Virus record (IMG/VR): IMGVR_UViG_2773857937_000001
Span: 2,960 to 66,959 of that record
Length of the DNA stretch: 64,000 nucleotides
Direction: 5' to 3' (one strand)
Source of the DNA: a virus
Shown: positions 1 to 64,000 of the stretch, piece by piece
How positions within the stretch are numbered: position 1 is the first letter of the stretch
Layout of the letters: every line of letters starts with the position of its first letter
Notes under the pieces: model-generated
Told to the model about the DNA's origin: nothing
Databases searched by the model: none
What the model saw: only the letters and a program-made list of their open reading frames with translations
Translations under genes and position numbers: made by a program

Positions 1-30
1 CGATACAAGCGCGATACAAGCGCGATACGT
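1..30. repeat. 11-bp tandem repeat CGATACAAGCG (about 2.7 copies) at the window edge
   Basis: Read directly: cgatacaagcg cgatacaagcg cgatacg. Confidence 0.5.
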
Positions 31-195
31 CGTTACTGAGATCATGCAATTACGCCAGCGAGCTAATGAGTTGCGCACGTCTGTGGCGAATCTGGAACGT
101 GAAGAGAAAAATACCAAAGCCCGCTTGAGAGCTGCACGGACATCAATTTTATACGCTGAAAACGATCGCAAAAATATAGAGCAAGGGATTACTAA

Positions 196-1047
196 ATGAA
201 GATGGAACTCAAAGCGGAAACTATCAAGCACCCAGCCATTCGCTACCATGGCGGGAAATTCCGCCTTGCATCGTGGATTATCAACCATTTCCCCGCCCAC
301 CGTTGCTATGTAGAGCCTTTTGGCGGTGCCGCATCGGTTTTATTGAGGAAAGCGCCCAGCGACGCGGAAGTTTATAACGACCTCGACGGCGATGTTGTGA
401 ACCTATTTCGCGTACTGCGTAGCCCCGATTCACGTCAGTCACTTATTGATGCGTGTGCTTTAACACCTTATTCACGTAGTGAGTTTCGCTGCGCGTATGA
501 ACAAACAGACGATCCCATTGAACAGGCTCGACGACTAATTGTCCGGGCAACGATGGGATTTGGTAGCGCCGGTGCAACAAAGAGCCGCACAGGTTTCCGG
601 TTGGACACAAAACGAAACAGTGCAACGGCCCAAAAAATATGGGCAAGACAGCCGGATAATCTGGCCGCTGTGGGTAGTCGATTCGCCGGGGTACTCGTTG
701 AAAATCGCGATGCTATTCAGTGTATGCAGGACCATGACACAGCGAGCACATTGCATTTTGTTGATCCTCCGTATGTGCATGATACCCGCGTTAACGTTGC
801 GAAAAACAGCGCATACCGTTTCGAGATGACAAATAACGAACATAGCGTGCTACTTGCCAGCCTAAAGGATCTGAGCGGGATGGTCATTGTGTGCGGGTAT
901 GACAGCGATCTCTATAACGATTCACTCTCGAGCTGGAAGAGAGTTACACGCACTACTGCGGCAAATGGGCATTCAGGTTCAGTGCAACGTACTGAATGTT
1001 TGTGGATTAACCCGGCAGCGCAACAAAGGCTGGACGGCAAACAATGA
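196..1047 (+). CDS. Dam-family (D12 class) N6-adenine DNA methyltransferase
   Basis: The 283-aa ORF carries the FGGAASV AdoMet-binding motif and the DPPY catalytic motif, with the HGGK/W dam-like N-terminus. It is paralogous to the C-terminal half of the 863-aa Dmt at 34904-37495. Confidence 0.75.
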   Translation: MKMELKAETIKHPAIRYHGGKFRLASWIINHFPAHRCYVEPFGGAASVLLRKAPSDAEVYNDLDGDVVNLFRVLRSPDSRQSLIDACALTPYSRSEFRCAYEQTDDPIEQARRLIVRATMGFGSAGATKSRTGFRLDTKRNSATAQKIWARQPDNLAAVGSRFAGVLVENRDAIQCMQDHDTASTLHFVDPPYVHDTRVNVAKNSAYRFEMTNNEHSVLLASLKDLSGMVIVCGYDSDLYNDSLSSWKRVTRTTAANGHSGSVQRTECLWINPAAQQRLDGKQ

Positions 1048-1394
1048 GCAGAAAAGAGCCAAACCCGACACCAGGTAAAGTCATTCGTCCGAATTTGCCA
1101 CCAAGAGTACCGGCCATGGGCCAAACCAGGACCAACGAAATGGAACAATACCCTGTTATTACAGACGCCAACCAGAGTATTCCAGGTATCAGATTACCGT
1201 CGATAGATATCTTGAACGCCTTAGATTATCGGATGGGCTGTTTAAAAAAAGGAATTGCACAGGTTGCTGAAAAACAGCCAGAAGAGGCGGAAAAACTTCA
1301 AGCGTTAGTATCGGAGCTAATTGAAGCTGGACAAGCACGAAAAGCCCTTAAGCGGCAAGCAATTTTCTTAGTGATTGAGGAGGCTCAGTCATGA
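1044..1394 (+). CDS. hypothetical protein (116 aa)
   Basis: Its start overlaps the upstream stop (ATGA), and it is packed tightly in a same-strand operon. Confidence 0.4.
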   Translation: MSRKEPNPTPGKVIRPNLPPRVPAMGQTRTNEMEQYPVITDANQSIPGIRLPSIDILNALDYRMGCLKKGIAQVAEKQPEEAEKLQALVSELIEAGQARKALKRQAIFLVIEEAQS

Positions 1395-1873
1395 AAATTG
1401 ACTATCAGGCGATACGTGAACGTTACTCTCCAAAGCCAGTTCCGAAATGCCACATTTGCGGCGCAGAAATGACTGTACAGCGTATGTCTGCCAGCCGCAT
1501 CACTTATGGGTGTACGGGGGCAACATACGACGATAAAGGTTGCCATTATGCCGCAGGGCGTAGTTTCGTGGACGACCATTATGAGCGGTCCTGCGTCACT
1601 GTCGTCGATGTTAGTGATCCAGAGGTGCTGGTGGTATTAGATGAACTTGAAGCCGCACAAAAGCTATTTGCAGAGGCAACGCTAAAGCTAATTAAGCAAC
1701 ACGCTTTACTGAATAAAGCCGAAATACACATCAAGGAAATTGAAGCACGGACTGTTTCGCTACCAGATGTAGAGAAATGGCGCTCCGTTGATGCTGTACG
1801 TGCTCAGAATGCTTACAAAGTTCTCGTTAGCAAAGTCCTTGCCGACATTGGCATAGCCATCGAGGAGGCATGA
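1391..1873 (+). CDS. hypothetical protein with N-terminal CxxC...C Zn-ribbon (160 aa)
   Basis: ORF with CHICGAEM...YGCTG cysteine pairs and an overlapping ATGA start. Confidence 0.45.
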   Translation: MKIDYQAIRERYSPKPVPKCHICGAEMTVQRMSASRITYGCTGATYDDKGCHYAAGRSFVDDHYERSCVTVVDVSDPEVLVVLDELEAAQKLFAEATLKLIKQHALLNKAEIHIKEIEARTVSLPDVEKWRSVDAVRAQNAYKVLVSKVLADIGIAIEEA

Positions 1874-1874
1874 G

Positions 1875-2186
1875 ATGGCGAGCAAATCACTATGGGCAAT
1901 AGTCGATTTCCTTCGGGTTAACCAAACCATCACGCCGCGCCAGGTTCAGAGCCTGCTGGGATGTGACAGTAAGAAATCACACAACCTGCTGCTTCACCTG
2001 GTGCGCAGAGCAGTAATTATTCGCGCCGGCGATCCGCATCACCCGGTCTATTCGCTGCAACCCGGCGGAGAACTGAATATCAAGCAGATCAAATCGAGCG
2101 TGCGAAAAAACATGGTCACATCAGTATGCCGCACAAGTCCTGCTATGCAGCGTGTATTGGCGTTTTACGGGAGAGGATCAGCATGA
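1875..2186 (+). CDS. hypothetical small protein (103 aa)
   Basis: Operon packing. Confidence 0.35.
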   Translation: MASKSLWAIVDFLRVNQTITPRQVQSLLGCDSKKSHNLLLHLVRRAVIIRAGDPHHPVYSLQPGGELNIKQIKSSVRKNMVTSVCRTSPAMQRVLAFYGRGSA

Positions 2187-2869
2187 CAGTCCATACAATT
2201 AAGCAATGCCGCCCTGACCAGAAAGAAACCGAGTATTTCTGGAAATTGTTTCATGCGGCGCAACGCAATGATGCTCGCTGGCACGGTAGTGAAATCAGCA
2301 TTATCGCCGATGAGCTGTCCCGAACGGATTTAGATCGTAACCAAAAGCTATTTCTTCTCCGCGCCTGGCAAGTGCTTGTAGACGACAAAGGAGGATTCGG
2401 GCGCTTTATGGGTGCTTTCGATACCTATGTCTACAACATGCAGGATCCTGATGATGATTGCGTCGCATGGAAGCCTGAACTTAGCAAACTGCTGTGTGAC
2501 GGGCAATTGTTGGACGTGGTTATCGATGCTTATCACTCTGCTCGCCAGCGCATAGCCGAACTGGAGGCGCGTGTATTCACTTCAGCTGCTCACGATGTAC
2601 TGGCAGAGCGCCAACGGCAAATCAACACGGAAGGCTGGAAGCCGGAACATGACGATGAGCACGTAGAGGGCCAACTTTCTGATGCTGCTGCATGTTATGC
2701 GTTATTCGCTACAGACCAAAGACGACCGGTTCCAGCGCACTGGCCATGGTCGGATGATTGGTGGAAGCAACGCGGTCAACGACGTGATTTAGTCAGGGCT
2801 GGTGCGCTAATCATTGCTGAAATTGAGCGACTCGACCGCGCCGCTGGCATTTGCGTGAATGGAGAGTGA
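2183..2869 (+). CDS. hypothetical protein (228 aa) with HDDEH acidic motif (possible NTP pyrophosphohydrolase-like domain)
   Basis: The start was moved to ATG 2183 (MTVHTIKQC), which is preceded by GAGAGGA. The C-terminus carries EHDDEHVEGQLSDAAACYA. Confidence 0.45.
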   Translation: MTVHTIKQCRPDQKETEYFWKLFHAAQRNDARWHGSEISIIADELSRTDLDRNQKLFLLRAWQVLVDDKGGFGRFMGAFDTYVYNMQDPDDDCVAWKPELSKLLCDGQLLDVVIDAYHSARQRIAELEARVFTSAAHDVLAERQRQINTEGWKPEHDDEHVEGQLSDAAACYALFATDQRRPVPAHWPWSDDWWKQRGQRRDLVRAGALIIAEIERLDRAAGICVNGE

Positions 2870-3290
2870 GATGGCATCCAAAATTTATGAAACCCACCTG
2901 GTGCCGATTAACAAAATGGCAGCAATCGTAACGGGTAAGGGCTTTGAGTATCAACCTAACTGCCTGATCAATTGTGATGAGTATGTCGGCCCGCCAGAAA
3001 CAGTGCCAGTAAAAGAGCTTGCTCTAAATCCTTCGTTTGTTGATCTAACTGGCCGAAAGAAAGGGCGTTTTACTGTAATCGGCCTGATGAAAGAGAAAAA
3101 AGGCAGTTGGTTAGTCAGGTGTGTGTGCGGAACGTATACCACGCGCTCTGCAAAATCTATCAAAGGGGCAGACAGCAACCCTAATTCACACCTGGATGCA
3201 TGCCGCCGCTGCATGCATGAGGCTTACCGTAAGCGGGAGTATATCTACCGTACCACAGGCAAAGATGTTGATCTTTCGGAGGTGTGGTAA
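2859..3290 (+). CDS. hypothetical Cys-rich protein (143 aa)
   Basis: The ORF contains CVCG...CRRC cysteine pairs. Confidence 0.4.
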   Translation: MESEMASKIYETHLVPINKMAAIVTGKGFEYQPNCLINCDEYVGPPETVPVKELALNPSFVDLTGRKKGRFTVIGLMKEKKGSWLVRCVCGTYTTRSAKSIKGADSNPNSHLDACRRCMHEAYRKREYIYRTTGKDVDLSEVW

Positions 3291-3321
3291 TGGCATCTTT
3301 GTTCAAATTGAGGACTAACCC

Positions 3322-3510
3322 ATGACAACTAATTACCTTACAGACGCTTCCATCGACGCTGCACTATTCTCTTCACTTGAGGGCTTCGCTTCTCTGGTGG
3401 TTAGTTCTATTGAGTTTGACCTCGGCAGAGAGCTGACGGAAGAGGAATGTCAACGTGTTTACCGTTATGCGGAAACGGCAATTACTAAAGGGCTAACCCA
3501 TGAGCAATGA
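3322..3510 (+). CDS. hypothetical small acidic protein (62 aa)
   Basis: The ORF lies in the operon. Confidence 0.3.
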   Translation: MTTNYLTDASIDAALFSSLEGFASLVVSSIEFDLGRELTEEECQRVYRYAETAITKGLTHEQ

Positions 3511-4231
3511 CCAGTTAACAAGCGAGAATCTGGACGATGAGACGCTGGCTGAATTGATTGAATTTCGCCGGACAACACTCAAGCACCATACAGATGAGGG
3601 GAACAAAACACAGGCCGTATTACACAATATGGTGCTGGTGGCATTGCTTGAGCTACAAGAACGCCGCAAGCCACAACGACCGGTAGCGTTCCTGAATGAT
3701 GCACATCTTAATCGCGGTTATGTCGAGGGTGGAGTAACGAGCGACGATGATGCGCCGGGGATGATTCCTGTATACCGGGAGCCAGTGGGCGTGGTCTACG
3801 TTAGTTGCCTGCCTGAATCAGAGTTTGATGAGCTACAGGAACGCCGCAAGGCTGATAGCGCTGAGCCGGTTTACCAATGGCGTGAGGCTTTTGAAGAAGA
3901 TTCGCTATGGGATGACTGCACCAAAGCTCAGTACGACGGATTCGCCAAAAAGACGGATTGTGAAGTACGCATTCTCTACACCACACCTCCAGCGCCGACA
4001 GTGCTGAGTACTACCGAAATCATTTCACAACTGGAGCAAGTTCTCAATTGGATACTGAATACGTTACCAGTGCCTACACCGCTGACAATACCAAATGCCC
4101 GACGGTTAACAAATGTGATTAATACCTGCCGCGCCGCCATGCTTCAGGGCGGATTCCGCGATTTATCACAACCAGTAGATCCGCAGGTTGCCGAATATGA
4201 GCAAATCATGCTTCAAGGTGGCGACAAATGA
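3500..4231 (+). CDS. hypothetical protein (243 aa) with internal ELQERRK duplication
   Basis: ELQERRKPQRP and ELQERRKADSA repeats, plus a PPAPTVL motif shared with the next ORF. Confidence 0.45.
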   Translation: MSNDQLTSENLDDETLAELIEFRRTTLKHHTDEGNKTQAVLHNMVLVALLELQERRKPQRPVAFLNDAHLNRGYVEGGVTSDDDAPGMIPVYREPVGVVYVSCLPESEFDELQERRKADSAEPVYQWREAFEEDSLWDDCTKAQYDGFAKKTDCEVRILYTTPPAPTVLSTTEIISQLEQVLNWILNTLPVPTPLTIPNARRLTNVINTCRAAMLQGGFRDLSQPVDPQVAEYEQIMLQGGDK

Positions 4232-4938
4232 TCGCGTTTACCCAAGAAGAGCTACAACGCATAGCAGATACAGATCACGTTCAATCCGGTGACGCTTCGG
4301 CAATAGCTCGCATGCTACTGGCATCGTTAAATGCTACCCCTATTTATCAGGTTCAATATGGACAGAAATGGAGAGATGTAACCAAAGAGCGTTATGAAGA
4401 CCATCGTGATCATGGTTCATCGACCCGTATCGTCTATGCCGAGCCACCAGCGCCGGTGGGCCTAGTTGATGATGCCTATTTAGAATCTTTAATAAAATAC
4501 CAAGAAGCGGAGTTGAAAGCGGCTGAATATGAACTGAAAAAAAATGCCACTCAAGCAATGGATTATAGTGCGGATCGTGAAATGCTAAAACGGCTGGCCG
4601 TTATTATGTCTGGCAATGATTCTCCGGGAGAAATTCGCTCTTTAACTGTCACTGCACAATCGCTGGTGGACCGTTGTAAAGCGCTGGCGCGGGATAAAGA
4701 AGCGTTGCCATCAGACATCTATACGCTTTGGAGACCAGCATCGCCAGATGAGATAAACAAACGCAGCATACGTGAGTCTACAAACATTGATTCCCCATCT
4801 CGCGAAGCCATTATTGCTGGTGGCGTTTTGGTCCAATGCCCTCGATGCGATGGTGATTCTTACCGTTTAAAATTTAATGGTTGGAATCATTATTGGTGCG
4901 ATAAATGTGCAAACGCCATTGCTTCGGAGGGGAAATGA
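4228..4938 (+). CDS. hypothetical protein (236 aa) with C-terminal CPRC...CDKC Zn-ribbon
   Basis: Overlapping ATGA start. It shares the PPAPVGL motif with the 3500-4231 product. Confidence 0.45.
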   Translation: MIAFTQEELQRIADTDHVQSGDASAIARMLLASLNATPIYQVQYGQKWRDVTKERYEDHRDHGSSTRIVYAEPPAPVGLVDDAYLESLIKYQEAELKAAEYELKKNATQAMDYSADREMLKRLAVIMSGNDSPGEIRSLTVTAQSLVDRCKALARDKEALPSDIYTLWRPASPDEINKRSIRESTNIDSPSREAIIAGGVLVQCPRCDGDSYRLKFNGWNHYWCDKCANAIASEGK

Positions 4939-5171
4939 ATATTCACGTTTTTTTATCTATTCTGGTTGTTTATTTCCTGGGATTTATTGGCATGTATTTC
5001 TATTCGCTAAAGCAGGATGAGGAATGTGACCTCGAAAGGAATCCAAAAGAAGCGCTATTATTCGCTTTATTTTGGTTTGTGCTCATTCCAATTCTGCTTA
5101 TCTGGATTGTAGTAGAAACAATTATTCACCTAGTACGCGCTGCATACAACCGGTATAAAAATAATGGCTGA
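4905..5171 (+). CDS. small membrane protein (88 aa, two hydrophobic helices)
   Basis: Hydrophobic segments LSILVVYFLGFIGMYF and ALFWFVLIPILLIWIVV. Confidence 0.4.
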   Translation: MCKRHCFGGEMNIHVFLSILVVYFLGFIGMYFYSLKQDEECDLERNPKEALLFALFWFVLIPILLIWIVVETIIHLVRAAYNRYKNNG

Positions 5172-5472
5172 TCTCCAACTGGCGGTGAAAGGCGAATACT
5201 TTGACGCGATGAAACGCGGTGTAAAACCCAATGAGTACCGATTATACAACGATTATTGGATTAAACGGCTGGTAGGCCGCTCATATGACCGCCTGATTAT
5301 TACCAGGGGCTATCCACGCAAAGACGACGCGGATCGGCGCATTGTTGTTCCGTATGACGGCTATGACATAGAGACAATAACCCATCCTCACTTTGGTTCC
5401 GAGCCGGTGAAGGTGTTTGCAATAAAGGTGAATATCAATGCCAAAATCGTTAAACATAGAGCATCTGCGTGA
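5164..5472 (+). CDS. ASCH/DUF3850-like small protein (102 aa)
   Basis: An EYFDAMKRGVKPNEYR N-terminal pattern like the ASCH/PUA-like fold. This is recalled, not searched. Confidence 0.35.
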   Translation: MADLQLAVKGEYFDAMKRGVKPNEYRLYNDYWIKRLVGRSYDRLIITRGYPRKDDADRRIVVPYDGYDIETITHPHFGSEPVKVFAIKVNINAKIVKHRASA

Positions 5473-6127
5473 AGTTGCAGCAAAGACAAAGAATGATGGT
5501 CAATTGGCCTACAACAAATACCCAAGAGGAATTAGAGTGGAAATTATCTTATCGGCTATGTCCCCGGAACTCGCTACTGCTTTTGATACAGCGTTTGCCG
5601 ACCTCGATAACTGGCGGGTAGTTCGCGGCCCATTCGAAAGCATTCAAACGTTTGATTGTATGGTTAGCGCGGCGAATTCATTTGGCCTGATGGACGGAGG
5701 CGTAGACGCAGCGATTACTGCTTTCTATGGTATCCATCTACAAAATCGCGTACAGCAGCACATCATTGCTGAATATCTTGGTGAGCAGCCGGTCGGTACA
5801 GCATTTGTAATTGGTACAAATCATGAGAAGCACCCTTGGCTGGTTCATGCCCCCACGATGAGGACGCCAGCGCTCATATCTGGAACTGATGCAGTATACC
5901 GTGCTACTTGGGCTGCGCTGGTGGCCATCCACAACCACAACAAGGAGGGTGATCGCATCACGACGGTTGTATTCCCTGCAATGGGAGCGGGTTGCGGTGA
6001 AGTGCCAGCAAAGAATGTTGCTGAACAAATGGCGTTAGCATGGCGAAATTTTCACGCGGTACCAACACTGATCAACTGGCCATATGCGTTTCAGAGATCG
6101 CGATTAGTTGATCAGTGTATAGGGTAA
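5438..6127 (+). CDS. macro-domain (ADP-ribose binding/processing) protein
   Basis: The SAANSFGLMDGGVDAAI motif and a later PAMGAGCGEVP glycine-rich loop are typical of macro domains. Confidence 0.6.
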   Translation: MPKSLNIEHLREVAAKTKNDGQLAYNKYPRGIRVEIILSAMSPELATAFDTAFADLDNWRVVRGPFESIQTFDCMVSAANSFGLMDGGVDAAITAFYGIHLQNRVQQHIIAEYLGEQPVGTAFVIGTNHEKHPWLVHAPTMRTPALISGTDAVYRATWAALVAIHNHNKEGDRITTVVFPAMGAGCGEVPAKNVAEQMALAWRNFHAVPTLINWPYAFQRSRLVDQCIG

Positions 6128-6197
6128 TAGGAATTGACAGCATGACTCAGCGCAATAATACTGTACATATGACCAGTGTTATTGCGCGAGGTATTCC

Positions 6198-6527
6198 GTG
6201 GGTTTTCCATCACCGGCAGCTGATTATGTCGAACGCCGCCTTACAGTAGACGATATCTGCCAGAACGACGCTAACTGCGTAACAATACAAACATCGACCG
6301 GCTACGCCGTTGTTAACCGCTCATTAAGGCCAAAACAGAGCAATCTGGTGCTGATCTCATTCTGTGGTCGAACTCACTTTGCGCGCGTAATGGGGCGGTC
6401 GCTGATAACTGACGACGGCGAAGCCATTGAAGGGGACGCACTTGATGATGTCAGTGTTACAGGCGTTGTGACTTTTCTCATCAACCGCGCTGTTAACACC
6501 GCCTCAGATGAATTACCAGTGGTCTGA
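6198..6527 (+). CDS. hypothetical protein (109 aa)
   Basis: ORF only. Confidence 0.3.
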   Translation: MGFPSPAADYVERRLTVDDICQNDANCVTIQTSTGYAVVNRSLRPKQSNLVLISFCGRTHFARVMGRSLITDDGEAIEGDALDDVSVTGVVTFLINRAVNTASDELPVV

Positions 6528-6556
6528 TCGCTCGGTTCTTAAAGGCACATTCCCTT

Positions 6557-7162
6557 TTATCCGTTCTGCACTTCGCGGATACGTTTAATCACGACTTCCC
6601 GAAGTTCGCTTAACGCGTTTGCTTCATTACCCAGCTTAGAGATAGACATCTCAAGTGCATTGCTATACCAGGCCAGTTGAGGCAAGTTCATGTGATTATG
6701 GTTGAGGGTAGGGGCAACCTCTACAATCTCGTTTTGTTCCTGTGCCAGCGAGTACGTATTCATTTCTTCCATTGTGGCGAACTCACCTACAATGACCTGC
6801 TGGTGGTCCGGACGTTGTGGCTGTCGGATGAGGACAAACGGTGGTTCTGTCGAGTACAGGAATATAGGTTTGGCGCGTGTTTTTACCCATTTAGCTTGTT
6901 TCTTTTCTGCCAGTTCACAGGCTTCATCATACGTGTCAGCTACACCCAGGAAAGAAGAGCGATCCCATGCCCCGCCATTGAGACAGCGAACCATAATTTT
7001 TCCGTCCGGTTGAGTAAGCCCATACGGATGGTCCCACCAGGCGTCGAGCTGGCTCTTAGAACGTTTGTCGTTTGGTGTAACGTCAAAATTGGCAGGTAGT
7101 TTAGGGTCCAGTGGAATACAGTTAGGCATAAATATCCTTTTTCCCGAAAGTGTTAGGTTCAC
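6557..7162 (-). CDS. hypothetical protein (201 aa)
   Basis: A long minus-strand ORF that converges on the upstream operon. It has an ATG with an AAAGGA-like RBS. Confidence 0.5.
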   Translation of the reverse strand: MNLTLSGKRIFMPNCIPLDPKLPANFDVTPNDKRSKSQLDAWWDHPYGLTQPDGKIMVRCLNGGAWDRSSFLGVADTYDEACELAEKKQAKWVKTRAKPIFLYSTEPPFVLIRQPQRPDHQQVIVGEFATMEEMNTYSLAQEQNEIVEVAPTLNHNHMNLPQLAWYSNALEMSISKLGNEANALSELREVVIKRIREVQNG

Positions 7163-7218
7163 AGAATACCCTGAAAAGGCTTTTTGATAACGTGAGAGTC
7201 AGAACAGAATAGAATCAT

Positions 7219-7256
7219 TTTGTTTGTATTGACAAACAAAAAACAAACTATTATAT
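7219..7256 (+). promoter_or_regulatory. sigma70-type promoter (TTGACA-16-TTATAT) overlapped by inverted repeat TTTGTTTGT/ACAAACAAA (operator-like)
   Basis: Read directly in the intergenic region between divergent genes. Confidence 0.45.
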
Positions 7257-7317
7257 TGCCCACATGGTGCTAAAACAGTGCCATCGCCCCGGCGCACCGG
7301 GCAACAGGAATAAAATA

Positions 7318-7689
7318 ATGAACAAATTACAAACAATCTCCGCCGATGACCTCTACTACAACACCGAATGGAATCCCGTTCAAAACATTGATGTAAAAAT
7401 TTGGGATGATCGTAACCAGGATTGCTATGGCACTGCCGATTTAACCTCAAAAGACGGCAAGACCTCCATTACGTTCCCATGGAAAATTAACTACACCTCC
7501 ATGGTATGCGGCGATGACGATATGCTGGAAATCTCCATTGTCGGCACACCTGAACTCAATTTGCCAGCCCAGGCTGAAACCTCATTACCTCTGTTAGAGG
7601 TTATGGAAGAACTGGACATGATTATTGGTATCAGCGCGCAAATCCGTAACCACTGGATCCACAACACGCCTCCAATTTTAGAGCAGTAG
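7318..7689 (+). CDS. hypothetical protein (123 aa)
   Basis: Start chosen at ATG 7318 (MNKLQTI) after AGGAATAAAATA. Confidence 0.45.
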   Translation: MNKLQTISADDLYYNTEWNPVQNIDVKIWDDRNQDCYGTADLTSKDGKTSITFPWKINYTSMVCGDDDMLEISIVGTPELNLPAQAETSLPLLEVMEELDMIIGISAQIRNHWIHNTPPILEQ

Positions 7690-7698
7690 GGATAGTTT

Positions 7699-7941
7699 AT
7701 GTCCGAAAAACCACGCGATCCGCGCAGTAAAAACCCTCTTAAAGAAGCCGTCGCAGCGACGGCTCATATACAGATGCGCGTAACCCCCGATCGTAAAAAA
7801 CGTTACGTCGCCCAGGCAAGGGCCGAGGGCATGAAGCTAACCGACTGGATCCAGAGCCATATGGATAACGTTTGTAATGAAGCTGGCCAGCCTGACACCA
7901 CTATGTACAAAGAGTACGGAGAGAGTCATGGAAAAGAATGA
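7699..7941 (+). CDS. small ribbon-helix-helix-like DNA-binding protein (80 aa)
   Basis: IQMRVTPDRKKRYVAQARAEGMKLTDWI resembles RHH (CopG/Arc) strand-helix-helix. Confidence 0.35.
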   Translation: MSEKPRDPRSKNPLKEAVAATAHIQMRVTPDRKKRYVAQARAEGMKLTDWIQSHMDNVCNEAGQPDTTMYKEYGESHGKE

Positions 7942-8617
7942 TCAGATAAATCAGGATGAAGTAAAAAGCGTAGCCCGTGCCGCACTGGATTACATTGATG
8001 CGCTTCCGAAGGAAGTTGTGGCGGCGCTGCCAGCAATGCCTGGTTTTGATCGAGATTGGGCTGAAAATGTGCTGGCTGATGTAACAAGCCCAACGGCCTT
8101 AATCCCGAACCATATGTTTTTCGACAATGACGATGAGCCGTATACAGTGCTACGTACTATCAAAGGCCTTCTGGAAATGCAGGGCTTTATCGTTAAGGAA
8201 GATCCTGAGCGCATGTTTGCGCCTGGTGCGCATGGCAATCAGGAGGCGCAGGCCGCTGCTACCTGTACCGCGTATTTTGCTGACGTACCGCGTGATGTGC
8301 TGGAGAAGGTGATCCCCACTGATAACCGTTTTAACATCGATATGTCAGATGTGCTGAAAGGTATTGGCATTGACTTAAAAGATGAGAAATTATGGCAGCT
8401 TTCCGACTCCATGACCAATACCGTCAATGAGCTGGCTAATTATCTTATAAGTGATGGCTGGACGCCTCACGAAATTACCTTTGATGGTCGCTATCGTTTC
8501 TCCAAGCAGGTCGGCGGTGAAATGCAATACAGGGATATAATTTCCCGCGTTGAAGGTAATGGCCCCACATTGAGAGCTAATGTGTGGGATGAAGCTGTCC
8601 AGGTAGAAGGGAAATAG
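7928..8617 (+). CDS. hypothetical acidic protein (229 aa)
   Basis: Start moved to ATG 7928 (MEKNDQ), which has a GGAGAG RBS and an ATG..TGA overlap with the upstream gene. Confidence 0.45.
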   Translation: MEKNDQINQDEVKSVARAALDYIDALPKEVVAALPAMPGFDRDWAENVLADVTSPTALIPNHMFFDNDDEPYTVLRTIKGLLEMQGFIVKEDPERMFAPGAHGNQEAQAAATCTAYFADVPRDVLEKVIPTDNRFNIDMSDVLKGIGIDLKDEKLWQLSDSMTNTVNELANYLISDGWTPHEITFDGRYRFSKQVGGEMQYRDIISRVEGNGPTLRANVWDEAVQVEGK

Positions 8618-8619
8618 CG

Positions 8620-8931
8620 ATGAGCAAAACAGTATTTTTGGTGGAGGTAGAACCTTTCAAGGTCTGCGGCCCTGAAACGGAAGTAGGTAAGTTTGTCTTT
8701 GAGCGCGATCTGGTGGAGGAAACGCCAACGCACTACGTTGTAACGAGTCTGGCGCGTTCTGAGGAGGTTGTGAAGTTTTCCCGCCGTGAGTGCGTAGCAT
8801 TTGATACTCGTGATGAGGCGTTGCTACACCTTGAGCGCATTGTGCTTAATAAAATGCAGGGGCTGGAAGACGAGCTGGGGAAATGGCAGCACTTCATTGA
8901 CTCTGTTGATGATGAACTCCGGAAATCGTAA
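8620..8931 (+). CDS. hypothetical protein (103 aa)
   Basis: ORF 3 nt after the upstream stop. Confidence 0.45.
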   Translation: MSKTVFLVEVEPFKVCGPETEVGKFVFERDLVEETPTHYVVTSLARSEEVVKFSRRECVAFDTRDEALLHLERIVLNKMQGLEDELGKWQHFIDSVDDELRKS

Positions 8932-8941
8932 GTAGGACAAA

Positions 8942-9985
8942 ATGAAAGCCGTCATCACTCCCTTTGTCCAGAAAGAGTTAGGTCTTGCCACATTCAAGAT
9001 AGATGATGATGTAGCGCGGCTGATAAGTTCTGGCCGTAAATTCATTATGGAACCTGTCGCACGTGAGCTGGTGGAGCATACAGAAGACGGGTTAATCCAT
9101 ACCGAGCAGTCAATGGCCACTAACGAAGCACTGCGACCTTTTTTCACTAGCCCTGACGTTTTCCGCCGCTTAGGTGGTCTTGATTCGCTGGTGGCATATC
9201 TGCGTACGCATGTTTCAAGTTGCCAGACTGCCGCTCCTGGTTGGTGTGACAACAAGCTAACCTATACAGAGCGTAATGATAACGCGGTAGTCTTATGCTG
9301 GCATCACGACAACCACTATATGATGCGTGGCTTTACCGAACTCGCTCCAACTCTATACCGTAACCGTGTGGACTGGATACTTGAAACCGCGCGAACCGAG
9401 ATGGGACTCCCGTCTGGCCGTGACCTTAGCATTCAGGAGCTTTGCTGGTGGGCGTTCATGCGCAACATGATTGATCAGGTGCCGGAGGAGATTTGCCGCA
9501 TCGCTATCAATAAACTGAAGGAAAAGCAGGATACATCGGGAACGACCAAGGAAGCTGATATCAAGCCATATGATGACCGTGCTATTGCATACGTCAGACA
9601 GATGGAAGAAAAGGCGGATCCTATGCGCGCGAGGGTATGTCCGGTAACAGTTGAGCCAGACCCCGGCATGGCATATTTCAAAAGACCGAAGCTACAGCCA
9701 TTAAAACTGCCTAATTATCTCTCATTTGTTGCATCCAGGCCGTGCTGTGGGTGCGGAGCATCCGGGGAGAATGCCAACATATCTCCCTATCTGGTACTCA
9801 ATAAGCGGTTATGCGCACACGACACATACGCAATTCCACTATGCCTAGCATGCCAAAAGGAAATAAGGCGTGATCGGAGCGGATGGGAGAATAAGCACGG
9901 AAAATTGGCTGTACACCAGCGTGTATTTTTTGATTACGCCCAGGGAATTGGCGCTATCACAAGTCATGAGTCAGCTAATAACTAA
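8942..9985 (+). CDS. hypothetical protein (347 aa) with C-terminal Cys cluster CCGCG...CAH...CLAC
   Basis: ORF with a probable zinc-binding C-terminus. It sits at the position of the pap/pmg genes upstream of lpa in P1. Confidence 0.5.
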
Positions 9986-9986
9986 A

Positions 9987-10003
9987 ATTGCTCTAATATA
10001 TTG
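9987..10003 (+). promoter_or_regulatory. C1 repressor operator (ATTGCTCTAATATATTG), Op53-like, upstream of lpa; weaker second half-site follows
   Basis: Matches the P1 C1 operator consensus ATTGCTCTAATAAATTT at 14 of 17 positions. Confidence 0.7.
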
Positions 10004-10104
10004 CTATTTCTTAAATAGAGGCTATCATGTGCTCATTGGTTAACCGGGTTCGGTTAACCAATAGGTGACAGGACGTTGCTTAAACTGGCAGGGACGCCAA
10101 ACAC

Positions 10105-10527
10105 ATGAGCCGAAATCGCAACACGCGGATTACATCCTATGAGATTGCGGAATACATGATCCGCACCAGAGCATCGCTATCAGCCAAGGAACTGGCTATT
10201 ATTCTGGCGAAAGAATATCCCCAACTTGAAATTGATACTCGCGACGTATACTTGCGTCTGAAATCAATCTCCGTTTCGCGACACTCTTCCGTGATTGTTG
10301 ACGAAAGCTGCCGCCCTCGAAAGTTTCGCATTTACTCGCTGGATCCTGAATTCTTCCGCCGCAGCCGCGCCGCGCGACGTTTTGGCGAAGATATCAGCGA
10401 TGAACTTAAAATGACCTACGACGAGAAAGAACGCCGGGAACATCGACCGTGGGTCATGGCCCGCCAGTTGTTTAACAACATCACTCGTCAGCATCGCCAA
10501 CAGCAGGACTGTAATTTTTCTGTTTAA
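10105..10527 (+). CDS. lpa: late promoter activator Lpa-like protein
   Basis: Its position is C1 operator - ORF - pacA - pacB, exactly as in P1, and its size fits Lpa. The P1 Lpa sequence itself was not recalled. Confidence 0.5.
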   Translation: MSRNRNTRITSYEIAEYMIRTRASLSAKELAIILAKEYPQLEIDTRDVYLRLKSISVSRHSSVIVDESCRPRKFRIYSLDPEFFRRSRAARRFGEDISDELKMTYDEKERREHRPWVMARQLFNNITRQHRQQQDCNFSV

Positions 10528-10550
10528 TACCCACGACATTCTCCGTGTGC

Positions 10551-10580
10551 GGCCCAGGGCTTCGGTTCCGGGCCTTTTTG
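10551..10580 (+). terminator. rho-independent terminator (GGCCC-loop-GGGCC + TTTTT)
   Basis: Read directly: ggcccagggcttcggttccgggcc ttttt downstream of lpa. Confidence 0.7.
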
Positions 10581-10637
10581 ACGTGTGACTTGCGTTACCC
10601 TCGCCAAAAAGAGTTTTCACACGCAAGGAATGCATGA

Positions 10638-11828
10638 GTGACCTGGGACGAGCACAAAGCGAATTTTGCCAGGCTGGCACGCGATGGCGGCTATACCATC
10701 GCTCAATACGCAGCAGAATTTAATCTTAACCCCAATACAGCCCGCCGCTACCTGCGCGCCTTTAAAGATACTGGCACCGGTGCGGATGGCGTTACACCAA
10801 ATAAACCCGTAAGAACTCCCGCAGCAAGAGCCAGAAATGATCAAAGCAGTGATCATAAAAATAGTGATCACTTAGTCAGTAAAGTAATTAAAAAACAGAA
10901 AGATAAGCGCGTGATCACTGGCGCGCTGGCGCAAGCCTCTCGCCAGAAAAAGCAGTTAAATGATCGCGAAGGTGATCATGATGTGATCACTCGCGCCAAG
11001 CGATCACTTAAATCGCGCCTTGAACGTGATCGTATTGATGATGACGGTGAAACGTTTGAGTTTAGCCCCACCGATTACCAGATAGACAACAACGAGGCCC
11101 GACGGGAAGCGCGCGCCATGCTCCGCCGTTCTGGTGCTGACGCTCTCGAAACAGCCTTACTTGAAAAGACTCTTTCGCACCTCCTTATGCTGGAAAACGC
11201 TCGTGACGTTTGTATTGAGCTTGTGCAGGAGTTACGCACAGAGAACAAAGATAAAGACGAAACGCCGGTTGAGTACCGCATTGCCAGCATGCTTAACAGT
11301 TGCACCGCGCAGATAAGCAGCCTGGTGAACACAATATTCAGTATCCGCAACAACTACCGGAAAGAGAACCGCGAAGCCGAGAAGCACGCGCAGGCTATGG
11401 GCCATACCGGCATTGTGCAGTTGGCATATCAGCGCCGCCGCGAGCTGGGGTGGACCGCACAAGAAACGGCGGAATTCATCGAAGCCCAGGGCGGGAAAGT
11501 GCCCCCTTTGCTTATGGAGACGATCCGTGCCGAACTGCGAATGCCAAAACAGGAGAAACCAGACTCTACCGATGAAACTGTAGACGGTGCTCCATCACTA
11601 GAAGATCTCGACAGAGAGGCGCGAAAACGAGCCGCCAGCCGTCGCGCAGATTCCTCCCTATGGATTGAACAGCGTAGAGAGGAAATAGCCGAAATAGTCG
11701 ATACAGGCGGTTATGGAGACGTTGATACTGAAGGCGCATCGAATGCCCCATGGCTTGAGCAAGACCTCGATGAAGATGAGGAGGAAGACGAGGAAGTAAC
11801 ACGCAAGCTATACGGAGAGGATGACTGA
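10638..11828 (+). CDS. pacA: terminase small subunit PacA
   Basis: Recalled similarity to P1 PacA ([40 protein letters not shown]). It contains the pac site. Confidence 0.8.
10838..11032. other. pac packaging site: cluster of about 9 GATC-containing hexamers (TGATCA/G) in two groups
   Basis: Read directly: tgatca, gtgatcat, gtgatcac, gtgatcact, tgatcgc, gtgatcatgatgtgatcac, gcgatcac, gtgatcg. The P1 pac has 7 Dam-methylatable hexamers inside pacA. Confidence 0.7.
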
Positions 11829-13315
11829 TGGCCCCCCGTAGTTGCGTAACCGATCCACGATGGAGAAAACTTGTCTCCCTATACCGTTATGACTGGATAA
11901 GCGCCGCAGACGTGCTGTTTGGCAAAACACCGACCTGGCAGCAGGATGAAATCATCGAATCGGTCCAGGAGCCGGGAAGTAAAACGAGCGTTTCATCCGG
12001 TCACGGCACAGGTAAATCGGACAACGCCAGCATGTTGATCATGCTATTTCTCATCATGTTTCCAGGTGCCCGCGCAATACTGGTGGCGAACAAAATTCAG
12101 CAGGTCCGGGACGGTATCTTTAAGTACATAAAAATAAACTGGGCTACGGCCACCAGCCGCTTCCCCTGGTTGGCCAACTATTTTGTACTGACCGAGACAT
12201 CATTCTATGAAATAACAGGCAAGGGCGTCTGGACAGTCATCCCTAAAGGCTTCCGCCTGGGTAACGAAGAGGCACTGGCAGGGGAACACGCCGATCACCT
12301 GCTCTATATCATTGATGAAGCCTCCGGGGTAAGTGATAAGGCATTTGGTATCATCACCGGCGCGCTGACCGGGGTAGATAACCGAATTCTACTGTTATCG
12401 CAGCCTACCAGACCGAGCGGCTATTTCTATGACTCGCACCATAAGCTGGCTAAACGGCCAGGCAATCCAAACGGTATCTACACGGCGATAACTCTTAACA
12501 GTGAAGAGTCACCCCTTGTTACCGCCGACTTTATCAAAATGAAGCTGGCAGAGTACGGCGGCCGCGATAACCCGATGTACCTCATAAAAGTACGTGGGCT
12601 ATTCCCTAAAACCCAGGATGGCTTCCTGCTTGGTCGTGATGAAGTAGAGCGCGCTACCCGCCGTAAGGTAAAGATAGCCAAAGGATGGGGCTGGATCGCA
12701 TGCGTGGACGTCGCTGGTGGCACTGGACGAGACAAATCAGTTATCAACATAATGATGGTATCTGGCGATCGAAATAAGCGCCGCATTATCGCCTATCGCA
12801 TCATCGAGTACACAGACGTTACAGAAACCCAGCTGGCAGCCAAGATAAACGCGGAATGTAGCCCTGACCGTTATCCAAACATCTCTATCGTCATTGATGG
12901 TGACGGCCTGGGTAAATCCACCGCAGACCTGCTTTACGACAACTACGGCATAACAGCCCAGCGCATCCGCTGGGGTAAGAAAATGCACAGCCGGGAGGAC
13001 CGCAGCCTGTACTTCGATCAGCGTGCGTTCGCTAACATACAGGCCGCAGAAGCGGTGAAGTCTGGTCGTATGCGTCTTGATAAAGGGGACGCAACGATTG
13101 ATGAGGCGTCAAAGATCCCCGTAGGTATCAATGCCGCCGGTCAATGGAAAGTTATGACCAAAGAAGATATGAAGAAAAAACTCAACCTGCGTTCACCTGA
13201 CCATTGGGATACATACTGCTTTGCTACGCTAGCAAACTATGTACCTCAAAATGAGGTATTAAGCGTCGAAGATGAGGCGCAGGTTGATGAGGCTCTGGCG
13301 TGGCTTAACGAATAA
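11828..13315 (+). CDS. pacB: terminase large subunit PacB
   Basis: Deviant P-loop SSGHGTGKS, Walker [10 protein letters not shown], the P1 pacA-pacB arrangement, and 495 aa. Confidence 0.8.
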
Positions 13316-13341
13316 CTCCCGTTTCCCCACCAGCTATGAAT

Positions 13342-14193
13342 TTATTTGGAACTTTCGGGATTATCATTAACGGGTGATCCCTTTTTTTCTTTACGTGTGC
13401 GAGTTGTTGACGCAGCAGACTGAGCTTTTTTAGCTTCTCTAAGACGTGCAAAATTATTTTTAACATCTTCAATATCTTTAATTCTGTATATTTTAGCTTG
13501 TGGCCAGCGCTCACATATAATTGGCTCGATTGAGTCATATAAGCTGAATTTCTCTTTTTCAAACTCAGGGCTAAGAAACAAGCCGTCTCTCAGCGTCTCA
13601 TCGCAGATGAAGACGCCGCACAAGGGGACATGGTAGGGCACTGACTTCCCTCCGTTATAATTTGGGCTGGTGGAGATATAGTGAACCCTAAGCATCGTTT
13701 CATTGAAGCCATGAATACGCATACGGAATTTTTCATCTTCAGGAAATGATTCCATAAGTTTCTTTGTTTTTTCCAAATTATCTATGTATTTTTTACTCCA
13801 GTCTGTTATTTCCCCTGATTTCTGAATCCTAATATCTTTATCCAGCAGGTGAATGATTCTCTTAGCTGTCATATTCACGCTGTTAATAGCTTCAGTCTGG
13901 TATGTCGTGGCTTTTCTTACCCCTCTTAAAATATTAGGAATGGGGTATAGAATTGTTTTTGGAACATTTAGATCAGGATATTGTTCCAGTTCTTTAGCCA
14001 TAGCAGCCCAACGGTCTATATCCGCTTGAACTCGATCCGTTTCTTTGAACGGTAGTACAACTACTGGCCTAACTGAACGCCCATCGCTCGTTTTATCGAT
14101 GTGTTGTGCGCGGGCAACAGCGCTGGCAAGAAAGAGATCCCTGAATTTGACGAAGTCCCTGTACAACTGTTCGCCATACACATAATTGACCAT
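13342..14193 (-). CDS. c1: C1 repressor of lysis (immC)
   Basis: Strong similarity to recalled P1 C1 (MVNYVYGEQLY...DETLRDG...PVNDNPES). Start set at the MVNYV Met inside the longer ORF. Confidence 0.85.
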   Translation of the reverse strand: MVNYVYGEQLYRDFVKFRDLFLASAVARAQHIDKTSDGRSVRPVVVLPFKETDRVQADIDRWAAMAKELEQYPDLNVPKTILYPIPNILRGVRKATTYQTEAINSVNMTAKRIIHLLDKDIRIQKSGEITDWSKKYIDNLEKTKKLMESFPEDEKFRMRIHGFNETMLRVHYISTSPNYNGGKSVPYHVPLCGVFICDETLRDGLFLSPEFEKEKFSLYDSIEPIICERWPQAKIYRIKDIEDVKNNFARLREAKKAQSAASTTRTRKEKKGSPVNDNPESSK

Positions 14194-14287
14194 AGAGGCT
14201 CCTCCGAAAATTATAAGTATCACACCCCCCAGCACTGGATCGCCGGAGGGTGTTTATACCATTATATGAGGATTGATCAAAAAAAAT

Positions 14288-14304
14288 AGATTTATTAGAA
14301 CACT
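14288..14304 (-). promoter_or_regulatory. C1 operator-like site (AGATTTATTAGAACACT, reverse orientation) between coi and c1, Op99-like
   Basis: 13 of 17 match to the reverse-complement consensus AAATTTATTAGAGCAAT. Confidence 0.5.
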
Positions 14305-14513
14305 TAAGGGGATTCTGTGAAGGCGATAGAGATTAAAAACTCAACAGAGTCAATGAGATCAAACACTTCATCTTCTGTTACTCGATGCTCTTGATTAGAC
14401 AGCTTTAAATGGTGTTTGACAATGGCGCTAGCCGCGTCTGGAGAGGTAAGATCGATAGACAATTCGTTAGAATAATTCTTAACGTCGTCTATTGTAGGTG
14501 TGATAAAAGCCAT
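14304..14513 (-). CDS. coi: Coi, C1 inactivator
   Basis: 69-aa product MAFITPTIDDVKNYSNELSIDL... fits recalled P1 Coi. It is directly upstream of c1 on the same strand. Confidence 0.7.
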   Translation of the reverse strand: MAFITPTIDDVKNYSNELSIDLTSPDAASAIVKHHLKLSNQEHRVTEDEVFDLIDSVEFLISIAFTESP

Positions 14514-14784
14514 CTGTTTTTCCCTACTGAAGTCGCACAACACAGAGCACAAAAGGTATGCCCTGATTATCCAAGGGGTATTAACCTCCGGCCTTACCGT
14601 ACAACCATACCGTGGAATACGCGGTGCTCATTCAGACGATCTTTCCTGCCTCGTTTACCCTAATGACCCCATTTACATGAAGGTGCGTATGGCTTTCAAG
14701 ATCGAGCGACAAGGAATACGGAAGACTTAAGCTATATGCTTGCCAGTGTCCTGGTCATTGCCATCCGGGCTGGCATTGCAAAAT

Positions 14785-14913
14785 GTTGTGGGGCCGGGGC
14801 TTGAACCCGGATAACGGCTGGTCAGCCGTATGAGATATCCCAGGTAATGATCCTTAGATAATGCTCACCTCCCCATATCTGGGGCGCTCTTTCCAATTAA
14901 GCTACACCACAAC
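14785..14913 (-). ncRNA. tRNA-like structured RNA element, copy A (129 nt; tRNA-Ile-like D- and T-arm remnants with expanded variable region)
   Basis: Minus-strand read: GTTGTGG-TGTA-GCTT AATTGGAAA GAGC (D-arm) ... CCGGG TTCAAGC CCCGG (T-arm) CCCCACAAC-A. A 7-9 bp terminal stem is present. It is one of three paralogous units sharing their termini and a conserved flank (AGTGCTCTC.CCGTTGTGGTG). It lies in an ORF-free leader between two C1 operators and coi. Confidence 0.4.
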
Positions 14914-15056
14914 GGTGAGAGCACTGCTCCGGTAGCTTGCGCTACTGGTTCAACTCGCGGCTAAATGAAGATCCACTCATATCCAATGCTCTTACCGTTG
15001 TAAGCCAGTTACCGTATGGCACTGACATGTCGCGTCTTTTTCGGGGCAAAAACTTA

Positions 15057-15073
15057 TAATTTATTAGAACAAT
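15057..15073 (-). promoter_or_regulatory. C1 operator (AATTTTATTAGAACAAT, reverse orientation)
   Basis: 15 of 17 match to the consensus. Confidence 0.6.
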
Positions 15074-15140
15074 TGTCAATCAAAGGCAACCGCTTAAGAG
15101 CATGTTTCTGATTCAAAGCACAGAATTAGCCCTTTTATTT

Positions 15141-15157
15141 ATTGCTCTAATAATTTT
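15141..15157 (+). promoter_or_regulatory. C1 operator (ATTGCTCTAATAATTTT)
   Basis: 16 of 17 match to the consensus. Confidence 0.7.
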
Positions 15158-15200
15158 AATTGATTTGCGCATACAGACGGGATTACACTAAAAGTCCCTT

Positions 15201-15234
15201 ATAACTTCGTATAGCATACATTATACGAAGTTAT
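15201..15234. other. loxP: loxP site-specific recombination site (ATAACTTCGTATA-GCATACAT-TATACGAAGTTAT)
   Basis: An exact 34-bp match to canonical P1 loxP, including the spacer. Confidence 0.95.
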
Positions 15235-15305
15235 TTCTAGCGCTTCCGAACCTGACTAATGATACTGTAAATCCATACAGGGTAAAGGGTTTGGCGGTCA
15301 AAAAG

Positions 15306-15325
15306 CGATCACTTAATCAAGTGAT
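15306..15325. promoter_or_regulatory. perfect palindrome GATCACTTAA/TCAAGTGATC carrying two Dam GATC sites, upstream of the 356-aa ORF
   Basis: Read directly. A possible Dam-methylation-sensitive regulatory site. Confidence 0.35.
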
Positions 15326-15432
15326 CATGAGCGAGCTACGCAAAATCTGGAAAGCTATCACCGCCGATAACTGACAGATTTCACGTAGCGCACAGTTGTG
15401 TAAAAACCAATCAATCACAGTTCGAGGTATGT

Positions 15433-16503
15433 ATGGCGCAAATAAAAAGGAACGGAAAAATAAGTATTGGTGATGCCCGGTTATGCATTTATGAAGACCC
15501 GGACCGCGTTGATGATGCTTATGAGCGCGAGTTTAAGCGAGAGGTTTTCCGCCGCATCATCCAAACGTTAAACCGCCTCGGTTGGCTGGTGGAGATCCCA
15601 CAAGACAAAATCGAGCAATACAGTGTTAGCTTCGCGCGCAATTTCCGCTATTGCACAAAAGGAGATCTTAAAGCTGACCTATCCACCTGCGGGCGTAGCA
15701 TTGAACTTGAATTCTTCCAGAGTGTAAACGCGCCGGACCGTCCTGATCACGAAGGTCGGTATCAATCGGACAAAGAAAAGCATATGCCCTATCTACTCCG
15801 CTTAGAAATGTTGCGCACCCGCAAGCGGATAATCACCTACCTGACCAACGTTTTTGACGAGTATAGCCTCGCAGAACCACACTATAGCTGGAAAGACATT
15901 GGCCCTGGCAAATTGACAAATATGGACGTCATTGAAGCCGATTACCGATCCAGTTGGCACTATCACGGCAATTGGGAAGAGTACCTGAAAAAGAACCCGT
16001 ACATGTCCAGTGGGCGAAACAGCACATCAGCAGAAGGTCATCAACTGGTCCCTGGTATGCGCGTCTGGTGGTTTGACTGGAAGGGACGGATTATGACTGG
16101 CACAGCGTGGTATCACATCAATAATATGTGGTACGTCACCTGGGGCCGCTACGGCATAAACAATATCGCGAGCTTTGAGATATTCACTCAATTACCTGAA
16201 AACCCACGAATGAAACGTAACCAGCGCCTGCGCCGCCGTAAACTGGAGGGATTGTTGGTCGATGCCATAACCAGAATGGACTACCTGCGCGCCCACGAAA
16301 TTAAGCAAATGCTCTATCCGGATAACGAGCCGCTTTATCGTCTGTTTCACACAGTCCACCAGCTTTACCACCTACCAGGATTTAATGGCTATACGAAGGA
16401 TCCCAACTACGCGGGTAAATTCCGCCGCAAAGAGGTAGAACGGTTCAGCAATGATGATAACCGCATTGAACCTGTAGGCGCTGAAGAGGAGTCCACCGCA
16501 TGA
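15433..16503 (+). CDS. hypothetical protein (356 aa, Trp/Tyr-rich) inserted between loxP and cre
   Basis: A long ORF with a GAGGT RBS and no recognisable motif. P1 has only about 0.4 kb between loxP and cre. Confidence 0.6.
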   Translation: MAQIKRNGKISIGDARLCIYEDPDRVDDAYEREFKREVFRRIIQTLNRLGWLVEIPQDKIEQYSVSFARNFRYCTKGDLKADLSTCGRSIELEFFQSVNAPDRPDHEGRYQSDKEKHMPYLLRLEMLRTRKRIITYLTNVFDEYSLAEPHYSWKDIGPGKLTNMDVIEADYRSSWHYHGNWEEYLKKNPYMSSGRNSTSAEGHQLVPGMRVWWFDWKGRIMTGTAWYHINNMWYVTWGRYGINNIASFEIFTQLPENPRMKRNQRLRRRKLEGLLVDAITRMDYLRAHEIKQMLYPDNEPLYRLFHTVHQLYHLPGFNGYTKDPNYAGKFRRKEVERFSNDDNRIEPVGAEEESTA

Positions 16504-16715
16504 AACCAAGCATAGTAGCGACCAATCTGGAGCTGGAGAAAAATCGAGGTTATTGGCGCGCAAAAGGCTTTGATCGCAAGGCATGCGACCCGTTTCTTAC
16601 GCGTGGCGATGAGGTTATAAAACGCCATAGAGGTAACTGGTGTCTATACGATGTTTCCAGTGGGCGCGTAAAAGCCGAACCAATCCTGTACACTTTATTG
16701 AAAAATATCATCTGA
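16500..16715 (+). CDS. hypothetical small protein (71 aa)
   Basis: Its start overlaps the upstream stop (ATGA). Confidence 0.4.
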   Translation: MKPSIVATNLELEKNRGYWRAKGFDRKACDPFLTRGDEVIKRHRGNWCLYDVSSGRVKAEPILYTLLKNII

Positions 16716-16722
16716 GCAGACA

Positions 16723-17751
16723 ATGACCAATTCGTTAACCGTTCATCATAATTTGCCCGCCCTCTCCGTTGAAACCACCAGCGATGAAGTGCGCGACAAC
16801 CTCAATACGATGTTTCGTGACAAAGAGGCATTTTCCGAACACACCTGGAAAATGTTGATGTCGGTTTGCCGTGCCTGGGCTGGCTGGTGCGCAGACAATG
16901 GTCATGTTTGGTTCCCGGCAAAATCAGAAAACGTCCGAGACTATTTACTGAGCTTGCAAGCACGCGGTTGCGCGGTGAAAACAATTGAACAGCACCTTGG
17001 CCAGTTAAATATGTTGCATAAGCGTGCTGGGCTGCCACGCCCCAGCGATAGCAATGCAGTATCACTGGTAATGCGACGGATCCGAAGGGAGAACGTTGAC
17101 GCCGGGGAGCGAGCAAAGCAAGCGCTGGCTTTTGAGCGAAGTGATTTTCATCAGGTCCGTGACATGCTGAAAGACAGTGACCGCGTGAAGGATATTCGCA
17201 ATCTGGCCTTCCTTGGCCTGGCTTATAACACGTTATTGCGTATCGCGGAGATCACGCGCATACGTGTTAAAGACATATCACGGACCGAAGGCGGCCGCAT
17301 ACTTGTTCGCATTGGACGAACTAAGACACTAGTCAGCACGGCTGGCGTAGAAAAAGCGTTAAGCCTGGATGTGACAAGGCTGGTGGACCGCTGGATCTCC
17401 GCGTCTGGCGTTGGTGACGATCCTGAAAACTTCCTGTTTTGCCGGGTACGCAAAAATGACGTTGCCGCGCCGTCCCCCACCAGCAAGCTAACCACGCGAT
17501 CACTTGAACATATCTTTGAGGCCGTTCACCGCACGATACATGGCGCGAAAGATGAGACTGGAGAGCGTTATCTGGCGTGGTCCGGACACAGTGCGCGCGT
17601 TGGCGCAGCACGCGACATGGCCCGCGCCGGTGTTGAGTTGCCAGAAATAATGCAGGCTGGTGGTTGGACGAACGTGAACATAGTCCTTAACTACATCCGA
17701 AATCTGGATAGCGAAACAGGCGCAATGGTTAGGCTTCTGGAAGAGGATTAA
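16723..17751 (+). CDS. cre: Cre tyrosine recombinase
   Basis: Near-full-length similarity to recalled P1 Cre (LTVHQNLPAL...HSARVGAARDMARAG...GGWTNVNIVMNYIRNLDSETGAMVRLLED). It is adjacent to loxP. Confidence 0.95.
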   Translation: MTNSLTVHHNLPALSVETTSDEVRDNLNTMFRDKEAFSEHTWKMLMSVCRAWAGWCADNGHVWFPAKSENVRDYLLSLQARGCAVKTIEQHLGQLNMLHKRAGLPRPSDSNAVSLVMRRIRRENVDAGERAKQALAFERSDFHQVRDMLKDSDRVKDIRNLAFLGLAYNTLLRIAEITRIRVKDISRTEGGRILVRIGRTKTLVSTAGVEKALSLDVTRLVDRWISASGVGDDPENFLFCRVRKNDVAAPSPTSKLTTRSLEHIFEAVHRTIHGAKDETGERYLAWSGHSARVGAARDMARAGVELPEIMQAGGWTNVNIVLNYIRNLDSETGAMVRLLEED

Positions 17752-17794
17752 AAATCACAGATTATTGATGACAACTCATCATCTCGCCCTTATC

Positions 17795-17811
17795 ATTGCT
17801 CTAATAATTTT
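17795..17811 (+). promoter_or_regulatory. C1 operator (ATTGCTCTAATAATTTT) heading the cre-ref intergenic cassette
   Basis: 16 of 17 match, 18 bp upstream of the 17829 ORF. Confidence 0.7.
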
Positions 17812-17828
17812 ATTATTTTGGTGAGCCG

Positions 17829-18143
17829 ATGACACATAAGGCCTTCAGTATCGACGGTAAAACCGTTTATCTGGCGACAGGTAAAACGCATAAATCTCCC
17901 GCCGTTGTTGTCGGCCTTAGCTTATCCGAAGACATGCCTGATTTGGCAGGTATCACAGTTGAATTTCCTATGAAGAGCCATCAAAGCGTCGAGGCCTTTA
18001 TAGCAGGAGCAACTGAAGAAACAGCCAGGCGTGGATTGGATAAGCTGGTGGAAGAGTTTGGCGATCTGATTGAAATCGTTAACAGGTGTCTGAGCCGCAG
18101 CACAGCGCAGTCACAAATGATAGAAGCACAAAGGAAACCATAG
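17829..18143 (+). CDS. hypothetical protein (104 aa)
   Basis: First ORF after the operator. Confidence 0.45.
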   Translation: MTHKAFSIDGKTVYLATGKTHKSPAVVVGLSLSEDMPDLAGITVEFPMKSHQSVEAFIAGATEETARRGLDKLVEEFGDLIEIVNRCLSRSTAQSQMIEAQRKP

Positions 18144-18301
18144 TGAGAACGATTGCTACTATTCTGACCAGCATTTTCATTGGCTGGCACGTTTGGAAGG
18201 TTTTCGCAGATCACAATGCCGATAAAGCGGGCGTTTTTGTTCTAACTATTATCGCTTTATCAGCGTTAGTAGCTCTTTATCGTTCTAACGGTAAGGACTA
18301 A
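18143..18301 (+). CDS. small membrane protein (about 52 aa, GTG start overlapping upstream TAG)
   Basis: VRTIATILTSIFIGW...LTIIALSALVALY shows two hydrophobic helices. The longer annotated ORF overlaps the upstream gene. Confidence 0.3.
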   Translation: MRTIATILTSIFIGWHVWKVFADHNADKAGVFVLTIIALSALVALYRSNGKD

Positions 18302-18414
18302 AAGAAAAAGCCCAGCTTTCGCCGGGCTGCACAGTTGGATGCAAGGATCTCTCCTGCATACCAATCAATCGCGGATGAGTATATCACACCATCCGTCAGG
18401 AACAGGAAAATGAT

Positions 18415-19179
18415 ATGGAAAAGACGTTAAACCACTCGGAGCTTAACTCCACAGAGCAGTTGGCCGCCCTTCTCGGCGTGCCAGTAGAAAAATTCCATGA
18501 CGAACTTAAGCGCCTGAAAGAGCAATCAGATGAAATGGATCGCTTTACTAATTTGATGGCCCAGGCAAGTCGCCAGCTAAAGGAAGGTGAATCGGTTGAT
18601 CTGGAGTCTTTCTTTTTCAACGGAACAATTTCAAGCATAGCGGCCTTAATGTTCGCGGCGGAGCTTGTTCGCGGGCGCGGTAAAAACTTTTACACATTCG
18701 ACTATGACCTGCCTGAATTTGGGCGAATTAACGTGACCATCCAAAAGACTGATCACAAAACACCGGCGCAGCGCATTGTCGAGCTTGAAGACGAAAACCA
18801 GATCCTAAAAGGCGAGAGTATTGCCCTTCTGACCAGCGCCGCCAATGAGCTAAATACCTCATGGTTAAACTGTAAAGCCTGTTTGTGTATGCAGGCAGCA
18901 CAACTCTGTATCTCCCAAGGTGACATCCTCCAGGCTCGCAACTGGCTGTCATATATCACTGACGACGCTGGCGCAGACATGCCAGAAGATATGACGGTCC
19001 CAGGCCTTGAAAAATGGTTTAACTCTAACATGGTAGCAAACAACGGTACTGGCGGATTCCTTACCCACAGTCAGGCCGTAGAAACGCTAAGAAAATCTTT
19101 CCCCGCCACCAGCAAAGCCATGGATGAAGCGATGACAGAGCACGTAAAGGAGACAACAAGTGAAATACATCGTGACTAA
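18415..19179 (+). CDS. hypothetical protein (254 aa)
   Basis: ORF in the cassette. Confidence 0.5.
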   Translation: MEKTLNHSELNSTEQLAALLGVPVEKFHDELKRLKEQSDEMDRFTNLMAQASRQLKEGESVDLESFFFNGTISSIAALMFAAELVRGRGKNFYTFDYDLPEFGRINVTIQKTDHKTPAQRIVELEDENQILKGESIALLTSAANELNTSWLNCKACLCMQAAQLCISQGDILQARNWLSYITDDAGADMPEDMTVPGLEKWFNSNMVANNGTGGFLTHSQAVETLRKSFPATSKAMDEAMTEHVKETTSEIHRD

Positions 19180-19329
19180 TTGTGTCTTAGCAGCGCTGCT
19201 CTTAATAGTAGCGCTTCTTCGCGGGGAAAATAGTTTGTGGCTTGGTGCCGTAATTCTGATGAGTAATTGCTACATGGCCAGCAGACTAAATTATTTGGAA
19301 AAACTGATTAAATCCCAAGGGAAGCCATT

Positions 19330-19950
19330 ATGAAAAAAGAAGATATGGTGATGTACGATTCTCCTGAAGCCGCCAGCATTCAGACCGTAACTGGCTGGGT
19401 AGATCGCCATGGCAAATTTTGGGGGGACGATGAACATATGGCGCGCTGGTGCGGTAGCACACACCAGAAATGCGAGAACAATCCCGAACATCCTATTCGT
19501 GAAAGTAAAGGCTATTGTGAAGCCTGCCGTGATGAACGTCAGCATGCACTCTACATGGCCATGGAACGCCAGCCGTGGGACGGCGACACAATGCTGCACT
19601 TGCACAACACTGACGTCTATTTTCAAGATCTGGATAGCATTCGCGACCACTGCTTAGAACGGCACGTATTACCAGAGGAGCTACAGCTGGTGGTATGTAA
19701 CCCAACCTATCCGTCGGAGATCGATGGTTGCGATCACTTTTGCGATGACCTGCCTGAAGATGGTGAGTTACCAAGCGAACTGCAAGAGGCATTTGACCGG
19801 CTTAACGAAGTTATTCGCAAGTGCCCGCCGCTATCTTGGTTCCCTGGCGAGATTGCCGCCATTCTACCGGATGGTGTACTGAGCGCAGAAGAGCGTCATG
19901 ATATTGAAATAGCGCGTCAGGAGGCTGTCGGTGTTAATGACACAAATTGA
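19330..19950 (+). CDS. hypothetical Cys/His-rich acidic protein (206 aa)
   Basis: ORF with CENNPEH...CEACRDERQH and CDHFCDD motifs. Confidence 0.5.
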   Translation: MKKEDMVMYDSPEAASIQTVTGWVDRHGKFWGDDEHMARWCGSTHQKCENNPEHPIRESKGYCEACRDERQHALYMAMERQPWDGDTMLHLHNTDVYFQDLDSIRDHCLERHVLPEELQLVVCNPTYPSEIDGCDHFCDDLPEDGELPSELQEAFDRLNEVIRKCPPLSWFPGEIAAILPDGVLSAEERHDIEIARQEAVGVNDTN

Positions 19951-20386
19951 CGCCTCGCAGTTGACCGGACCCGCCCTTGATTGGGCGGTAGCCAAAGCCC
20001 TGGGATATACCATTTTCATGGCAAACCACGATAGAGGTGATCACCGATGGCCTGGCAATGGTCATATAGTCGCACTGACGGCGCAGCACAGCGTGATCAT
20101 AGTGGGAACCACCAGCTACATCACTATCGAGGGGCCGGATGCAGTTGAAGCATGGCAGCCGACGGTTAAATGGTGCCAATGTGGACCGCTGATCACTCGT
20201 TACCTGATTGAGATAAGCCACGAGCTGGTGGGCCAGGACAAAAGTGTCTGGTATGGATATAACGTACTATTGGATGGATGGTATAGCGCCGATACTCCAC
20301 AGGAAGCGGTATGTATTGCCGCTGTAATTTCCGAACTAGGGAGAAATGTGGACGTACCAATTGAATTACTGGAGAAAAAGCACTGA
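19931..20386 (+). CDS. DUF2591/NinX-like phage protein (151 aa)
   Basis: An N-terminus LTGPALDWAVAKALGY, which I recall from NinX-family prophage proteins. This is memory-based. Confidence 0.4.
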   Translation: MLMTQIDASQLTGPALDWAVAKALGYTIFMANHDRGDHRWPGNGHIVALTAQHSVIIVGTTSYITIEGPDAVEAWQPTVKWCQCGPLITRYLIEISHELVGQDKSVWYGYNVLLDGWYSADTPQEAVCIAAVISELGRNVDVPIELLEKKH

Positions 20387-20712
20387 TGACCACACGTCAC
20401 ATTTTCTTTCTGCTGGTGGCCAACCTGGTGATTTCCTCGCAGGGCGATGACGGCCTATCAATTTGGTGGATGATGTTCCTCTCTTGCTACTTCATCGTTT
20501 TCATCGGCATAGCACGTCGTAGTTATTCGGCTGAAGCCCGCCTGCATGATAAATACGTGTCTGACATACGGGCTGAGTTGGTTGTCGGAAAGTTAAGGGC
20601 GCGTTTCACGCGGATATTAAAGCGTACGGGATGGTGTGATAAGGGATCTGAGGGGACTACTGGACTCGCTCTTGCAAGGGAATACGTCAGGGACTGCATT
20701 AGTTCGAATTAG
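20386..20712 (+). CDS. membrane protein (108 aa, two TM helices)
   Basis: Hydrophobic stretches FFLLVANLVISS and WMMFLSCYFIVFIGI. Confidence 0.45.
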   Translation: MTTRHIFFLLVANLVISSQGDDGLSIWWMMFLSCYFIVFIGIARRSYSAEARLHDKYVSDIRAELVVGKLRARFTRILKRTGWCDKGSEGTTGLALAREYVRDCISSN

Positions 20713-20717
20713 ATTTA

Positions 20718-20734
20718 ATTGCTCTAATATTTAT
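20718..20734 (+). promoter_or_regulatory. C1 operator (ATTGCTCTAATATTTAT), Op2-like, upstream of ref
   Basis: 14 of 17 match. Confidence 0.65.
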
Positions 20735-20788
20735 GTATAATTAGAACTTCGAAGGAACTGTCTACAACAACATTGCCAAACTCCTCCT

Positions 20789-20814
20789 GACGGTCTTCGG
20801 GCCGTCTTTTTTTT
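20789..20814 (+). terminator. hairpin GACGG-TCTTCGGG-CCGTC followed by T8 (intrinsic terminator/attenuator) between operator and ref
   Basis: Read directly. Confidence 0.55.
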
Positions 20815-20827
20815 GGGCGTGATTACA

Positions 20828-21385
20828 GTGAAATTGACAGAAGAACAGATTAAACGGCAAAGACAACGAGCCAATGAGGCATCGCGGAAGGCAATTGCCA
20901 GGCAACGAGAAAAATTGGCTGATCCCGTCTGGCGTGAAGAGCAGTACCGCAAGCGCCGAGAATCAGAAGCCAAAAGACGCGCGCGTAAACTCAACTCCCC
21001 TCCTTCCCCACCAGCGAAACCACGTAAGCCGATAAAATCACGTGGACTCAAAGGCCGTACGCCCAACGCCGAAGAGCGCCGTATTGCAAAAGCACTCGGC
21101 GCGCTACCGTGCATTGCATGCTACATGCACGGTGTGATCACAACGGAGATCTCCCTCCATCACATTGAAGGAAGAACCGCACCAGATTGCCACAAGAAAC
21201 AACTCCCTCTATGCAAGTGGCATCACCAGCACACAGCGCCGTTGGAAGTACGAAAGATTTATCCGTGGCTGGTGCCGGTACATGCAGATGGCAATGTAGG
21301 TGGTAAATCCGAATTTTCCCGCCTTAACAAGCCGGAAAGAGAACTGCTGGTGGATGCATATTCCCTGGCTGGTTTATTAGTCTAA
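20828..21385 (+). CDS. ref: Ref recombination enhancement function (HNH endonuclease)
   Basis: Strong similarity to recalled P1 Ref (IARQREKLADPVWRE...LPCIACYMHGVI...SLHHI.GRTAP.CHKKQLPLC.WHHQH.AP.EVR..YPWLVPVHADG). GTG start chosen by alignment with the P1 N-terminus. Confidence 0.8.
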   Translation: MKLTEEQIKRQRQRANEASRKAIARQREKLADPVWREEQYRKRRESEAKRRARKLNSPPSPPAKPRKPIKSRGLKGRTPNAEERRIAKALGALPCIACYMHGVITTEISLHHIEGRTAPDCHKKQLPLCKWHHQHTAPLEVRKIYPWLVPVHADGNVGGKSEFSRLNKPERELLVDAYSLAGLLV

Positions 21386-21411
21386 TTTAAATATTATTTT
21401 AAAGGTGAAGA

Positions 21412-21645
21412 ATGGATATCAATAAGCAGCAACTACAGGTATTGCGCCGCATAGCCAATGGCGAGCAGGTCTTTCAGGAAAAAGATGGCTTCCGTTGGAG
21501 CGAAGACGCTGGCGGGCAAGTTTGTACGGCTCCCGTCAAAAAGCTGGTGGAGATGAAACTCGTGCGCATAGCAAAGGTTAAAGGCGGAACAATTCTTCGC
21601 TGTGCTGTTACACAAGAAGGTAGCAATTACCTGAAAAACAAATAA
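21412..21645 (+). CDS. hypothetical small protein (77 aa) at mat position
   Basis: The ORF immediately after ref. Confidence 0.4.
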   Translation: MDINKQQLQVLRRIANGEQVFQEKDGFRWSEDAGGQVCTAPVKKLVEMKLVRIAKVKGGTILRCAVTQEGSNYLKNK

Positions 21646-21661
21646 ATAACCATCTAACATA

Positions 21662-22501
21662 TTGATAAGGCGAACTATCATGAAGAATGCAAATACCCCA
21701 CCTGTACAGTTCACTACCTGGAGACATAAAGAAACTAATAACGAACTGATAGGTTATTTTTGCTCTGGAGATCCAAGCATCTTAAATGCCGTCCTGAGCT
21801 ATTTTGGACGCGGGGATTTACAGCATGCTTATCCTTCCGAAACATGGGTAATGCTCAATCCGAAAAATGGCGCGATGTATTTTTGTAACTCTGAAGAAAT
21901 TGAGAAAGACTATACCCCTGCAACCGATACCCAAATAACCCTTTCCCCTATAAAAGATTTTGAAAAATACAGTTCTTCTGATGAGGTGGTAGAGGCTCTG
22001 CAAATCCCTTTATTGGGCGGTATTCGCCGTTTCATTGGGCTAACCAATATTGATTTAACATTACGTTTGTCACCGCAAGATATGTATGTTTCCGTACAAA
22101 CGAATGTCATTAGAAAGAGTGAACCACCACAGATTGTAGCACTCCCTGGCGACTGGATAGTGAAGCATGCCGATGGCAGTTTTAGTGCATGCACACCTGA
22201 AATTTTTGAGGCCACTTATAAATTCATTGATATTGAGTCTGCTGATTTTTCTGATGCACTGATGTGGCTGAAAGAAGGAAAACGTGTTGCACGTAAAGGC
22301 TGGAATGCTGGCGGCCAGTTCTGCTGGATGGTCCCGGAAGGACAATACCCGGCGCGGATGGAAGCAATCAAGGGTTATTACCCTACTGATACCGTCCCCT
22401 ACGGAGCGTACTTTGCACTGAAAAATGCCCAGGATGTGGTAGTGCCGTGGGTTCCGTCAATTGGTGATCTTCTTGCAACTGACTGGATTGTTCTCGCATG
22501 A
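21662..22501 (+). CDS. two-domain protein: unknown N-terminal domain + C-terminal DUF2829 (Tad2-like) domain
   Basis: The C-terminal roughly 90 aa read ALMWLKEGKRVARKGWNAGGQFCWMVP...YFALKNAQDVVVPWVPSIGDLLATDWIVL. This matches the recalled DUF2829 pattern (..AL..GKKVARKGWNG...lvPWv.sq.DLLAeDW.iv). Confidence 0.5.
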   Translation: MIRRTIMKNANTPPVQFTTWRHKETNNELIGYFCSGDPSILNAVLSYFGRGDLQHAYPSETWVMLNPKNGAMYFCNSEEIEKDYTPATDTQITLSPIKDFEKYSSSDEVVEALQIPLLGGIRRFIGLTNIDLTLRLSPQDMYVSVQTNVIRKSEPPQIVALPGDWIVKHADGSFSACTPEIFEATYKFIDIESADFSDALMWLKEGKRVARKGWNAGGQFCWMVPEGQYPARMEAIKGYYPTDTVPYGAYFALKNAQDVVVPWVPSIGDLLATDWIVLA

Positions 22502-23178
22502 CACATGGCGAGCTTAATGATATAGCCCGCCGCTGGCTCCTGCGCGCCGAATCTGCGCGGGGGCCAGGTTGTAAGGTGGCTTTTAATGAAGTGGGCGCGG
22601 TAGGCGATACAGAGCGCGCTGACGCATGGGGTTATCGCTGGGGATGGCGCGGCGGTAGCGTGCTGGTGGAGGTTAAAGTATCCCGTTCTGACTTTTTACG
22701 GGATAAGCATAAGCCACACAGGAAAAGCGGCGGCATGGGAGATTACCGCTATTACATGTGTCCTGAAGGGATAATCAACATTAGTGACTTGCCGGACCGC
22801 TGGGGGCTTTTATGGGTTAACAAGCGGGGACACGTCAAACTGATGGCTGGTCATATCTGCTGTCTCGTGGGTAACAGTTGGGGTGGAAACCGTGATCTCG
22901 CCTTCTTCTGGCAGCACGAGACGGATATGGAAGTTGAGCGCGGTCTTCTGGCCTACATGGTGTCCCGCGTGGGTGATCCTGATGCACTCCTACAGGAACA
23001 GCGCGCCTATCTGCGTCTGAATAACCAGCAAGCAACAAAGATTAACGACCTGGAGAAACGGCGGCGTGAAGACTCTATGACGATATACCGGCTTCGCCGT
23101 CTCCTGTCCAAAAACAACATTGACGATCCCACCAACAAACGCTCACAAGACGATTCAATACTCCTCTTTGATCTGTAA
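22498..23178 (+). CDS. hypothetical protein, possible PD-(D/E)xK nuclease fold (226 aa)
   Basis: A GDTERADAWG...VLVEVKVSRSDF arrangement (D...E.K). This is weak. Confidence 0.35.
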   Translation: MTHGELNDIARRWLLRAESARGPGCKVAFNEVGAVGDTERADAWGYRWGWRGGSVLVEVKVSRSDFLRDKHKPHRKSGGMGDYRYYMCPEGIINISDLPDRWGLLWVNKRGHVKLMAGHICCLVGNSWGGNRDLAFFWQHETDMEVERGLLAYMVSRVGDPDALLQEQRAYLRLNNQQATKINDLEKRRREDSMTIYRLRRLLSKNNIDDPTNKRSQDDSILLFDL

Positions 23179-23222
23179 TAATCGCCCGCTGCGGCGGGCT
23201 TTTCATTTCATTAAAAAAATCG

Positions 23223-23253
23223 TTGACTCTCAACAAATGACTTTTGGCATGAT
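23223..23253 (+). promoter_or_regulatory. P1-type late promoter (TTGACTCTCAACAAATGACT + downstream -10)
   Basis: The TCAACAAATGACT box is shared with four other upstream regions of late genes in this window. Confidence 0.5.
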
Positions 23254-23391
23254 GCCTATATGCCCGGTGCTGATGGGACTCTTTTCAAATTCTTCCATGG
23301 ACGGCACAAGCCAGCGCACCGGGCAACATATCCTTTTCCAGAGAAGACAAGCCGCCCTCATCCGGTGGCTTTTTTATTTCCAGGGGCACCA

Positions 23392-24033
23392 ATGGATAAG
23401 AAAATCTGTGTTGTTTGTCTTAGCGTCGGTAAACCTGCCATGCTGACCGCCGCGTGGGTTAACGATGAATTGATTATGGCCGAGCGCAAGCACTACCCGG
23501 AGCGCCGTAGAGTGATGGAACTGGAGTTGCTGAAGGATCTACGCGAGAAAGAGGAAAAAGGCTTCCTGGTGCTGGTGGAGGAAGAAAACAGCTTCATTAC
23601 CGGGCGAATTGGCCAGCGTATACGCCTTCGTGACAACCACACAACCGGACGTCCAGTATTGGTTGAAGCCATGCGTATTTATAACGAACTGGATCGCCAA
23701 AAAGCCATTAAGCGCCCACGGCAGGAAGCCGGTAAGTATGTTCTTCACCAAAGTATATTTGACGCTGACAGAGATAAAAAAGGCGAAGAATTTTACAACA
23801 TTGCCTGGCAGGAACTGGAAACGGAGCATGTTCTTACCCTGCTATGCTGCTACGCGACTGAATACAACAACGCCGCGAGCGCTGATTACATCCGGGCTAT
23901 GACTGGGGAACTCCATAAACCTGAAGAACCCTCCCTGCTGGAACCCATGCTTAATATCCTGCGCGGCGTACAACAAAGGGATGAAAAAAAAGTACCTCAA
24001 GGTAAGCTGACAGGGAAAGGGAATATCCTTTAA
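23392..24033 (+). CDS. hypothetical protein (213 aa)
   Basis: Start moved to ATG 23392 (MDKKICVVC), downstream of the late promoter. Confidence 0.45.
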   Translation: MDKKICVVCLSVGKPAMLTAAWVNDELIMAERKHYPERRRVMELELLKDLREKEEKGFLVLVEEENSFITGRIGQRIRLRDNHTTGRPVLVEAMRIYNELDRQKAIKRPRQEAGKYVLHQSIFDADRDKKGEEFYNIAWQELETEHVLTLLCCYATEYNNAASADYIRAMTGELHKPEEPSLLEPMLNILRGVQQRDEKKVPQGKLTGKGNIL

Positions 24034-24079
24034 TCTTGATATCTGGAGGCGACACATTGACCTCCAGCTTTCCCTCGTA

Positions 24080-24106
24080 ACATCAACAAATGACTCGCCA
24101 TACAAT
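24080..24106 (+). promoter_or_regulatory. P1-type late promoter (CATCAACAAATGACT-N5-TACAAT)
   Basis: A conserved late box followed by a -10. It is preceded by the hairpin CTGGAGG...CCTCCAG at 24039-24063. Confidence 0.5.
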
Positions 24107-24133
24107 CCCTATAGTTTTTTATGCGGATGACTT

Positions 24134-24511
24134 ATGGCCACCTCAACCACTACCACAAACAGCATCGAACAATTCCCGTTGTCTCGCTATGACGATCGCA
24201 ATATTGCCGATCCGATTTTGCGCGCTGAACTTCGTAAAGAGGTGCTGGCTATGTGCGAATCGAATGACCAGAACCTGACCAACTATTACGTGTTACCTGA
24301 TGAAGAGTATCGACCGGACCTACTCGCGTTTCGTGTATGGGGTATTGAGGATCTTCGCTGGGTAGTCACGCTGGCTTCCGGCAATGAAGATGAATCACAG
24401 CCTATGGTTATTGGTCGAAAGCTAAAACTACCGCCCGCCGCCTGGATCCGCGAAATGATTCGCCACTTCCAGTATGACGGCCAGGTTATCGGCACGCTGT
24501 CGATCACGTAA
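24134..24511 (+). CDS. putative baseplate/tail morphogenesis protein (125 aa)
   Basis: It lies in the late operon, in the syntenic block of P1 genes 26/25/7/24/6/5 in inverted order. The assignment is positional only. Confidence 0.4.
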   Translation: MATSTTTTNSIEQFPLSRYDDRNIADPILRAELRKEVLAMCESNDQNLTNYYVLPDEEYRPDLLAFRVWGIEDLRWVVTLASGNEDESQPMVIGRKLKLPPAAWIREMIRHFQYDGQVIGTLSIT

Positions 24512-24523
24512 AGGATATACGTA

Positions 24524-25741
24524 ATGCCTGTTGAGTATGAGCGTAACGAGCAAGGACGCTACCAAACTGACGGTTTAAACGCCAAAGACTTTAACCGGGT
24601 GTTTGAACTCATTCAGAAACAGCAACGGAAAAACCGTCGTAACGCCCGCCGAACGCTTACCCCACGAACCATGGGTAAGCGAAATCGCGAGCTGGACGCC
24701 TTCCTGAACCTCGGCAAGAAGAAAGACGGCACTTACTTTACCCCTGACGACATACGCAATTTTGACACGGCCAGGCAGGCGCATAAGGGTAAATTCAGGA
24801 ATACAGTACCCGGCATTACCTACGCCCAGCTGGTGGCGCAATCCACCAGCATCGATATAAAGCGCGCAAATAACCGTGTTTCCGATGGCACTGGCATCAA
24901 AGCGGCGACGTTCCTTGGCATAAAGCACAATCTGGCGGTGATCTCCGTTAAAGCCTCAGAAGAGTCGGTCCACCAGCATCACCGCGTGCGCATTAGATTT
25001 GAAGAATGGGACCAGGCGGTAGAGGACATAAGCGAGGATGGGGCTAACAAGGCGAAAATTACTGCTGATCTATGTAAAGGCCGGGTGTCATTCGATTGCG
25101 ACTGCGGCCGCCACCAGTATTGGTATCGCTACATGGCCACCGCCGGAAACTATGCCGTTGCGCCGCCGAAAGAATACGCCTTCCCTAAGATCCGAAACCC
25201 GGACCTGACCGGCGTCGCCTGCAAACACGTACTCCATACAATGGCCCGCTTTCAGTCTTCCACCTGGCACCGTGGGCTTATCAACGCACTAGAAAAGGCA
25301 GCCAAGCAAATTGCCTTTGGCGATGACAAGCGTAAAACCACGACGTTCTTCAAAGGCGAGATGGCTAAAGAGCTGGCCAGAAACCGCACAACAACCACTG
25401 ATCAGGCAAAGGCGGCAAGAGAATATGAACGGTATCAGCAAGCGCAAAACGCACTGGATAAGAAGCTGAAGTCATCCGGGAAAACCGCTGAAAACGTCCG
25501 TCGTCTACTGAAAAAAGCCAGGACAAAAGCCAACAAAAAAGAGGCTGAACTGAAGGCGGCAAAAGTTCGTGAAGAGCAAGCGCGCGCTGAAGCTGCGGCA
25601 CTGAAAAAAGCACTACAGGCCCAGGCTGACAACCTCATTAAATTTTTCATGAGCCAGGGGCAGGATAAAGCGGCCGCCACCGCCCAAGCGAGAACCATTC
25701 TGCAAACGCAGATCAACGAAGCACGGAAGCGAAAGGGATAA
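24524..25741 (+). CDS. putative tail morphogenesis protein with SWIM-type zinc finger (405 aa)
   Basis: [16 protein letters not shown]...ACKHVLH (CxCx..CxH), and a basic coiled C-terminus. Confidence 0.45.
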
Positions 25742-25743
25742 CC

Positions 25744-26496
25744 ATGGCAGGTTTTTTCGATGACATGTTTGAAGATGGCGAGAAATCGCCACATGTGACC
25801 GGTGATACGCTCCAGGACAGTAAAGCCGATATTACCGGTGACGACGATGAAGGACTGTTTCACGTCGATTTTGATGAGTCAGATGCAGAGGAAGAGGAAA
25901 ACGATGCTGAAATCGAAAGCAATGGTTTGGACGTTGGCAATTTTATTGATCCTTTGGAGAACGCTGACATTCCCAATCTGGATCACGGCCTGCTTAGTGA
26001 TTCTGGTGTGCGCCATCGTTATGAAGGTCATGCAGTTTTTAATAACCTTGTGCGGATGGACTGGCTCAAAGCCATTAAGTTAGATCCAGACTCATTTGAT
26101 GCAGTGTTATATCGCGCGGTCCCCCATAAGCAGGAAGATGTGCCGGAGACGGCTTCCGAAGTCATTGAGCCTAACCAGAAGGTCTATGACTACGAGGATC
26201 CTGAACTAATAACGGCTCTCGACTGCCCTGACGAAATGGACTCGTTCCGATCACTCTACGATGGCAGCGATAATACCGGTATAAGCGAAATGGCTCTCAT
26301 TTTGCGCCTGGCTGCGGTTAACGTGCCGGTGGGCTCTATGCTGGAATGGCTTGAGCAACAATCAGATGGCTCCAGCGTGCGGCGATTCTGGTACATACAT
26401 CGCATTTTTAACTACGGAACCGCAAAGGTCGGCAGCCTGTTTTATTGCGTGCCGTCCCGCGCATTTGAAGGGAATTTTGATGGCAACACTCATTAA
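25744..26496 (+). CDS. highly acidic protein (250 aa)
   Basis: The N-terminal 100 aa are more than 35 percent Asp/Glu ([26 protein letters not shown]). Confidence 0.45.
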
Positions 26497-27277
26497 CCAG
26501 GAATGGCTGCTTGCGATACTTCGTAAAAAGCAGTTAACGCCAACCGGAAAACAGGAATTCGCTCCCATTGAGTGCATTGATACTGCCTTCGCTGCGGCGC
26601 TGAATGATGCTTTCGAACCTCTTGTTGTCTCATCCACCAACCGAATGAATAAGTCGTTTGCTGCGTTCCTGAATCGCTCTCCGCGTGATCGCATTACTGT
26701 TGGTTCGTTCAACGATACGAAAGAATGGCTTGCATCATTTGAGGCGTCTCGCGCTGGCCGTAAAGACTCCCCTCGCCCGCCTGGAAAAGTAAACAAACTG
26801 GCTATGCCTCTGATCAACCTAGCCCGTTCCCCAGCCTTCTCCATCTATGAAGGTGAGCTAAGCCGGGATGTATTTGATGATGGTCAAATTACGGACGATA
26901 ACGACGAAATTTCCGCGCTGGTGGCCACTATTCCGTTTTCTCTGAATTACTCATTGTGGATCGCCAGTGATGAAAAAGAGTCGCTAGGGATGGTCGCGAG
27001 CGCACTTTCTTTCTGGCTTCGTTTATATGCCAGCCATGGGCAGGCTACCTTCACGGCCACCAGCATAATCAACGACGTGGAAATGCCAATAAACTGCGTC
27101 ATCGAGGGGCAAAAATCCATCGCATTCGTCCCGATCACCACTGGCACCGAAGAAGACAGGATCGTTGGTGTTGGACTCGATATGACGGTCGTAGCTGATA
27201 TACCGCTACTCACGTATGTCAAACAGGTAAATGCGCAAATAACGGTCAAAGCGAAGGTCCGGGAAGGATCGCGATAA
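26480..27277 (+). CDS. putative baseplate/tail protein (265 aa)
   Basis: Start moved to ATG 26480 (MATLINQEW), which overlaps the upstream stop. Confidence 0.45.
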
Positions 27278-27299
27278 AGGTCCAGGTCACTACAGGAAG

Positions 27300-28322
27300 T
27301 TGTTTATGGCTACTAAAACCACATCGGCCCCTGACACCGATTCTAAACGAACGCAGTTGTTCTTGCAGACCGTCAAAATTGGCGAGAATGAGATCCCGCG
27401 AGAAATGATTGTCGGGTGTGTGTATGTCGAGCCGGGTAAGCTGACCGGCCCGCAACTCATGTTAACTGTGCGGGATAGCACGGCCTATATCGTGAATAAG
27501 ATGGGGGTAAAATTTGGCACCATTTTGACCGTTTCCTTTGGAGATCCGGATGGTATAGGAGGGCTGCTATTTTCCGAGGAGTTTTTCGTACTCAAAGCAC
27601 CGCGTAAAGACGATACCGTAATGGTATATGCTTTTAGTAACCCTGTGCGGCTGCTGAAAGAACCGACCACCAGCCCGCAATACTTCGTAGATAAACAACC
27701 ATCCGCCGTTGTCGGGGCGCTGGCCCCGTCCCTGAAGGTAATTGCTGACTCCTTCAAGAAAACTGCAACCTACCACCTGAATGTCGGGGAGAAGCCTACG
27801 CAAGTGCTTCAGGATATGGGCCGGGATACTGGCTCAATGTGTTGGGTGTCGCGCGGCGCAATCAACTTCCGTAGTCTGGATAAGCTAGCCAATGCAGACG
27901 CTACACTAACGTATGAGTCCGGCAACCCGAACACAAAAGGTTTAACGATCACTCAGTTCAATATCCTGAACGCCGATTACGAATATCAGCGCCGCCATAA
28001 TTACCGAATGGCCAGCTATGACATGAAAAAGGGTGTTGTGTACTCAGGAAGCAAAGACGCGCCGATAAAATTCACCAGTAACCCAGATCCGACGGCACTG
28101 GCCAACTACAACAAATTTATCATGCCTCGATTCGACATGCTGGTGGAGGGAAACACACTATTAACTCCTGGTGCTGTGATCAAGGTGCTGGTTCACAGCA
28201 TGACGCAGGACGGCGGGCTGGATGAGTCTGTCCCCGGCAAAATGGTGGTTGTTTCGGCTACCCATTTTGAGGATCGCTTTCGTTACATCACGCGCGCGCA
28301 ATTGGGAGTGGTCAATGGCTAG
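27300..28322 (+). CDS. putative baseplate/tail protein (340 aa)
   Basis: ORF in the late operon. Confidence 0.45.
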
Positions 28323-34904: not shown

Positions 34905-37495
34905 TACGCTAACACTCCTATAATGTCAGTTACGGTTTCTCGTGTATCACCTGCACATGAGATAGAGCGACGTGCGCGAAGCGACAACACCTTGAATCCC
35001 AGGCTTTTATACAGTTCGTTAATTGCTGGCGCGCCGCTGTTCGTAACTACAACACTGGCACCGCGCTGGTGGGCGGATTTCAGCGTCTGCGCCAGACAAG
35101 CCTGATCCTCAAAACGGAATCGCTGTCCACTGTAGTTAGTGAAGCCAGATTTACCCGGCATCGGCTCATAGGGCGGATCACAGAAAACCACATCCCCCTC
35201 GCCCGCCAACGCTACTGTTTCTCTGTAGTCTGCAATAGCGAACGTATAGTGCCTCGCTAGGGTGGCGAAAGACTCCATTTCAGCGAGAGGGAAATAAGGC
35301 TGGCGATAACTTCCAAATCCCACGTTAAACTCCCCCTTCTGGTTGTAACGCATCAGGCCGTTGAAGCAGTGGCGGTTCAGATAGATAAACGTGGCTGCAC
35401 GCTCCAGCTGTGTCATTTCACGTTTATTAAAACGAGCTTTGATTTCGTCAAAATAGTCTGAATTGTTGCCTTCGCGAAACATCATGGCAGCCTTATCAAT
35501 GAGTGCGAATGGCTCGCGCTGCATGACCTGGTACGTCAGAATCAGATCGTCACAGGCGTCGCTTGCAATCACCTCAGAGAATCCGGCGTTAAGGAAAACA
35601 GAACCACCACCAGCAAAAGGTTCGATAAGGCGGCGGCCGCTAGGCAGATGCGCCAGCACATCGTCAATCACGCTATATTTGCCACCTGCCCACTTCAGAA
35701 ATGGCTTTGTACGTGCCGCCGGAGCATCAGAAACACAAATGGCTTTTACAATCCGCTCGCCAATCCAGCGCATAACCGGCACCGCCATGCTGTTTCCAAT
35801 AGCCTTATAACGTGGCCCATCGACCGCCAGAAAGTTAGCCTCTTCTTCTGGAATATCCGGGAAGTGCGATCGCAGATAAGCCAATTCATCGGCTATCAGC
35901 TTATTGCGCTTATTGACAGTGATCAGGGTGTGATTATCTGGAAAACCTTGAAGTCGTTCACACTCAACTGGAGTAAGGCGGCGAACGGCCATATTGCGGA
36001 AATCAACAATATTGCGTTCCTGTGCCCTTCCCCCGCCGTTTGGGGACGTTAATGCATAAGCGAGATCACCATTAAACTCTATGGTTCGCCCATCTTCACG
36101 CCCGCGCTCCTGAAATGCGAGTACAGCGGGATAACCTTGTCCTGGTTTTCCTCCACCAGCGGAAAGAGGGCCAGATATCTGACCGTCACCATTTTGGAAA
36201 CGAATTTCGGAGCGGTTATTCTCTGCGAAAGCAAAAGCAACACCATCGTGATCGGCTACGCTCACTGCAATTGCGGTAGGGTTTTGAGACATAAGAGATG
36301 GGGAGATATTCTCCGCCGATGCATACTGAGTTGCACTCATTCGTTCAGGAAACGCTATTACAGATAAATGTTCATGGCTTTCCTGCTCTCTGGCGCGCAG
36401 CGTACCCACAACATCACCCTTACTCCATGAGCCAATACCGGTGCTACTGTAAACAGCAAGATCTGTTGCATCCTTGTAATCACGAGCCTTTACGGTTGAC
36501 GCTGTGGCATCATCGGCATACTCACCAAAAGCGCACATGCGGAAAGTGCCCACAATACCAGCGCCGCGCTGAGCAAATATCTCCTGATTACTGGCTCCGA
36601 TGCCTCCTGTGTTATGAGACTGATTCAGGGTTGGGTGGGGATTCACCGGATTGTCCCAATGACTACCCACAACCTGCATATAACCTCCAGCGGCCATATC
36701 TACATCTTGCGACCATCCACCTGAATTAGCGCGAGCCTTAAGAGTTCCGGCAACTTCTTCCCCCGGACCTCTGCTCGGCGGAGAATCCCGGCGCACGCCT
36801 TCGAACTCAAAAAGAATTTTTGCGGGATCGAAACCCTTTCGAGCACTTGCGACAACAAACACACGCTTGCGTCGTTGTGCCACTCCGAAGTATTGGGCAT
36901 CAAGGACTCGCCAGGCCAATTTGCGCTGTCGTCCAACAAGAAAACCCGACTTTGGCCACTTTGGAATGTGCTTATTGGTCGTTTTGTCCCATCGCCAGAA
37001 TTTACTGTTTTTACCCTTTGCAGGTCGTTCACCAGGTTCGAATGGCTCATCTTCACCACCCAATCCGGCAAGGAAGCATCCAAAGGCATTGTCTTTGCTG
37101 CTGAGCACGCCGGGGACATTTTCCCAGACGATGATTGATTCTGGCTCACCGTGTTCGCGGCGTTTGTCGTCGATTGCATTGGCTAACTCTACGTATGAAA
37201 GGGTTAATTGGCCTCGTGTATCAGAAAGTCCATTTCTTAATCCAGCGACGCTAAACGCCTGGCATGGCGTGCCGCCGACTACAACATCTGGAGCCTTAAC
37301 ATTCCCGATACGGACAGCCCTGGCTATTTGAGTCATATCGCCAAGGTTAGATATTTCTGGCCAGCGGGCAGCCAGTACAGCGCAAGGAAACGGCTCTATT
37401 TCTGAAAACCATGCTGGACGCATGCCCAGCGGTTCCCAGGCAATACTTGCCGCCTCGATGCCACTGCAAACGGAACCATAAGAAAGGCCTGTCAT
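34904..37495 (-). CDS. dmt: Dmt bifunctional DNA methyltransferase (N-terminal C5-cytosine MTase + C-terminal Dam-like N6-adenine MTase)
   Basis: N-terminal half: motif I CSGIEAAS, motif IV GGTPCQAFSVAG, motif VI WENVPGV. C-terminal half: KWAGGK, PFAGGGSV and DPPY. Confidence 0.8.
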   Translation of the reverse strand: MTGLSYGSVCSGIEAASIAWEPLGMRPAWFSEIEPFPCAVLAARWPEISNLGDMTQIARAVRIGNVKAPDVVVGGTPCQAFSVAGLRNGLSDTRGQLTLSYVELANAIDDKRREHGEPESIIVWENVPGVLSSKDNAFGCFLAGLGGEDEPFEPGERPAKGKNSKFWRWDKTTNKHIPKWPKSGFLVGRQRKLAWRVLDAQYFGVAQRRKRVFVVASARKGFDPAKILFEFEGVRRDSPPSRGPGEEVAGTLKARANSGGWSQDVDMAAGGYMQVVGSHWDNPVNPHPTLNQSHNTGGIGASNQEIFAQRGAGIVGTFRMCAFGEYADDATASTVKARDYKDATDLAVYSSTGIGSWSKGDVVGTLRAREQESHEHLSVIAFPERMSATQYASAENISPSLMSQNPTAIAVSVADHDGVAFAFAENNRSEIRFQNGDGQISGPLSAGGGKPGQGYPAVLAFQERGREDGRTIEFNGDLAYALTSPNGGGRAQERNIVDFRNMAVRRLTPVECERLQGFPDNHTLITVNKRNKLIADELAYLRSHFPDIPEEEANFLAVDGPRYKAIGNSMAVPVMRWIGERIVKAICVSDAPAARTKPFLKWAGGKYSVIDDVLAHLPSGRRLIEPFAGGGSVFLNAGFSEVIASDACDDLILTYQVMQREPFALIDKAAMMFREGNNSDYFDEIKARFNKREMTQLERAATFIYLNRHCFNGLMRYNQKGEFNVGFGSYRQPYFPLAEMESFATLARHYTFAIADYRETVALAGEGDVVFCDPPYEPMPGKSGFTNYSGQRFRFEDQACLAQTLKSAHQRGASVVVTNSGAPAINELYKSLGFKVLSLRARRSISCAGDTRETVTDIIGVLA

Positions 37496-38403
37496 CAGCG
37501 TTTAGCCTCTCCACCAAGTCCAGCCACCAGCGCATCAACCAGGCATGACAGTTCCTTAGTCAAAAGGAGGAAATCGGCATCATAGCGTTGCGCCACGTCT
37601 TCACGGTCGATGTCATCATTTTGATCAATAAGCTCGTCGGCAAACTTCAACCCGGTTAGGCAAAAGTTATCATCGAGGGTGAAGTTAACTCGGTTTTCCC
37701 AGCCAAGCGCCAGCTTAGTGACCAGCTTCCCGGCTTCCAGGTGGGTAGCAATTTCATCGCTAACCAGATCCTGTTTTTTCAGTCGTGCAATACCGCCGTC
37801 TTCGAGTAACGCTTTCAGTTCGGCGGAATCACCCATTAAGAAACCACAAGGCACCTGACCGCTGCGTACCCATTCAGTCAGCGTTATCTCAATAGGTGTT
37901 TCGATTGTTAAAGGCACTACAGGAAGTGAGCCAAGAGATTTGCGGATCAGCGCCAACATATCTTCGGCCTGGCGTGCACCGGCATTGATATAAATTCGTT
38001 TCGTCGAGCCGTCGTAAATGGCCTGAGTCGTGGAGTATTTGGAAAAAGCGCGAGGTAGAAGCGAATGCAAAACCTCATCCTTCAGTGAATCCTTTTCTGT
38101 CTTCTTCAGCTTCCTGCCCTGATCTTGCTCCAGTTTCTCAATTTTTTTCGCTAACTCACGCTGGATCACCGGCGGCGGCAGAATTTTAGTTTCTCGCTTA
38201 GCTTCAACGAGGATGAAACCATTTCCATGCATCGCTGCGGCTTCATAGTTTTCACCATATGGAGAAACAAACCCAAACTTTGCCATGTCCTGGCTTCCAC
38301 ACGGTGTAAACAGGATTTGCTTCGATTTGTCTTCAAGTTCGATGAGATTTTCAACATCGCGGGAAAGTGAATAGACGGAGAGTTTCTTCCAGTGTTTAAA
38401 CAT
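37495..38403 (-). CDS. hrdC: RdgC-like recombination-associated protein (HrdC)
   Basis: Near-colinear similarity to recalled E. coli RdgC ([12 protein letters not shown]...[22 protein letters not shown]...[12 protein letters not shown]...LGGEA.R). Start at the [11 protein letters not shown] Met, giving 303 aa. Confidence 0.8.
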
Positions 38404-38686
38404 TCTGAAGTCCTTTAATTGAGCTAACTGAGAGATTTTCACGGTAGAAGATTGCGAGGCTGGAACACCCGCGAGTTTTGGCATACGAACTTGGTCCAAG
38501 CTCGTTTTTCCAGATGTATGGCTTTTTGTCCGTTCTACGGAGCATGACCACGGCCTTTGAATCGGCCTTAGATGCAACCAGGCAAACACCTTCACTCACC
38601 CTGATGGCCTGAAGGTTTTCAAGCTCGCCACTGGTTATCAGGCGATCAAATTCTTTGCGACTAATCAGGTCCATTTGCGTCCTCAT
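38396..38686 (-). CDS. hypothetical protein (96 aa), uhr-like gene upstream of hrdC
   Basis: ORF with a GAGGTG RBS and an 8-nt overlap with the hrdC start. Confidence 0.45.
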
Positions 38687-38737
38687 GTCACCTCATAAAT
38701 GTGGGCAAATGGTAACGCAACCGCAAAGCAAAAAACA

Positions 38738-38754
38738 TAATTTATTAGAACAAA
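38738..38754 (-). promoter_or_regulatory. C1 operator-like site (TAATTTATTAGAACAAA) upstream of uhr-hrdC-dmt operon
   Basis: 14 of 17 match to the reverse-complement consensus. Confidence 0.55.
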
Positions 38755-38833
38755 TTTATGGTTGTTGATCTGAGCACATCCAGTAATGACAAAGGATATG
38801 ATTTTTTTACCATAGCAATTACGGTGTTTAATC

Positions 38834-39118
38834 ATGTCTTCTGTCGCAACCAAAAACAGTATTTGTTCGGGGCATGGCGGCTTTCCAGCTCGCCCGCCTG
38901 TAGAAAGTGAGCCTTTGCTGAAAATTAACGGGATTGATGTGCTGGTGGATGGCAATCAGTACGCACAGCACAGTGATGGGAATAGCACGCACGGAGGCCA
39001 GGCGATCACTACGCGCGCCTGGTTCACTATCAATGGTAAGGGGGTCGTTTGCGTGGGGGATCCTGTTTCATGTGGATCCACCGTCGCAAGCGGTGACGCG
39101 CTGGTACAAATTAGTTAG
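38834..39118 (+). CDS. small Gly/Cys-containing beta-rich protein (94 aa), PAAR-like?
   Basis: SGHGGFPARP...THGGQAI...GDPVSCGSTVASGD resemble PAAR-type repeats. This is weak and memory-based. Confidence 0.35.
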   Translation: MSSVATKNSICSGHGGFPARPPVESEPLLKINGIDVLVDGNQYAQHSDGNSTHGGQAITTRAWFTINGKGVVCVGDPVSCGSTVASGDALVQIS

Positions 39119-39126
39119 GGGAAATC

Positions 39127-39903
39127 ATGCTGGAGAAGGAATACCAACTACAGGCGTTTAAAAATCTGGTGTCTGCTGGTGGAATGAAGACACCGATGGC
39201 GATCACCATTTCAACAAACTGCATGGCTGAGGCTAAAAATATCGCCGATCAGCTCGCGGGGCTCATTCTGGCCGATATCTCTTATCCGGACACTGTAACG
39301 CCTTTCATCAAAGTGATCACCGATGCGGCCAACGATCTAAATGCGGTAAGCCTGCTGGCGAGCAGTCATGCAAACCTATTGGCTGCGAATGCTGATCTAT
39401 CCATGTTGCTACAGCTAAACATTGGTTGGGATGTTTATTGTCGGGCAAATTCACTGGAGGCCTCAGAACTTCCGATCTCCGTTGCTATTGGTGACGATGC
39501 AACGCCAAAAGCACTTATGGATGCCGTAAGCGGTGTTGATACTGCTGCGGTAGTGGCCGCTATGGCTGATATCAACCAGACACTGAATACGGGCACAGGA
39601 GGCTCTACAGAAGGCGGAGCCGCTATTCCTCCACCAGCGTTAACACAAGACCAGATAGACGCACTGAAAGCCGCCTGCGCGTCGCTTGGCCTCGATCTCG
39701 AAATGATTCCTCCAGCACGAGATAGTTTGAAAACTCAAACAGATAAAGCTGGTGAAAGTGCGACCATTGCGATCGCAACGTATACCAGCGCGATCGGCAC
39801 GGCATTATCCGAAGCGTCGGCAAATAACAGTAGCACTGCCTGCGCCGTAGCGGCGTTAGTACCACAAAGTGTACTGGATGAGTTGAAAAAAGGCGCTGCT
39901 TAA
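39127..39903 (+). CDS. hypothetical Ala-rich protein (258 aa)
   Basis: ORF with an 8-nt spacing from the upstream gene. Confidence 0.45.
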   Translation: MLEKEYQLQAFKNLVSAGGMKTPMAITISTNCMAEAKNIADQLAGLILADISYPDTVTPFIKVITDAANDLNAVSLLASSHANLLAANADLSMLLQLNIGWDVYCRANSLEASELPISVAIGDDATPKALMDAVSGVDTAAVVAAMADINQTLNTGTGGSTEGGAAIPPPALTQDQIDALKAACASLGLDLEMIPPARDSLKTQTDKAGESATIAIATYTSAIGTALSEASANNSSTACAVAALVPQSVLDELKKGAA

Positions 39904-39941
39904 CAAATGACCTGAAAGAGAATGCCGGTCATGGAGGTGTT

Positions 39942-40364
39942 ATGTCTATTTTTTCCACACTTAAGGCAACGTTGTCGCTGAAGGAAAAACTGATTGCTGG
40001 TGTCGGGATCGCACTGTTTTTAGGGATCGTCATTTCTGGCATAGCGTGGGAGCACCGTCAGTTAATGCAGGCAACTGAAAACATTGGGCGCTTGAATCAG
40101 GTGGTTCGTGAGCGCGATGCCGTTATTTCTCTTCAAAACAAGGCCATGACAGCGCTGAATGATGCGCAGAGAGCTTTTCACGCTCAAGAGGTAAAAGACG
40201 ATGATGAGCAGTCGGAATTTGTTTCCAGGCAAGAGCAGGTTAAATCTGATATACGTAAAGAGATGGATGAGACAGGTACTGTTCGGCAGCGTTTGCCTGA
40301 CCGTACTCGTAGCATGCTCCAACGATCCATCCGTGAATTTAACGCCGACGCCGGTAAAGGTTGA
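39942..40364 (+). CDS. membrane-anchored coiled-coil protein (140 aa)
   Basis: An N-terminal TM helix LIAGVGIALFLGIVISGIAW. Confidence 0.45.
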   Translation: MSIFSTLKATLSLKEKLIAGVGIALFLGIVISGIAWEHRQLMQATENIGRLNQVVRERDAVISLQNKAMTALNDAQRAFHAQEVKDDDEQSEFVSRQEQVKSDIRKEMDETGTVRQRLPDRTRSMLQRSIREFNADAGKG

Positions 40365-40527
40365 ACGGGCTGAGGCAAAAGAGGCCTTCATGTGTCGTAT
40401 GCCAGAATTCAATGCGGAGTATTTTGATGATCTACCTGCATATATCGTGGATACGGAAACGTTACTGAAGGGAATCAATCGTAAAAATCGAAACGTGAAT
40501 ACCTATAACCGTTCGCTTAGCCAGTAA
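40267..40527 (+). CDS. small lipoprotein (about 86 aa; signal peptide + lipobox LVAC|S), mlp-like
   Basis: MRQVLFGSVCLTVLVACSN. It overlaps the 3' end of the previous ORF in another frame, so one of the two may be mis-called. Confidence 0.35.
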   Translation: MRQVLFGSVCLTVLVACSNDPSVNLTPTPVKVERAEAKEAFMCRMPEFNAEYFDDLPAYIVDTETLLKGINRKNRNVNTYNRSLSQ

Positions 40528-40710
40528 TGCTTTTGTAGCGCGATTTCCATTTATCAAACCGACTTCATCAGGTCGGTTTTTAATTTTATCCACTTTTCCA
40601 CAGGGTAGATCCAATAAGTGATCCATATAAAGATCCTAATTGGATCCATATAGTTCCAAACAGATCCCCGATCCCTGAGAGCCGCGCCGTGTAAGGTCTG
40701 CGACGTTTTT

Positions 40711-40834
40711 CGGTGTGTCACATTATGCTTAAAGTGTGTCGTGACATGTAAAAAGTGTGTCCTATCATGCAAAAAGTGTGTGACAACATGCTATTGGTGT
40801 GTCATAACATGCTTTCTGGTGTGTCGTAGCATGT
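40711..40834. repeat. incC-type origin iterons (6 x about 21 bp, core GTGTGTC....CATG) upstream of repA
   Basis: Read directly: cggtgtgtcacattatgc / aaagtgtgtcgtgacatgt / aaagtgtgtcctatcatgc / aaagtgtgtgacaacatgc / ttggtgtgtcataacatgc / tggtgtgtcgtagcatgt. Confidence 0.8.
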
Positions 40835-40913
40835 GAAAAATTCAGTTATCCACCATTTGTGGATAAATTGCGTCAACCCATGTGAAAACACTATAACAAA
40901 GCGGCGTAACTCT

Positions 40914-41780
40914 ATGTCTGATAATAACTTTTTCCCTCTCATTGAAGAGATAACAAGTGATGGTGAAGCCCATCAGTTAACCGTTACCAGTACATCTTCT
41001 ATTCAACCAGCAATCCTACTGCGTTTAGGGGTTTTTGTCCCCGGAACAAGAGCGATCCCTAAAGGACAGGTTCAGGGGATCGACGTCTCCGCCGCTTTTT
41101 CTCAGCTGGAGTTTGCCAGAAAGGAAGGCTATGACGAGGTTCGTATTTTTGGCGAACGTCTGAATATCTCGACGGATTTCAGTGTCTGGATGGGAGTCAT
41201 TGGTGCATTCAGTAAATATGGTATGAGTTCGAACACCATCGATATCCCATTTACTGAATTTGCCTCGCTATGCCAGTACGACTCCCGTCAGTTTAATAAA
41301 CGGCTGAGGGATACCATTTTCGATGCTCTGACACGGATTGGTACTAAGACGGTGCAGTTTAAGAGCAAAAAAACGGGCAATAAGTTTTTTACGCAGTTGC
41401 TGAAGAACGGCAAGTATACGCGTGAAACAGACATGGTAACTCTCCAGGCAGATGAGCGCTTGTGGGAGCTTTATCAGATAGATTACAACATCCTGCTACG
41501 TAAGCGCCCCTACCATATGCTTAAGGGGAAAGAGGTCGCGCAGACCTTATACACTTTCATTGCCAGTTTGCCGGATAACCCTGCCCCACTGCGTTTTGAT
41601 CGCATCATTGAACGGCTTAACCTGACTTCTCCAGTCAAAGAGCAAAACAGACTGATTAAGGCAGCGCTTAAGCAACTTCAGGACATCGGGTACATTGAGT
41701 ATTCCATTGTAAAAGATGGCCGGACGCTTACCTTGCTGATCCATAAGCGAAACAAAAAACTGAAGGAACTGGAGTCGTAA
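40914..41780 (+). CDS. repA: RepA plasmid replication initiator (P1 R replicon)
   Basis: Similarity to recalled P1 RepA (LGVFVP...FSQLE.A..EGYD......FSKYG.SSNTI...F.E.....LWEL.Q.DY..LL......AQ.IYTFI.SLP.NP.PL.F.RI.ERL.L). It is flanked by iterons, and the start is at the MSDNNFF Met. Confidence 0.85.
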   Translation: MSDNNFFPLIEEITSDGEAHQLTVTSTSSIQPAILLRLGVFVPGTRAIPKGQVQGIDVSAAFSQLEFARKEGYDEVRIFGERLNISTDFSVWMGVIGAFSKYGMSSNTIDIPFTEFASLCQYDSRQFNKRLRDTIFDALTRIGTKTVQFKSKKTGNKFFTQLLKNGKYTRETDMVTLQADERLWELYQIDYNILLRKRPYHMLKGKEVAQTLYTFIASLPDNPAPLRFDRIIERLNLTSPVKEQNRLIKAALKQLQDIGYIEYSIVKDGRTLTLLIHKRNKKLKELES

Positions 41781-42062
41781 AAAAGTGGGTTAGCTTATGC
41801 AGTGGCCCACAAATGGTGGGTCGCAACATGCAATAGGTGTGTCATGGCATGCTCATTTCCTATTTCGCACTATTCAGATTCTGACGTTGGTTAATATTCG
41901 ATCACCACTACCGCTTTAACATGTTGTGACACACCATTATGCATAACGTGACCCACCTGAACATGTCATAACCCACTTTTGTACTGCCCCATAATCGACC
42001 TGCATATCAGAACCCACTTTTTATATGTCAGGCTGAAGCCTGCATGTTGTGACACACCTTTA
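41781..42062. repeat. incA-type iteron cluster downstream of repA (about 8 iteron-like repeats in both orientations)
   Basis: Repeated GGTGTGTCA / TGACACACC / AACCCACTTTT units. Confidence 0.7.
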
Positions 42063-42201
42063 AAATCCATCCTCCCTGCCCTTTTGACGGCTTTTGATAA
42101 ACTTGGTCTAAAATGCGTTGCATAAAGAAATGTGTATGTATTATCATTTTATGCAGCATTTATATCTAAACTCAAAAATGCAGCATACAAGGAGCAGTTA
42201 C

Positions 42202-43398
42202 ATGATTGACGTTAGCCAACTTCAGAAGGTTGCTCAAAGAGCAAACAAAATGCTTCATTTACTGACAGAGCAGGTACAGCAACAAAAGGATGAATATCAT
42301 ACAAATGAATTTCATCAGGTGTATGCAAAGGCTGCGCTGTCAAAATTACCGAAACTGACTCGTGCTAACGTTGATTACGCAGTGAGTGAAATGGAAGAGC
42401 AAGGCTACGTTTTTGATAAACGTCCGGCGGGCAGTTCCATGAAGTATGCGATGTCTATTCAGAATATTATCGACATCTATAAGCACCGTGGGGTGCCGAA
42501 GTATAGAGATCGTTATGACAGTGCTTACGTCATTTTTGTCGCTAACCTTAAAGGTGGTGTGTCAAAAACTGTATCAACGGTTTCCCTTGCGCATGCTATG
42601 CGAGCGCATCCGCATCTGTTGTTTGAAGATCTGCGAATTTTAGTCATTGACCTTGACCCACAATCCTCTGCAACGATGTTCCTTAACCATAAGAGCGCTG
42701 TAGGGATCGTCAATACCACGTCTGCCCAGGCTATGCTGCAAAACGTCACTCGTGAAGAGTTACTGGAAGAGTTTATCGTCCCGTCCATAGTGCCTGGCGT
42801 AGATGTTATGCCAGCGTCAATTGACGACGCCTTTATTGCCTCAGACTGGAAAGAGCTATGTGGTACTCACTTGCCGGGGCAAAACGTTCATGCAGTGTTA
42901 CGTGAAAACGTAATTGATAAGCTACGTGGGGATTATGACTTCATCCTCGTTGATAGTGGCCCACATCTTGACGCATTCCTGAAAAACGCACTGGCATCGG
43001 CTGATATCTTATTTACCCCACTGCCCCCGGCTACAGTTGATTTCCATTCCTCACTTAAGTATGTGGCGCGTTTACCGGAACTGGTTCGGCTGATTTCCTC
43101 CGAGGGATGTGATTGCAAACTCGCGACCAATATTGGGTTTATGTCGAAGTTAAGTAATAAGCCAGATCACAAATATTGCCATAGCCTGGCAAAAGAAGTT
43201 TTTGGCGGGGATATGCTGGATGTTGTTCTTCCCCGACTTGATGGTTTTGAGCGCTGTGGCGAATCGTTTGATACGGTTGTTTCAGCCAACCCGACAACAT
43301 ATGTAGGGAGCGCCGACGCGCTGAAGAATGCACGCGTTGCAGCAGAGGACTTTGCTAAAGCCGTCTTTGACCGCATTGAATTTATCAGATCGAATTAA
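42202..43398 (+). CDS. parA: ParA partition ATPase
   Basis: About 90 percent identity to recalled P1 ParA. It has the deviant Walker A KGGVSKT. Start at MIDVSQLQK, giving 398 aa. Confidence 0.9.
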   Translation: MIDVSQLQKVAQRANKMLHLLTEQVQQQKDEYHTNEFHQVYAKAALSKLPKLTRANVDYAVSEMEEQGYVFDKRPAGSSMKYAMSIQNIIDIYKHRGVPKYRDRYDSAYVIFVANLKGGVSKTVSTVSLAHAMRAHPHLLFEDLRILVIDLDPQSSATMFLNHKSAVGIVNTTSAQAMLQNVTREELLEEFIVPSIVPGVDVMPASIDDAFIASDWKELCGTHLPGQNVHAVLRENVIDKLRGDYDFILVDSGPHLDAFLKNALASADILFTPLPPATVDFHSSLKYVARLPELVRLISSEGCDCKLATNIGFMSKLSNKPDHKYCHSLAKEVFGGDMLDVVLPRLDGFERCGESFDTVVSANPTTYVGSADALKNARVAAEDFAKAVFDRIEFIRSN

Positions 43399-43411
43399 GG
43401 ATTAAGAAGAA

Positions 43412-44410
43412 ATGAGCAATAGAAAATTACGACCAGTCGTTGGCCGAGTATTGGGACAAGCGATGCTGTCTGAAAATGATCCTTCATCCGCTGATAGTGC
43501 TCAACAAATGCAGGTTTTTACTTTGTCCACCGGGCGACAAGCCACGTTCGCAGAGATTACTGTACCACCGGGGAGTGTTGAGAGCGACACCTTTGTTGTG
43601 CAGGAAAACAACGGGCGTGATCAGTCGGCATTGACGCCGGAATCGCTGAAAAATATAACCCGTACGATGAAATTTCAGCAGTTCTACCCGACGATTGGTG
43701 TTCGAAGAGAAGGAAAAATAGAGATACTTGACGGCTCCCGCCGCCGCGCATCGGCCATTTTGTGTAAGGTTGGTCTTCGTATTCTGGTTACGGATCAGGA
43801 TATTTCTGTTACTGAGGCGCAAAGGCTGGCCAAAGATTTACAGACTTCCGTTGAGCACAATATCCGTGAGATTGGCTTGCGCCTGATGAACCTTAAAAAT
43901 AACGGGATGAACCAAAAAGAAATCGCTGCCAGCGAAGGAATGTCCCAGGCAAAGGTCACGCGCGCCCTTCAGGCGGCCAGCGCACCAGAAGACTTGATCA
44001 CCCTCTTCCCTGTACAGTCAGAGTTAACGTATTCGGACTATAAGCAACTATGTGTTGTTGCTGATGAGATGGGTAATAAAGACCTGACCCTTGATGAGTT
44101 GGTGAGCAATATTTCTAATGAAGTTGATAAGGTCCAGGCCGACGATGAATTGGCAGAAGATGAGGTTAAAAACCAAATCATGAAGCTGATCACCAAAGAG
44201 GCGCAAATACTCACCGTCAAAGGACCGAAAGATAAAGCTGTTGTGTCCGAATTATGGAAATTTGATGAAAGACACCGCTATGCGCGTAAGCGGGTTAAAG
44301 ACCGGGTAGTATCGTATGAATTCAGTCGAATCCCTCGCGAATTACAGGATGAATTGGATCGCATGATAAATCACTTACTCAAAAAGAATCTTTCCAAACC
44401 TGAAAACTGA
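43412..44410 (+). CDS. parB: ParB partition protein
   Basis: 332 aa, directly after parA and before parS. It has a ParB-like HTH region. Confidence 0.85.
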   Translation: MSNRKLRPVVGRVLGQAMLSENDPSSADSAQQMQVFTLSTGRQATFAEITVPPGSVESDTFVVQENNGRDQSALTPESLKNITRTMKFQQFYPTIGVRREGKIEILDGSRRRASAILCKVGLRILVTDQDISVTEAQRLAKDLQTSVEHNIREIGLRLMNLKNNGMNQKEIAASEGMSQAKVTRALQAASAPEDLITLFPVQSELTYSDYKQLCVVADEMGNKDLTLDELVSNISNEVDKVQADDELAEDEVKNQIMKLITKEAQILTVKGPKDKAVVSELWKFDERHRYARKRVKDRVVSYEFSRIPRELQDELDRMINHLLKKNLSKPEN

Positions 44411-44424
44411 GAAAGTGTACCACC

Positions 44425-44500
44425 CAAATTTCACTTGTAACTTACTATTTTAAAAGAGTTTTTGAGAAGAATTTCACGGTGAAATCCCCACGATTTCACC
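44425..44500. other. parS: parS centromere (box A heptamers ATTTCAC x3 + inverted GTGAAAT, AT-rich IHF-like core)
   Basis: Read directly: ATTTCAC at about 44428, 44471 and 44493, and GTGAAAT at about 44479. Confidence 0.7.
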
Positions 44501-44557
44501 CCTTCTCTTCATAATCCCCCTCTCCTTCTTCCATAAATAATTATCTTGTTGCTTTGC

Positions 44558-44583
44558 TTGTCAACAAGTGACTTTCAATAAAA
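44558..44583 (+). promoter_or_regulatory. P1-type late promoter (TTGTCAACAAGTGACTTTC-AATAAAAT) upstream of head gene
   Basis: Late box plus a TAAAAT -10. Confidence 0.55.
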
Positions 44584-44634
44584 TTTGTCCTGAAAAGAGT
44601 TCCACTGCGGTGCCCTGTTTGAAAGGACAAAGTT

Positions 44635-46338
44635 TTGAACAATCTGCATGACTATCAGGCACGTCTGGCCGACATTGCAAAACGCTCCAAAGCAGTTTTG
44701 GGTTGGGCGAGTGCCGCACAGTTTAAAGATGGTGTCTTCATCACGGATGATGCCGCACGCGCTGAAAGTATCTTTGAGGCCGCAACCAAAGATCCAATTT
44801 TCGAAGGAATCCCGGAAAAAGTAACAGGTCAGATTGCTACTGCATGGGCAAGCGCATTAGCTGACTTCTCCAACAAATATAAAACCACACCGCGCCCGGA
44901 AGTTCTGGCAGCCTGTCACCAGACGCTGGAAAACTGTCTGCTGGAATCAGCGCGTAGTGACATGGGCGCAACGAACAAAGCGATGCTGGAATCAGTCGCC
45001 TCGGACATGATGAGTGTTTCCGATGGCGTTATGCGTCTGCCTCTTTTCCTGGCGATGATTCTGCCTTCTCAGCTGGGTGCTGCAACTTCTGATGCGTGTA
45101 CCTATATCCCGGTTACTCGTGACCAGTCAGATATCTACGAGATCATCAACGTTGCAGGTTCCTCTTTTGGCTCCTATGCAGCTGGCGATCCGCTGGATAT
45201 GCAGTCAGTGGGCGTGTATAGCCAATTACGTCGTCGTTATGTGCTGGTGGCCAGTGCCGATGGTGCGGCTAAAACGTTCTCTTTCAAAATGGCCGATCAT
45301 GAAGGCCAGGCGGTTCCGATCCGTAAAGGTCGTTCCAACATCTACGTAAACCGTCTCAAGTCTACCGTAGATAATGGTTCCGGCACCTTGCTCCATACCT
45401 TCGTAAATGCCGCTGGCAAACAAATTACGGTGAATGGTTCGCTGAATTACAGCACCGGCCAGATGGACCTCACTTTCTCCGAAGCGCCAGATGCCGGAAC
45501 GGAAATTTCCATTGAGGCGGAAATCAATATCGAAGCGGCACCGGAGTTAATCCCTCTCATTAACCATGAGATGGCCAAATACACTCTGTTCCCAAGCCAG
45601 TATGTAATCGCCGCTGAACATACCGTTCAGGCTGCATATGAGGCCCAGCGTGAATTTGGTATTGATATGGGCTCTCTGCAATTCCGTACGCTGAAAGATT
45701 ACCTAGCGCATGAGCAGGATATGCTCCGCCTGCGCATCATGGTATGGCGTACCCTGAAAAAAGAGCATTTCGATATTGCTCTGCCTCAGACTCAGACCTT
45801 CGATGTGTGGGCGACGATTATCAAAGGTAAGTTCCAGACCGTCTACCGCAACATCATCGAACGCGTTAAGTCTTCCGGCTCCCAGGGGATGTTTGCTGGT
45901 GCTGATGCCGCTTCTTTCTTCAAGCAGTTGCCGCCGTCTTTCTTCCAGCCTGCTGAAGATTACACGCAGACCCCGTACGTGCATTACATCGGTACGCTGT
46001 TCGGTAACGTGAAGGTGTTTGAAGTACCAGTTGGCGTATGCCAGAACCTTTCCACCGAAGGCATGGAATTTAACTCCATGGACGTCCTGTGTTACGTACG
46101 TGACGAAAACCCAGGTAAGGCTGGTTTCGTTACTGGTGATGCAGTTCCGGCGGTTCCGTTCCAGCATCCAACCAGCACCGCGCTGGTTAACCGTACCACT
46201 TTGTGGGGCTCCGCTATCAATGATATGCACCCACGTAACGGTGCTGACTACTTCACTAAAGTCTCTCTGACGATGGCGAAGGACGGCGGTATTAACTTCC
46301 TGACTGGTGAGACTATCGACGCTGGTAAATCTGCGTAA
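44635..46338 (+). CDS. putative major head protein (P1 gp23-like, 567 aa)
   Basis: Its position next to parS is as in P1, and its size fits gp23. It follows a late promoter. Confidence 0.5.
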   Translation: MNNLHDYQARLADIAKRSKAVLGWASAAQFKDGVFITDDAARAESIFEAATKDPIFEGIPEKVTGQIATAWASALADFSNKYKTTPRPEVLAACHQTLENCLLESARSDMGATNKAMLESVASDMMSVSDGVMRLPLFLAMILPSQLGAATSDACTYIPVTRDQSDIYEIINVAGSSFGSYAAGDPLDMQSVGVYSQLRRRYVLVASADGAAKTFSFKMADHEGQAVPIRKGRSNIYVNRLKSTVDNGSGTLLHTFVNAAGKQITVNGSLNYSTGQMDLTFSEAPDAGTEISIEAEINIEAAPELIPLINHEMAKYTLFPSQYVIAAEHTVQAAYEAQREFGIDMGSLQFRTLKDYLAHEQDMLRLRIMVWRTLKKEHFDIALPQTQTFDVWATIIKGKFQTVYRNIIERVKSSGSQGMFAGADAASFFKQLPPSFFQPAEDYTQTPYVHYIGTLFGNVKVFEVPVGVCQNLSTEGMEFNSMDVLCYVRDENPGKAGFVTGDAVPAVPFQHPTSTALVNRTTLWGSAINDMHPRNGADYFTKVSLTMAKDGGINFLTGETIDAGKSA

Positions 46339-46391
46339 TTCACAGGCCGTTTAATTGAGCGCCCTTACGGGGGCGCAAAACAGGGAAAGTT

Positions 46392-47981
46392 ATGTCTCAA
46401 TATTCAATTCTTCAGTCGCTGGGTAATGCCTCCGCCGTCGCGGTGAGCCCTATTAATGCTGATGCCACTCTTACCGCTGGGATTACACTAAACTCCAGTT
46501 TGTGGGCGGGCGTTGGCGTGTTTAATCGTGGTAAACCGTTTACTGTGCTTGGCATTACCAAGTCGAATTATCTCGACGTTCTTGGTGAACCATTAAAACC
46601 GTCTGCCGGTCCTCAGTTCGAGCCGTTGCGTCATGTTTACGAAGCTGTCGAGCAGACTGCCGGGTATGTTGTGCGCGTCGTCGCGGATGATGCGAAATTC
46701 CCAATCATCACTTTTGATGAGTACGGTGTACCTGCATATAGTGCTCTGCCGTTTGGCTCAGAAGTAGAGCTTGATAGTGGTGAAGCGTTTGGTATTTACG
46801 TTGATGACGGCGATCCGTGCGTGTCTCCAACTCGTGAGTTAACTTTCGAAAAAACCGATCCTGATGGTGCTGGTAACGTACGCTTTATTGTGACGCTGAC
46901 GCAGACCAGTTCACTCGGTGTCGTCAATACGCTTGAGTCTCACACTGTTTCTTTTGCTGAAGATGCAAAAGATGACATGGGCCGTTTGTGTTATTTGCCA
47001 ACTGCACTTGAAGCCCGTTCACGTTTTCTGCGCGCTGTAGTCAATGCCGATCTCATCGCAACTGCGACGGTAAAAGAAAGCAAAGGCCTGAAGTTTACCG
47101 GCGGCACCAATGGCGACCAATCCAAGATTTCCACCCAGGCATATCTGCGTGCCGTTAAAGCCCTGGATAATGCGCCGGTAATGTATACCGCTGTGTTGGG
47201 TTTAGGCTGCTACGACAATGCTGCAATTACCGCTCTCGGAGATATTTGTACCGACCGCCTGATTGATGGCTTCTTTGATGTCAAGCCGACACTGACCAAT
47301 ACCGAAGCAATTAAAGCCGTGGCAGATACTGGATTGCTGGGTATTGATCACGTCAGTTGCTGTGTCTATCACTACCCATTCACCTGCAAAGATAAGTGGA
47401 CTCAATCACGCGTTGTGTTTGGTCTGTCTGGCGCGGCTTATGCTGCCAAAGCACGCGGTGTTAAGAAAAACTCAGACATCGGTGGCTGGCATTATTCTCC
47501 CGCTGGTGAAGAGCGCGGAGTTATCGCTCGCGCGTCGGTTCAACCGCTTTATCCGGAAGATAAACCAGATGAAGAGGCAATGGTCACTGGACGTTTGAAT
47601 AAGGTAGCCATTAGCACTACCGGGCAGATGATCATCGATGACGCATTGACGTGCTGTACTCAGAACAACTATCTGCGCTTCCAGCACGTTCCATCGCTGA
47701 TGAACGCAATTAGTCGCTTCTTCGTTCAGCTGGCCAGACAGTTAAAACATAGCCCGGACGGTATTACTGAAGAAGGCCTGCGTAAAGGTATGGTCAAACT
47801 TCTGGACCGTTTTGTTGCTGCCAAAGCGTTAGTGGAACCGCGCGACCCGGATTCTGATGGTACAGAACCTTATGTTTTAAAAGTCACTCAGGCCGAATTT
47901 GATAAGTGGGAACTTGAGTGGGCATGTTGTCCGACTGGCGTGGCTCGCCGTATCCAGGGTATTCCGGTACTCATTAAGTAA
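46392..47981 (+). CDS. putative tail sheath protein (P1 gp22-like, 529 aa)
   Basis: Synteny with the P1 23-22-21 block, and size. Confidence 0.45.
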   Translation: MSQYSILQSLGNASAVAVSPINADATLTAGITLNSSLWAGVGVFNRGKPFTVLGITKSNYLDVLGEPLKPSAGPQFEPLRHVYEAVEQTAGYVVRVVADDAKFPIITFDEYGVPAYSALPFGSEVELDSGEAFGIYVDDGDPCVSPTRELTFEKTDPDGAGNVRFIVTLTQTSSLGVVNTLESHTVSFAEDAKDDMGRLCYLPTALEARSRFLRAVVNADLIATATVKESKGLKFTGGTNGDQSKISTQAYLRAVKALDNAPVMYTAVLGLGCYDNAAITALGDICTDRLIDGFFDVKPTLTNTEAIKAVADTGLLGIDHVSCCVYHYPFTCKDKWTQSRVVFGLSGAAYAAKARGVKKNSDIGGWHYSPAGEERGVIARASVQPLYPEDKPDEEAMVTGRLNKVAISTTGQMIIDDALTCCTQNNYLRFQHVPSLMNAISRFFVQLARQLKHSPDGITEEGLRKGMVKLLDRFVAAKALVEPRDPDSDGTEPYVLKVTQAEFDKWELEWACCPTGVARRIQGIPVLIK

Positions 47982-47993
47982 GGGATTATTTAA

Positions 47994-48818
47994 ATGAACA
48001 AAAATTTTTTTGAATCTGGCAAATTCCTGGGGAATGGCCTGGCACGTTATGCAATGAGTCAGGATCCTGTCCAGTTACTGGAATCAGCCAAGGCAAGCAA
48101 TCAGCCTACGCCAGTGCCGGAACCGACTCCGACGCCAACTCCGACACCAACGCCAGTCCCAACTCCTGAACCGACGCCGGTCCCGACACCTGCGCCTGTT
48201 GATCCGATGTTTGAAGGTCGTGGGAAAAACATGACCATTGAGCAAGTACATCAATTAATTCTGGAAGCGGCTAACCGTAGTGCTACTCAGAACGCATTAA
48301 GCAATGCGGCTGAAGCAGTGTTTGATTGGGCTGATGGCGGTGATTTGAGCTATGCCGCACTGGATGGCTATGTCCAGGCTATCGCCGGTGTTTCTGATGA
48401 TGATGACGAAGTTACCGACGAGCAGGAAGACGCTTATAACGACGCCTGGGCAAATGTTGCAAACTTTTTGGCCGCTTGTGGCGTAAGTGATGACCTCATT
48501 GAAGCATTAGCTGATGATGAAGACGATGATGCAGCCGGTACAGTCGGTGAATCCTTGGCGGATCTGGATGATGAAGATCGCGATGAACTGGAAGCGGCAT
48601 TTGTCGTTGCTGGTTCCTCTGACGACATGCTGACTGAAGCGTTTAAGAAAGTCGTTCGTAACGGTGAAGTAAAACTCATCAAAAAACGTCTGCGTAAAAA
48701 ACGTCTCACTGCCGCTCAGAAATCCGCACTGAAAAAAGCACGCCGTAAGTCGAATACCGGCGCTGCCAAACTGGCGCGTAAAAAGTCTATGAAACTGCGT
48801 CGTAAACGTCTTGGCTAA
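47994..48818 (+). CDS. virion-associated protein with PT-repeat linker, acidic core and Lys/Arg-rich C-terminal tail (274 aa)
   Basis: PTPVPEPTPTPTPTPTPVPTPEPTPVPTPAPV; a DDDDEVTDEQED acidic block; a KKRLRKKRLTAAQKSALKKARRK C-terminus. Confidence 0.45.
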   Translation: MNKNFFESGKFLGNGLARYAMSQDPVQLLESAKASNQPTPVPEPTPTPTPTPTPVPTPEPTPVPTPAPVDPMFEGRGKNMTIEQVHQLILEAANRSATQNALSNAAEAVFDWADGGDLSYAALDGYVQAIAGVSDDDDEVTDEQEDAYNDAWANVANFLAACGVSDDLIEALADDEDDDAAGTVGESLADLDDEDRDELEAAFVVAGSSDDMLTEAFKKVVRNGEVKLIKKRLRKKRLTAAQKSALKKARRKSNTGAAKLARKKSMKLRRKRLG

Positions 48819-48853
48819 ATGGAGGGGCCGGAATCGTCCGGCCTTAACCTGAT

Positions 48854-49447
48854 ATGGCGATGGAATTTTACGGGGCTCTTTATCCACAAGATGGTGTATC
48901 TGATTACCTGAAAGTGACACTGACGAATAGCCAATATTCTGTTAGTGGTTATCTCTCTCAGGGGGCGGCTATGAATATTGCGCAAAGTTGGGAGGCACCT
49001 TTTAGTGGCATGAACCTTGGTTCCATTTCAGGGACTATCGGCGGCGCTGCACAGATTGCTACGGGCTTGACGTCAGTAGCTCGCTGGAACTCCTTAATGG
49101 TATGGGAAGGGGGGACGCCGCCAACGTTAACTTTACCCATCATATTTTTAGCTCAATTTAATCCATTCATTGAGGTTTCCGGTGCGATCGCTGCGTTATC
49201 TGCGATGGTTAGCCCGCAGTTAAAAGACGTTAACAAGCCTTTGAAGCCGGAAGGGCGTATACCAGAAAAAGTAACGCTGAATATTGGGCGTCGAATAATG
49301 CTGGTGGATATCATCATTCAGGATATGAGTTTTGATCTCGATGCGCCGCGTTCAAGCACTGGATTGTTTTTGAGGAATACAGTGAATCTGCAACTGAGTG
49401 GAGCCACAATTTACAATAGCTCTGACTTTATCGGTGCTTTCCAATAG
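48854..49447 (+). CDS. putative tail/baseplate structural protein (197 aa)
   Basis: ORF in the late block. Confidence 0.4.
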   Translation: MAMEFYGALYPQDGVSDYLKVTLTNSQYSVSGYLSQGAAMNIAQSWEAPFSGMNLGSISGTIGGAAQIATGLTSVARWNSLMVWEGGTPPTLTLPIIFLAQFNPFIEVSGAIAALSAMVSPQLKDVNKPLKPEGRIPEKVTLNIGRRIMLVDIIIQDMSFDLDAPRSSTGLFLRNTVNLQLSGATIYNSSDFIGAFQ

Positions 49448-49457
49448 AGGGATCTTA

Positions 49458-49967
49458 ATGGGACATAGAAACACAAGAGGGAACAAAAAATTCCTGAAGG
49501 CGCGCTACACCGCAAACGTAGCAAAAGGGGAAGCATTAGTCTCTTCCGAATTTCAACTTACGTTCCGTGGATTTGAAAATTTAAGTGTTCTTGTGCGCAC
49601 CGCTCAGATTCCGGAGATGACTCGCGAGGATGTTGAGGACTACGGCCCCAATGGCGTGAAATACAACCAGCATGGCCCGATCCGTAATTCCGGTGAATTG
49701 CAGGTACAGTGTGTAGAAACGATTGAAGGCGATATCCTGAAGTTCATCAAAGACAGAATCGCTGCAAAGGATTATGTAGACATCGAGATGGCTGCTACTC
49801 CTGAATCTAAATCGGTAGGAACTGAAGCAAAAACTACCGCCGCTACGACTATCGAAATGCTGGATTGTAAAATTTACAGCGATGCAATCGACATGAGCAC
49901 TGAAGATGTCACCGCTGCGGTCCGTCCGCCTTTGCGTATCGTATATAACTGGATCGATTGGGATTGA
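49458..49967 (+). CDS. putative structural protein (169 aa)
   Basis: Start moved to ATG 49458 (MGHRNTRG), which has a GAGGG RBS. Confidence 0.4.
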   Translation: MGHRNTRGNKKFLKARYTANVAKGEALVSSEFQLTFRGFENLSVLVRTAQIPEMTREDVEDYGPNGVKYNQHGPIRNSGELQVQCVETIEGDILKFIKDRIAAKDYVDIEMAATPESKSVGTEAKTTAATTIEMLDCKIYSDAIDMSTEDVTAAVRPPLRIVYNWIDWD

Positions 49968-49983
49968 TGGATGTAGTTACAAG

Positions 49984-50006
49984 AAAGGCTCCCAATGGGA
50001 GCCTTT
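49984..50006. terminator. bidirectional terminator hairpin AAAGGCTCCC-AAT-GGGAGCCTTT between convergent genes
   Basis: A perfect 10-bp stem read directly. Confidence 0.6.
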
Positions 50007-50024
50007 AACGACAATATAAAAAGG

Positions 50025-50486
50025 TTATTTTTTGGACTCTTTCAAAAGATCTGACCAATCACGAGGGGGTTTACCTTTTTTGAGCATTTTCTCGAAAACT
50101 TTGTAAGCATCACTTTTGCTACCATATGTTCGAAGGGTATCGCTATCGTTCATCCAGGCCAGGATAATTATTTTATTTTCCGTACTGTAACGAAAAAACA
50201 ATCGGTATCTGCCATTACCAAACTTAGCCCTGGACCAATCCTTGTTGTCGTTACCGAGAGTTGTCCCTTGTCTATATGCAGGTGAGGTTGGGTCTACAGT
50301 AATTCCCGTTTCAATCACTTTGTGAATGACGGCAAGAAGTTTTGTTTGTGCCTTCTTCTGATATCCGACTGGATCTTTTTCCTTTAAGGCCTCAACCTCA
50401 TTCACTAATGCGTCATAGACATCCTTGAAACACGGATGAACATAAATTCTCCAGCCATTAATATTTTCTGGTAATCCGCTATTCAT
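50025..50486 (-). CDS. yhaV: YhaV toxin (ribosome-dependent mRNA interferase)
   Basis: Strong similarity to recalled E. coli YhaV (NGW.LY.HPCF...YDALV.EVE.LK.KDP..Y..KA.TKLLAV.HKVIE..ITV.P.SPA.R.G..LG...KDWSR.KFG.GRYRLFFRYS...K.IIL.WMND..TLRTYG.K.DAY.VF.KML). Confidence 0.8.
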   Translation of the reverse strand: MNSGLPENINGWRIYVHPCFKDVYDALVNEVEALKEKDPVGYQKKAQTKLLAVIHKVIETGITVDPTSPAYRQGTTLGNDNKDWSRAKFGNGRYRLFFRYSTENKIIILAWMNDSDTLRTYGSKSDAYKVFEKMLKKGKPPRDWSDLLKESKK

Positions 50487-50821
50487 TAGTCCTCGTCGCA
50501 GATATCTTCATCAATGTTAACGTCCATGTTAGCAACTAACTCACGACCTCGTGACATATCAAAAGGTTGGATATTCTGCGGAGAATTTTTGATATCAGCA
50601 GCTAAAAATTGTAGGAATGCGTTCATAACATCATCCTCTTGTTTTGCTTCTTGACGGCTCAGTAGCACTTTCCCGCCTGGTAATATTTCATATTTAAGAT
50701 GATCTTTGCCCGGTTGAATGTTCAATGCTTCACGTACAGAAGCCGGTATTGTCGTCTGGCTACGGCTAGTAACCTTAGAATCGACAGTCAGGGCTGTATC
50801 GAGACGATCGAAAGCGTACAT
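50486..50821 (-). CDS. prlF: PrlF (SohA) antitoxin
   Basis: Similarity to recalled PrlF (ESK.TSRSQTT.PA.VREAL...PG.D.L.Y.......V..SR.E.......VM.AFL.FLA.DI...PQNI.P). Its stop overlaps the yhaV start. Confidence 0.8.
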   Translation of the reverse strand: MYAFDRLDTALTVDSKVTSRSQTTIPASVREALNIQPGKDHLKYEILPGGKVLLSRQEAKQEDDVMNAFLQFLAADIKNSPQNIQPFDMSRGRELVANMDVNIDEDICDED

Positions 50822-50881
50822 AATTTCACCTTTTAGTAGATCTAATTAGCCTCTGATAGAAAATATACTCTATCAAAAGCA

Positions 50882-50899
50882 GTAATGCAAATGCATTAC
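50882..50899. promoter_or_regulatory. palindrome GTAATGCA-AA-TGCATTAC upstream of prlF (candidate PrlF-YhaV autoregulatory operator)
   Basis: Read directly. Confidence 0.4.
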
Positions 50900-50922
50900 C
50901 GTGGGCGTCAGGTGTTAATGAA

Positions 50923-50940
50923 CCCGGCAAAACTGCCGGG
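50923..50940 (-). terminator. hairpin CCCGGCAGTTTTGCCGGG immediately downstream of ant (minus sense)
   Basis: Read directly. The trailing U-tract is weak. Confidence 0.45.
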
Positions 50941-50952
50941 TGTAGGAAGTTT

Positions 50953-51969
50953 TCAGCTTCTGGCGATAGGTTTTAATAATCCCGCATCAAGTAACTTTTT
51001 CGTTAGCCATTGCTGGCCCTTGCCAGTGATATGTGGCGTCAGACGAATTTTATATCCTTCTTCACCTTCCAAAACGACTTCCTTGACACTGAAGAACCCT
51101 TGGTTGATGTACCGTTGTAGAGGTACATTTTTGCGTGATCCGTAGGCAATCAAAATGTTGTTCTCCCGCAACCAGGCAAATAAGGTGTTTGGCTTCATGC
51201 TGATTGCCTTTGCGTAATTGCTGATTAGTATCCCGTTGGCGGCCGCGACCCGATCGGCAAAATCCACCTTTGGCGCGGCGCTCTGCAATTGCTCTTCCAG
51301 ATGTTGTTTTTGCTCTGCCAGTTCGGCGGCCAGACGTAATGCTTCCGGGAGAGATTGAGGGATAGCCGGGGTAGGGGATGCTTGCTCCCGCTGCTGCAAC
51401 TCCTCCAGTTTATCAATGAGCGATCGACGTACGGCTTTTGATTCGCGCGCGGCTACACGTAAAGCCTGTTTGTGCGACATTACAATAACGGTTTGGTTAG
51501 CCCCTCCTTTTACCTGATCCATGGGGGTTACGAAAATTTCGTAACCCTCACCATCTAACTCATCTCTTATGCGGGCAATAAAATCATTATTACGAACTGG
51601 TTTTTCAGCACATAACTTACGAGCATCATTAACCATTTTCAGCAACTGCTGGCTATCAATGTCCCCTTGATACATTACTGGTGAAATTACTTTCGGCACG
51701 GTTGGTTGTTCTTCTGTTTGCATTTTTGCCTCCTTGCGTTTCTCTGCCGCAACTTCCGCATAAGGGATTCGACCTTGTTCAACTAGGTATTCACGTACAT
51801 CCGTTAAAAGAATGCGCTTTAAAGCGTTTTTATCTTTCCGGGCATAAAGTCGTTTTGTAACCATCAGATAGTTGACGACTACGCTGGGGATTTCTTTCGT
51901 CGCTATACAACAAGTGTGTTGCTCAATAGCTTCAATCATTTCGTCGCGTGTGATGAGGGAGGTCTTCAT
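50953..51969 (-). CDS. ant: antirepressor Ant (C-terminal KilA-C/ANT domain)
   Basis: It is the last gene of the operator-c4-icd-ant arrangement. The C-terminal region (..NTLFAWLREN.ILIAYG...NVPLQRYINQGFF) resembles the KilAC domain of phage antirepressors. Confidence 0.6.
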   Translation of the reverse strand: MKTSLITRDEMIEAIEQHTCCIATKEIPSVVVNYLMVTKRLYARKDKNALKRILLTDVREYLVEQGRIPYAEVAAEKRKEAKMQTEEQPTVPKVISPVMYQGDIDSQQLLKMVNDARKLCAEKPVRNNDFIARIRDELDGEGYEIFVTPMDQVKGGANQTVIVMSHKQALRVAARESKAVRRSLIDKLEELQQREQASPTPAIPQSLPEALRLAAELAEQKQHLEEQLQSAAPKVDFADRVAAANGILISNYAKAISMKPNTLFAWLRENNILIAYGSRKNVPLQRYINQGFFSVKEVVLEGEEGYKIRLTPHITGKGQQWLTKKLLDAGLLKPIARS

Positions 51970-52181
51970 AAAACCCCCTTTGCGTTGCAGGGGAGGGACC
52001 AGTAATTCAGGCTGTTACGGGCTTCATTAGAGAAACGGGCGGTAAAAATGCACGGAGCATCCGGCAAAAGAGAGCGGGCTTCGGCTTCAGTGGTTGCGAT
52101 GACGCAGTGATAATGACGTTTCTGGCATGAGTAAAACCGCCAGATGAATTCATATTGAATCGGGGTAGGGGTAGTAGCCAT
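51966..52181 (-). CDS. icd: Icd-like small protein (71 aa) overlapping ant start
   Basis: A strong RBS AAGGAGG. Its size and its overlap with ant are as in P1 icd. Confidence 0.45.
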   Translation of the reverse strand: MATTPTPIQYEFIWRFYSCQKRHYHCVIATTEAEARSLLPDAPCIFTARFSNEARNSLNYWSLPCNAKGVL

Positions 52182-52339
52182 AATGGCTGCCTCCTTGAGT
52201 GATTTAAACCATCACCACCGAAGACGCCAATCTTATTGGTGGTGAGACGTACAGGGTTGGCGTAACCGGTCACTCAAGAACCCGGCGCATCTTTCGATGC
52301 CCCTGCACGCCCCACCATAATTTGGATAAAGCAGTGCTT

Positions 52340-52369
52340 TACACACAAAAAAAACCGCGTAGCGCGGTT
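52340..52369 (-). terminator. intrinsic terminator (AACCGCGCTACGCGGTT + U8 on minus strand) between c4-like RNA and icd leader
   Basis: Read directly. Confidence 0.6.
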
Positions 52370-52450
52370 GTGCGCTTGAGTAATATCCGGGACGCCAATC
52401 CCGGTTGCAGATTTTGCTGCAACGAGATAACCCTACATCACCAAGCGTTA
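52370..52450 (-). ncRNA. c4: c4-like antisense repressor RNA of immI
   Basis: It lies between the operators and the terminator. The hairpin CCGGG-ACGCCAAT-CCCGG presents GAUUGGCGU in a loop, and a near-complement ACGCCAACC and a second GACGCCAATC loop lie in the icd leader (52213-52268). Confidence 0.35.
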
Positions 52451-52493
52451 ATCGTCAATATTATTGAATGTAGCTGAAAATTCTTAAAAATAC

Positions 52494-52510
52494 AATATTA
52501 TTAGAGCAAT
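52494..52510 (-). promoter_or_regulatory. C1 operator (ATTGCTCTAATAATATT on minus strand), Op51-like
   Basis: 15 of 17 match. Confidence 0.65.
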
Positions 52511-52551
52511 TCGAGGGGCTGGCGGGTTTTTAAAATCGTCTTACATGACGC

Positions 52552-52568
52552 TTTTCTATTAGAGCAAT
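52552..52568 (-). promoter_or_regulatory. second C1 operator-like site (core ATTAGAGCAAT)
   Basis: Core intact, 12 of 17 overall. Confidence 0.5.
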
Positions 52569-52643
52569 ATGTATAAAAAACCACTATTTTTTTGAGGTTT
52601 GTGCGGCTATTATTCGTTTGATGAATATAAAATGGACAAGGAT

Positions 52644-53384
52644 ATGAAAAAGTTAGCATTAGTATTGTGCTTCATGGCAGGGACAGCGAATGCCGCGTCA
52701 AGCCTCAATCAAATTTGCACCGACTACGTAAAATACCTTGGGCACGCATATGGGTTTGCGACCAGTGAAGATGAATCTATGCGTAAGTTGCTACTGGCTG
52801 ATATGGAGCGTTTAAGTCTCTCCGAGGCGATGGTTCAAAAGGAGATGTACAAGGCAACAACGGATGATGCCGCTAAGATGTACTATTCCATGTTCCTTAA
52901 TCCTGATCTGAATGAAACTAACCGAGGCGCATTTGCTCAGATGGTTTCATATTGCGAAGCTGGGCCAGATGTGATGATACCAAGCTGGGCCGTATTGGTG
53001 GCAAAGGGTAAGGTCAGGAAGGAAGATGCTGGATCATCCTTCATGGAAACAATTAATAGCGATGCGTTTAAAAATGCTCCTGGTATGAGGCATCAGATAT
53101 CAAGAAACACACCGGAGTTTAAATCTTGTGTCGCGAAAAAGGTTGCAGAGGAAAAACGCGCTAATCCAAGTGTCCATCAAAGTGCGCTTGAGGTTGCTGC
53201 CGAAGCTCAATGCCTTAATGGAAATAGTTCCGTAAATACTCCACCAGCGTCTTCAGGTGAGCCGTCATTAAAAATGAAGGGCTGCATATACGAAAAATTA
53301 AATGTTATGAAAAAAGATAGCCCAAATGTTCCTGAAGCTAATTTAATGGCCACGGCAAAAAGCCTCTGTGAAGATGGATATTAA
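52644..53384 (+). CDS. secreted (periplasmic) protein, sim-position
   Basis: Signal peptide MKKLALVLCFMAGTANA. Start moved to ATG 52644, which has an AAGGAT RBS. Confidence 0.5.
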   Translation: MKKLALVLCFMAGTANAASSLNQICTDYVKYLGHAYGFATSEDESMRKLLLADMERLSLSEAMVQKEMYKATTDDAAKMYYSMFLNPDLNETNRGAFAQMVSYCEAGPDVMIPSWAVLVAKGKVRKEDAGSSFMETINSDAFKNAPGMRHQISRNTPEFKSCVAKKVAEEKRANPSVHQSALEVAAEAQCLNGNSSVNTPPASSGEPSLKMKGCIYEKLNVMKKDSPNVPEANLMATAKSLCEDGY

Positions 53385-53405
53385 TTTCTATAGGGTATTA
53401 TTAAG

Positions 53406-53879
53406 ATGAAAAATAAATTTGTTTTTTTTATTATCCCACTGCTTTTTTGCTCCTCTGCCATGGCAAATGTAAGCAAATGGTCAACTGCTGAAGAAAAAGG
53501 TGTAAGGGTATATTCAGTAGACAGCAAGAATAAATATACGCTTCGATTTAGTTGTGATGTTGGGGCTAGTAATACGTCTTCTGATTCAGTAGGAACCAGG
53601 ATGTTAGAGCTTTCTCAGGACTTCCCTGGTGGTAAATCCTATAGTGACACGAATGGGATTTTGTTAAAGGTTGGAGAAGATGAATACCCTATGGGGCAGA
53701 TAGGCTCCACTGTTGGCGATAGCTGGTGGTATGGATTTTGGAGTGATGTTCCAGACTCACAATCTAAGGCTGTCGATGCTTATGTTGACGGAAAAAAAAT
53801 AGCTTCGTTTACCATGCGTAAAGCCGCAGAACTTTACAACTCAGCACCTGAAGACGGATGTCTGAAACGCGCGAAGTAA
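53406..53879 (+). CDS. secreted protein (157 aa)
   Basis: Signal peptide MKNKFVFFIIPLLFCSSAMA. Confidence 0.5.
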   Translation: MKNKFVFFIIPLLFCSSAMANVSKWSTAEEKGVRVYSVDSKNKYTLRFSCDVGASNTSSDSVGTRMLELSQDFPGGKSYSDTNGILLKVGEDEYPMGQIGSTVGDSWWYGFWSDVPDSQSKAVDAYVDGKKIASFTMRKAAELYNSAPEDGCLKRAK

Positions 53880-53883
53880 CCCG

Positions 53884-53906
53884 CCACAAATGACAACTCG
53901 TAAAAT
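53884..53906 (+). promoter_or_regulatory. P1-type late promoter (CCACAAATGACAACTCG-TAAAAT) followed by 24-bp hairpin AAAATCGGA...TCCGATTTT
   Basis: Read directly. Confidence 0.5.
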
Positions 53907-53936
53907 CGGAAGATGATCCGATTTTACGAGGTTGCC

Positions 53937-54503
53937 ATGTCCCCGCAAGAACTACTCGAACAAGTAAAAAAACGCTTCGTACCACTGCTGGCCGACGAAA
54001 AGGATTTGCTTGAAACGCTGGTACGGCAAGCGCTTGGCGCTTATCAGGACCGTGCTGGATACAGTAAACGGATACGTATTACTGATACCAGCGTAACTTC
54101 AATTGCATTCCCAGCAGATTTTCTCGCCCTTGTCTCAGTAACAGACCATACAGGCGATCTTGTTTATTCGGACGTGTTTGATGGAGTTATTGAGCTGGAA
54201 GACCTGTGTAATGCTGTGTACCCGTTGACTCTTACCTACCTCGCGAATCTTCGAGATATGGATCTGGCAAAAGGGGAGGTGCCAGCGGATATCGTTGGCT
54301 TGCTTGAAGATTATCTTGAAGCCCTAATTGCAATCCCTAACACAGACCGATTACGCCGTGTCTCAATTGCCGGGAAACTCGATATGAGCAACCTTGCGGA
54401 TGAAAACACTCTCTACCAGCGTAAGTTGGATCTGGAAGAGAAAATGAGCGCTACGCGGTCAATTATCCCCGGAATAGTTCTCTTCTCTTCATGGTTGAAG
54501 TGA
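53937..54503 (+). CDS. putative tail structural protein (188 aa)
   Basis: Start at ATG 53937 (MSPQELLE), which has a GAGG RBS. Confidence 0.45.
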
Positions 54504-54510
54504 GGTTGCC

Positions 54511-55107
54511 ATGATCGCGAGTGTTTCCACTTACTTAACTTCAGCCGTATCTACGGCCCTGTTTGGTTCCGGTGTTGGTGAGCGTGAAGTAGGGAAGCTG
54601 ACCTCCATCATTATGAACAAAATGCTTTTTGCTCAGGGGTGGCAATTCTCAGTCGAAGTGGATGGCCTGATCGGCGCTGACTTTTTCGCGAAGGATATTA
54701 CCTACCACGATTACAGCGTTGAGTATGAGCCTGCAAAAATCGGTGGGGGTACGATCCAACAACCTGTAGGTCGCGAGCCAGGGCAAATCACTATGATGGT
54801 ACGCGACACTGTGGATGGCATCGTTATGGATTGGTTTAAGCAGGCAAAAAACAGGGTTGTTAACGCCGATGGAACCGTGAACCTGCCTGGCGATTATCTT
54901 CTCAATATACGGATATACCAGATTCTCTCTGCTGGAGTGACGAAACTTGAAAATGAGATGACTGTATTTCCGGTAACAGTGGGAGATGTCACGTATGCAA
55001 GGGATCAGGTTACGGAATTTAAGTCATTCCCTATGACATTTGCGCTTCACAGCACGTTTAACCAATCGTCAGGAACCTTGGCTTCGCTATTCAGTTTCGT
55101 TCTTTAG
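54511..55107 (+). CDS. putative tail tube protein (198 aa, tub-position)
   Basis: Synteny (pmgC-tub-pmgB-sit) and size. Confidence 0.4.
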   Translation: MIASVSTYLTSAVSTALFGSGVGEREVGKLTSIIMNKMLFAQGWQFSVEVDGLIGADFFAKDITYHDYSVEYEPAKIGGGTIQQPVGREPGQITMMVRDTVDGIVMDWFKQAKNRVVNADGTVNLPGDYLLNIRIYQILSAGVTKLENEMTVFPVTVGDVTYARDQVTEFKSFPMTFALHSTFNQSSGTLASLFSFVL

Positions 55108-55113
55108 TGAAAG

Positions 55114-56016
55114 GTGGAAAGGATGCTCTTACCAGAATTCCCGTTACCGTCGTGCCCGTCTGAAGTTGTCCAATTTCGACAACCTAATATCGCGGATGCG
55201 ATGCGCTTCAACAAAATATCGCCCTCTGAAGAGGAGCAACAAACTACAGCTTATTTACGCGCATTATTGGTATATCCGGACAAACATGACGTCTGCAAAT
55301 GGACCGCTCAGGACCGGCGCACAGCGTTATGGTGGATCTACACTGGCTCGCATGATAGCCCGTATGAAACGTTCACCTATAACTGTAAAAACTGCGGTAA
55401 GGATCACTTCTACGACTGCGATATGAATGAACTGGCAGGATACATTCAGGTGTTGGATGTACCGCCTTATATAGACGATGTGGAAATCAATGTTGAAGGG
55501 GTGCCTCATCAATGGCGCATCATTCCGTTAGACGGATGGGCAATGGAAATGCTGGAACTACGGCGATCTGCATTGCCGCCGGAGGACTCGCCCGAATATG
55601 CCGATGAACTTATTGATCTCCGTCTTTGGGAGTTCGTGTATCAGTGCGAGCTTTATCACGATGTGAGCGGTACGCGTGAAGAGCAGGCAGATCGCAGATT
55701 CGACATCATCAAAAGCATGGCCATTGATACGGAATTCATGGTTCTGGCTTCTCGGATTCGACTAGCCCAGCAGACCTTAGATCACGGTCTGCCATGTCAT
55801 ATCGACAAAGGCGAAGCGCTTCTACATCTGCCACCTCATACCTGTCCAAATGACGAAAATAAGGAGCCCACAGACGGATTTACTACCCGTTTGTGGGTGC
55901 GATTTCGGCCTGTCTACTTCATTCCACAGGTGGGGCTTGAGAGATTATCAGACATTAGTATCCAACCTGGTTTTGTATGGGGGTATGCCGGATCAGGACG
56001 TGGAAAAACTGACTGA
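55114..56016 (+). CDS. putative tail assembly protein (300 aa)
   Basis: ORF in the late block. Confidence 0.45.
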   Translation: MERMLLPEFPLPSCPSEVVQFRQPNIADAMRFNKISPSEEEQQTTAYLRALLVYPDKHDVCKWTAQDRRTALWWIYTGSHDSPYETFTYNCKNCGKDHFYDCDMNELAGYIQVLDVPPYIDDVEINVEGVPHQWRIIPLDGWAMEMLELRRSALPPEDSPEYADELIDLRLWEFVYQCELYHDVSGTREEQADRRFDIIKSMAIDTEFMVLASRIRLAQQTLDHGLPCHIDKGEALLHLPPHTCPNDENKEPTDGFTTRLWVRFRPVYFIPQVGLERLSDISIQPGFVWGYAGSGRGKTD

Positions 56017-56077
56017 ACCTTTTGCATTCTTCCTGTTGGAACAACTCAAAGAAAAACTGAAACCTAAGCGGTAGATC

Positions 56078-59000
56078 ATGGAAAGAAAAAACGCAGGGAT
56101 TGGCGATGTAATTAACGCGGTTGAGCTGGCCAGCGAGAAAGAACTGGAAGAGTTGGCCCTCATCCGCGAATCGGTTGATGGGTTAAAAGGTTCTTTGGTT
56201 GCATCTGGCGCTGATGTACCTCGTTCCGTTGCCGCTAACATACGGGAAGCGAATAAACCGGCGAGACAGGGTTCTTCGGCAAAAGCTGATGCTGACGAAA
56301 TCGTACAGGCGATGAAGAAACTTAACCTTGGCGAAAACACGGCCACTACAGCCAAGGTGAAAGCCTCTAAGACAAAAGTCGATTCGTCGGTGGATGAGCG
56401 TCAGGCTCGGCTTCCCCAAGCCAGTAAGCGACGCAGAGAGCACACGGAACAAACTCTTACGCCGGTGCAAATGGCTGAAGCGGCCAATAATGCTCGTAAG
56501 GTGTTTAGCAAGACTGTTGGTGGCGATGGTTCCAAATCCAGTACGCCCACGCGTGATGCACACGGTCGTTTTATTGGAGGGAAGGGGAGTAAGGCTGCTA
56601 GCGACGCAGCAGAAGCCAAGCGCGTAGAGAAAGCGCGGCATCTTAATGAACAAGAGGAACAGGAGGACCGTGAGTCTTTTCTGAAGAAACTAACCAATGC
56701 AGTTGGAGAACTTGAAGACCCATCCGAAACGCGCGCCGTAGATGCGGCTGGATACGCTATAGGTGGGCCTCTATGGGCCATTGGTAAAGAGTTAGGAGGG
56801 ATCACAAAAGAAGTCGGCGGTACGGTAAACAATGCCCGTAAATCGATGGCAGAAGTTTTTAAAGGCAACGCTGATAAAAAAGAGCGTCGGGGATTTTTTG
56901 GCCGAAAATCGACAAACAGCGCTGATGTGGTTCAACTGAACACACAGAAGCGTACTGTGCAGGAGTTAGAAGATCAGACCGATGCGATAAAGGAAGGCGA
57001 TCAGAAAATTATCGACCGTCTGGATAAGATCGCAGGTAATACCAGCAAAAAGGGCGGAGGAATATTTTCCAAACTCTTCAGCATGTTCGGTAAAGGTGGG
57101 AAGGGGCTGGTTACATTACTTGGTGGGCTCCTGGGCGGCCGTCTGCTGGGTAAAGTTCTTGGAGGGAAATTAGGTAAAAGCGCCATTGGGAAAGTTGGCG
57201 CTATGGCGCTGGGTGGATTTGGACTGAATAAAATCACTCGCTCTCTTTTCGGCGCTGGAAAGGGCGGTGGTGCGGCACTTGCTGACGGTGGCGGTGCATT
57301 GGCTGCCAAAGGGGTCGGCCGCCTGGGAATGAAGGCTCTTGGGAAAGGATTACTTCGAGCAATCCCCATAGTTGGTGCTCTTGCTGGTGGCATTTATGAT
57401 GGTGTGTCGGGCTGGAATGATACTGATGGGCAGCGTAAAGCCTTTGGGCTGGCTGATGGTCAGGATCCGACTACTCAGCAAAAAACAGCGTATACGCTTG
57501 CCAATATTCTTGATATGGGTGGGCTGGTGTCTGGCCTTTCCGGGGCAATTGGTAGCGCTTTAAAATCGATGGGCTTTGATGCACTTGGTAACATGCTGCA
57601 ATCATTTTCTACCGATAGCATTGCTCAGGCGATCGATGAAACTCTTACTTCAGTTGGGAATAATATTTCTAACCTTGGCAATACGATTACGTCTACTTTT
57701 GACAATTATACTGCAAAAATCGGAGAGACGGTTTCAGGCTGGTTTGGAAGTATAAAGAAAGAGCTTACTGATAAATTAGATTCAGTAGTTAATTTCTTTA
57801 CTGTAGAAAACATCAAGAAAGTTTTTGAAGATGCTTTTAATAAAATTTTAGATTTTGTAAAAAATCCAATCGACCACATCACAAACAAAGCAAATCAATA
57901 TATTGACAATGTTAAAAATGGTTTGTCCGATGTAGGTACTAATATTAGTGATGGTGTAAAAAGTGCCTACAAGTGGGCCTTCGGGGATGACAAAACCCAA
58001 GGTGTTATTGAGAAGGGAGTTGAGTCAGCTAAAAATGTTGCTCAGTCAGCGGGTAAGGAGATATCAAAAGCTATTGATTCTATTAGTGAATCTGATGTTG
58101 TTAAAACGGCTTCTAGTGGCGCTAAATATCTTGAAGAGTCTGTCGGCAAAACGTCAGTAGCTGTATCTAATACAGCAAGATTAGCGACAAGTAACATTAC
58201 TGGCAGTGATAAAAGTGACGTTCAGAAAGCGGCAGAGACTTATAATAATGGTAATTTGAATAATGTAAAAATAAATAGCATAGATGAAACTGGTAGCTCA
58301 AATTTAAAGAGGATGGAACCTTACTTTCGGCAACTTGAGCAACAATATGGCTTGCCAGAGGGAGCGCTTTATTCCGTTGCGGCTACTGAATCAGGCGGTC
58401 ATGCTAATGCTAAATCCCAAACAGGGGCTAGAGGTATGTTCCAATTTACTGGCATAGCTCGAAAAGAAGTTGGGATGTCGGATGAAGATGCTTGGGATCC
58501 TGAAAAGTCAGCTGTAGGGGCAGCGCAATTACTGAGTAAATATCTGAAACAAGCCAATGGTGATTGGAATGAAGCTGTAACCGCATATAATGCTGGTTTT
58601 GGAACCATTAATAAATGGAAAAATGGCGAAAAAGACTTAACGAAAGAAAATAAAGAGTATGCAATAAAAGTAAATACTCATAGAGCAAAGTATTTAGGTG
58701 GGGAAGCATATACCCCCGGTGCGGGTTCTAATGCTGGCAATGTTAGCTCAGCGAATCTTATGGGCCTACCTGCTAATGCAAAAATCGATGAAGGAACCGG
58801 GTTAGCATTTACGCCAGGTGAAAATCCTTTCGAGAAAGGAGGGCTTGTAGACACGATTGGGGAAAAAATCGGCATAAATAGCATGGCCGATAAATTCCTA
58901 AGTGCTCCGGGTATGCGTCATCAGGTTGTACAGGGAACGCTTGCGGAACGAGCTTATGGCAAAGGTACAAGCACTCCAATGGGGAACATAGTTTCTCCAA

Positions 59001-59326
59001 ACGTTACGGATCAGTCGCCAGCTTCCGATATTCAACTCCCAACGGCCCGCATGCCTATGGATGGTCGTACGATAAGCGATCTTGGTGGTTCTGGCGTCAA
59101 ACCGACAATGCAGTTAGCAGATAATACAGTTTCATTGGATAGCGACACTAAACGACTTTTCGCGCGTATAGCCGGGATTTTGGACCGAATTGAAGGGCAT
59201 ACAAAGGATACGGCGAAAAACCAGGGGGCAACCGTCAAAGTTAACACCCCTCAGCCTAGCGTGGCCAAAACAGTACCATTATCCATTGATGATCCATTAA
59301 TGAATGATTATGCGAGGATTGATTGA
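56078..59326 (+). CDS. sit: Sit-like tape-measure/injection protein with lytic transglycosylase domain
   Basis: 1082 aa. An SLT motif ATESGGHANAKS..GARGMFQF..Y..G in the C-terminal third, and a Gly-rich hydrophobic repeat region in the middle. Confidence 0.7.
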   Translation: MERKNAGIGDVINAVELASEKELEELALIRESVDGLKGSLVASGADVPRSVAANIREANKPARQGSSAKADADEIVQAMKKLNLGENTATTAKVKASKTKVDSSVDERQARLPQASKRRREHTEQTLTPVQMAEAANNARKVFSKTVGGDGSKSSTPTRDAHGRFIGGKGSKAASDAAEAKRVEKARHLNEQEEQEDRESFLKKLTNAVGELEDPSETRAVDAAGYAIGGPLWAIGKELGGITKEVGGTVNNARKSMAEVFKGNADKKERRGFFGRKSTNSADVVQLNTQKRTVQELEDQTDAIKEGDQKIIDRLDKIAGNTSKKGGGIFSKLFSMFGKGGKGLVTLLGGLLGGRLLGKVLGGKLGKSAIGKVGAMALGGFGLNKITRSLFGAGKGGGAALADGGGALAAKGVGRLGMKALGKGLLRAIPIVGALAGGIYDGVSGWNDTDGQRKAFGLADGQDPTTQQKTAYTLANILDMGGLVSGLSGAIGSALKSMGFDALGNMLQSFSTDSIAQAIDETLTSVGNNISNLGNTITSTFDNYTAKIGETVSGWFGSIKKELTDKLDSVVNFFTVENIKKVFEDAFNKILDFVKNPIDHITNKANQYIDNVKNGLSDVGTNISDGVKSAYKWAFGDDKTQGVIEKGVESAKNVAQSAGKEISKAIDSISESDVVKTASSGAKYLEESVGKTSVAVSNTARLATSNITGSDKSDVQKAAETYNNGNLNNVKINSIDETGSSNLKRMEPYFRQLEQQYGLPEGALYSVAATESGGHANAKSQTGARGMFQFTGIARKEVGMSDEDAWDPEKSAVGAAQLLSKYLKQANGDWNEAVTAYNAGFGTINKWKNGEKDLTKENKEYAIKVNTHRAKYLGGEAYTPGAGSNAGNVSSANLMGLPANAKIDEGTGLAFTPGENPFEKGGLVDTIGEKIGINSMADKFLSAPGMRHQVVQGTLAERAYGKGTSTPMGNIVSPNVTDQSPASDIQLPTARMPMDGRTISDLGGSGVKPTMQLADNTVSLDSDTKRLFARIAGILDRIEGHTKDTAKNQGATVKVNTPQPSVAKTVPLSIDDPLMNDYARID

Positions 59327-59682
59327 TGTCTAACTTCAACGAAATTGATCCGCTACTGACGTTGGAACTATCTGGTGTAAAAACTTATGCCTCACAGGAG
59401 GAAGTGTGGGGGGCACGACTGTATGAATGGTTGAACACGCCGGTTGGACAGGTTTATGGCAATCCATCATGGGGCAATATATTGCCGGAATTTAAACATG
59501 ATCCAACTAATCAGTCGCATATCCAGATTGCTATAGAGGCCAGGCTTTTCTCAAAGTTACGCATTGACCTTCCCGATGTGCCTGCAAGTGGACTGATGGT
59601 TAGGGAGGGAAGCGAGATAGATAAGTTGGTTATCGCAATCCAGATCCATGACACCGTAATCACACAGGAAGTGAAACTATAA
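59323..59682 (+). CDS. putative baseplate protein (119 aa)
   Basis: Overlapping start (ATGA). Confidence 0.45.
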   Translation: MMSNFNEIDPLLTLELSGVKTYASQEEVWGARLYEWLNTPVGQVYGNPSWGNILPEFKHDPTNQSHIQIAIEARLFSKLRIDLPDVPASGLMVREGSEIDKLVIAIQIHDTVITQEVKL

Positions 59683-59683
59683 C

Positions 59684-61126
59684 ATGCGAAATTCTACCCC
59701 CACAAAGGCCAGCATTCAGGCGGAATTTGAAGCCCTGGTAGAGAAGGATTCCTTCTGGTCGCGCTTCGTTGGCTCGCAGTTTATTTCTATGCTGGCGTTG
59801 TTTATTACGCAGATCGTCTATCGCTGTTATCAGTATGCAGATTCTGCATTAGCTGAAGGATTTATTTCAACTGCGACGAGACGATCGTCAATCCTGGCTG
59901 CCGCCGAGACTAACAGCTATGTAGGCTCAAAACCCACACCATCGACTGGCCCCGTTGAAATTAAGAAAATGAGCGTAGATGCACCGGCTCGTATACCTCA
60001 ATACACACCGCTCATTTCTGATGACCAATACCCATATCTTACGATGAGCGAATGTAAATTCGATGCAAATGGGACGGCGGTTGTTGAGGTTGCGCAGTTG
60101 GAAATCCAGGAGGTGTCAGTCGTTGTTTCGGTTGAAAAACCCTTCATGGAAGTCGTGTTGTCGAAAGAACTTACATCTGTGTGCTCGCGGCTTGAGGTGT
60201 TTGTTAAAACTGAAGGTACGACATCGTTATGGTCTGCAAGCACCATGTTTCGTCTGGCGAACAAAGCCAGCCAGGTCTATGTCGAGTTTTATAAACCAAC
60301 GGAACAGTTAGGCGTACGTTTTGGGGATGGGCTTATCGGTAAGATCCCCCCTGAAGGTTCAACCATAACATTACGCGTCTGGTGTACGAATGGCGATATT
60401 ACTCTGGTAGCCGGTCAAAATCTTACTCCTGTTGATGCGGCCGCCGAGCTGGCCAGTTCAATCACTGTAAAAACAAGCGCGCCAATAACAAATGGTACTG
60501 ATGCAGAAACAACTGAGATCACCCGCAACCGGGCACAGTATTATCTTGCTTATGATGATCAGGTCGTATGGGGGGGTGACTACACGTTTTATTTAATCCG
60601 TAACATTCCCGGCATGACCTGGGTAACGGCCTGGGGGGAGGGACAGCAAGAGAAGTTGGACGGTGCATATAACGTCAGAAATATTAATAATATATTCATT
60701 TCTGGATGGCATCCAAACAAAACTCAGGATGAGTTGAAAGAAATGATTATGGCAGCGTTAAGCAAGGTTCCAAACGACTTGAATAAAACGTATACACATA
60801 AAGCCGTTAACGAATTGCCATTCAAAATAGCGTTAAGCGGCGCTATTTCTCCAAGTCTGTCTACAGAAACGGTTACTAGTGAGTTGCGCCAGGCACTGGA
60901 GACTCGCTTCGGTAAAGACTCATCTCATTTTGACCCTAAACGTGTAGGCAAGTATGTGCTTATTAAGAAAAAAGACTTGTGGGCATATATAGAGAAACTT
61001 GGCTTCTTTAAGGATTTCAGCCTTGAGTTTACTGATTGGCATGAATCGAATGGCTACTTTGATTTTGTGTACCTCGACGTGACCAATTCAACCTTCGATA
61101 TTGATGACGAGGGCGAATTCGAATAA
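59684..61126 (+). CDS. putative baseplate protein (480 aa, bplA-position)
   Basis: Synteny. Confidence 0.45.
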   Translation: MRNSTPTKASIQAEFEALVEKDSFWSRFVGSQFISMLALFITQIVYRCYQYADSALAEGFISTATRRSSILAAAETNSYVGSKPTPSTGPVEIKKMSVDAPARIPQYTPLISDDQYPYLTMSECKFDANGTAVVEVAQLEIQEVSVVVSVEKPFMEVVLSKELTSVCSRLEVFVKTEGTTSLWSASTMFRLANKASQVYVEFYKPTEQLGVRFGDGLIGKIPPEGSTITLRVWCTNGDITLVAGQNLTPVDAAAELASSITVKTSAPITNGTDAETTEITRNRAQYYLAYDDQVVWGGDYTFYLIRNIPGMTWVTAWGEGQQEKLDGAYNVRNINNIFISGWHPNKTQDELKEMIMAALSKVPNDLNKTYTHKAVNELPFKIALSGAISPSLSTETVTSELRQALETRFGKDSSHFDPKRVGKYVLIKKKDLWAYIEKLGFFKDFSLEFTDWHESNGYFDFVYLDVTNSTFDIDDEGEFE

Positions 61127-62232
61127 TGGAAAAGTCATGGTTCAGTAAACGGTTGACTGATGCAAAACAAAAATCTGTTTTGTATTTGTCACTTGCCGAA
61201 ATTATTCAGTCACTTACTAGTTCGTTTGTTGAGCCATGCCTTCAGCGAATCACGAATCGTAAGTCGATTTTTTCAATGGGTGAGGAGGACCTGGCCATTC
61301 GTACTAATGAACTTGGCCAGTTCTTCACGATTCGGACGGAAAACTCATCTTCTATACCGATGCTTCTACAGCAACGTTTTGATGAGATACATTTCAAGGG
61401 GACCGATCGTCCCATTAATCAGACCATTTACCGTGAATTTGATGGGCTACACGTAGCGTGGGAGCCTTTATATGCTCCTGTAGACATCGAGAAGTATCCG
61501 TATGGTACGGTTTTGATAACGCAAAGCACATTAGAAAGCACTGGCGGTATTTACGGTGAAATGTTTCTTACCTCGCGAGGGATGATCAGTGTATCCATCA
61601 ATGAACTGACTGAGAATATGGGAGGGGAGTCTGGTACTGGCTCTGAAAGGGCGGACCAATCAGAAATAACGGAGGCTGTGCTTACTAAATTTAACCAGTT
61701 TGTTCGACCGTTGCTTCCCCTACATATCGTTTTCGATGGTTTATCGCTTTTCATATCCGTTTACGCGGATGAGTTGTCGGAAACATTCACTTTATTCAGT
61801 GTTTCTGATACTAACAAAGAATATGCATGGACTGAGATTGCAGATAACGTTATCAGTTTTGACACCATCATTCGCTTACCTGCGATCACTGCCACACCTT
61901 GCGAAGTTGCTGATTTCACATCCCTTACTTTTGACAGACAGAAAGCCGATGGCGCGATCCTGGACTTTACTGAAAAAGGGGTGTTCGATGACCGGATCGA
62001 TGTATGGAGCCGGGGCATTGAAGGTTCTGAATGGCTGGTTTTAGGCGGGATAGCAACTGATCGGGGAATTATCTTTATTTCTGAACATTCAGACCTACTC
62101 GAAGGTGCTCAGTTTATTCAGCATATGGTCACACCTCCATCCGGAAACATAACGCCAGGATGGGACGATCAGACGGTGCTGTTTGACGATACCAAACTGG
62201 ATATGCAATTGCTTGACCGAAAGGATAGTTGA
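61126..62232 (+). CDS. putative baseplate/tail fibre-associated protein (368 aa, gp16-position)
   Basis: Synteny, with an ATG overlapping the upstream stop. Confidence 0.45.
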   Translation: MEKSWFSKRLTDAKQKSVLYLSLAEIIQSLTSSFVEPCLQRITNRKSIFSMGEEDLAIRTNELGQFFTIRTENSSSIPMLLQQRFDEIHFKGTDRPINQTIYREFDGLHVAWEPLYAPVDIEKYPYGTVLITQSTLESTGGIYGEMFLTSRGMISVSINELTENMGGESGTGSERADQSEITEAVLTKFNQFVRPLLPLHIVFDGLSLFISVYADELSETFTLFSVSDTNKEYAWTEIADNVISFDTIIRLPAITATPCEVADFTSLTFDRQKADGAILDFTEKGVFDDRIDVWSRGIEGSEWLVLGGIATDRGIIFISEHSDLLEGAQFIQHMVTPPSGNITPGWDDQTVLFDDTKLDMQLLDRKDS

Positions 62233-62279
62233 CAACGGACTTTCCATAAAATCTGACAGAAGACCTGCTGTCAGATTTT
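62229..62279 (+). promoter_or_regulatory. P1-type late promoter (TTGACAACGGACTTTCC-ATAAAAT) followed by perfect 12-bp inverted repeat AAAATCTGACAG-N8-CTGTCAGATTTT
   Basis: Read directly. Confidence 0.55.
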
Positions 62280-62291
62280 ATGGAGCCCTAA

Positions 62292-62729
62292 ATGACAACG
62301 ACTGTCTCTGATAAGCTCTACAAGAGCAAAATTCTCGATTATTACTACCAGCGACGCGCTGAATCCTCGATTAATGTCGGCGAGCGTTTCCTCATTAGCA
62401 AGGCCGTATTTGGGACGAGTGCGCTGGTAACTAAAAATGAAAGCGGTGATTACGATATCGCCGAATTACCCCGCAATTTTCTATTGTCAGATATGACAAG
62501 TCAGTTTTGCACGATTCCATTGGAACCGACCTACTCTGATGGCGTGATCACTATTCGTATGGATCTGGACCAGACTCAGCTAACTGACGGGACCAGCTAT
62601 GCATTCAATACCCTGGCTGTACTGGATAACCATGATAAGCCGATCGCGATCATGTGTGTCCAGGAGGATTCGTTATACGTAGGGAAAACGTATACGGCGG
62701 TTATGGGCATCAACACTACTATCGCATAA
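62292..62729 (+). CDS. putative tail fibre structure/assembly protein (R-position, 145 aa)
   Basis: Synteny immediately upstream of the tail fibre gene. Confidence 0.45.
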   Translation: MTTTVSDKLYKSKILDYYYQRRAESSINVGERFLISKAVFGTSALVTKNESGDYDIAELPRNFLLSDMTSQFCTIPLEPTYSDGVITIRMDLDQTQLTDGTSYAFNTLAVLDNHDKPIAIMCVQEDSLYVGKTYTAVMGINTTIA

Positions 62730-62741
62730 GGATTTGCAAAG

Positions 62742-64000
62742 ATGAGCGGTGATTCTGTTGTTATTTCTTCAGTAGCCTTTCCTGACCCTCGTAATTTGCC
62801 GCTTGTGGCGGATATGCAGTATCACGAGCCGTATACATCGGCGGGACTTAACCGCAAGCTACGCGGAATTTTGCGTGAAGGATTTTACGAGGGCTTTTTA
62901 CCCCGACCTGGTGGTGGGCTCAATTTACTGATCACTTCGGTCGATGGTGAGCATAAAACGGGTTCCGCATCGGTCAATATTGGCGATGACTACCAGATCA
63001 CTATCCGACAGCAGAAAGATGTAACTTTGGCACTCTCTGCCGGTACTAAATTCGCCATTATTTTGAAGGCTGTCTACACCCTTGGTTCTGATACTTACCA
63101 GGTAAATATCAAATCACCGACTCAAGCAGCCGAAATCTATGCTAAAAATTTCACTGAAAACTTCGTTCTTGGTGATGGTGAATTATTAATTTGTACCGTC
63201 AATGTGCCCGCCGGTGCGACTGAGATCACTTTGGGCATGATCGACAGCACTGATAAGAAAATCGCTACAATAGGCATTGAACTTAGTAACGATTTCAATA
63301 GTAACGAAGAAAAAAAAGCCGCCACGCCGAAAGCGGTAAAAGATGGTATCGAGAACCACGAAAAAAAAGCTGATCCGCATTCGCAGTATGCAATGAAGGA
63401 AAGCCCAACGCTATCCGGAGTGCCTAAAGCACCTACGGCGGCGGCGGGGAATAACACTACTCAAATCGCTAACACAGCATTTGTTCAGGCTGCCATATTA
63501 GCTTTAATCAATGGTGCGCCAACTACGCTTGATACGCTGAAAGAGTTGGCCGCAGCCATCAACAATGATCCCAACTTCAGCACGACGATTAGCAATGCCC
63601 TGGCGCTAAAAGCACCTTTACTTAGCCCAGGATTAACAGGCACCCCGACGGCACCGACGGCTCCTCAAGCGACAAATAACACGCAGATTGCTACGACGGC
63701 GTTTGTACGTAGTGCCATCTCAGCACTTGTAGGTTCTTCGCCGGAAGCCCTTGATACGTTAAATGAACTGGCGGCCGCGTTAGGCAATGACCCTAATTTT
63801 GCCACTACGATGACAAACGCATTGGCAGGCAAGCAACCACTTAATGAAATTCTTACGGCATATTCAGCGCTAAATACTGCTGCGAACAAGCTGGCTTTTT
63901 TTGATGGGCGTAACAGTGTTTCATTGGCAAATCTGACTGCTGTTGGTCGCGTACTGATCGGGCAAGAATCAGTATCAAAGGTTCTCGAATACCTTGGTTT
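62742..64000 (+). CDS. tail fibre protein S, N-terminal part (runs off window)
   Basis: An open frame from ATG 62742 to the window end. Collagen/fibre-like repeats TPTAPTAPQATNNTQIATTAFV / AAGNNTTQIANTAFV, typical of the constant part of P1/Mu-type tail fibres. Confidence 0.65.
   Translation, partial: MSGDSVVISSVAFPDPRNLPLVADMQYHEPYTSAGLNRKLRGILREGFYEGFLPRPGGGLNLLITSVDGEHKTGSASVNIGDDYQITIRQQKDVTLALSAGTKFAIILKAVYTLGSDTYQVNIKSPTQAAEIYAKNFTENFVLGDGELLICTVNVPAGATEITLGMIDSTDKKIATIGIELSNDFNSNEEKKAATPKAVKDGIENHEKKADPHSQYAMKESPTLSGVPKAPTAAAGNNTTQIANTAFVQAAILALINGAPTTLDTLKELAAAINNDPNFSTTISNALALKAPLLSPGLTGTPTAPTAPQATNNTQIATTAFVRSAISALVGSSPEALDTLNELAAALGNDPNFATTMTNALAGKQPLNEILTAYSALNTAANKLAFFDGRNSVSLANLTAVGRVLIGQESVSKVLEYLG

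Follow-up and report, generated by a model that had tools for sequence, protein, structure and literature searches.

In P1, the slot between pmgS and pdcB contains phd-doc, humD, lxr, and hot, and one P1 isolate lacks the genes from pmgU through humD. The literature already describes this interval as "highly variable region 8" of P1-like phage-plasmids, with pmgS and pdcB termed "extremely conserved" (PMC9603915), and the whole P1 interval was non-essential in a CRISPRi screen (PMC10695390). Here, a window of 64,000 nt (part of IMG/VR virus record IMGVR_UViG_2773857937_000001) was analysed with respect to positions 1-9985, henceforth called the island. The island covers most of the accessory hotspot between pmgS and pdcB of its element; the cargo set is new, the hotspot is known, and the locus serves as useful context, not as a new kind of system.

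The pmgS-to-pdcB interval of a divergent P1-like element

The element backbone was 72% identical to P1 at the nucleotide level and 78-80% identical to Salmonella plasmids and Cronobacter phage JK004; Lxr, PdcB, Lpa, and PacA shared 67-71% identity with their P1 counterparts. Placement of the region in this P1 slot by the first-pass annotation was borne out, as the island lies between pmgS and lpa and is variable in content. The proposed array of co-oriented small ORFs does fill positions 1-9985, but the left border of the island lies approximately 1.2-1.5 kb upstream of the window and thus beyond the extent originally given. On a 99.8%-identical contig, pmgS (69% identical to P1) was located left of the island, and operator ATTGCTCTAATAAATAT was read approximately 1.2-1.5 kb upstream of the window start. 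This left-border C1 operator is the conserved homologue of P1 Op88 and was found at the same position in four lineages. The conserved right border of the hotspot is pdcB. No C1 operator was detected within 1-9985, and the Olpa homologue (Table 1) is the sole one near the island inside the window.

Comparative genomics of P1-like elements, suggested earlier as a check, confirmed that the content of the locus varies among relatives. The distance from pmgS to pdcB was 1.4 kb in pCFSAN058588, 5.1 kb in P1, 7.6 kb in CP146848, approximately 10 kb here, and 11.1 kb in JK004; the shortest interval among relatives measures 1.4 kb and the longest more than 11 kb. Insertions between pmgT and pmgU take many IMG/VR P1-type loci past 10 kb. 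No database record covered more than 30% of the island region.

With starts refined by comparison with the genes called on the 99.8%-identical contig (L004), the island comprised 20 genes, 19 of them on the plus strand and one on the minus strand; of the first (2-199), which has 131 codons and begins outside the window, only the 3' end is included. All ORFs were intact, with ribosome-binding sites and translational coupling, and a Shine-Dalgarno-like purine run preceded most starts. Chaining by ATGA start/stop overlaps was recovered as 4-nt overlaps at six junctions, and other junctions had overlaps of 8, 11, 14, and 35 nt or gaps of 1, 1, 2, 9, and 10 nt. Promoter-like and terminator-like counts were not above those of shuffled controls. 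For eight of the 20 proteins, no informative annotation was obtained. Contrary to the first-pass annotation, products of the P1 slot can be recognised, since tblastn against P1 retrieved Lxr, PdcB, and a HumD/UmuD'-like protein. Their genes are the only conserved P1 genes in the island (3/20), and none is morphogenetic; the P1 slot genes absent here are limited to hot, phd-doc, pdcA, pap, pmgT-V, and upfM-O.

Table 1 Features of the island and its right flank (window coordinates)
Feature	Position	Strand	Remarks
Coiled-coil protein, last 65 codons	2..199	+	phrog_1621 E 7.6e-15; full gene L004 9609-10004
Orphan D12-class (Dam-family) N6-adenine DNA methyltransferase, 283 aa, DPPY motif	196..1047	+	Pfam PF02086 E 3.6e-16
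116-aa protein	1044..1394	+	77% identical (aa) to a homologue on Salmonella plasmid CP146848; Ka/Ks 0.38
Ead/Ea22-like protein, 160 aa, Cys-rich N-terminal module followed by coiled coil	1391..1873	+	Pfam PF13935 E 1e-17
Ren-like exclusion family protein, basic, 103 aa	1875..2186	+	phrog_142 "Ren-like exclusion protein" E 9.4e-26; pI 11.0
Mosaic protein, 228 aa	2183..2869	+	C-terminal ~100-aa module ends many phage proteins of differing lengths
Cys-rich protein, 139 aa	2871..3290	+	phrog_18493 E 1.6e-29; weak HNH-endonuclease phrog_374, E 2.4e-7
Acidic single-module protein, 62 aa	3322..3510	+	Module is N-terminus of several mosaic proteins; Ka/Ks 0.15
Acidic mosaic protein, 243 aa, two ELQERRK junction motifs, PPAPT module	3500..4231	+	
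Mosaic protein, 236 aa, PPAPV module, C-terminal CxxC...CxxC Zn ribbon	4228..4938	+	
Hydrophobic protein, 78 aa, two membrane-spanning segments predicted by eye	4935..5171	+	
ASCH-like (PUA-like) protein, 102 aa	5164..5472	+	phrog_625 E 1.2e-42; Ka/Ks 0.11
Macro-domain protein, 229 aa	5438..6127	+	Pfam Macro E 6.8e-17
Sigma70-like promoter TTGACA-17-AATACT	6134..6178	+	LexA-like box TACTGTACATATGACCAGTG (6159-6178) over -10 hexamer
Short UmuD'/HumD-like protein, 109 aa, GTG start	6198..6527	+	phrog_3469 "UmuD-like", full length, E 4.1e-47
lxr homologue, 190 aa, sole minus-strand gene	6557..7129	-	69% identity over full-length P1 Lxr; phrog_6164 E 1.9e-111
Perfect palindrome and promoter, candidate operator	7218..7257	+	Divergent lxr intergenic region
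Acidic orphan protein, 123 aa, pI 4.1	7318..7689	+	First gene after palindromic promoter
RHH-like protein, 80 aa, candidate regulator	7699..7941	+	Sub-threshold Pfam RHH_10 and NikA-like
Acidic mosaic protein, 229 aa, pI 4.5	7928..8617	+	Cassette replaced in nearest relative
Acidic protein, 103 aa	8620..8931	+	phrog_22900 E 1.3e-24; homologues L004, L005, L031
pdcB homologue (DUF968, HNH-like, 12 Cys)	8942..9985	+	Pfam DUF968 E 2.6e-44; phrog_96 E 1e-109
C1 operator, Olpa/Op94 homologue	9987..10003	+	ATTGCTCTAATATATTG, 2 mismatches to consensus; just outside island, ahead of lpa
lpa	10105-10527		Lpa 71% identical to P1 Lpa

Gene content, module shuffling, and horizontal exchange

The suggested Dam-like methyltransferase proved to be of the Pfam D12 class, with further matches to phrog_56 (E 1.4e-69) and PADLOC MTase_II. 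Its TIGR00571 Dam score of 64 bits was below the cut-off of 115 bits, and PADLOC identified no restriction partner among the neighbouring genes; a separate Dmt homologue is also encoded on the element (~34.9-37.5 kb). The 116-aa protein that follows had no family match in Pfam, PHROGs, or NCBIfam. Of the proposed Zn ribbons, Cys-pair motifs could be read in 1391-1873, 2871-3290, and 4228-4938, but Pfam Zn-ribbon matches were only generic and weak; the Cys-rich protein 2871-3290 had no Pfam match. The 78-aa hydrophobic protein is conserved in Citrobacter plasmids (65-77% aa identity, Ka/Ks 0.26). Homologues 91-92% identical to the ASCH-like protein, itself without a Pfam match, are labelled "ASCH domain-containing" or "RNA-binding protein". 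The macro domain was corroborated by Pfam and by an AF2 model (pLDDT 78) with Foldseek matches to the macrodomains of TTHA0132, MacroD2, macroH2A, YmdB, and DarG (E 1e-7 to 1e-5). Homologues of the protein form approximately 2000 clusters, the majority from Salmonella and E. coli prophages, and it is predicted to be an ADP-ribose binding protein or hydrolase. Structure prediction, as recommended earlier, was also applied to the 229-aa protein 7928-8617, which gave a poor AF2 model (pLDDT 55.7) and no significant fold match.

Mosaicism of Ea22 proteins has already been published (PMC10834534). Ead/Ea22-type mosaic proteins, which account for much of the cargo, are built of shuffled modules of approximately 40-50 aa, which keep 75-92% aa identity across many different contexts. 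The C-terminal module of the Ead/Ea22-like protein (aa 117-156) reappears in unrelated mosaic proteins, the module of 3322-3510 forms the N-terminus of P0024, P0032, P0033, P0065, and others, and aa 11-50 of 7928-8617 recur at 75-92% identity in about 80 protein clusters of 127-395 aa. The mosaic gene 2183-2869 matched Salmonella phage 118970_sal3 at 91% nucleotide identity; its product matched ten PHROG families, limited to aa 131-247 in the numbering of the longer ORF 2126-2869 (best E 2.7e-45), and had no sequence relative in the PDB. The reported ELQERRK repeats were confirmed as two copies inside 3500-4231, forming a 22-nt direct repeat (D3, 95% identical). In this protein, aa 1-132 are 92% identical to a Citrobacter plasmid protein; it is also 38% identical to the N-terminal portion of a "Lar family restriction alleviation protein" whose Lar domain it does not share. 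The neighbouring mosaic gene 4228-4938 matched the EaD/EaA region of Salmonella phage 29485 (88% nucleotide identity). Paralogy of these two proteins holds for a common module of approximately 50 aa (34% identity, pairwise E 3e-5), but not for anything beyond it.

Exchange is also visible between near-identical elements: window positions 7940-8799 are replaced by an unrelated 482 bp in L004, right after the RHH-like gene, while the two elements are otherwise 97-99.8% identical. Every comparable island gene had a Ka/Ks of 0.05-0.38, e.g., 0.05 for the methyltransferase (vs L002), 0.12 for the HumD-like gene, and 0.12-0.17 for the RHH-like gene. Ks to relatives was 0.15-0.85 for most compared island genes, an exception being the Dam gene vs L002 (Ks 2.1), and 1.0-1.5 or saturated for backbone genes lpa and pacA. 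Among the low-Ks genes are ones shared with a Citrobacter plasmid; identity to Lpa and PacA of that plasmid is only 40% and 28%, respectively. The island genes are hence horizontally exchanged and subject to purifying selection, with retention of function.

Proposed regulatory units

We infer operon boundaries, regulators, and all biochemical roles as follows. The island is probably an accessory hotspot of a divergent Salmonella/Citrobacter P1-like phage-plasmid, organised in four regulatory units and serving host modulation with some counter-defence. Recombination would exchange cargo between a left anchor (pmgS and the Op88-like C1 operator/promoter) and a right anchor (pdcB, Olpa, and lpa). 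The cargo would be non-essential and drawn from a pool common to lambdoid Salmonella/E. coli phages and other phage-plasmids.

Unit 1 would be a long, translationally coupled operon running from the C1-repressed promoter upstream of the window through 2-6127, a single operon being suggested by co-orientation, overlaps, and the lack of internal operators or convincing terminators. It would provide the methyltransferase, Ead/Ea22 and other mosaic proteins, and the Ren-like, membrane, ASCH-like, and macro proteins, and, its promoter being C1-repressed, would stay off in the plasmid prophage and be switched on at infection or induction. Unit 2 may supply a pre-processed UmuD' mimic under LexA-box control, which would feed host UmuC during the SOS response. 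The protein starts at the GFPSPAADY motif of processed UmuD', is without the Ser-containing loop, and shares 29% identity with P1 HumD (tblastn; NCBIfam HumD E 2.7e-11, under the cut-off). In one half of its LexA-like box, CCAG replaces ACAG (5 mismatches to the 20-mer); boxes of relatives in the same slot are nearer to the consensus (L002 9896, L006 5601). Unit 3 would consist of lxr on the opposite strand, homologues of which are annotated as "DNA-binding protein".

Unit 4 would lead from a strong palindrome-overlapped promoter through the acidic orphan, RHH-like, acidic mosaic, and acidic 103-aa genes to pdcB. The promoter (7229-7257, TTGACA-17-TATATT) is sigma70-like with 11/12 consensus positions, and the palindrome has 10-bp arms (7218-7227 and 7232-7241) with a 4-nt spacer and overlaps the -35 hexamer. 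The earlier description of an RHH gene behind an operator-overlapped promoter therefore stands for the strong promoter and palindrome, but the RHH gene is second, not first, and its RHH identity is qualified by sub-threshold Pfam matches (RHH_10 E 7e-4, 20 bits vs a cut-off of 27). The palindrome is kept in L002, L013, L015, L016, L017, L008, L033, and L036, including some loci without lxr, and is absent from a minimal lineage in which the RHH-like gene is present. Lxr or a host factor might bind it, or it might have no binding partner at all; as autoregulator of the unit, the RHH-like protein is the likeliest candidate. The RHH-like family comprises 13 clusters only, nearly all from Salmonella or E. 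coli contigs of 90-100 kb, and its gene usually lies between lxr and pdcB. For the 123-aa orphan, no match was obtained in Pfam, PHROGs, NCBIfam, PADLOC, or plasmid tblastn, and a scan of 1.8 billion representatives returned, besides the protein itself, only weak matches to beta-sandwich repeat proteins. The 103-aa acidic protein is kept directly upstream of pdcB in the Salmonella lineage; PdcB is 67% identical to P1 PdcB over 345 aa.

Role of the island and alternative explanations

Collectively, the cargo may act in early host modulation and some counter-defence (methylation against restriction, anti-exclusion, and reversal of ADP-ribosylation) and in SOS/lysogeny tuning. An anti-defence role is plausible for a few genes; part of the island (Lxr, Ead/Ea22, and the HumD-like gene behind its LexA-like box) suggests SOS/lysogeny modulation rather than counter-defence. 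A dedicated anti-defence island, in line with the candidate label of the first-pass annotation, would have inhibitors of bacterial immunity as most of its gene products, with the palindromic promoter and RHH-like gene as an acr-aca-like module (strong promoter, small acidic inhibitors, autorepressor); this reading is unlikely. It would accommodate the orphan methyltransferase, the Ren-like protein (phrog_142), and the macro domain, and orphan DarG-like and NADAR antitoxin mimics of phages have been published as counter-defences (PMC11481870, PMC11825919, and PMC13309987). Three acidic proteins (pI 4.1-4.9) flank the RHH-like gene behind the near-consensus promoter and conserved palindrome, near-identical elements differ in the adjacent cassette, and Lar restriction-alleviation or dATP/dGTP-pyrophosphohydrolase domains are found in proteins related to the mosaic ones. 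However, neither domain occurs in the window's own proteins, no island protein matched a validated anti-defence family in the Pfam, PHROGs, NCBIfam, and PADLOC profiles (PADLOC returned methyltransferase models and nothing else), the 123-aa protein is an orphan, and the poorly modelled 229-aa protein matches nothing. SOS/lysogeny genes (HumD-like, Lxr, Ead/Ea22) are also aboard, and in most relatives the RHH-like gene comes first with pdcB directly next, unlike in acr-aca loci.

An RHH antitoxin encoded upstream of its toxin is a common arrangement. A lysogeny, SOS, or maintenance module for the plasmid-prophage state, with the RHH-like and downstream genes as a replacement toxin-antitoxin pair, would also agree with the P1 slot holding phd-doc, humD, lxr, and hot, with the LexA-like box at the HumD-like gene, and with Ea22 being reported as pro-lysogenic, not as anti-defence. 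A search against P1 yielded no phd or doc homologue within the 64-kb window, so another stabiliser might be expected. This reading is nevertheless clearly improbable: elements that are 99.8% identical carry different genes after the RHH-like gene, and many relatives have pdcB there, which is incompatible with a cognate toxin; the acidic downstream proteins matched no toxin family (Pfam, NCBIfam, PADLOC); and most of the island is preceded by a C1-type operator that would keep it off in the lysogen. Extreme mosaicism and module shuffling, the non-essential P1 counterpart, and relatives nearly without cargo (1.4 kb in pCFSAN058588) might instead indicate largely functionless recombination debris, i.e., gene fragments at an insertion-tolerant site. 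Such an origin is very improbable given intact, translationally coupled ORFs, the low Ka/Ks in every comparable gene, and the module identity kept across contexts; the macro, ASCH-like, and Dam families are, moreover, abundant in prophages.

The pmgS-to-pdcB interval and its borders

The best-supported reading of window positions 1-9985 is a known kind of locus, i.e., the accessory hotspot between pmgS and pdcB of P1-like phage-plasmids (published as variable region 8; PMC9603915), carrying a new cargo set in four regulatory units. Across window 10-30 kb, nucleotide identity was ~72% to P1 over pacA, pacB, and c1, and 78-80% to the Salmonella plasmids CP053320, CP140745, pCFSAN058588, and CP146848 as well as to Cronobacter phage JK004; the window therefore stems from a divergent P1-like phage-plasmid. 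For positions 1-10000, no good counterpart was found among phage and plasmid records (best coverage at most 30%), and the matches consisted of short patches (74-97% identity) in common with different phages of Salmonella and with plasmids of Salmonella and Citrobacter. The right flank was present in the window as pdcB, the C1 operator Olpa, and then lpa-pacA-pacB (Lpa and PacA 71% and 70% identical to P1, respectively). The left flank lies outside the window and was read on L004, a near-identical contig (assembly GCA_012540605.2; 99.8% identical to window 8-7939 and 97.3% to 8800-10700). On this contig, pmgS (69% to P1) stops 1.3 kb short of the window and is followed, 1.2 kb upstream of position 1, by an Op88-type C1 operator (ATTGCTCTAATAAATAT, one mismatch) at the position of P1 Op88/OpmgT, and the identical operator was found in three other lineages. 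The contig thus shows the island starting upstream of the window. Further upstream on L004, ~8 kb from the island, positions 1-2143 encode a homologue of DarB (71% identity to aa 1541-2255 of the P1 protein), and the element therefore also has the classical P1 Dar anti-restriction system.

The anchors of the slot are those of P1, with pmgS plus the Op88-type C1 operator at the left end and pdcB, Olpa, and lpa at the right end. The slot keeps lxr, a humD-type gene, and pdcB, but is about twice as long as in P1, and 17 of its 20 genes have no P1 homologue. The first-pass annotation had held that no P1 product is recognisable here, which was contradicted by tblastn against P1: Lxr (69% identity, 190/190 aa), PdcB (67% over 345 residues), and a shortened HumD/UmuD'-like protein were retrieved. 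With the same search, hot, phd, doc, pdcA, pap, pmgT/U/V, and upfM/N/O were not found anywhere in the 64-kb window.

The comparison across P1-like elements that the first-pass annotation had suggested did reveal a variable-content hotspot: flanks were conserved among relatives while gene content differed, and the pmgS-to-pdcB distance ranged from 1.4 kb to more than 11 kb (pCFSAN058588, 1.4 kb with 2 genes; P1, 5.1 kb with 13 genes; CP146848, 7.6 kb; this element, ~10 kb; JK004, 11.1 kb with 27 genes). A PdcB alignment-based scan of genome_contigs (one genome per species) gave only 11 loci, and a scan of IMG/VR, which yielded 80 PdcB-anchored loci, was used instead. Among these 80, many E. coli P1-type loci are longer than 10 kb owing to insertions of ~5 kb that separate pmgT from pmgU, and an ASCH homologue was present in some of the insertions. 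In the P1 isolate OP279344 (30748-31830), pmgT directly adjoins phd, and pmgU, pmgV, upfM-O, hot, lxr, and humD are missing; variability of the hotspot thus extends to P1 isolates themselves. In a CRISPRi screen, every tested P1 gene from pap to pdcB was non-essential, upfM and pdcA lay outside that screen and are listed as non-essential on the basis of earlier work, and this dispensability for lytic growth is known for P1's own interval genes only (PMC10695390).

Window 7940-8799 (860 bp) and L004 17745-18226 (482 bp) are unrelated and form a clean cassette replacement between the 99.8% and 97.3% identical flanks. The replacement runs from the RHH-like gene's stop codon into the second gene downstream, so that the 103-aa and 106-aa proteins have only their C-terminal parts in common. 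Turnover of the hotspot is ongoing.

Gene array, selection, and cargo

The island of small ORFs described in the first-pass annotation is real but was partly mis-described. After refinement of starts with the L004 gene calls, the array comprised 20 genes, 19 of them on the + strand, and a Shine-Dalgarno-like sequence preceded almost every start. Chaining of genes by overlaps held for six ATGA junctions and four longer overlaps, with several other junctions being gaps of 1-10 nt. Domain hits confirmed the Dam-like methyltransferase (D12) and the macro domain, and additionally identified an Ead/Ea22-like protein and DUF968. The two proposed paralogues have one module of ~50 aa in common and not their whole length, both copies of the ELQERRK repeat lie inside one protein, and the Pfam match of the RHH protein was below threshold. 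Structure prediction and Foldseek searches matched the macro protein to macrodomains and gave no significant match for the 229-aa acidic protein (AF2 pLDDT 55.7; best PDB hit E 0.057).

Features in and around the island (window coordinates)
Feature	Position	Strand	Basis or remark
Tail of 131-codon ORF	2-199		Starts outside the window
Orphan Dam-family methyltransferase	196-1047	+	PF02086, 60 bits (cut-off 22); FVDPPYVHD (DPPY motif)
Ead/Ea22-like protein	1391-1873		PF13935, 65 bits (cut-off 27); mosaic of short modules
Mosaic proteins of short modules	2183-2869, 3322-3510, 3500-4231, 4228-4938		
Ren-like protein			phrog_142
ASCH-like protein			phrog_625 and annotation of 91-92% identical homologues; no Pfam hit here
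Further cargo proteins without assignment	1044-1394, 2871-3290		
78-aa predicted membrane protein			Part of island cargo
Macro-domain protein	5438-6127		PF01661, 62 bits (cut-off 22)
N-terminal extension of macro ORF	5438-5540		33 residues
Promoter of HumD-like gene	6134-6178		TTGACA-17-AATACT
LexA-like box in this promoter	6159-6178		TACTGTACATATGACCAGTG; CTGT-N8-CCAG
HumD-like protein	6198-6527		phrog_3469, full length, E 4e-47
Lxr homologue	6557-7129	-	
Right-hand promoter with palindrome	7218-7257		TTGACA-17-TATATT promoter
Leader with hairpin	7263-7317		CCCCGG-CGCA-CCGGG
123-aa orphan	7318-7689		
RHH-like 80-aa protein	7699-7941		
229-aa acidic protein	7928-8617		Mosaic of short modules
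103-aa protein	8620-8931		
PdcB homologue	8942-9985		
Olpa homologue	9987-10003		C1 operator
C1 operators	15057-15157		
Second LexA-like box	15263-15282		TACTGTAAATCCATACAGGG
P1 Dmt homologue	~34910-37486	-	Three tblastn pieces

Ka/Ks was 0.05-0.38 for every island gene with a usable homologue, and the ORFs are therefore maintained by selection. Ks to relatives was 0.15-0.85 for most compared island genes versus ~1.0-1.5 or saturated for the backbone genes lpa and pacA; the exception was the Dam gene compared with plasmid CP146848 (Ks 2.1). Among the low-Ks genes are ones shared with a Citrobacter plasmid for which identity was just 40% in Lpa and 28% in PacA, and low Ks despite such divergent backbone proteins indicates recent horizontal transfer between different phage-plasmid lineages, which fits the general picture in PMC10879196. 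In this plasmid (Citrobacter freundii, CP145667), several of the island genes were present (amino-acid identity 77-92%, low Ks) along with genes for ParM/StbA and RelE/ParE, and the plasmid seems to represent a separate phage-plasmid lineage that exchanges cargo with P1-like elements. An E-value-based Rfam scan of positions 1-12000 gave no match, and a repeat search returned only the ELQERRK-coding repeat and chance pairs. No Lpa-type late promoter was found in 1-13000 with a pattern from four P1 late promoters, which also missed the expected LPpac site. GATC occurred at 42 sites in the island versus ~39 expected, i.e., there was no avoidance signal.

The methyltransferase, carried besides the element's own Dmt homologue, missed the cut-offs for GATC-specific Dam proper (TIGR00571, 64 bits versus 115; PRK10904, 36 versus 441). 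For the macro protein, the AF2 model was confident in the core, Foldseek macrodomain matches had a probability of 1.00, and the ADP-ribose-binding motifs were present (invariant N80, GGV motif, GAGCG motif). Its family is very large, prophage-borne, and often mislabelled 'phage tail protein'. DarG (5m3i) ranked 49 among the structural matches (E 2.5e-5, TM 0.71 on target) amid many macro classes, all of which matched about equally; sequence and profile searches of the PDB returned TTHA0132 only, and DarG was not found by sequence search. The N-terminal extension of the macro ORF has 35 nt in common with the ASCH-like gene, is missing in most homologues, and was modelled at pLDDT 42-50; the true start of the gene may lie further downstream.

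Residues 11-50 of the 229-aa acidic protein recurred at 75-92% identity in ~80 protein clusters (127-395 aa), in N-terminal, internal, or C-terminal position. Modules of this protein, of the Ead/Ea22-like protein, and of the products of 3322-3510 and 3500-4231 co-occurred within other proteins, and some module-bearing proteins had extra domains (DUF551, Ead_Ea22, dATP/dGTP-pyrophosphohydrolase, DUF3850). Lar-type restriction alleviation was considered for these proteins and rejected: a Lar domain ends the Citrobacter homologue of 3500-4231, and the window proteins are without Lar.

In its Ead/Ea22-like proteins and small overlapping early genes, the island resembles the exo-xis/ea region of lambda, P22, and Stx phages, and direct nucleotide matches included the EaD/EaA region, ES18 gp37, and other Salmonella phage genes. 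Like the island mosaics, the Ea22 family consists of proteins built from portable modules with acidic C-terminal domains; this mosaic behaviour has been described for Ea22 of lambda and Stx phages, for which a pro-lysogenic effect was also reported (PMC10834534). Whereas the lambdoid ea region lies behind pL under CI/N control, the island is situated in a P1-type phage-plasmid behind a C1 operator. The module shuffling seen in the island carries the mosaicism known for Ea22 in lambdoid phages over to another class of mobile element.

Predicted regulatory units

The interval would comprise four units: a C1-controlled early operon, an SOS-controlled gene for a UmuD' mimic, lxr, and a palindrome-controlled operon ending in pdcB. 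As the C1 operator search returned none inside 1-9985 and an Op88-type operator lies upstream, we infer that 2-6127 forms one long, C1-repressed, translationally coupled operon. Counts of promoter-like and terminator-like sequences in the region were not above those of shuffled controls.

In the promoter of the HumD-like gene, the -10 hexamer is overlapped by a LexA-like box, an imperfect match that deviates once in the CAG half; in relatives, the same slot is occupied by near-consensus LexA boxes. The HumD-like protein is 29% identical to P1 HumD and, aligned with the presumed E. coli UmuD sequence, begins exactly at the processed UmuD' GFPSPAADY motif, followed by the C-terminal beta-domain. 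Relative to P1 HumD, an 11-residue deletion removes the catalytic-serine loop, and the NCBIfam HumD equivalog cut-off was not reached (43.5 bits versus 120); the protein was therefore filed as HumD-like and not as HumD. Its gene is located upstream of lxr and convergent with it, whereas in P1 the two genes are divergent, with one LexA box common to both. In contrast to P1, no LexA box could be recognised for lxr in this element: in its upstream region (7130-7263), neither CTGT-N8-ACAG nor a match with up to five mismatches to the 20-nt LexA consensus was found, and its upstream side faces the palindromic promoter.

The palindrome has perfect 10-bp arms, covers the -35 hexamer of a promoter pointing away from lxr, and is kept in at least eight other loci, some of them without lxr. 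In the leader behind it, a GC-rich hairpin without a following T-run was observed, conserved as CCCCGG-CGGCT-CCGGG in the leaders of three related loci (L016, L017, and L008). For the 123-aa orphan, tblastn of 72,556 plasmids gave no hit, and a scan of 1.8 billion representatives produced just weak, probably compositional matches to beta-sandwich proteins rich in repeats. The RHH-like family is very small, with 13 clusters that come almost exclusively from Salmonella or E. coli contigs of 90-100 kb, with the gene usually between lxr and pdcB and accompanied by zero to three variable small genes. In a minimal lineage, an RHH-containing ORF, a homologue of the 103-aa gene, and pdcB stand directly behind the Op88-type operator, and the palindrome is absent.

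Possible roles of the island

A replacement of phd-doc by another toxin-antitoxin pair was considered for the RHH-like gene and rejected. In close relatives, the gene that follows it is exchanged or missing, and no toxin family match was found beside it (Pfam, NCBIfam, PADLOC), both of which argue against such a pair. The more economical reading of this arrangement is that the RHH-like protein is a candidate autoregulator of the pdcB operon.

Anti-defence islands of mobile elements were reportedly described by Pinilla-Redondo in 2020, and the first-pass annotation had proposed such a role, together with host takeover, for this locus. That the island as a whole is dedicated to anti-defence is unlikely. 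The methyltransferase, the Ren-like protein, and the macro domain, the only such candidates returned by Pfam, PHROGs, NCBIfam, and PADLOC, could plausibly contribute to counter-defence, and perhaps the acidic orphans as well. However, none of these searches gave a match to a validated anti-defence family, PADLOC reported only methyltransferase models among the 19 complete proteins and no restriction partner, and some of the island genes suggest modulation of SOS and lysogeny. Precedents for the macro domain are phage-borne orphan antitoxin mimics that reverse ADP-ribosylation, i.e., DarG-like macrodomains and NADAR, as described in PMC11481870, PMC11825919, and PMC13309987. Like these mimics, the island protein is a macro domain that stands alone among phage accessory genes and keeps ADP-ribose-binding glycine-rich motifs. 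Sequence searches led to TTHA0132 and macroH2A types and not to DarG, and Foldseek did not separate MacroD-like from DarG-like domains.

A further proposal, which joins an Aca-like, autoregulated counter-defence function of the right-hand unit with mosaic immunity inhibitors of an adaptor plus swappable effector type, we regard as quite improbable. The right-hand unit (palindromic promoter, 123-aa, RHH-like, 229-aa, and 103-aa genes) would then be a locus specific to P1-type phage-plasmids, and the conserved modules of ~40-50 aa would serve as in-frame recombination joints in Ead/Ea22-type mosaics, through which phages and phage-plasmids would reshuffle Lar, dATP/dGTP pyrophosphohydrolase, DUF551, and orphan acidic domains. 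Like acr-aca loci, this unit has a strong promoter with an inverted repeat and small acidic proteins beside a small DNA-binding-type protein, and the cargo next to this protein varies between close relatives. Unlike in acr-aca loci, no known Acr, Aca, or other anti-defence family was matched, the RHH assignment is sub-threshold, and in most relatives the regulator comes first, followed by the conserved pdcB.

The present value lies mainly in refined annotation and a corrected first reading. P1-like phage-plasmids, which can bear resistance and virulence genes, are frequent in Salmonella, E. coli, and Citrobacter, and the pmgS-to-pdcB interval, as a well-anchored exchange site with a C1 operator on either side, guides annotators to new cargo. 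Candidates for testing are the orphan methyltransferase, the stand-alone macro domain adjoining the ASCH-like protein, and the three acidic orphans behind the palindromic promoter. If any orphan were a defence inhibitor, the conserved flanks and the RHH-like gene could anchor guilt-by-association mining.

Outside the island, the P1 Dmt homologue was recovered in three tblastn pieces (P1 aa 4-78, 419-631, and 631-1012), with ~340 P1 residues unmatched and ~590 bp lying between pieces two and three, which may reflect a rearrangement, an interruption, or another architecture of the gene in this lineage. The second LexA-like box, which holds the window's only exact CTGT-N8-ACAG, lies near C1 operators and also occurs in plasmid CP146848 (position 17885 of the related locus L002).

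Follow-up and report, generated by a model that had tools for sequence, protein, structure and literature searches.

A macrodomain gene next to a gene for an ASCH-like protein raises the question of whether the two form a functional pair, and of what the macrodomain does for the virus that carries it. The window (the whole 64,000-nucleotide stretch of DNA that was analysed, positions 2,960 to 66,959 of the IMG/VR record IMGVR_UViG_2773857937_000001) comes from a P1-like phage-plasmid. A sequence-only reading of this DNA had reported an ASCH-like and a macro ORF in a phage accessory region, and this is borne out: both ORFs are present on the + strand, in a variable stretch upstream of humD (Table 1). 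Tightly packed ORFs on one strand lead from a Dam-like methyltransferase by way of Ead/Ea22-like genes up to the macro gene, and a sister Citrobacter plasmid carries a different gene, of 98 aa, in the exact slot of the macro gene. Counts from the promoter and terminator scan were not above those of shuffled sequence; among the scanned promoter sites only the one upstream of humD (TTGACA-17-AATACT, 10/12 matches) is credible, because of its positional homology to the P1 LexA operator. The LexA-box-like sequence there (TACTGTACATATGACCAGTG, 6159-6178) agrees with the annotated P1 LexA site (TACTGTATAAATGAACAGTA) in 16 of 20 positions and lies at the same distance from humD. As the putative LexA-type promoter of humD itself stands just past the macro stop, the macro gene would close the rightward operon upstream and not belong to the humD unit. 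The neighbouring ORFs scanned (196-9985) included no ART, sirtuin, TIR or KptA, and no adjacent transferase or sirtuin gene of the kind found in an ART/sirtuin-macro toxin-antitoxin pair; no second macro copy was found within the window, for example in its own tail-fibre region. Megablast of 4800-6600 returned no phage or plasmid record with the macro gene, the flanks alone being matched.

Table 1 Features of the ASCH-macro locus and their positions in the window.
Feature	Position	Strand	Remarks
ASCH/PUA-like small protein	5164..5472	+	102 aa here; 91-96 aa in relatives
Macro ORF, longest call	5438-6127	+	229 aa
Junction DNA, ASCH to macro cassette	5438..5536	+	33-codon N-terminal extension in the longest-ORF call
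Ribosome-binding region of the cassette	5521..5536	+	AAGAGGAATTAGA ahead of GTG
Macrodomain core ORF	5537..6127	+	196 aa from GTG 5537; Macro2/Ymx7-like
Putative promoter and LexA-box-like sequence	6134..6178	+	serves humD (GTG 6198); downstream boundary of the macro gene

The macro ORF matches the Pfam Macro family (PF01661; E 6.8e-17, 61.9 bits against a cutoff of 22) over residues 76-198 and profile positions 1-118; among PHROG families it matches phrog_2613 (E 1.7e-85) and also scores against phrog_14717, annotated 'tail protein' (E 1.4e-54). Its AlphaFold2 model (mean pLDDT 92.9, above 90 over residues 34-229) has the three-layer alpha/beta macro fold, and a Foldseek comparison, suggested in the sequence-only reading as a check for non-macro folds, gave 140 PDB matches at E<=1e-3, those listed being macrodomains or designed proteins on the TTHA0132 macrodomain scaffold. 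The first motif of the protein reads VSAANSFGLMDGGVDAAI, a MacroD-style N-x6-GG-V-D, and the second loop reads FPAMGAGCGEVP. The macro signature originally noticed is that of a genuine macrodomain with an intact glycine-rich second loop, although its motif is GGV and not the GGGV described. The pocket residues are N80-SFGLMD-G87-G88-V89-D90 and the loop G183-A-G-C-G187; in 55 homologues (31-85% identity) N80, G88 and D90 reach at least 90% conservation and G187 never varies. The Gly-rich loop, whose loss on careful alignment would have counted against a macrodomain, is kept. Among closer relatives the block FDCMVSAANSFGLMDGGVD and the loop FPAMGAGCG do not vary. Judged from these residues, the ADP-ribose-binding and catalytic motifs are intact, and the N-x6-GG-V-D motif would fit protein or nucleic-acid de-MARylation equally well. 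The substrate range of a macrodomain is not readable from its sequence, and many macrodomains act in vitro as Appr-1''-p phosphatases, a generic activity.

Profile and modelled fold both point to a Macro2-type protein whose nearest solved relative is the yeast Ymx7/YMR087W. A profile of the 55 homologues found 1njr as its best match (E 3.6e-15, profile positions 2-176, which take in the extra N-terminal strand), followed by TTHA0132 (E 1.3e-10); Foldseek also ranked 1njr best (E 8.5e-11, TM 0.64/0.59, 199 columns), with the next match at 1.5e-6. Pfam Macro_2 (PF14519) appeared as a secondary match of 25.1 bits (E 1.3e-5) against a gathering threshold of 27, and is among the precomputed domains of many homologues. 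YMR087W is described in PMC6397177 as the one Macro2-type member to have been studied, an Appr-1''-p phosphatase reported to be without de-MARylating activity.

The overlap of 35 nt between the ASCH and macro ORFs, taken at face value in the sequence-only reading, is probably an artefact of ORF calling, with the conserved macro start at GTG 5537. Family members begin at the equivalent of residue 33-35 of the 229-aa ORF, the model has a pLDDT of 53-71 at residues 1-30, and the GC content is 39% in the junction against 50% in the core. Nucleotide homology to two other macro loci, L004 (83%) and L008 (84%), is confined to 5521/5528-6118/6132, and the DNA upstream of the cassette is unrelated across the three contexts compared. 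Across these two and the window (with L009), sequence identity runs from about 4 nt upstream of the GTG, and an SD-like AGG(A/G)A lies 8-10 nt before it in each. Since homology to the three other genomic contexts of the gene sets in a few bases ahead of GTG 5537 and runs out close to the stop codon, the real macro protein is probably 196 aa long; the read-through that precedes it is probably not part of the functional protein, and by its homology the gene is a mobile single-gene cassette.

We propose, with about an even chance of being right, that the gene is a stand-alone, one-gene cassette for a Macro2-type enzyme, catalytically intact by its motifs, which serves early in counter-defence against soluble ADPr compounds and is independent of the ASCH protein. 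The cassette, consisting of the ribosome-binding site and the 196-aa ORF, would have been dropped into the early/variable region of the phage-plasmid, at a cargo hot-spot flanked by the resident ASCH gene and humD. The fold and class of the protein, its conserved ADP-ribose-pocket residues, the limits of the cassette, its locus and its independence from ASCH are established by the analysis; substrate, timing and role are the proposed part. Its product would bind the ADP-ribose moiety and hydrolyse a group at the 1'' or 2'' position of the distal ribose. Because the nearest characterised relative is Ymx7 and there is no partner transferase, a soluble ADP-ribose derivative is the more likely substrate than a DarT-type DNA adduct, the candidates being ADP-ribose-1''-phosphate, O-acetyl-ADP-ribose and an ADPR-derived immune signal or by-product. 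Gene order and analogy with P1 suggest that the protein would be made early, from the end of a long rightward operon, where it may blunt NAD+/ADP-ribose-based host immunity, and the neighbouring ASCH protein would act on its own. Counter-defence is the most reasonable reading of the gene, which most likely acts against NAD/ADP-ribose-based immunity of the host: stand-alone phage Macro genes have been described in early regions or morphogenesis clusters, and phage Macro proteins have been argued to counter mainly soluble ADPr derivatives (Iyer et al. 2022, PMC9503650). As the closest relatives occupy tail-fibre, baseplate and pre-lysis positions, the ancestral role of the clade may have been tied to the virion or to late expression, and not to an early soluble enzyme.

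The IMG/VR relatives came from an alignment-based scan, a single-sequence pattern scan having returned nothing. The closest relatives share 61-66% identity across the full core, their active-site blocks being invariant, and belong to PHROG 2613 too; 79 of the 80 nearest in IMG/VR lie between stf (side-tail-fibre) and tfa (tail-fibre-assembly). Other relatives include one inside a baseplate module and some upstream of lysis genes, in the classic moron slot. The stf-tfa genes are known from Gifsy-1 (STM2588.1n), the Salmonella phages SEN4/SEN5 and phage-plasmids of E. coli and E. albertii, where they carry labels such as 'macro domain-containing / phage tail protein'; most encode forms of 253-300 aa with a Cys/His-rich C-terminal extension bearing HxH-type repeats, and a few forms in this slot have 203 aa. 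Literature searches turned up no characterised macro protein from a tail-fibre locus. Cellular homologues (Chloroflexota, Cyanobacteria) look like stand-alone chromosomal genes: the neighbours of 76 of them (112 ORFs) showed no recurrent ART, Sir2 or TIR, and the sole recurrent neighbour, FemAB (13/112 ORFs), probably reflects lineage synteny in Anaerolineae. The fusions to other domains seen in distant homologues (WD40, DSPc + rhodanese, RRM, Hpt) formed no coherent picture.

The ASCH-like ORF has the ASCH beta-barrel fold, matches phrog_625 (E 1.2e-42) and has homologues to which NCBI gives the name 'ASCH domain-containing protein'; no Pfam or NCBIfam family, and so no curated ASCH sequence model, was matched at E<=0.1, and identity to known ASCH proteins (E. 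faecalis 3iuw, PH0355, PF0470, Z. mobilis ASCH, the E. coli ac4C amidohydrolase YqfB) is 12-24%. It extends nine codons beyond its relatives through loss of a stop codon. That this protein is a nucleic-acid-binding partner, as had been suggested, is not supported, and it seems improbable that the two genes form a module in which ASCH, bound to (modified) RNA or DNA, guides the macrodomain or works along with it (RNA repair and removal of RNA-linked ADP-ribose being examples). The ASCH gene occurs without a macro gene in 332 phage records and without an adjacent one in nine sister Citrobacter plasmids, none of 80 related IMG/VR macro loci has an ASCH gene within 4 kb, tblastn of ASCH on 86 macro loci found it in the P1-like ones only, and other short macro relatives have lysis or baseplate genes as neighbours. 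The homology blocks are those of a macro gene that moves by itself, and the viral NAD/ADPr network of Iyer et al. 2022 (PMC9503650) makes no mention of ASCH. By this distribution ASCH is a resident gene of the locus in P1-like plasmids, outside the macro cassette. A module could find some encouragement in the 3' junction of the L008 cassette, which retains the ribosome-binding site and first three codons of the ASCH gene, in the RNA links of both folds in the literature (the ac4C activity of YqfB; Appr-1''-p from tRNA splicing) and in one distant homologue that is an RRM-macro fusion; in the overall verdict, however, the one point favouring a link is adjacency in both orders within P1-like elements (ASCH-macro in the window and L009, macro-ASCH with an 8-nt overlap in L004-L007), which is not fully explained but for which a cargo hot-spot beside a resident gene would account equally well. 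The reversal of DarT-type modification put forward in the sequence-only reading is weakened too, and an enzyme removing ADP-ribose added by DarT or another ART toxin is, in our estimate, unlikely. Phage macrodomains in such a role exist (AdfM: T4 Tk.4, PhiKZ gp104, PhiPA3 gp108), the catalytic-type Asn and Asp of N-x6-GG-x-D are conserved here, and the DarG macrodomain is detectable as a structural neighbour, ranking eighth by fold (5m3i, E 5e-6, TM 0.48, 18% identity). Against this, the protein falls outside the DarG/TARG1 (ALC1-like) class, its nearest characterised relative is the one reported without de-MARylation, and the cellular homologues are not paired with transferases. Membership of the DarG/AdfM group was rejected: the PADLOC DarG model gave only E 0.048 (11 bits), and a tblastn search of 50,697 phage records with the macro protein left T4 unmatched and found gp271 in PhiPA3, not the AdfM gene gp108.

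The tail-fibre relatives bear on a further possibility, that the protein has inherited a virion- or tail-associated role, being loaded on or in the particle or acting on the tail fibre or receptor. The stf-tfa position of nearly all nearest relatives (shared by Gifsy-1 and an E. coli plasmid), the copy in a baseplate module, the phrog_14717 match and the virion packaging inferred for Macro proteins by Iyer et al. (PMC9503650) all lean this way, but the Cys/His-rich extension of the tail-fibre-locus forms is missing from the window protein, its gene is placed in the early/variable region, some 30 kb or more away from the tail genes, and the protein branches separately from the stf-tfa forms, together with P0001-P0003, whose contexts are non-structural throughout; we give this role little probability. 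The moron-slot relatives, the chromosomal look of the cellular homologues and the metabolic nature of the closest characterised homologue, an Appr-1''-p phosphatase, would suit an enzyme of benefit to the lysogen or of housekeeping, with no part in phage counter-defence, which clears ADP-ribose-1''-phosphate or O-acetyl-ADP-ribose or shields the host from the ART toxins of competitors. Such a function has a low probability, as E. coli-type hosts already possess macrodomain enzymes such as YmdB (1spv, 5cms) and the gene behaves as fast-moving cargo among neighbours of anti-restriction type (methyltransferases, ParB-methyltransferase fusions). A broader proposal, which we hold to be rather unlikely, makes the whole Ymx7-like clade of enterobacterial phages a dedicated counter-measure that destroys an ADPR-derived immune signal or an undescribed ADP-ribosyl adduct and is delivered with the particle or made immediately on entry. 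It would take in the window cassette along with the hundreds of stf-tfa or baseplate-module copies, and the gcADPR or His-ADPR of Thoeris are examples of the signals concerned; if true, this class of macrodomain would have a substrate and an anti-defence mechanism that are both new.

No ADP-ribose-processing domain is commoner in phages than the macrodomain. In the literature searched, the only phage macrodomain counter-defence proteins found were the DarG-like AdfM; the window gene is of another class (Macro2/Ymx7-like), which is virtually unstudied, abounds in the prophages and phage-plasmids of Salmonella and E. coli, and has soluble ADPR derivatives, immune signals and macromolecular adducts as possible substrates. 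As a compact, self-contained cassette of 196 aa that is easy to clone, it offers a convenient entry point to the function of this class, and could help to explain why most of its relatives sit in tail-fibre operons. As a phage accessory gene it is real, but of an ordinary kind, and it introduces no new principle, since stand-alone macro genes in early and virion regions of phages have already been catalogued (Iyer et al. 2022).

Among known systems, the closest is the Macro2-type ADP-ribose-1''-monophosphatase Ymx7/YMR087W of Saccharomyces cerevisiae (PDB 1njr, 1txz, 1ty8), which has in common with the window protein the extra N-terminal strand-helix (MRIILCD.. versus M(E/K)xILSA..), the VSxxNS(F/Y)GxxxGGxD block and the PG/A-x-G-x-G-VPP loop. 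Unlike the phage protein, Ymx7 has 284 aa with insertions, the identity being about 20%, and it is a eukaryotic housekeeping enzyme tied to tRNA-splicing by-products, whereas the window protein is phage cargo. Second-tier matches were TTHA0132 of Thermus thermophilus (2dx6) and the MacroD-type enzymes (E. coli YmdB, O. iheyensis MacroD, human MacroD1/2), which share the N-x6-GG-x-D and G-x-G loops but score below Ymx7 and lack the N-terminal strand-helix and HAPTMR motif of the window protein's family. The stand-alone phage macrodomains of the AdfM group resemble the window protein in the counter-defence role proposed for it, and AdfM and bacterial DarG have the macrodomain superfamily fold in common with it; they belong, however, to the DarG/TARG1-like class with a catalytic Lys, whereas the motifs of the window protein are MacroD/Macro2-like.

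The ORF at 5438-6127 matches the Pfam Macro profile (PF01661, E 6.8e-17, 61.9 bits, threshold 22), more weakly Macro_2 (PF14519, 25.1 bits, threshold 27), and phrog_2613 (E 1.7e-85) and phrog_14717 ('tail protein', E 1.4e-54). Its first motif is VSAANSFGLMDGGVDAAI (N80-x6-G87-G88-V89-D90); the sequence-only reading, which had placed a macrodomain with this motif in a phage accessory region, had therefore described a real and correctly located feature, and its interpretation was partly right. The second glycine loop, whose retention it had left to careful alignment, is present as FPAMGAGCGEVP. Across homologues of 31-85% identity G187 is invariant and conservation reaches at least 90% at N80, G88 and D90; the ADP-ribose pocket therefore looks functional and the macrodomain catalytically intact. 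AlphaFold models the protein with high confidence (pLDDT 92.9, pTM 0.85).

The fold comparison proposed in that reading returned macrodomains as the best PDB matches: yeast Ymx7/YMR087W (1njr) came first in Foldseek (E 8.5e-11, TM 0.64/0.59, 199 columns), followed by TTHA0132 (E 1.5e-6) and, below it, by MacroD-type enzymes, macroH2A and DarG (roughly 2e-6 to 1e-5). An HMM of 55 homologues, run against PDB sequences, likewise ranked 1njr first (E 3.6e-15, spanning the N-terminal strand to the glycine loop) and TTHA0132 second (E 1.3e-10). YMR087W, of the Macro2-type clade the sole protein to have been studied, is reported to turn ADP-ribose-1''-phosphate into ADP-ribose and to be devoid of de-MARylating activity (PMC6397177); the clade has been termed poorly studied (PMC5413906). 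A DarG-like class was rejected: the PADLOC DarG model reached only E 0.048, the known phage anti-DarT macrodomains (T4 Tk.4, PhiKZ gp104, PhiPA3 gp108) were not matched in the homology search, and Ymx7 was nearest; the reversal of DarT-type modification, offered as one example from sequence alone, is weakened by this. Jumbo phages (PhiPA3, Noxifer, FBKp24, RTH11) carry a distant family relative with about 32-36% identity, for which 'tail protein' is a frequent annotation; in PhiPA3 this is gp271 (246629-247162), a gene distinct from the DarG-like AdfM gene gp108, and that phage therefore has two macrodomain classes.

Only three protein clusters exceed 66% identity to the window protein (P0001, 98%; P0002, 85%; P0003, 83%), and their contigs represent three genomic contexts (L009; L004-L007; L008). 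DNA similarity between the window and either L004 or L008 (83-84%) is restricted to 5521/5528-6118/6132; when the three contexts are aligned, identity begins about 4 nt before GTG 5537, farther upstream they are unrelated, and all share an SD-like AGG(A/G)A 8-10 nt upstream of the GTG. Because, in addition, the family across bacteria starts at the equivalent of residue 33-35, the model has low confidence over residues 1-30, and GC is 39% over 5438-5536 versus 50% in the core, the functional protein is most likely the 196-aa product of 5537-6127. The window ASCH ORF is 9 codons longer than its relatives (91-96 aa) because the TAA stop of L009 (ASCH 5727-6008) reads AAA here; in the model these added codons are disordered (residues 95-102, pLDDT <50). 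The overlap reported from sequence alone does exist (35 nt, both ORFs on the + strand) and is probably the product of two ORF extensions.

Coordinates of the window features and of the relatives compared
Feature	Sequence	Coordinates	Strand	Details
Dam-like D12 methyltransferase	window	196-1047		
Ead/Ea22-like protein	window	1391-1873		
HNH-related small protein	window	2859-3290		
Predicted membrane protein	window	4905-5171	+	88 aa, two hydrophobic stretches, GC 38%; immediately before ASCH
ASCH ORF	window	5164-5472	+	102 aa; phrog_625, E 1.2e-42
Macro ORF	window	5438-6127	+	229 aa; core from GTG 5537, 196 aa
Promoter-like site	window	6134-6162		TTGACA-17-AATACT; directly after macro stop
LexA-box-like TACTGTACATATGACCAGTG	window	6159-6178		overlaps promoter-like site; about 20 nt upstream of humD-like GTG
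HumD/UmuD'-like gene	window	6198-6527		start GTG 6198; next gene after macro
201-aa gene	window	6557-7162	-	phrog_6164, E 1.9e-111; just after humD
Close relative	L009, P1-like element			ASCH then macro, as in window
Close relatives	L004-L007, P1-like elements			macro then ASCH, 8-nt overlap
Close relative	L008, different phage			flanked by ParB-methyltransferase fusion and 239-aa gene, near terminase
stf-tfa relative	L002 (Gifsy-1)	3498-4322		
stf-tfa relative	L003	4016-4918		
Short relative (209-218 aa)	L090	5001-5657		lambdoid prophage; immediately upstream of holin-endolysin-spanin genes
Short relatives (209-218 aa)	L091, L092	5001-5630		same placement as L090
216-aa relative	L093	5001-5651		myovirus baseplate module: Dit-like/Pam3_gp18 on one side, E217_gp41/Apex/sheath-initiator/Baseplate_J on the other

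Judged by sequence, the window is a P1-like phage-plasmid; the DNA of its structural half is 73-79% identical to P1 and Salmonella plasmids and 83% to Cronobacter phage JK004. Rightward beyond humD lie a DUF968/PdcB-like gene and packaging genes, as in P1, and to the left of macro are a Dam-like methyltransferase, Ead/Ea22-like proteins, several unknowns and the membrane protein, tightly packed on the + strand. Over 4801-4939 the window shares 88% identity with the EaD/EaA genes of Salmonella phage 29485, and the variable region as a whole is mosaic, with lambdoid 'ea'-type accessory genes set into a P1-like backbone. The ORFs scanned around macro (196-9985) include no ADP-ribosyltransferase, sirtuin, TIR or KptA. 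The membrane protein has a conserved 77-aa counterpart in L009, and in L001, a sister Citrobacter plasmid, a 77-aa ORF (5977-6210) holds the same position in the homologous block.

Since the promoter-like site and LexA-box-like TACTGTACATATGACCAGTG directly follow its stop, macro is probably the final gene of the upstream operon, outside the humD unit. TACTGTACATATGACCAGTG matches the annotated P1 LexA operator at 16/20 positions, at an equal distance to humD, and this positional homology makes SOS control of humD appear conserved in this divergent element. The 201-aa gene, whose homologue in the Citrobacter plasmid is annotated 'DNA-binding protein', might correspond to lxr of P1, where that gene flanks humD on its other side. 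In L001 the interval from ASCH to humD holds an unrelated 98-aa gene in exactly the slot of the macro cassette, so this is a cargo-exchange site. Comparison of the elements shows macro to be a one-gene cassette, inserted at a hot-spot for cargo within the early variable region. The string AGGAGGTTGCTGGTGGCTGAT is common to L004 (6585-6612) and L008 (4745-4775), right at the macro gene end; in L004 it is the RBS and first three ASCH codons and in L008 the start of the unrelated 239-aa gene, which places the recombination breakpoint just inside the start of the neighbouring gene.

The ASCH ORF had no match in Pfam or NCBIfam. Its homologues are named 'ASCH domain-containing protein' by NCBI, and the best 15 Foldseek matches to its model (pLDDT 84.9) are all ASCH structures, at E of only 0.03-0.5, supporting at moderate structural strength the ASCH-like identity first read from sequence. 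The nucleic-acid-binding partnership suggested with it fared worse. The evidence for an ASCH-macro functional module is limited to adjacency in both gene orders in P1-like elements and the 3' junction of the L008 cassette, which keeps the ASCH RBS and first three codons. Against it, ASCH occurs without an adjacent macro gene in nine Citrobacter plasmids, its homologues are found in 465 protein clusters and in 332 phage records (in Stx and other lambdoid phages ASCH lies beside EaA; Jersey-like Salmonella phages and MH445381.1, which bears the name Escherichia phage P1, carry it too), and at none of 80 IMG/VR loci encoding the closest macro relatives does ASCH lie within 4 kb. A module is possible but unsupported; ASCH is a resident neighbour, independent of macro in its distribution.

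Because macrodomain specificity is not readable from sequence, other roles stay in play beside the one we favour, in which the protein would hydrolyse off a group attached to an ADP-ribose moiety through a 1''/2'' linkage, more probably in a soluble derivative than in a DarT-type DNA adduct, and would serve counter-defence early in infection or induction. The protein may instead de-ADP-ribosylate macromolecules, or benefit the lysogen. A virion-linked role may also apply: the nearest phage relatives (61-66% identity) lie between the side-tail-fibre gene and tfa in 79 of 80 IMG/VR loci, a slot seen too in Gifsy-1, SEN4/5 and E. coli phage-plasmids, with start/stop overlaps with their neighbours; most of these proteins (mostly 253-300 aa) end in a Cys/His-rich extension whose GAHSH/HxH-type repeats recall fibre tips, and the L093 placement would fit an association of some members with the virion. 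The short relatives occupy the slot upstream of the lysis genes, which in Stx phages is the place of the toxin genes; the lysis genes of L090 and L091 are followed by a gene with a weak Acb2/Tad1-hairpin Pfam match.

The family is large (2341 cluster representatives at E<=1e-3, 1248 at E<=1e-10, in an exhaustive search) and consists mostly of stand-alone proteins of 190-220 aa. Cellular homologues (45-57% identity) are common in Chloroflexota, Cyanobacteria and Planctomycetota; no recurrent transferase was seen among 112 neighbouring ORFs, and their only recurrent neighbour, in 13 of the 112 (Anaerolineae/Chloroflexota genomes), is a FemAB-family protein (aminoacyl-tRNA-dependent peptidyltransferase, about 360 aa), an adjacency that is probably lineage synteny but may hint at a tRNA-related link.

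Stand-alone phage macro genes are a category already described by Iyer et al. 2022 (PMC9503650); useful additions are the Ymx7-like, not DarG-like, class, a correction to the gene model, movement as a cassette and the preference of the relatives for tail-fibre operons. A neighbour-joining tree groups the window protein with P0001-P0003 on a separate branch next to the stf-tfa prophage clade. Unlike most proteins of that clade, the window protein has no Cys/His-rich C-terminal extension, and among solved structures its nearest relative, in both the HMM and Foldseek rankings, is Ymx7/YMR087W.

Follow-up and report, generated by a model that had tools for sequence, protein, structure and literature searches.

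A conserved, oversized tRNA-like RNA element upstream of coi in a P1-like phage-plasmid

The minus strand of a 129-nt interval upstream of coi, the C1 inactivator gene of a P1-like phage-plasmid, specifies a conserved, strand-specific structured RNA element that contains a full tRNA core. The element is not a canonical tRNA, a reading excluded by a tetraloop arm, an insertion of ∼57 nt and a misplaced 7-nt loop. The family to which it belongs is rare and uncharacterised, and temperate phages carry its members at the beginning of repressor-controlled early transcripts; the placement of the element in a phage immunity switch is new. Among the literature outside subscription journals, we found no description of a tRNA-like phage RNA of this kind. 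We read the element as a portable cassette, and probably a tRNA mimic that is excised, in preference to a leader specific to coi.

The window (the whole stretch of 64 kb that was analysed) is a P1-like phage-plasmid with its genes in the order found in P1 (Table 1). The interval between coi and loxP measures 687 bp, and its closest public relatives are five Salmonella plasmids with ∼76% identity. Over the 129-nt element itself, Cronobacter phage JK004 shows 81% identity, and the whole leader arrangement is kept at 72–88% in the five Salmonella plasmids and JK004. Gaps in the locus-tag numbering of the Salmonella records at the position of the element point to an RNA or pseudogene feature in these plasmids as well. 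Neither a Ro/Rsr nor a SmpB gene was seen near the element. The 356-aa ORF that adjoins loxP lacks Pfam domains and belongs to a PHROG without assigned function; it was considered as a partner protein of the element and dropped, as the two co-occur only in P1-like relatives.

Table 1. Features of the window referred to in the text, with positions counted from the first nucleotide of the window and minus-strand sequences written as RNA where they belong to the element.
Feature	Position	Strand	Details
pacB	11828-13315	+	P1 gene order
c1 repressor	13342-14193	-	283 aa counted from MVNYVYGEQLY
coi, C1 inactivator	14304-14513	-	69 aa, MAFITPTIDD...; ATG at 14513
Rest of leader to coi ATG	14514-14784	-	kept only in P1-like relatives; no conserved ORF
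Oversized tRNA-like RNA cassette, 129 nt	14785-14913	-	R1, RF00005, covariation, ARAGORN -i
Element, 5' end	14913 onward	-	GUUGUGG UG UA, then GCUU AAUUGGAAA GAGC G
Element, middle		-	CCCCA GAUA UGGGG AG, then GUGAG..AUCU.AGG AUCAUUA CCU.GGAU..CUCAU A
Element, 3' part	to 14785	-	CGGCUGACCAGCCG UUAU, CCGGG UUCAAGC CCCGG, CC CCACAAC
tRNA frame proper	14911->14786	-	7-bp acceptor UGUGGUG/CCCCACA and discriminator A
U8-A9, D arm, G26	14874-14902	-	D arm GCUU / AAUUGGAAA / GAGC; canonical tRNA register
Tetraloop hairpin	14860-14873	-	5 bp, CCCCA GAUA UGGGG; anticodon-arm position, without 7-nt loop
Long extra arm	14821-14856	-	UGAG...AUCU.AGG [AUCAUUA] CCU.GGAU...CUCA; 7-nt Met-like loop at tip
Second extra hairpin	14805-14819	-	CGGCUGACCAGCCG; invariant UUAU linker follows
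T arm	14794-14810	-	CCGGG UUCAAGC CCCGG; canonical U54 U55 C56 A58
Upstream spacer hairpin	14907-15004	-	stem CUUACAACGGUAAGAGCAUUGG / CAGUGCUCUCACCGUUGUGG, ~20 bp; kept in four P1-like lineages
P1coi-type promoter (predicted)	15051-15079	-	TTGACA 15079-15074, operator 15073-15057 as 17-nt spacer, TAAGTT 15056-15051
C1 operator	15057-15073	-	ATTGTTCTAATAAATTA; 2 mismatches; P1 Oc1d homolog
C1 operator	15141-15157	+	ATTGCTCTAATAATTTT; 1 mismatch; P1 Oc1e homolog, faces loxP/cre side
loxP	15201-15234	+	identical to canonical loxP
356-aa ORF	between loxP and cre		adjoins loxP
cre	16723-17751	+	P1 gene order
ORF-free stretch	32770-33690	-	minus sense; downstream of C1 operators 34237-34253 and 34265-34281

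A covariance model built on 31 sequences of the family, termed R1, has a single full match in the 64 kb, and this coincides with the coordinates at which a sequence-only reading of the DNA had placed a tRNA-like element (138 bits, E ∼1e-29). The tRNA-like character that this reading had claimed is borne out by the complete tRNA core and by the Rfam tRNA model RF00005, which, given 171 nt by themselves, aligns over its full length to the tRNA frame and scores 32.2 bits (gathering score, 29). The same match is missed in searches of 64 kb and 1.3 kb, where it is lost to speed filters; because the 171-nt search yields 32.2 bits, the whole-window miss is a filter artefact. ARAGORN at default settings calls no tRNA anywhere in the window, and with introns allowed (-i) it places the same tRNA frame as the Rfam model. 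The outer G-U and A-C nucleotides of the element lengthen the acceptor stem by a further 2 bp. No Rfam family besides tRNA matches at the element at E ≤ 10. The evidence for the element rests on comparison, since its fold energy is only modestly unusual (z = −1.9 to −2.2, with −2.15 in one test) and on its own is little out of the ordinary.

Homologs were collected from three sources. BLAST against a plasmid collection returned nine records (five Salmonella, two Citrobacter, and two Enterobacter), a conserved DNA pattern located 30 IMG/VR contigs, and a second pattern located 14 metagenome contigs and one GTDB genome, Yersinia massiliensis; the GTDB representative genomes had given nothing in the first scan and gave this one Yersinia prophage in the second. 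The family is rare, being carried by one of 5426 complete E. coli genomes, by one INPHARED phage genome (JK004), and by nine plasmids. R1 matches 47 loci at 117–152 bits, which comprise 38 distinct sequences. Across these sequences, standard pairs occupy 96.0% of 1440 cells, and 11 of the 38 pairs are changed on both sides (85 cells). None of 500 shuffles reached the covariation score and two of 500 reached the count of covarying pairs, and sliding the partners by 1–3 columns lowered the pairing to 37–52%. This alignment was fitted to the R1 model; an independent MAFFT alignment is 95.6% paired, and eight of its pairs differ on both sides. Six of the seven helices show compensatory changes, which involve the acceptor and T stems, the tetraloop hairpin, the long arm, and the second extra hairpin. 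G-U pairs fill 92 of the 1440 cells (pair types summed over the 38 sequences), and because each would be an A-C mismatch on the opposite strand, they fix the RNA strand as that of coi. The length of the cassette is constant at 126–133 nt in Salmonella, Citrobacter, Enterobacter, Cronobacter, Yersinia, and metagenome copies.

The tRNA core of the element consists of a 7-bp acceptor stem on a 5-bp T stem, a T loop with UUC.A, a D loop with GG, and U8, A14, and G26. The last three nucleotides are invariant in the family (alignments A3/A6), and at least 90% of sequences have the D-loop GG. A UUAU linker lies immediately before the T stem and is found in all 38 distinct sequences; its last U, at the U48 position, can pair with A15. 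The T-arm helix (helix 7) is paired in 100% of cases, with pair 109/123 being C-G in 26 sequences and U-A in 12, and the T loop reads UUC.A.. in every sequence but one. When the homologs are scored with RF00005, eight reach 29.5–45.9 bits and the others stay below 29; conversely, genuine tRNAs from related loci obtain 19–26 bits against R1.

The remaining arms depart from a canonical tRNA. The Rfam tRNA model aligns the tetraloop hairpin as the anticodon arm, and its stem carries compensatory changes in three of five pairs (for example, C-G in 19 sequences and U-A in 15). The loop at this position is 4 nt long in 36 of the 38 distinct sequences, most commonly UGAA, AGAU or UGUG, and the element does not have the canonical 5-bp anticodon stem with a 7-nt loop after G26. 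The variable region of ∼57 nt holds two covarying hairpins; that of class I tRNAs measures 4–5 nt, and that of class II tRNAs reaches at most ∼21 nt and forms one hairpin. Three pairs are changed on both sides in the long extra arm (helices 4 and 5), and the second extra hairpin (helix 6) is 100% paired, with pair 94/99 being U-A in 22 sequences and C-G in 16. CCA is not encoded, and the nucleotides after the discriminator vary among homologs. The likeness to tRNA, and to class II tRNA in particular, lies in the acceptor, the D-arm GG, G26, the T stem with UUC.A, the U8/A14/A15-U48 set, a score at the gathering level, and the co-location of the family with genuine phage tRNAs, whereas the element differs in its length of 127–129 nt, the 4-nt loop at the anticodon position, the missing CCA, and an ‘anticodon’ that is not fixed. 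Several other classes were considered and dropped. An intron-containing tRNA was rejected since ARAGORN -i returns Val, Phe or Glu with introns that are inconsistent between homologs. Integron attC sites, MITE or ERIC repeats, a group I intron, the YrlA Ro-binding helix, and a T-box were dismissed by eye, as motif order, size, and Rfam give them no support.

A search of the window with the C1 operator consensus ATTGCTCTAATAAATTT gave 10 matches vs 0.3 expected. Two of these lie between the element and loxP, and both of the operators that the sequence-only reading had named there are real. That reading had the element between two C1 operators and loxP; the actual order on the plus strand is coi, element, operator, operator, loxP. 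It had also proposed that transcripts from both operators would enter coi–c1 with the element in their leader, which would hold for the operator nearer to coi, situated in a coi-facing promoter predicted from P1 homology, and needs qualifying for the second, whose P1 counterpart Oc1e faces the cre side. The predicted promoter has the layout of a C1-controlled P1coi-type promoter, a 17-bp operator set between the −35 and −10 elements and oriented toward coi. The P1 annotation assigns the same layout to promoter P1coi and operator Oc1d, said to control c1, coi, and imcBA, and the promoter columns are nearly invariant among relatives (alignment A1). A consensus promoter scanner did not call it, and its −10 element matches in three of six positions. 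From this promoter, a transcript would start near position 15044, which would put the element at about +133 (∼130–260 nt from the start) and the coi ATG at about +531. The interval was rightly described as lacking a credible ORF, since no ORF of at least 20 codons is common to the window, two Salmonella lineages, and JK004.

The cassette is portable. It also occurs in unrelated phages and plasmids without coi, beside genuine tRNAs, with neighbours that include tRNA-Met(CAU) or tRNA-Arg(UCU) as well as STnc100-like and DicF-like units. It comes after tRNA-Met(CAU) and further structured units in the Citrobacter and Enterobacter plasmids; tRNA-Arg(UCU) follows ∼70 nt after it in several IMG/VR contigs; and an intrinsic terminator lies within ∼30–40 nt of its end in a Citrobacter plasmid (within ∼30 nt) and one IMG/VR contig (L033). 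In the lambdoid-type contigs inspected, a CI-type repressor gene (assigned to PHROG transcriptional repressor families) lies immediately upstream of the array, and in at least one of them (L013) an operator/promoter block is visible between the two. The cassettes are separated by long hairpins whose bases, ACAAC/GUUGU, are formed by the ends of the closing stems on either side, and the junction motif GCUCUnnnCGUUGUG occurs five times in the window vs 0.22 expected. The leader parts that flank the cassette on both sides are confined to P1-like relatives. The likely history is that the cassette and its hairpin were inserted once, in one P1-like lineage, into the coi leader. Because the cassette occurs without coi, among tRNAs, and with terminators, it more likely yields an RNA product of its own than serves as a cis-regulator specific to coi.

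The explanation that we favour, with moderate confidence, is that the element is a tRNA-derived, non-decoding RNA that lies in the C1-repressed P1coi leader, is excised from it, and acts as a tRNA mimic. We infer its transcription, excision, and function, and transcription from P1coi is predicted from homology. In this scheme, the RNA keeps the whole L-shaped core, composed of the 7-bp acceptor on the 5-bp T stem, an elbow of D and T loops, and U8, A14, A15-U48, and G26. Its anticodon arm would have shrunk to the tetraloop hairpin, and its variable region would have grown into two helices, one tipped with a Met-type loop. Having replaced imcA/imcB in the leader, the element would be made only when repression is absent, upon infection or induction. 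RNase P and the 3′ tRNA-processing enzymes would then cut it out to leave a stable RNA of ∼127 nt, and this excision would sever the coi–c1 message from its original 5′ end. Excision is probable because the acceptor/T stack and elbow are features that tRNA enzymes recognise, and because family members share transcripts with real tRNAs. The C4 RNA of the P1 family is likewise embedded in a leader, that of immI, and is processed by RNase P. The long upstream hairpin of ∼20 bp may serve as an RNase III site or as a competitor of the acceptor stem; the processing of DicF is a precedent for RNase III cutting of hairpins. Once released, the RNA would most likely engage a host tRNA-binding factor as a mimic of tRNA, early in infection or after derepression, which is the least certain step.

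The upstream hairpin gives the strongest alternative its basis. Here the element would act in cis only: a switch between hairpin and acceptor stem, or a cut by RNase III or RNase P, would set the stability or translation of coi–c1 and bias the choice between lysis and lysogeny, and the excised RNA would have no job of its own. The 3′ strand of the hairpin overlaps the 5′ strand of the acceptor stem, and both use GUUGUGG. The two folds are nearly isoenergetic in the window, with the hairpin extended over GUUGUGG at −82.1 kcal/mol vs −79.6 kcal/mol for the acceptor-forced fold (a difference of 2.5), and the extended hairpin is favoured by 0.6–9 kcal/mol in relatives; these are energies of a nearest-neighbour model that ignores tertiary tRNA contacts. 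The whole 530-nt leader is kept in the P1-like lineage, and the element replaces imcA/imcB, which the P1 annotation suspects of regulating c1. However, an identical cassette with its hairpin is found in phages and plasmids that lack coi, where terminators or other RNA cassettes come next, and in these copies too selection maintains all helices and the nucleotides of the tRNA tertiary core. Nor was a terminator/antiterminator pair found in the leader, the only candidate being a weak terminator-like site at 14576–14561 that is absent from JK004. We regard a purely cis-acting role as rather unlikely.

The long extra arm raises the question of decoding. Its tip, the sole 7-nt loop among the hairpin arms of the element, reads (A/U/C)UCAUAA in 34 of the 38 distinct sequences, which resembles the anticodon loop of tRNA-Met or tRNA-Ile2, and a genuine decoding tRNA of either kind (anticodon CAU) that tolerates insertions would fit the RF00005 scores at the gathering threshold and the arrays shared with real tRNAs. 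In the NCBI PGAP annotation of an E. coli CH468 plasmid, the homolog is entered as tRNA-Met with a length of 129 nt; annotation pipelines either miss the element (ARAGORN and the default Rfam filters) or assign it this label. Against such a reading, the CAU loop sits on an arm of ∼13 bp that projects from the variable region, and the arm at the anticodon position ends in a tetraloop. Decoding tRNAs have a fixed distance between anticodon and acceptor, with which the geometry of the CAU arm is incompatible. The loop is also variable where identity would matter, being AUCAUUA in the window, AUCGUUA in the Salmonella P1-like copies, and CUCAUAA in JK004. The ‘anticodon’ is therefore CAU in most copies and CGU in Salmonella, position 37 is U in the window and in Salmonella, and no fixed anticodon with one amino-acid identity exists. 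The alteration of this loop in the coi-leader copies of the window and Salmonella weakens any function that depends on its likeness to Met. ARAGORN rejects the element by default and in intron mode changes the amino acid with the homolog. Finally, the CH468 homolog adjoins a normal tRNA-Ile(CAU) encoded in the same operon, beside a gene of the Tad2 anti-Thoeris family. That the element decodes is, on this evidence, improbable.

We consider it very improbable that the cassette has no function as RNA and represents a tRNA pseudogene in decay or a site that acts at the DNA level, such as an integrase or satellite target or a joint for cassette recombination. Many integrases target tRNA genes, and the closing GTTGTGG...CCACAAC is almost identical between unrelated cassettes and could mark recombination joints. 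Yet the compensatory changes extend to two arms that tRNAs do not have, and the level of pairing, the strand-specific G-U pairs, and the constant length speak against this reading. That the interval is a diverged imcA/imcB coding region, which the sequence-only reading had named as the finding that would overturn it, is excluded: the slot between P1coi and coi is the same as in P1, but BLAST similarity to P1 is confined to the lox flank, the P1 leader (∼230 nt) is about 250 nt shorter and lacks the element, and the ORFs of at least 20 aa in the window, L001, L003, and L004 differ in frame, length, and presence, none resembling ImcA or ImcB and none being a conserved small ORF between P1coi and coi.

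A broader proposal, put forward tentatively, is that the family constitutes an undescribed class of phage RNA, an oversized tRNA without an anticodon in which all features read by tRNA enzymes are retained, and which would be expressed from arrays among the first products of derepressed temperate phages and would act as a decoy or sponge for a tRNA-directed host factor, or be charged without decoding, and that has become wired into the C1/Coi switch in the P1-like lineage. The targets envisaged for a decoy are an anticodon nuclease, a defence effector, a synthetase, or a modification enzyme, and the arrays would be composed of tRNA, tRNA-like, and sRNA cassettes punctuated by long hairpins.

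Several known systems offer partial parallels. The bacterial Y-RNA-like YrlA, the mascRNA of MALAT1, and the tRNA-like domain of tmRNA are non-decoding RNAs that keep the elbow and the acceptor/T stack and are handled by tRNA enzymes. Their topology and extra arms are unlike those of the element, and the mascRNA model gives one weak, partial match of 16.5 bits on the T arm of a homolog. The stable RNAs ‘species 1 and 2’ of phage T4, of ∼120–140 nt, are co-transcribed and co-processed with phage tRNAs and are of unknown function; this likeness is one of description only, and T4 is lytic and its two RNAs stand under no repressor control. The C4 and CI antisense RNAs of P1 and P4 (RF01695) are, like the element, small RNAs in the leader of a phage immunity operon that are released by processing, whereas they share no sequence or model similarity with it, C4 is not tRNA-shaped overall, and C4 pairs with sites in its own transcript, a complementarity that was not seen by eye between the element and the coi start or ribosome-binding region. 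The C4 clan (RF01695/RF03163) has no match at the element locus, and in the window the C4 antisense RNA lies at 52235–52322, with C4 and its targets found only at 52235–52436. In P1 itself, the slot of the element is taken by imcA/imcB, which differ from it as small ORFs of 37 and 31 codons without tRNA-like structure or homology.

If the element is made and excised, the P1-type immunity region would hold an RNA player where P1 has two unexplained small ORFs. Temperate enterobacterial phages would then share a modular ‘early RNA array’ behind repressor-controlled promoters, which would combine tRNAs, tRNA mimics, and DicF-like and STnc100-like sRNAs. A tRNA body that is conserved yet has no usable anticodon would also be a candidate decoy against defence systems that cleave tRNAs.

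The sequence-only reading had treated the element as ‘copy A’ of a repeat, and this does not stand. Two further cassettes of the window, B (32779–32908) and C (33150–33278), match R1 only through the closing stem, together with the last hairpin in the case of B, and with filters off they score 14.8 and 8.9 bits. Identical repeat copies within the window were rejected, as only the junction motif and the closing stem recur; B and C are distinct cassettes that belong to one array system with the element. They lie in the ORF-free stretch that corresponds to the leader of the P1 ban operon, from Pban and a dicF-like region through trnA and trnT onward. Cassette B contains a sub-threshold match to STnc100 (RF02076) at 32781–32906, with 34.7 bits vs a gathering score of 47, and this family has no match at E ≤ 10 at 14765–14935. 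STnc100 and PasD are prophage sRNAs whose function is described as unclear (bioRxiv 10.64898/2026.05.13.724894; PMC12370729). They resemble the element as array neighbours of similar size, with the same GUUGUGGUG/CACCACAAC closing stem and a final CCGGG hairpin, and differ from it in an unrelated interior. The plp and upl coding sequences of P1 may be artefacts drawn over related RNA cassettes.

A second stretch of the window, positions 32770–33690 in the minus sense, is structured and carries no ORF, and two C1 operators (34237–34253 and 34265–34281) are located upstream of it. It contains at least two further cassettes of ~130 nt, B and C, each closed by the stem GUUGUGGUG/CACCACAAC. Different cassette types have closing stems that are near-identical in the sequence itself, beyond their shared pairing, and the junction motif GCUCUnnnCGUUGUG occurs five times in the window against an expectation of 0.22. 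The motif may mark a processing signal or a recombination joint. The P1 homologue of the stretch (NC_005856, 69.6–70.2 kb; positions 2001–2571 of the fetched P1 locus, L006) is annotated on the opposite strand with the coding sequences plp and upl, which may be artefacts drawn over RNA cassettes. The annotated homologous stretch of P1 lacks both the PF21825 gene and the SPFH/Band 7 gene that flank the region in the window, and in P1 tciA comes after the RNA region.

Features of the window and of related plasmids (window positions unless a plasmid is named)
Feature	Position	Strand	Remarks
Weak terminator-like hairpin	14561–14576	−	6-bp stem, then CATACCTTTT
Junction motif GCUCUnnnCGUUGUG	14908–14922, 14988–15002, 32903–32917, 33051–33065, 33273–33287		Motif match
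356-aa ORF	15433–16503	+	Between loxP and cre; PHROG 7674 (function unknown)
275-aa ORF	31701–32528	−	SPFH/Band 7 protein; flanks second RNA region
Cassette B	32779–32908	−	STnc100-like, 34.7 bits, below gathering score of 47
Cassette C	33150–33278	−	~130 nt; closed by GUUGUGGUG/CACCACAAC
130-aa ORF	33695–34087	−	crAss001_48-related domain (PF21825); flanks second RNA region
C4 antisense RNA	within 52235–52436	−	Rfam, 80.9 bits
isrK	within 52235–52436	−	Rfam, 76.3 bits
c4 a1/b1 target	within 52235–52436	−	Rfam, 52.7 bits
C1 operator match	52494–52510		Near immI region
RNA array followed by a Tad2-family gene	E. coli CH468 plasmid (L043), 2451–3026; plasmids L010/L011, ~2458–3034		Gene now named by PGAP as a Thoeris anti-defense Tad2 family protein

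Cassette C, taken together with its junction (33149–33296 and flank, minus strand), shares 84–92% identity with unannotated stretches of phages from Klebsiella and E. coli that are unrelated and ~47–72 kb in size, and some part of the 941-nt region is matched by 271 phage and 723 plasmid records. Within the homologue of the cassette region in phage D6, an 87-nt tRNA-Ser(UGA) (2331–2417 of the D6 locus, L007) is called by the record annotation and by ARAGORN. The record itself notes that tRNAscan-SE did not call its amino acid; this gene may be another tRNA-derived cassette. In 88–91 kb Enterobacter and E. coli plasmids, an RNA array combines a tRNA-like cassette with a tRNA-Ile CAU, and a Tad2-family gene, formerly labelled as an MW1434 family toxin, lies at most ~400 nt downstream.

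When 171 nt around the tRNA-like element of the coi/c1 leader (14765–14935) were searched, the Rfam tRNA model matched above threshold at 32.2 bits. The same match was hidden by the default Rfam speed filters in searches of longer stretches, and oversized tRNA-like genes are thus easily missed in long-window scans. The terminator-like hairpin, ~48 nt 5′ of the coi ATG, is partly kept in the Salmonella relatives and missing from Cronobacter phage JK004. The 356-aa ORF, in which no Pfam domain was found, has no counterpart in P1 and, among the fetched loci, is restricted to P1-like relatives in which the tRNA-like leader is present as well. Elsewhere in the window, the immI region (52235–52436, minus strand) is recognised by Rfam models.

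Follow-up and report, generated by a model that had tools for sequence, protein, structure and literature searches.

The Cre-lox system of phage P1 is among the most used tools in genetics, and the natural cre operon from which it derives is, to our knowledge, little studied. In P1, a small gene, cra, sits between loxP and cre (PMC2409434, PMC10695390), and both cra and cre are dispensable for lytic growth (PMC10695390). The P1 reference annotation (AF234172) marks in this region a LexA site, P2coi, Dam methylation sites 1 to 3, and the promoters P3cre, P2cre, and P1cre (pR1 to pR3; Sternberg et al. 1986). Cra is annotated in the P1, SJ46, and AF234172 records.

The locus described here lies in a window of viral DNA (the whole stretch analyzed, 64,000 nucleotides; positions 2,960 to 66,959 of IMG/VR record IMGVR_UViG_2773857937_000001). 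The nearest public relative, a Salmonella enterica contig, encodes proteins that match at 97 to 100% identity. Positions 15235 to 16715 comprise the leader of a P1-type cra-cre operon together with its first two cistrons, carried by a P1-like phage-plasmid, and the order runs loxP, P1-homologous leader, 356-codon gene, cra, and cre (Table 1). It is a modest variant of the known P1 module, and its new part is a conserved extra gene at the front of the operon. Taken whole, the locus is probably best explained as a P1-type cra-cre operon with an old resident 356-codon gene in front.

Table 1. Features of the loxP-cre region, with coordinates in the window
Feature	Position	Strand	Description
loxP	15201-15234		13-bp inverted arms and 8-bp spacer GCATACAT; same as P1 loxP, X03453 35-68
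P2coi-like promoter	15259-15286	-	Aligns to P1 AF234172 P2coi (41-68, minus strand); overlaps LexA box
LexA-box homologue TACTGTAAATCCATACAGGG	15263-15282	+	Aligns to P1 AF234172 "LexA binding site" 46-65
GATC pair in imperfect palindrome GATCACTT-AATC-AAGTGATC	15307-15326		
P3cre (pR1)-equivalent promoter, putative	15321-15346	+	-35 GTGATC 15321-15326, -10 CAAAAT 15341-15346, 14-nt spacer as in P1
Conserved inverted repeat GCTACGCAAAATCTG ... CAGATTTCACGTAGC	15335-15389		15-bp arms, 25 nt between; brackets the -10 hexamer
Conserved leader end CCAATCAATCA and ribosome-binding site GAGG (15424-15427)	15407-15432	+	From eight-leader alignment
356-aa gene	15433-16503	+	PHROG 7674, uncharacterized phage early protein with predicted UVR-type helical hairpin
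cra ("cre-associated function")	16500-16715	+	71 aa, PHROG 804; start overlaps stop of 356-codon gene (ATGA)
P2cre (pR2) -35 homologue TTGATC	16570-16575	+	Inside cra, contains GATC; compared with P1 X03453 332-361
P1cre (pR3)-equivalent promoter TGTACA ... TATCAT	16687-16711	+	Just 5' of cre; P1 X03453 449-473 / AF234172 400-424
cre, tyrosine recombinase	16723-17751	+	342 aa; PF00589 E = 8.5e-27

Extent of the extra DNA

The sequence-only reading had described a 1.5-kb insertion with two ORFs between a loxP identical to that of P1 and a cre about 80% identical. The loxP is indeed base-for-base that of P1 (ATAACTTCGTATAGCATACATTATACGAAGTTAT), Cre is 81% identical to its P1 counterpart (275 of 341 positions), and both ORFs are real. 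The delimitation, on the other hand, was wrong. The spacer between loxP and cre measures 1,488 bp in the window versus 416 bp in P1, a difference of 1,072 bp, and both the 198-bp leader (15235 to 15432) and the 71-aa ORF have P1 counterparts; the 356-codon gene (1,071 nt, ~1.07 kb), which in the window separates leader and cra, is therefore the only DNA that is extra relative to P1.

The smaller ORF, of 71 aa, is cra, a gene native to P1. Its product is 68% identical to P1 ORF1/Cra (E = 3e-33), and it ends 7 nt before cre. The ATGA overlap that joins it to the 356-codon gene is kept in four lineages. The breakpoints of the extra DNA are gene boundaries: neither 15433 nor 16503 is flanked by repeats, target duplications and terminal repeats are lacking, and Pfam gave no transposase domain in the 356-aa protein.

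Leader and promoters

The leader can be aligned with that of P1 from lox through the ribosome-binding site, the context of which is the same in both. All eight P1-like leaders that were compared share the LexA-box core, ATCCATACAG; the left arm reads CTGT in seven of them and CTGG in the Klebsiella leader (L041). Within the P2coi-like segment, a promoter scan detected TTTACC-16-TATCAT on the minus strand, running from 15286 to 15259. At the other end of the leader, CAATCA is invariant (8/8), and the Pantoea and Klebsiella leaders are each one base off the consensus CCAATCAATCA. This leader-end motif lies directly 5' of cra in P1 and 5' of the 356-codon gene in the window and in Cronobacter phage JK004.

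The 15-bp arms of the inverted repeat pair in 87.5% of cells across the eight leaders, compared with 17 to 45% when the register is slid, with covariation no greater than in the shuffles. The repeat occurs in P1 as well, where the 356-codon gene is missing. It carries no annotation in the P1 record AF234172.

Two GATC sites, at 15307 and 15323, lie 107 bp 5' of the start codon of the 356-codon gene, as had been noticed from the sequence. The element containing them had been called a perfect 20-bp palindrome; it consists of 8-bp arms around a 4-nt spacer, with 16 of 20 positions symmetric. Such structures are common in the window, which holds 20 perfect 8-bp-arm repeats with spacers of 0 to 6 nt and 25 GATC pairs no more than 20 bp apart. 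The pair aligns with the P1-annotated [quoted passage not shown] and the second site (15323 to 15326) falls on Dam site 3, inside the -35 hexamer of P3cre. Relative to the end of lox, the sites stand at +73 and +89 in the window versus +81 and +89 in P1, and Dam site 1 is absent from the window. A cluster of two to three GATC sites at +73 to +94 is found in all eight leaders, including some from elements that do not have the 356-codon gene, and TGATCA is invariant across them. The palindrome is the local form of this GATC cluster, which none of the eight leaders lacks.

The P3cre equivalent was placed by positional homology (P1 AF234172 104 to 129, equal to X03453 155 to 180). Its hexamers are weaker than those of P1 (GTGATC/CAAAAT versus TTGATC/TAAAAT), and a consensus scan of the leader returned no plus-strand promoter, so that we can only infer a leader promoter here. 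Farther downstream, the pR2 -10 is degenerate in the window (TTCTTA), unlike that of P1, and the retained P1cre (pR3) equivalent could serve cre only. We propose that the P3cre equivalent, with the GATC sites in its -35 region, would transcribe the 356-codon gene as the promoter-proximal cistron. Expression of this gene would then vary with DNA methylation, as would that of cra by way of the ATGA overlap, and cre would keep its own proximal promoter. The Dam-sensitive expression suggested by the sequence-only reading is thus plausible by homology to P1 P3cre, but it would not be special to the extra gene, given that the GATC cluster is also present in leaders without it.

Distribution and age of the 356-codon gene

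The 356-codon gene is conserved in relatives and holds the same slot in P1-like elements of Salmonella, Cronobacter, Klebsiella, and Pantoea. The gene order of the window was matched in Cronobacter phage JK004, five Salmonella plasmids, a Klebsiella aerogenes contig, and Pantoea alvi PSNIH6; in the Pantoea element, the gene follows lox, and a single additional ORF separates it from cra. The gene is absent from P1, P7, SJ46, and D6 and from all complete Escherichia coli genomes searched. D6, the most distant P1 relative checked, also does not have cra. The textbook P1 arrangement is therefore one among several, and most non-E. coli P1-family lineages carry a further conserved first cistron.

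The gene is real and strongly constrained by purifying selection (dN/dS of 0.065 to 0.128). Its dS is saturated in comparisons with JK004 and CP053320, as is that of cre, and the identity of its orthologues tracks that of Cre (79, 75, 70, and 56% for the 356-aa protein versus 82, 83, 82, and 65% for Cre). Its tenure at this position in several P1-like lineages outside E. coli thus goes back about as far as their separation from one another, and the gene did not arrive by a recent insertion. The "insertion" reading was accordingly mistaken in extent, and its direction is doubtful. Since the gene is old and co-diverged with its neighbors, and since the outgroup, the Pantoea element, shares it within lox-cra-cre, we put loss in the P1/P7 lineage slightly ahead of gain in the lineage of the window; P1 may be the lineage that lost the gene.

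The principal alternative, implied by the sequence-only reading, is that the P1 arrangement is ancestral and that a foreign cassette (moron) was inserted into a short loxP-cre spacer. We give this somewhat less than an even chance. The P1/P7/SJ46 lineage and D6 do not have the gene, and P1 looks slightly farther from the window than do JK004 and CP053320 in Cre, PacB, and C1, so that P1 may be sister to the whole gene-bearing clade. As in phage morons and other variable cargo slots, the lox-cre interval holds different small hypothetical genes across relatives: a 68-aa ORF in CP053320 and in Klebsiella contig L041, a 131-aa ORF in a 98%-identical relative, and 188- and 143-aa ORFs in Pantoea. 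Moreover, in a neighbor-joining gene tree (built without support values), the Pantoea copy falls with those of lambdoid prophages. Clean monophyly of the P1-like copies is not supported by this tree, and the placement makes a second, independent acquisition possible and the direction of the indel less certain. Against a cassette stand the age of any such event (saturated dS, dN/dS of ~0.07 to 0.09, divergence that tracks cre), the G+C content of the gene, which has equilibrated with its surroundings (49% versus 48% for the whole window), the missing duplications and terminal repeats, the outgroup Pantoea operon, and the fact that the cassette as proposed wrongly took in cra. Unlike fast-turnover cargo, the gene is old, co-diverging, and constrained.

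Family and predicted structure of the 356-aa protein

The 356-aa protein belongs to PHROG 7674 (phrog_7674, E = 5.5e-152; residues 1 to 354 on profile positions 1 to 352 of 354), which is a widespread, uncharacterized family of temperate-phage early-region proteins. We counted 213 homologues and 622 clusters at 50% identity. The protein is rich in aromatic residues, as had been remarked (2.8% Trp and 6.2% Tyr), and its Tyr content is the highest among the 55 long ORFs of the window.

The sequence-only reading had found no recognizable domain. This holds for the single sequence: single-sequence searches with Pfam, NCBIfam, and PADLOC gave no match for the 356-aa or the 71-aa ORF, and PADLOC-DB 2.0 gave no defense family at E ≤ 1 for either. 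It does not hold at the level of the family, in which a UVR (UvrB/UvrC) motif (PF02151) was detected in 43 of 59 members. The family profile matches the C-terminal UVR hairpin of UvrB (E = 2e-7), the consensus rLekelakavkamdfeRaavlrdilf aligning with UvrB LEAEMKEAAKALDFERAAQLRDIIF; the window's own segment, KLEGLLVDAITRMDYLRAHEIKQMLY, is too diverged for significance in Pfam. The UVR domain of UvrB pairs with UvrC. AlphaFold2 modeled the 356-aa protein with a mean pLDDT of 91.9 and the hairpin as two helices (residues 264 to 280 and 284 to 294). The remainder of the protein is unrelated to UvrB and UvrC.

A structure-based homology search with the 356-aa protein gave part-fold resemblances and no full-length fold relative. 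The resemblances, at 5 to 16% identity, were to KA1 domains (BRSK1, Chk1, METTL16/TUT1) and to small beta-barrels of the Tudor/KOW/PWWP type, and we infer which domain each match belongs to, as the matches came without aligned ranges. Those proteins are eukaryotic and unrelated in their biology; the likeness is one of fold only. The conserved N-terminal domain gave no fold-level match to any known nuclease fold, restriction-endonuclease-like or otherwise. Both the barrel segment (pI of 9.5) and the hairpin segment (pI of 10.5) are basic, and a search of 1.84 billion proteins yielded no informative domain fusions among longer relatives.

Our literature search found nothing on PHROG 7674, a family with several hundred sequence clusters, a confident predicted structure, and no Pfam model. 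Its function, if found, would probably inform our understanding of how temperate phages handle host recombination or repair; as it stands, the 356-aa protein is a well-delimited hypothetical protein and no surprise.

Genomic context and possible roles

Members of the family sit in the recombination/replication early regions of many proteobacterial prophages. When neighboring genes were clustered over 35 homologue loci, the recurrent neighbors were RdgC (9/35), a C5 DNA methylase (6/35), SSB (5/35), RecT/YqaJ (4/35), and a Ref-like nuclease (4/35), and none of the genes was an obligatory partner. Among these loci, cra co-occurs with the PHROG 7674 gene only in P1-like elements. A 73-aa ORF 3' of the homologue in Bordetella phage PHB04 is unrelated to Cra.

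We tentatively suggest that the 356-aa protein may be a non-enzymatic binding protein of four modules (a KA1-like alpha/beta domain, a Tudor/SH3-like barrel, a UvrB-type UVR hairpin, and a small C-terminal domain) that acts in DNA recombination or repair. The hairpin would serve for partner binding or self-association, and the basic modules would contact nucleic acid. Because the family has no obligatory neighbor and no informative fusion, a role in recombination or repair rests on context and one short motif. We think it improbable, although worth stating, that a UvrB-mimicking hairpin would dock on host UvrB, UvrC, or another UVR partner and redirect or block nucleotide-excision repair or recombination during establishment; the protein would then found a new class in temperate phages, with the Dam-sensitive cre promoter limiting it to newly entered or newly replicated DNA.

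Variable slots, whether in phage-plasmids or in the early operons of phages, typically carry defense and anti-defense genes, and the 356-codon gene, which lies in such a slot, could be cargo of this kind, acting in anti-defense or in defense by superinfection exclusion. Prophage homologues occur in early regions beside DNA methyltransferases, one of them between the cI/cro region and int of a lambdoid prophage; a housekeeping role is not evident, and cra and cre of P1 can be dispensed with in lytic growth (PMC10695390). We nonetheless consider such a role unlikely: no PADLOC model matches, no partner genes make up a system, and long-term vertical conservation with low dN/dS is unlike the rapid turnover usual for arms-race genes. 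That the protein is an accessory factor of Cre-lox (for example, one that tips the reaction from dimer formation toward resolution) or regulates the operon is very unlikely. In favor of such a role, its gene opens the cre operon and is translationally coupled to cra, the promoter carries a conserved inverted repeat for which no binding protein is known, and in Microcystis phage MACPNOA1 the homologue and a XerD-like recombinase gene overlap at the end of the latter. Against it, that repeat is shared with P1, most of the 35 loci have no adjacent recombinase, and P1, P7, and SJ46 do without the gene although their loxP is identical and Cre-lox of P1 works.

The extra DNA between loxP and cre

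The window is a P1-like phage-plasmid. Among public sequences, a 92-kb Salmonella enterica contig (GCA_033210895.1) is its nearest relative, with proteins in this region 97 to 100% identical. An exact loxP site and a Cre about 80% identical to P1 Cre (81% measured) had been noted from sequence alone and were both confirmed. The sequence-only reading also described a 1.5-kb insertion comprising 356-aa and 71-aa ORFs between these two features. That observation is real, but its delimitation is wrong. The 71-aa ORF is cra (“cre-associated function”): it matches the 73-aa “ORF1” located between loxP and cre in Sternberg's P1 record (68% identity, E = 3e-33), and cra is annotated in the records of P1, SJ46, and AF234172. 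This gene lies between loxP and cre (PMC2409434) and is non-essential for lytic growth (PMC10695390). The leader is likewise P1-homologous, with the 198 bp that separate loxP and the first ATG aligning to P1 through motif CCAATCAATCA and the ribosome-binding site, which lie directly 5' of cra in P1 but 5' of the 356-codon gene in the window. The 356-codon gene is therefore the only extra DNA, and the loxP-cre spacer, at 1,488 bp, exceeds that of P1 (416 bp) by 1,072 bp. Both breakpoints coincide with gene boundaries, and no direct or inverted repeats were found flanking the gene. Cra and the Dam-site promoter are already-known features of P1.

Coordinates of features in and around the loxP-cre region of the window
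Feature	Position	Strand	Remarks
GATC cluster	10839-11031		nine sites within about 190 bp
pacB	11828-13315		
C1 repressor gene	13342-14235	minus	
tRNA-like element	14792-14921	minus	ORF-free gap, about 280 bp from loxP
17-mer ATTGCTCTAATAAWTTT	15057-15073	minus	
17-mer ATTGCTCTAATAAWTTT	15141-15157		
loxP	15201-15234		exact
LexA box	15263-15282		mapped from P1
Promoter-like site (P1 P2coi)	15286->15259	minus	promoter scan
P3cre equivalent (putative)	-35 15321-15326; -10 15341-15346		GTGATC / CAAAAT, 14-nt spacer; positional homology to P1
15-bp inverted repeat	15335-15349 / 15375-15389		
356-codon ORF	15433-16503		
71-codon ORF (cra)	16500-16715		ATG overlaps stop of 356-codon ORF (ATGA)
pR3 equivalent	16687-16711		TGTACA ... 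TATCAT
cre	16723-17751		
17-mer ATTGCTCTAATAAWTTT	17795-17811		
17-mer ATTGCTCTAATAAWTTT, other matches	9987, 20718, 34237, 34265, 52494		

Conservation and age of the 356-codon gene

The 356-codon gene is real and old. Its dN/dS is 0.089 against Cronobacter phage JK004 (dS 1.6), 0.065 against CP053320 (dS 2.4), and 0.128 against the 98%-identical Salmonella relative (dS 0.056); cre has a dN/dS of 0.04, with dS saturated to a similar degree, and G+C is 49% in the gene versus 48% in the window. The gene is conserved in relatives, occupying the same slot, after the lox leader and before cra, in JK004, five Salmonella plasmids, a K. aerogenes contig, and the far more divergent element of Candidatus Pantoea alvi PSNIH6 (C1 57% identical, lox-like site ATTACTTCGTATAGCTCCAATTATACGAAGGAAT). 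Identities to orthologs for the 356-aa protein and Cre, respectively, are 79% and 82% (JK004), 75% and 83% (CP053320), 70% and 82% (K. aerogenes), and 56% and 65% (Pantoea). The gene is absent from P1, P7, and SJ46, and D6 has neither it nor cra. Of the 678 PLSDB plasmids matching the query stretch, nearly all of them through the region around loxP, only 5 carry it, and none of the 5,426 complete E. coli genomes has it at blastn sensitivity. The novelty is limited to this single conserved, uncharacterized gene, which heads the cra-cre operon in many P1 relatives outside E. coli.

Whether P1 lost the gene or the other elements gained it, a recent insertion can be rejected. P1, CP053320, JK004, and the window stand at nearly equal distances from one another in the Cre tree (79 to 83%), and Pantoea falls outside; because this outgroup has the gene, an ancestral gene lost in the P1/P7 lineage is favored, and we lean toward loss in P1. 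Neighbor-joining analysis of the gene family places the Pantoea copy with two copies from lambdoid prophages and not strictly with the other P1-like copies, so a second, separate acquisition is possible.

The content of the loxP-cre slot is dynamic: CP053320 and the Klebsiella element share a conserved 68-aa ORF 5' of the 356-codon gene, and the Pantoea slot holds 188- and 143-aa ORFs. A 131-aa ORF (phrog_20152) between cra and cre in the 98%-identical Salmonella relative (L004/L005 11303-11698), missing from the window, is a genuinely recent indel. All these extra ORFs belong to PHROGs of unknown function or to none. The lox spacer also differs among relatives: GCATAAAT in the Salmonella relative (L004/L005 9770-9803), ACACACAT in CP053320 (L003 4062-4095), and GCTCCAAT, with altered arms, in Pantoea (L014 5179-5212).

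Family and predicted structure of the 356-aa protein

The entire 356-aa protein aligns with phrog_7674, a family of unknown function (E = 5.5e-152). As first described, it is Trp/Tyr-rich (2.8% Trp and 6.2% Tyr, the latter the highest share among the 55 long ORFs of the window). A word-indexed search found 213 homologs in Gamma-, Beta-, and Alphaproteobacteria, mostly 340 to 375 aa long with a minority of about 300 aa, and 43 to 57% identical outside the P1-like group; an exhaustive search yielded 622 clusters at 50% identity (E <= 1e-3). No informative domain fusion was seen among longer relatives.

AlphaFold2 gave a confident model from a 59-sequence alignment (mean pLDDT 91.9, pTM 0.68), but a structure-based search found no whole-chain match among solved or viral structures. 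Partial resemblances to a KA1-like alpha/beta domain and a Tudor/SH3-like barrel may correspond to residues about 8-140 and 205-250, since the order of secondary-structure elements fits. A profile of the family hits the UVR hairpin at the UvrB C terminus (E = 2e-7; consensus rLekelakavkamdfeRaavlrdilf), and the Pfam UVR model detects 43 of the 59 members at E <= 0.1. The window copy has diverged too far for that model, although its two helices are predicted (264-280 and 284-294); the earlier statement that the ORF has no recognizable domain therefore applies to this single sequence but not to the family. The barrel and hairpin segments are basic (pI 9.5 and 10.5), and no catalytic fold or motif was found in the protein.

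Genomic context and possible function

No obligatory partner gene was found across 35 loci. Recurrent neighbors are RdgC (9 loci), C5 DNA methylase (6), SSB, Gp37/Gp68-like proteins (by sequence pattern), and CI-type repressors (5 each), and RecT with YqaJ exonuclease and Ref-like RecA-dependent nucleases (4 each). In Microcystis phage MACPNOA1 the homolog lies 3' of a XerD-like recombinase gene, and one lambdoid prophage carries it between the cI/cro region and int. The shared context is the early module for DNA recombination and replication in temperate phages. We tentatively speculate, on two grounds, this context and the UVR hairpin, that the product may be a non-enzymatic binding protein modulating recombination or repair. 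An anti-defense role is unlikely, and a Cre-lox accessory role very improbable.

The close relative has, a few kilobases 3' of cre, genes for a Ref-type RecA-dependent nuclease (PF16786; L004 15800-16357, equivalent to window 20813-21385) and for a Tad2-like domain protein (PF11195, anti-Thoeris family; L004 16652-17473). Two Massilia prophages have Ref-like genes near their homologs of the 356-aa protein.

Putative promoters and Dam sites in the leader

The leader in the P1 genome record contains Dam site 1, the minus-strand P2coi promoter with an overlapping LexA binding site, and Dam sites 2 and 3 at the -35 hexamer of P3cre (pR1); P2cre (pR2) lies inside cra and P1cre (pR3) just 5' of cre. 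Under the mapping window = P1 + 15,217, the P3cre equivalent has weaker hexamers than P1 (TTGATC / TAAAAT) at the same spacer length. A consensus promoter scan of the window leader returned no plus-strand site, and we infer promoter activity here from homology. The GATC at 15323 maps to P1 Dam site 3, and that at 15307 has a counterpart in SJ46 and none in P1.

The Dam-site palindrome, reported as a perfect 20 bp, consists of two inverted 8-bp arms (GATCACTT/AAGTGATC) separated by a 4-nt spacer. Because the window holds 20 inverted repeats of comparable size and 25 close GATC pairs, its significance must rest on conservation rather than statistics. Each of the eight P1-like leaders compared (the window, its Salmonella relative, JK004, CP053320, the Klebsiella aerogenes contig, P1, SJ46, and Pantoea) has two or three GATC sites between +73 and +94 downstream of lox, with TGATCA invariant within the block. 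The proposed link to Dam-regulated cre promoters is thus sound as homology, but the cluster is a family-wide property of cre leaders, with or without the 356-codon gene. Since the pR3 equivalent is well preserved, a separate proximal promoter probably serves cre; the distal promoter would drive the 356-codon gene and cra. Sternberg et al., whose title includes “regulation by DNA methylation,” reportedly found expression to be higher in dam- cells.

A 15-bp inverted repeat brackets the -10 hexamer of the P3cre equivalent and is preserved in all eight leaders, including P1, where the genome record carries no annotation for it. Across the eight leaders, 87.5% of cells pair, versus 17 to 45% with a slid register, and covariation does not exceed that of shuffles. 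It is a candidate operator for some regulator, possibly Cra. The LexA box and P2coi are conserved just inside the lox-proximal leader, so SOS-controlled transcription would cross loxP in the leftward direction, toward coi and c1.

Nearby elements

The tRNA-like element has a 7-bp acceptor stem (GTTGTGG/CCACAAC), a D-arm plus an extra hairpin (CCCCA-GATA-TGGGG), an anticodon-like arm (loop CTCATAA in JK004), a long variable arm, and a T-arm (CCGGG-TTCAAGC-CCCGG). Standard ARAGORN and Rfam gave no match, and relaxed ARAGORN returned a doubtful tRNA-Val with a 32-nt intron. JK004 and CP053320 retain the element, with a few compensatory pairs; P1 and SJ46 lack it.

The 17-mer, which we take to be the P1 C1 operator consensus, has eight matches in the window versus 0.06 expected by chance. 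Two flank the region upstream of loxP, one lies directly 3' of cre at a promoter-like site, and none falls between loxP and the 356-codon gene. The GATC cluster just upstream of pacB lies where a P1-type pac site would be expected, and GATC is overrepresented across the window (309 sites versus 245 +/- 13 expected).
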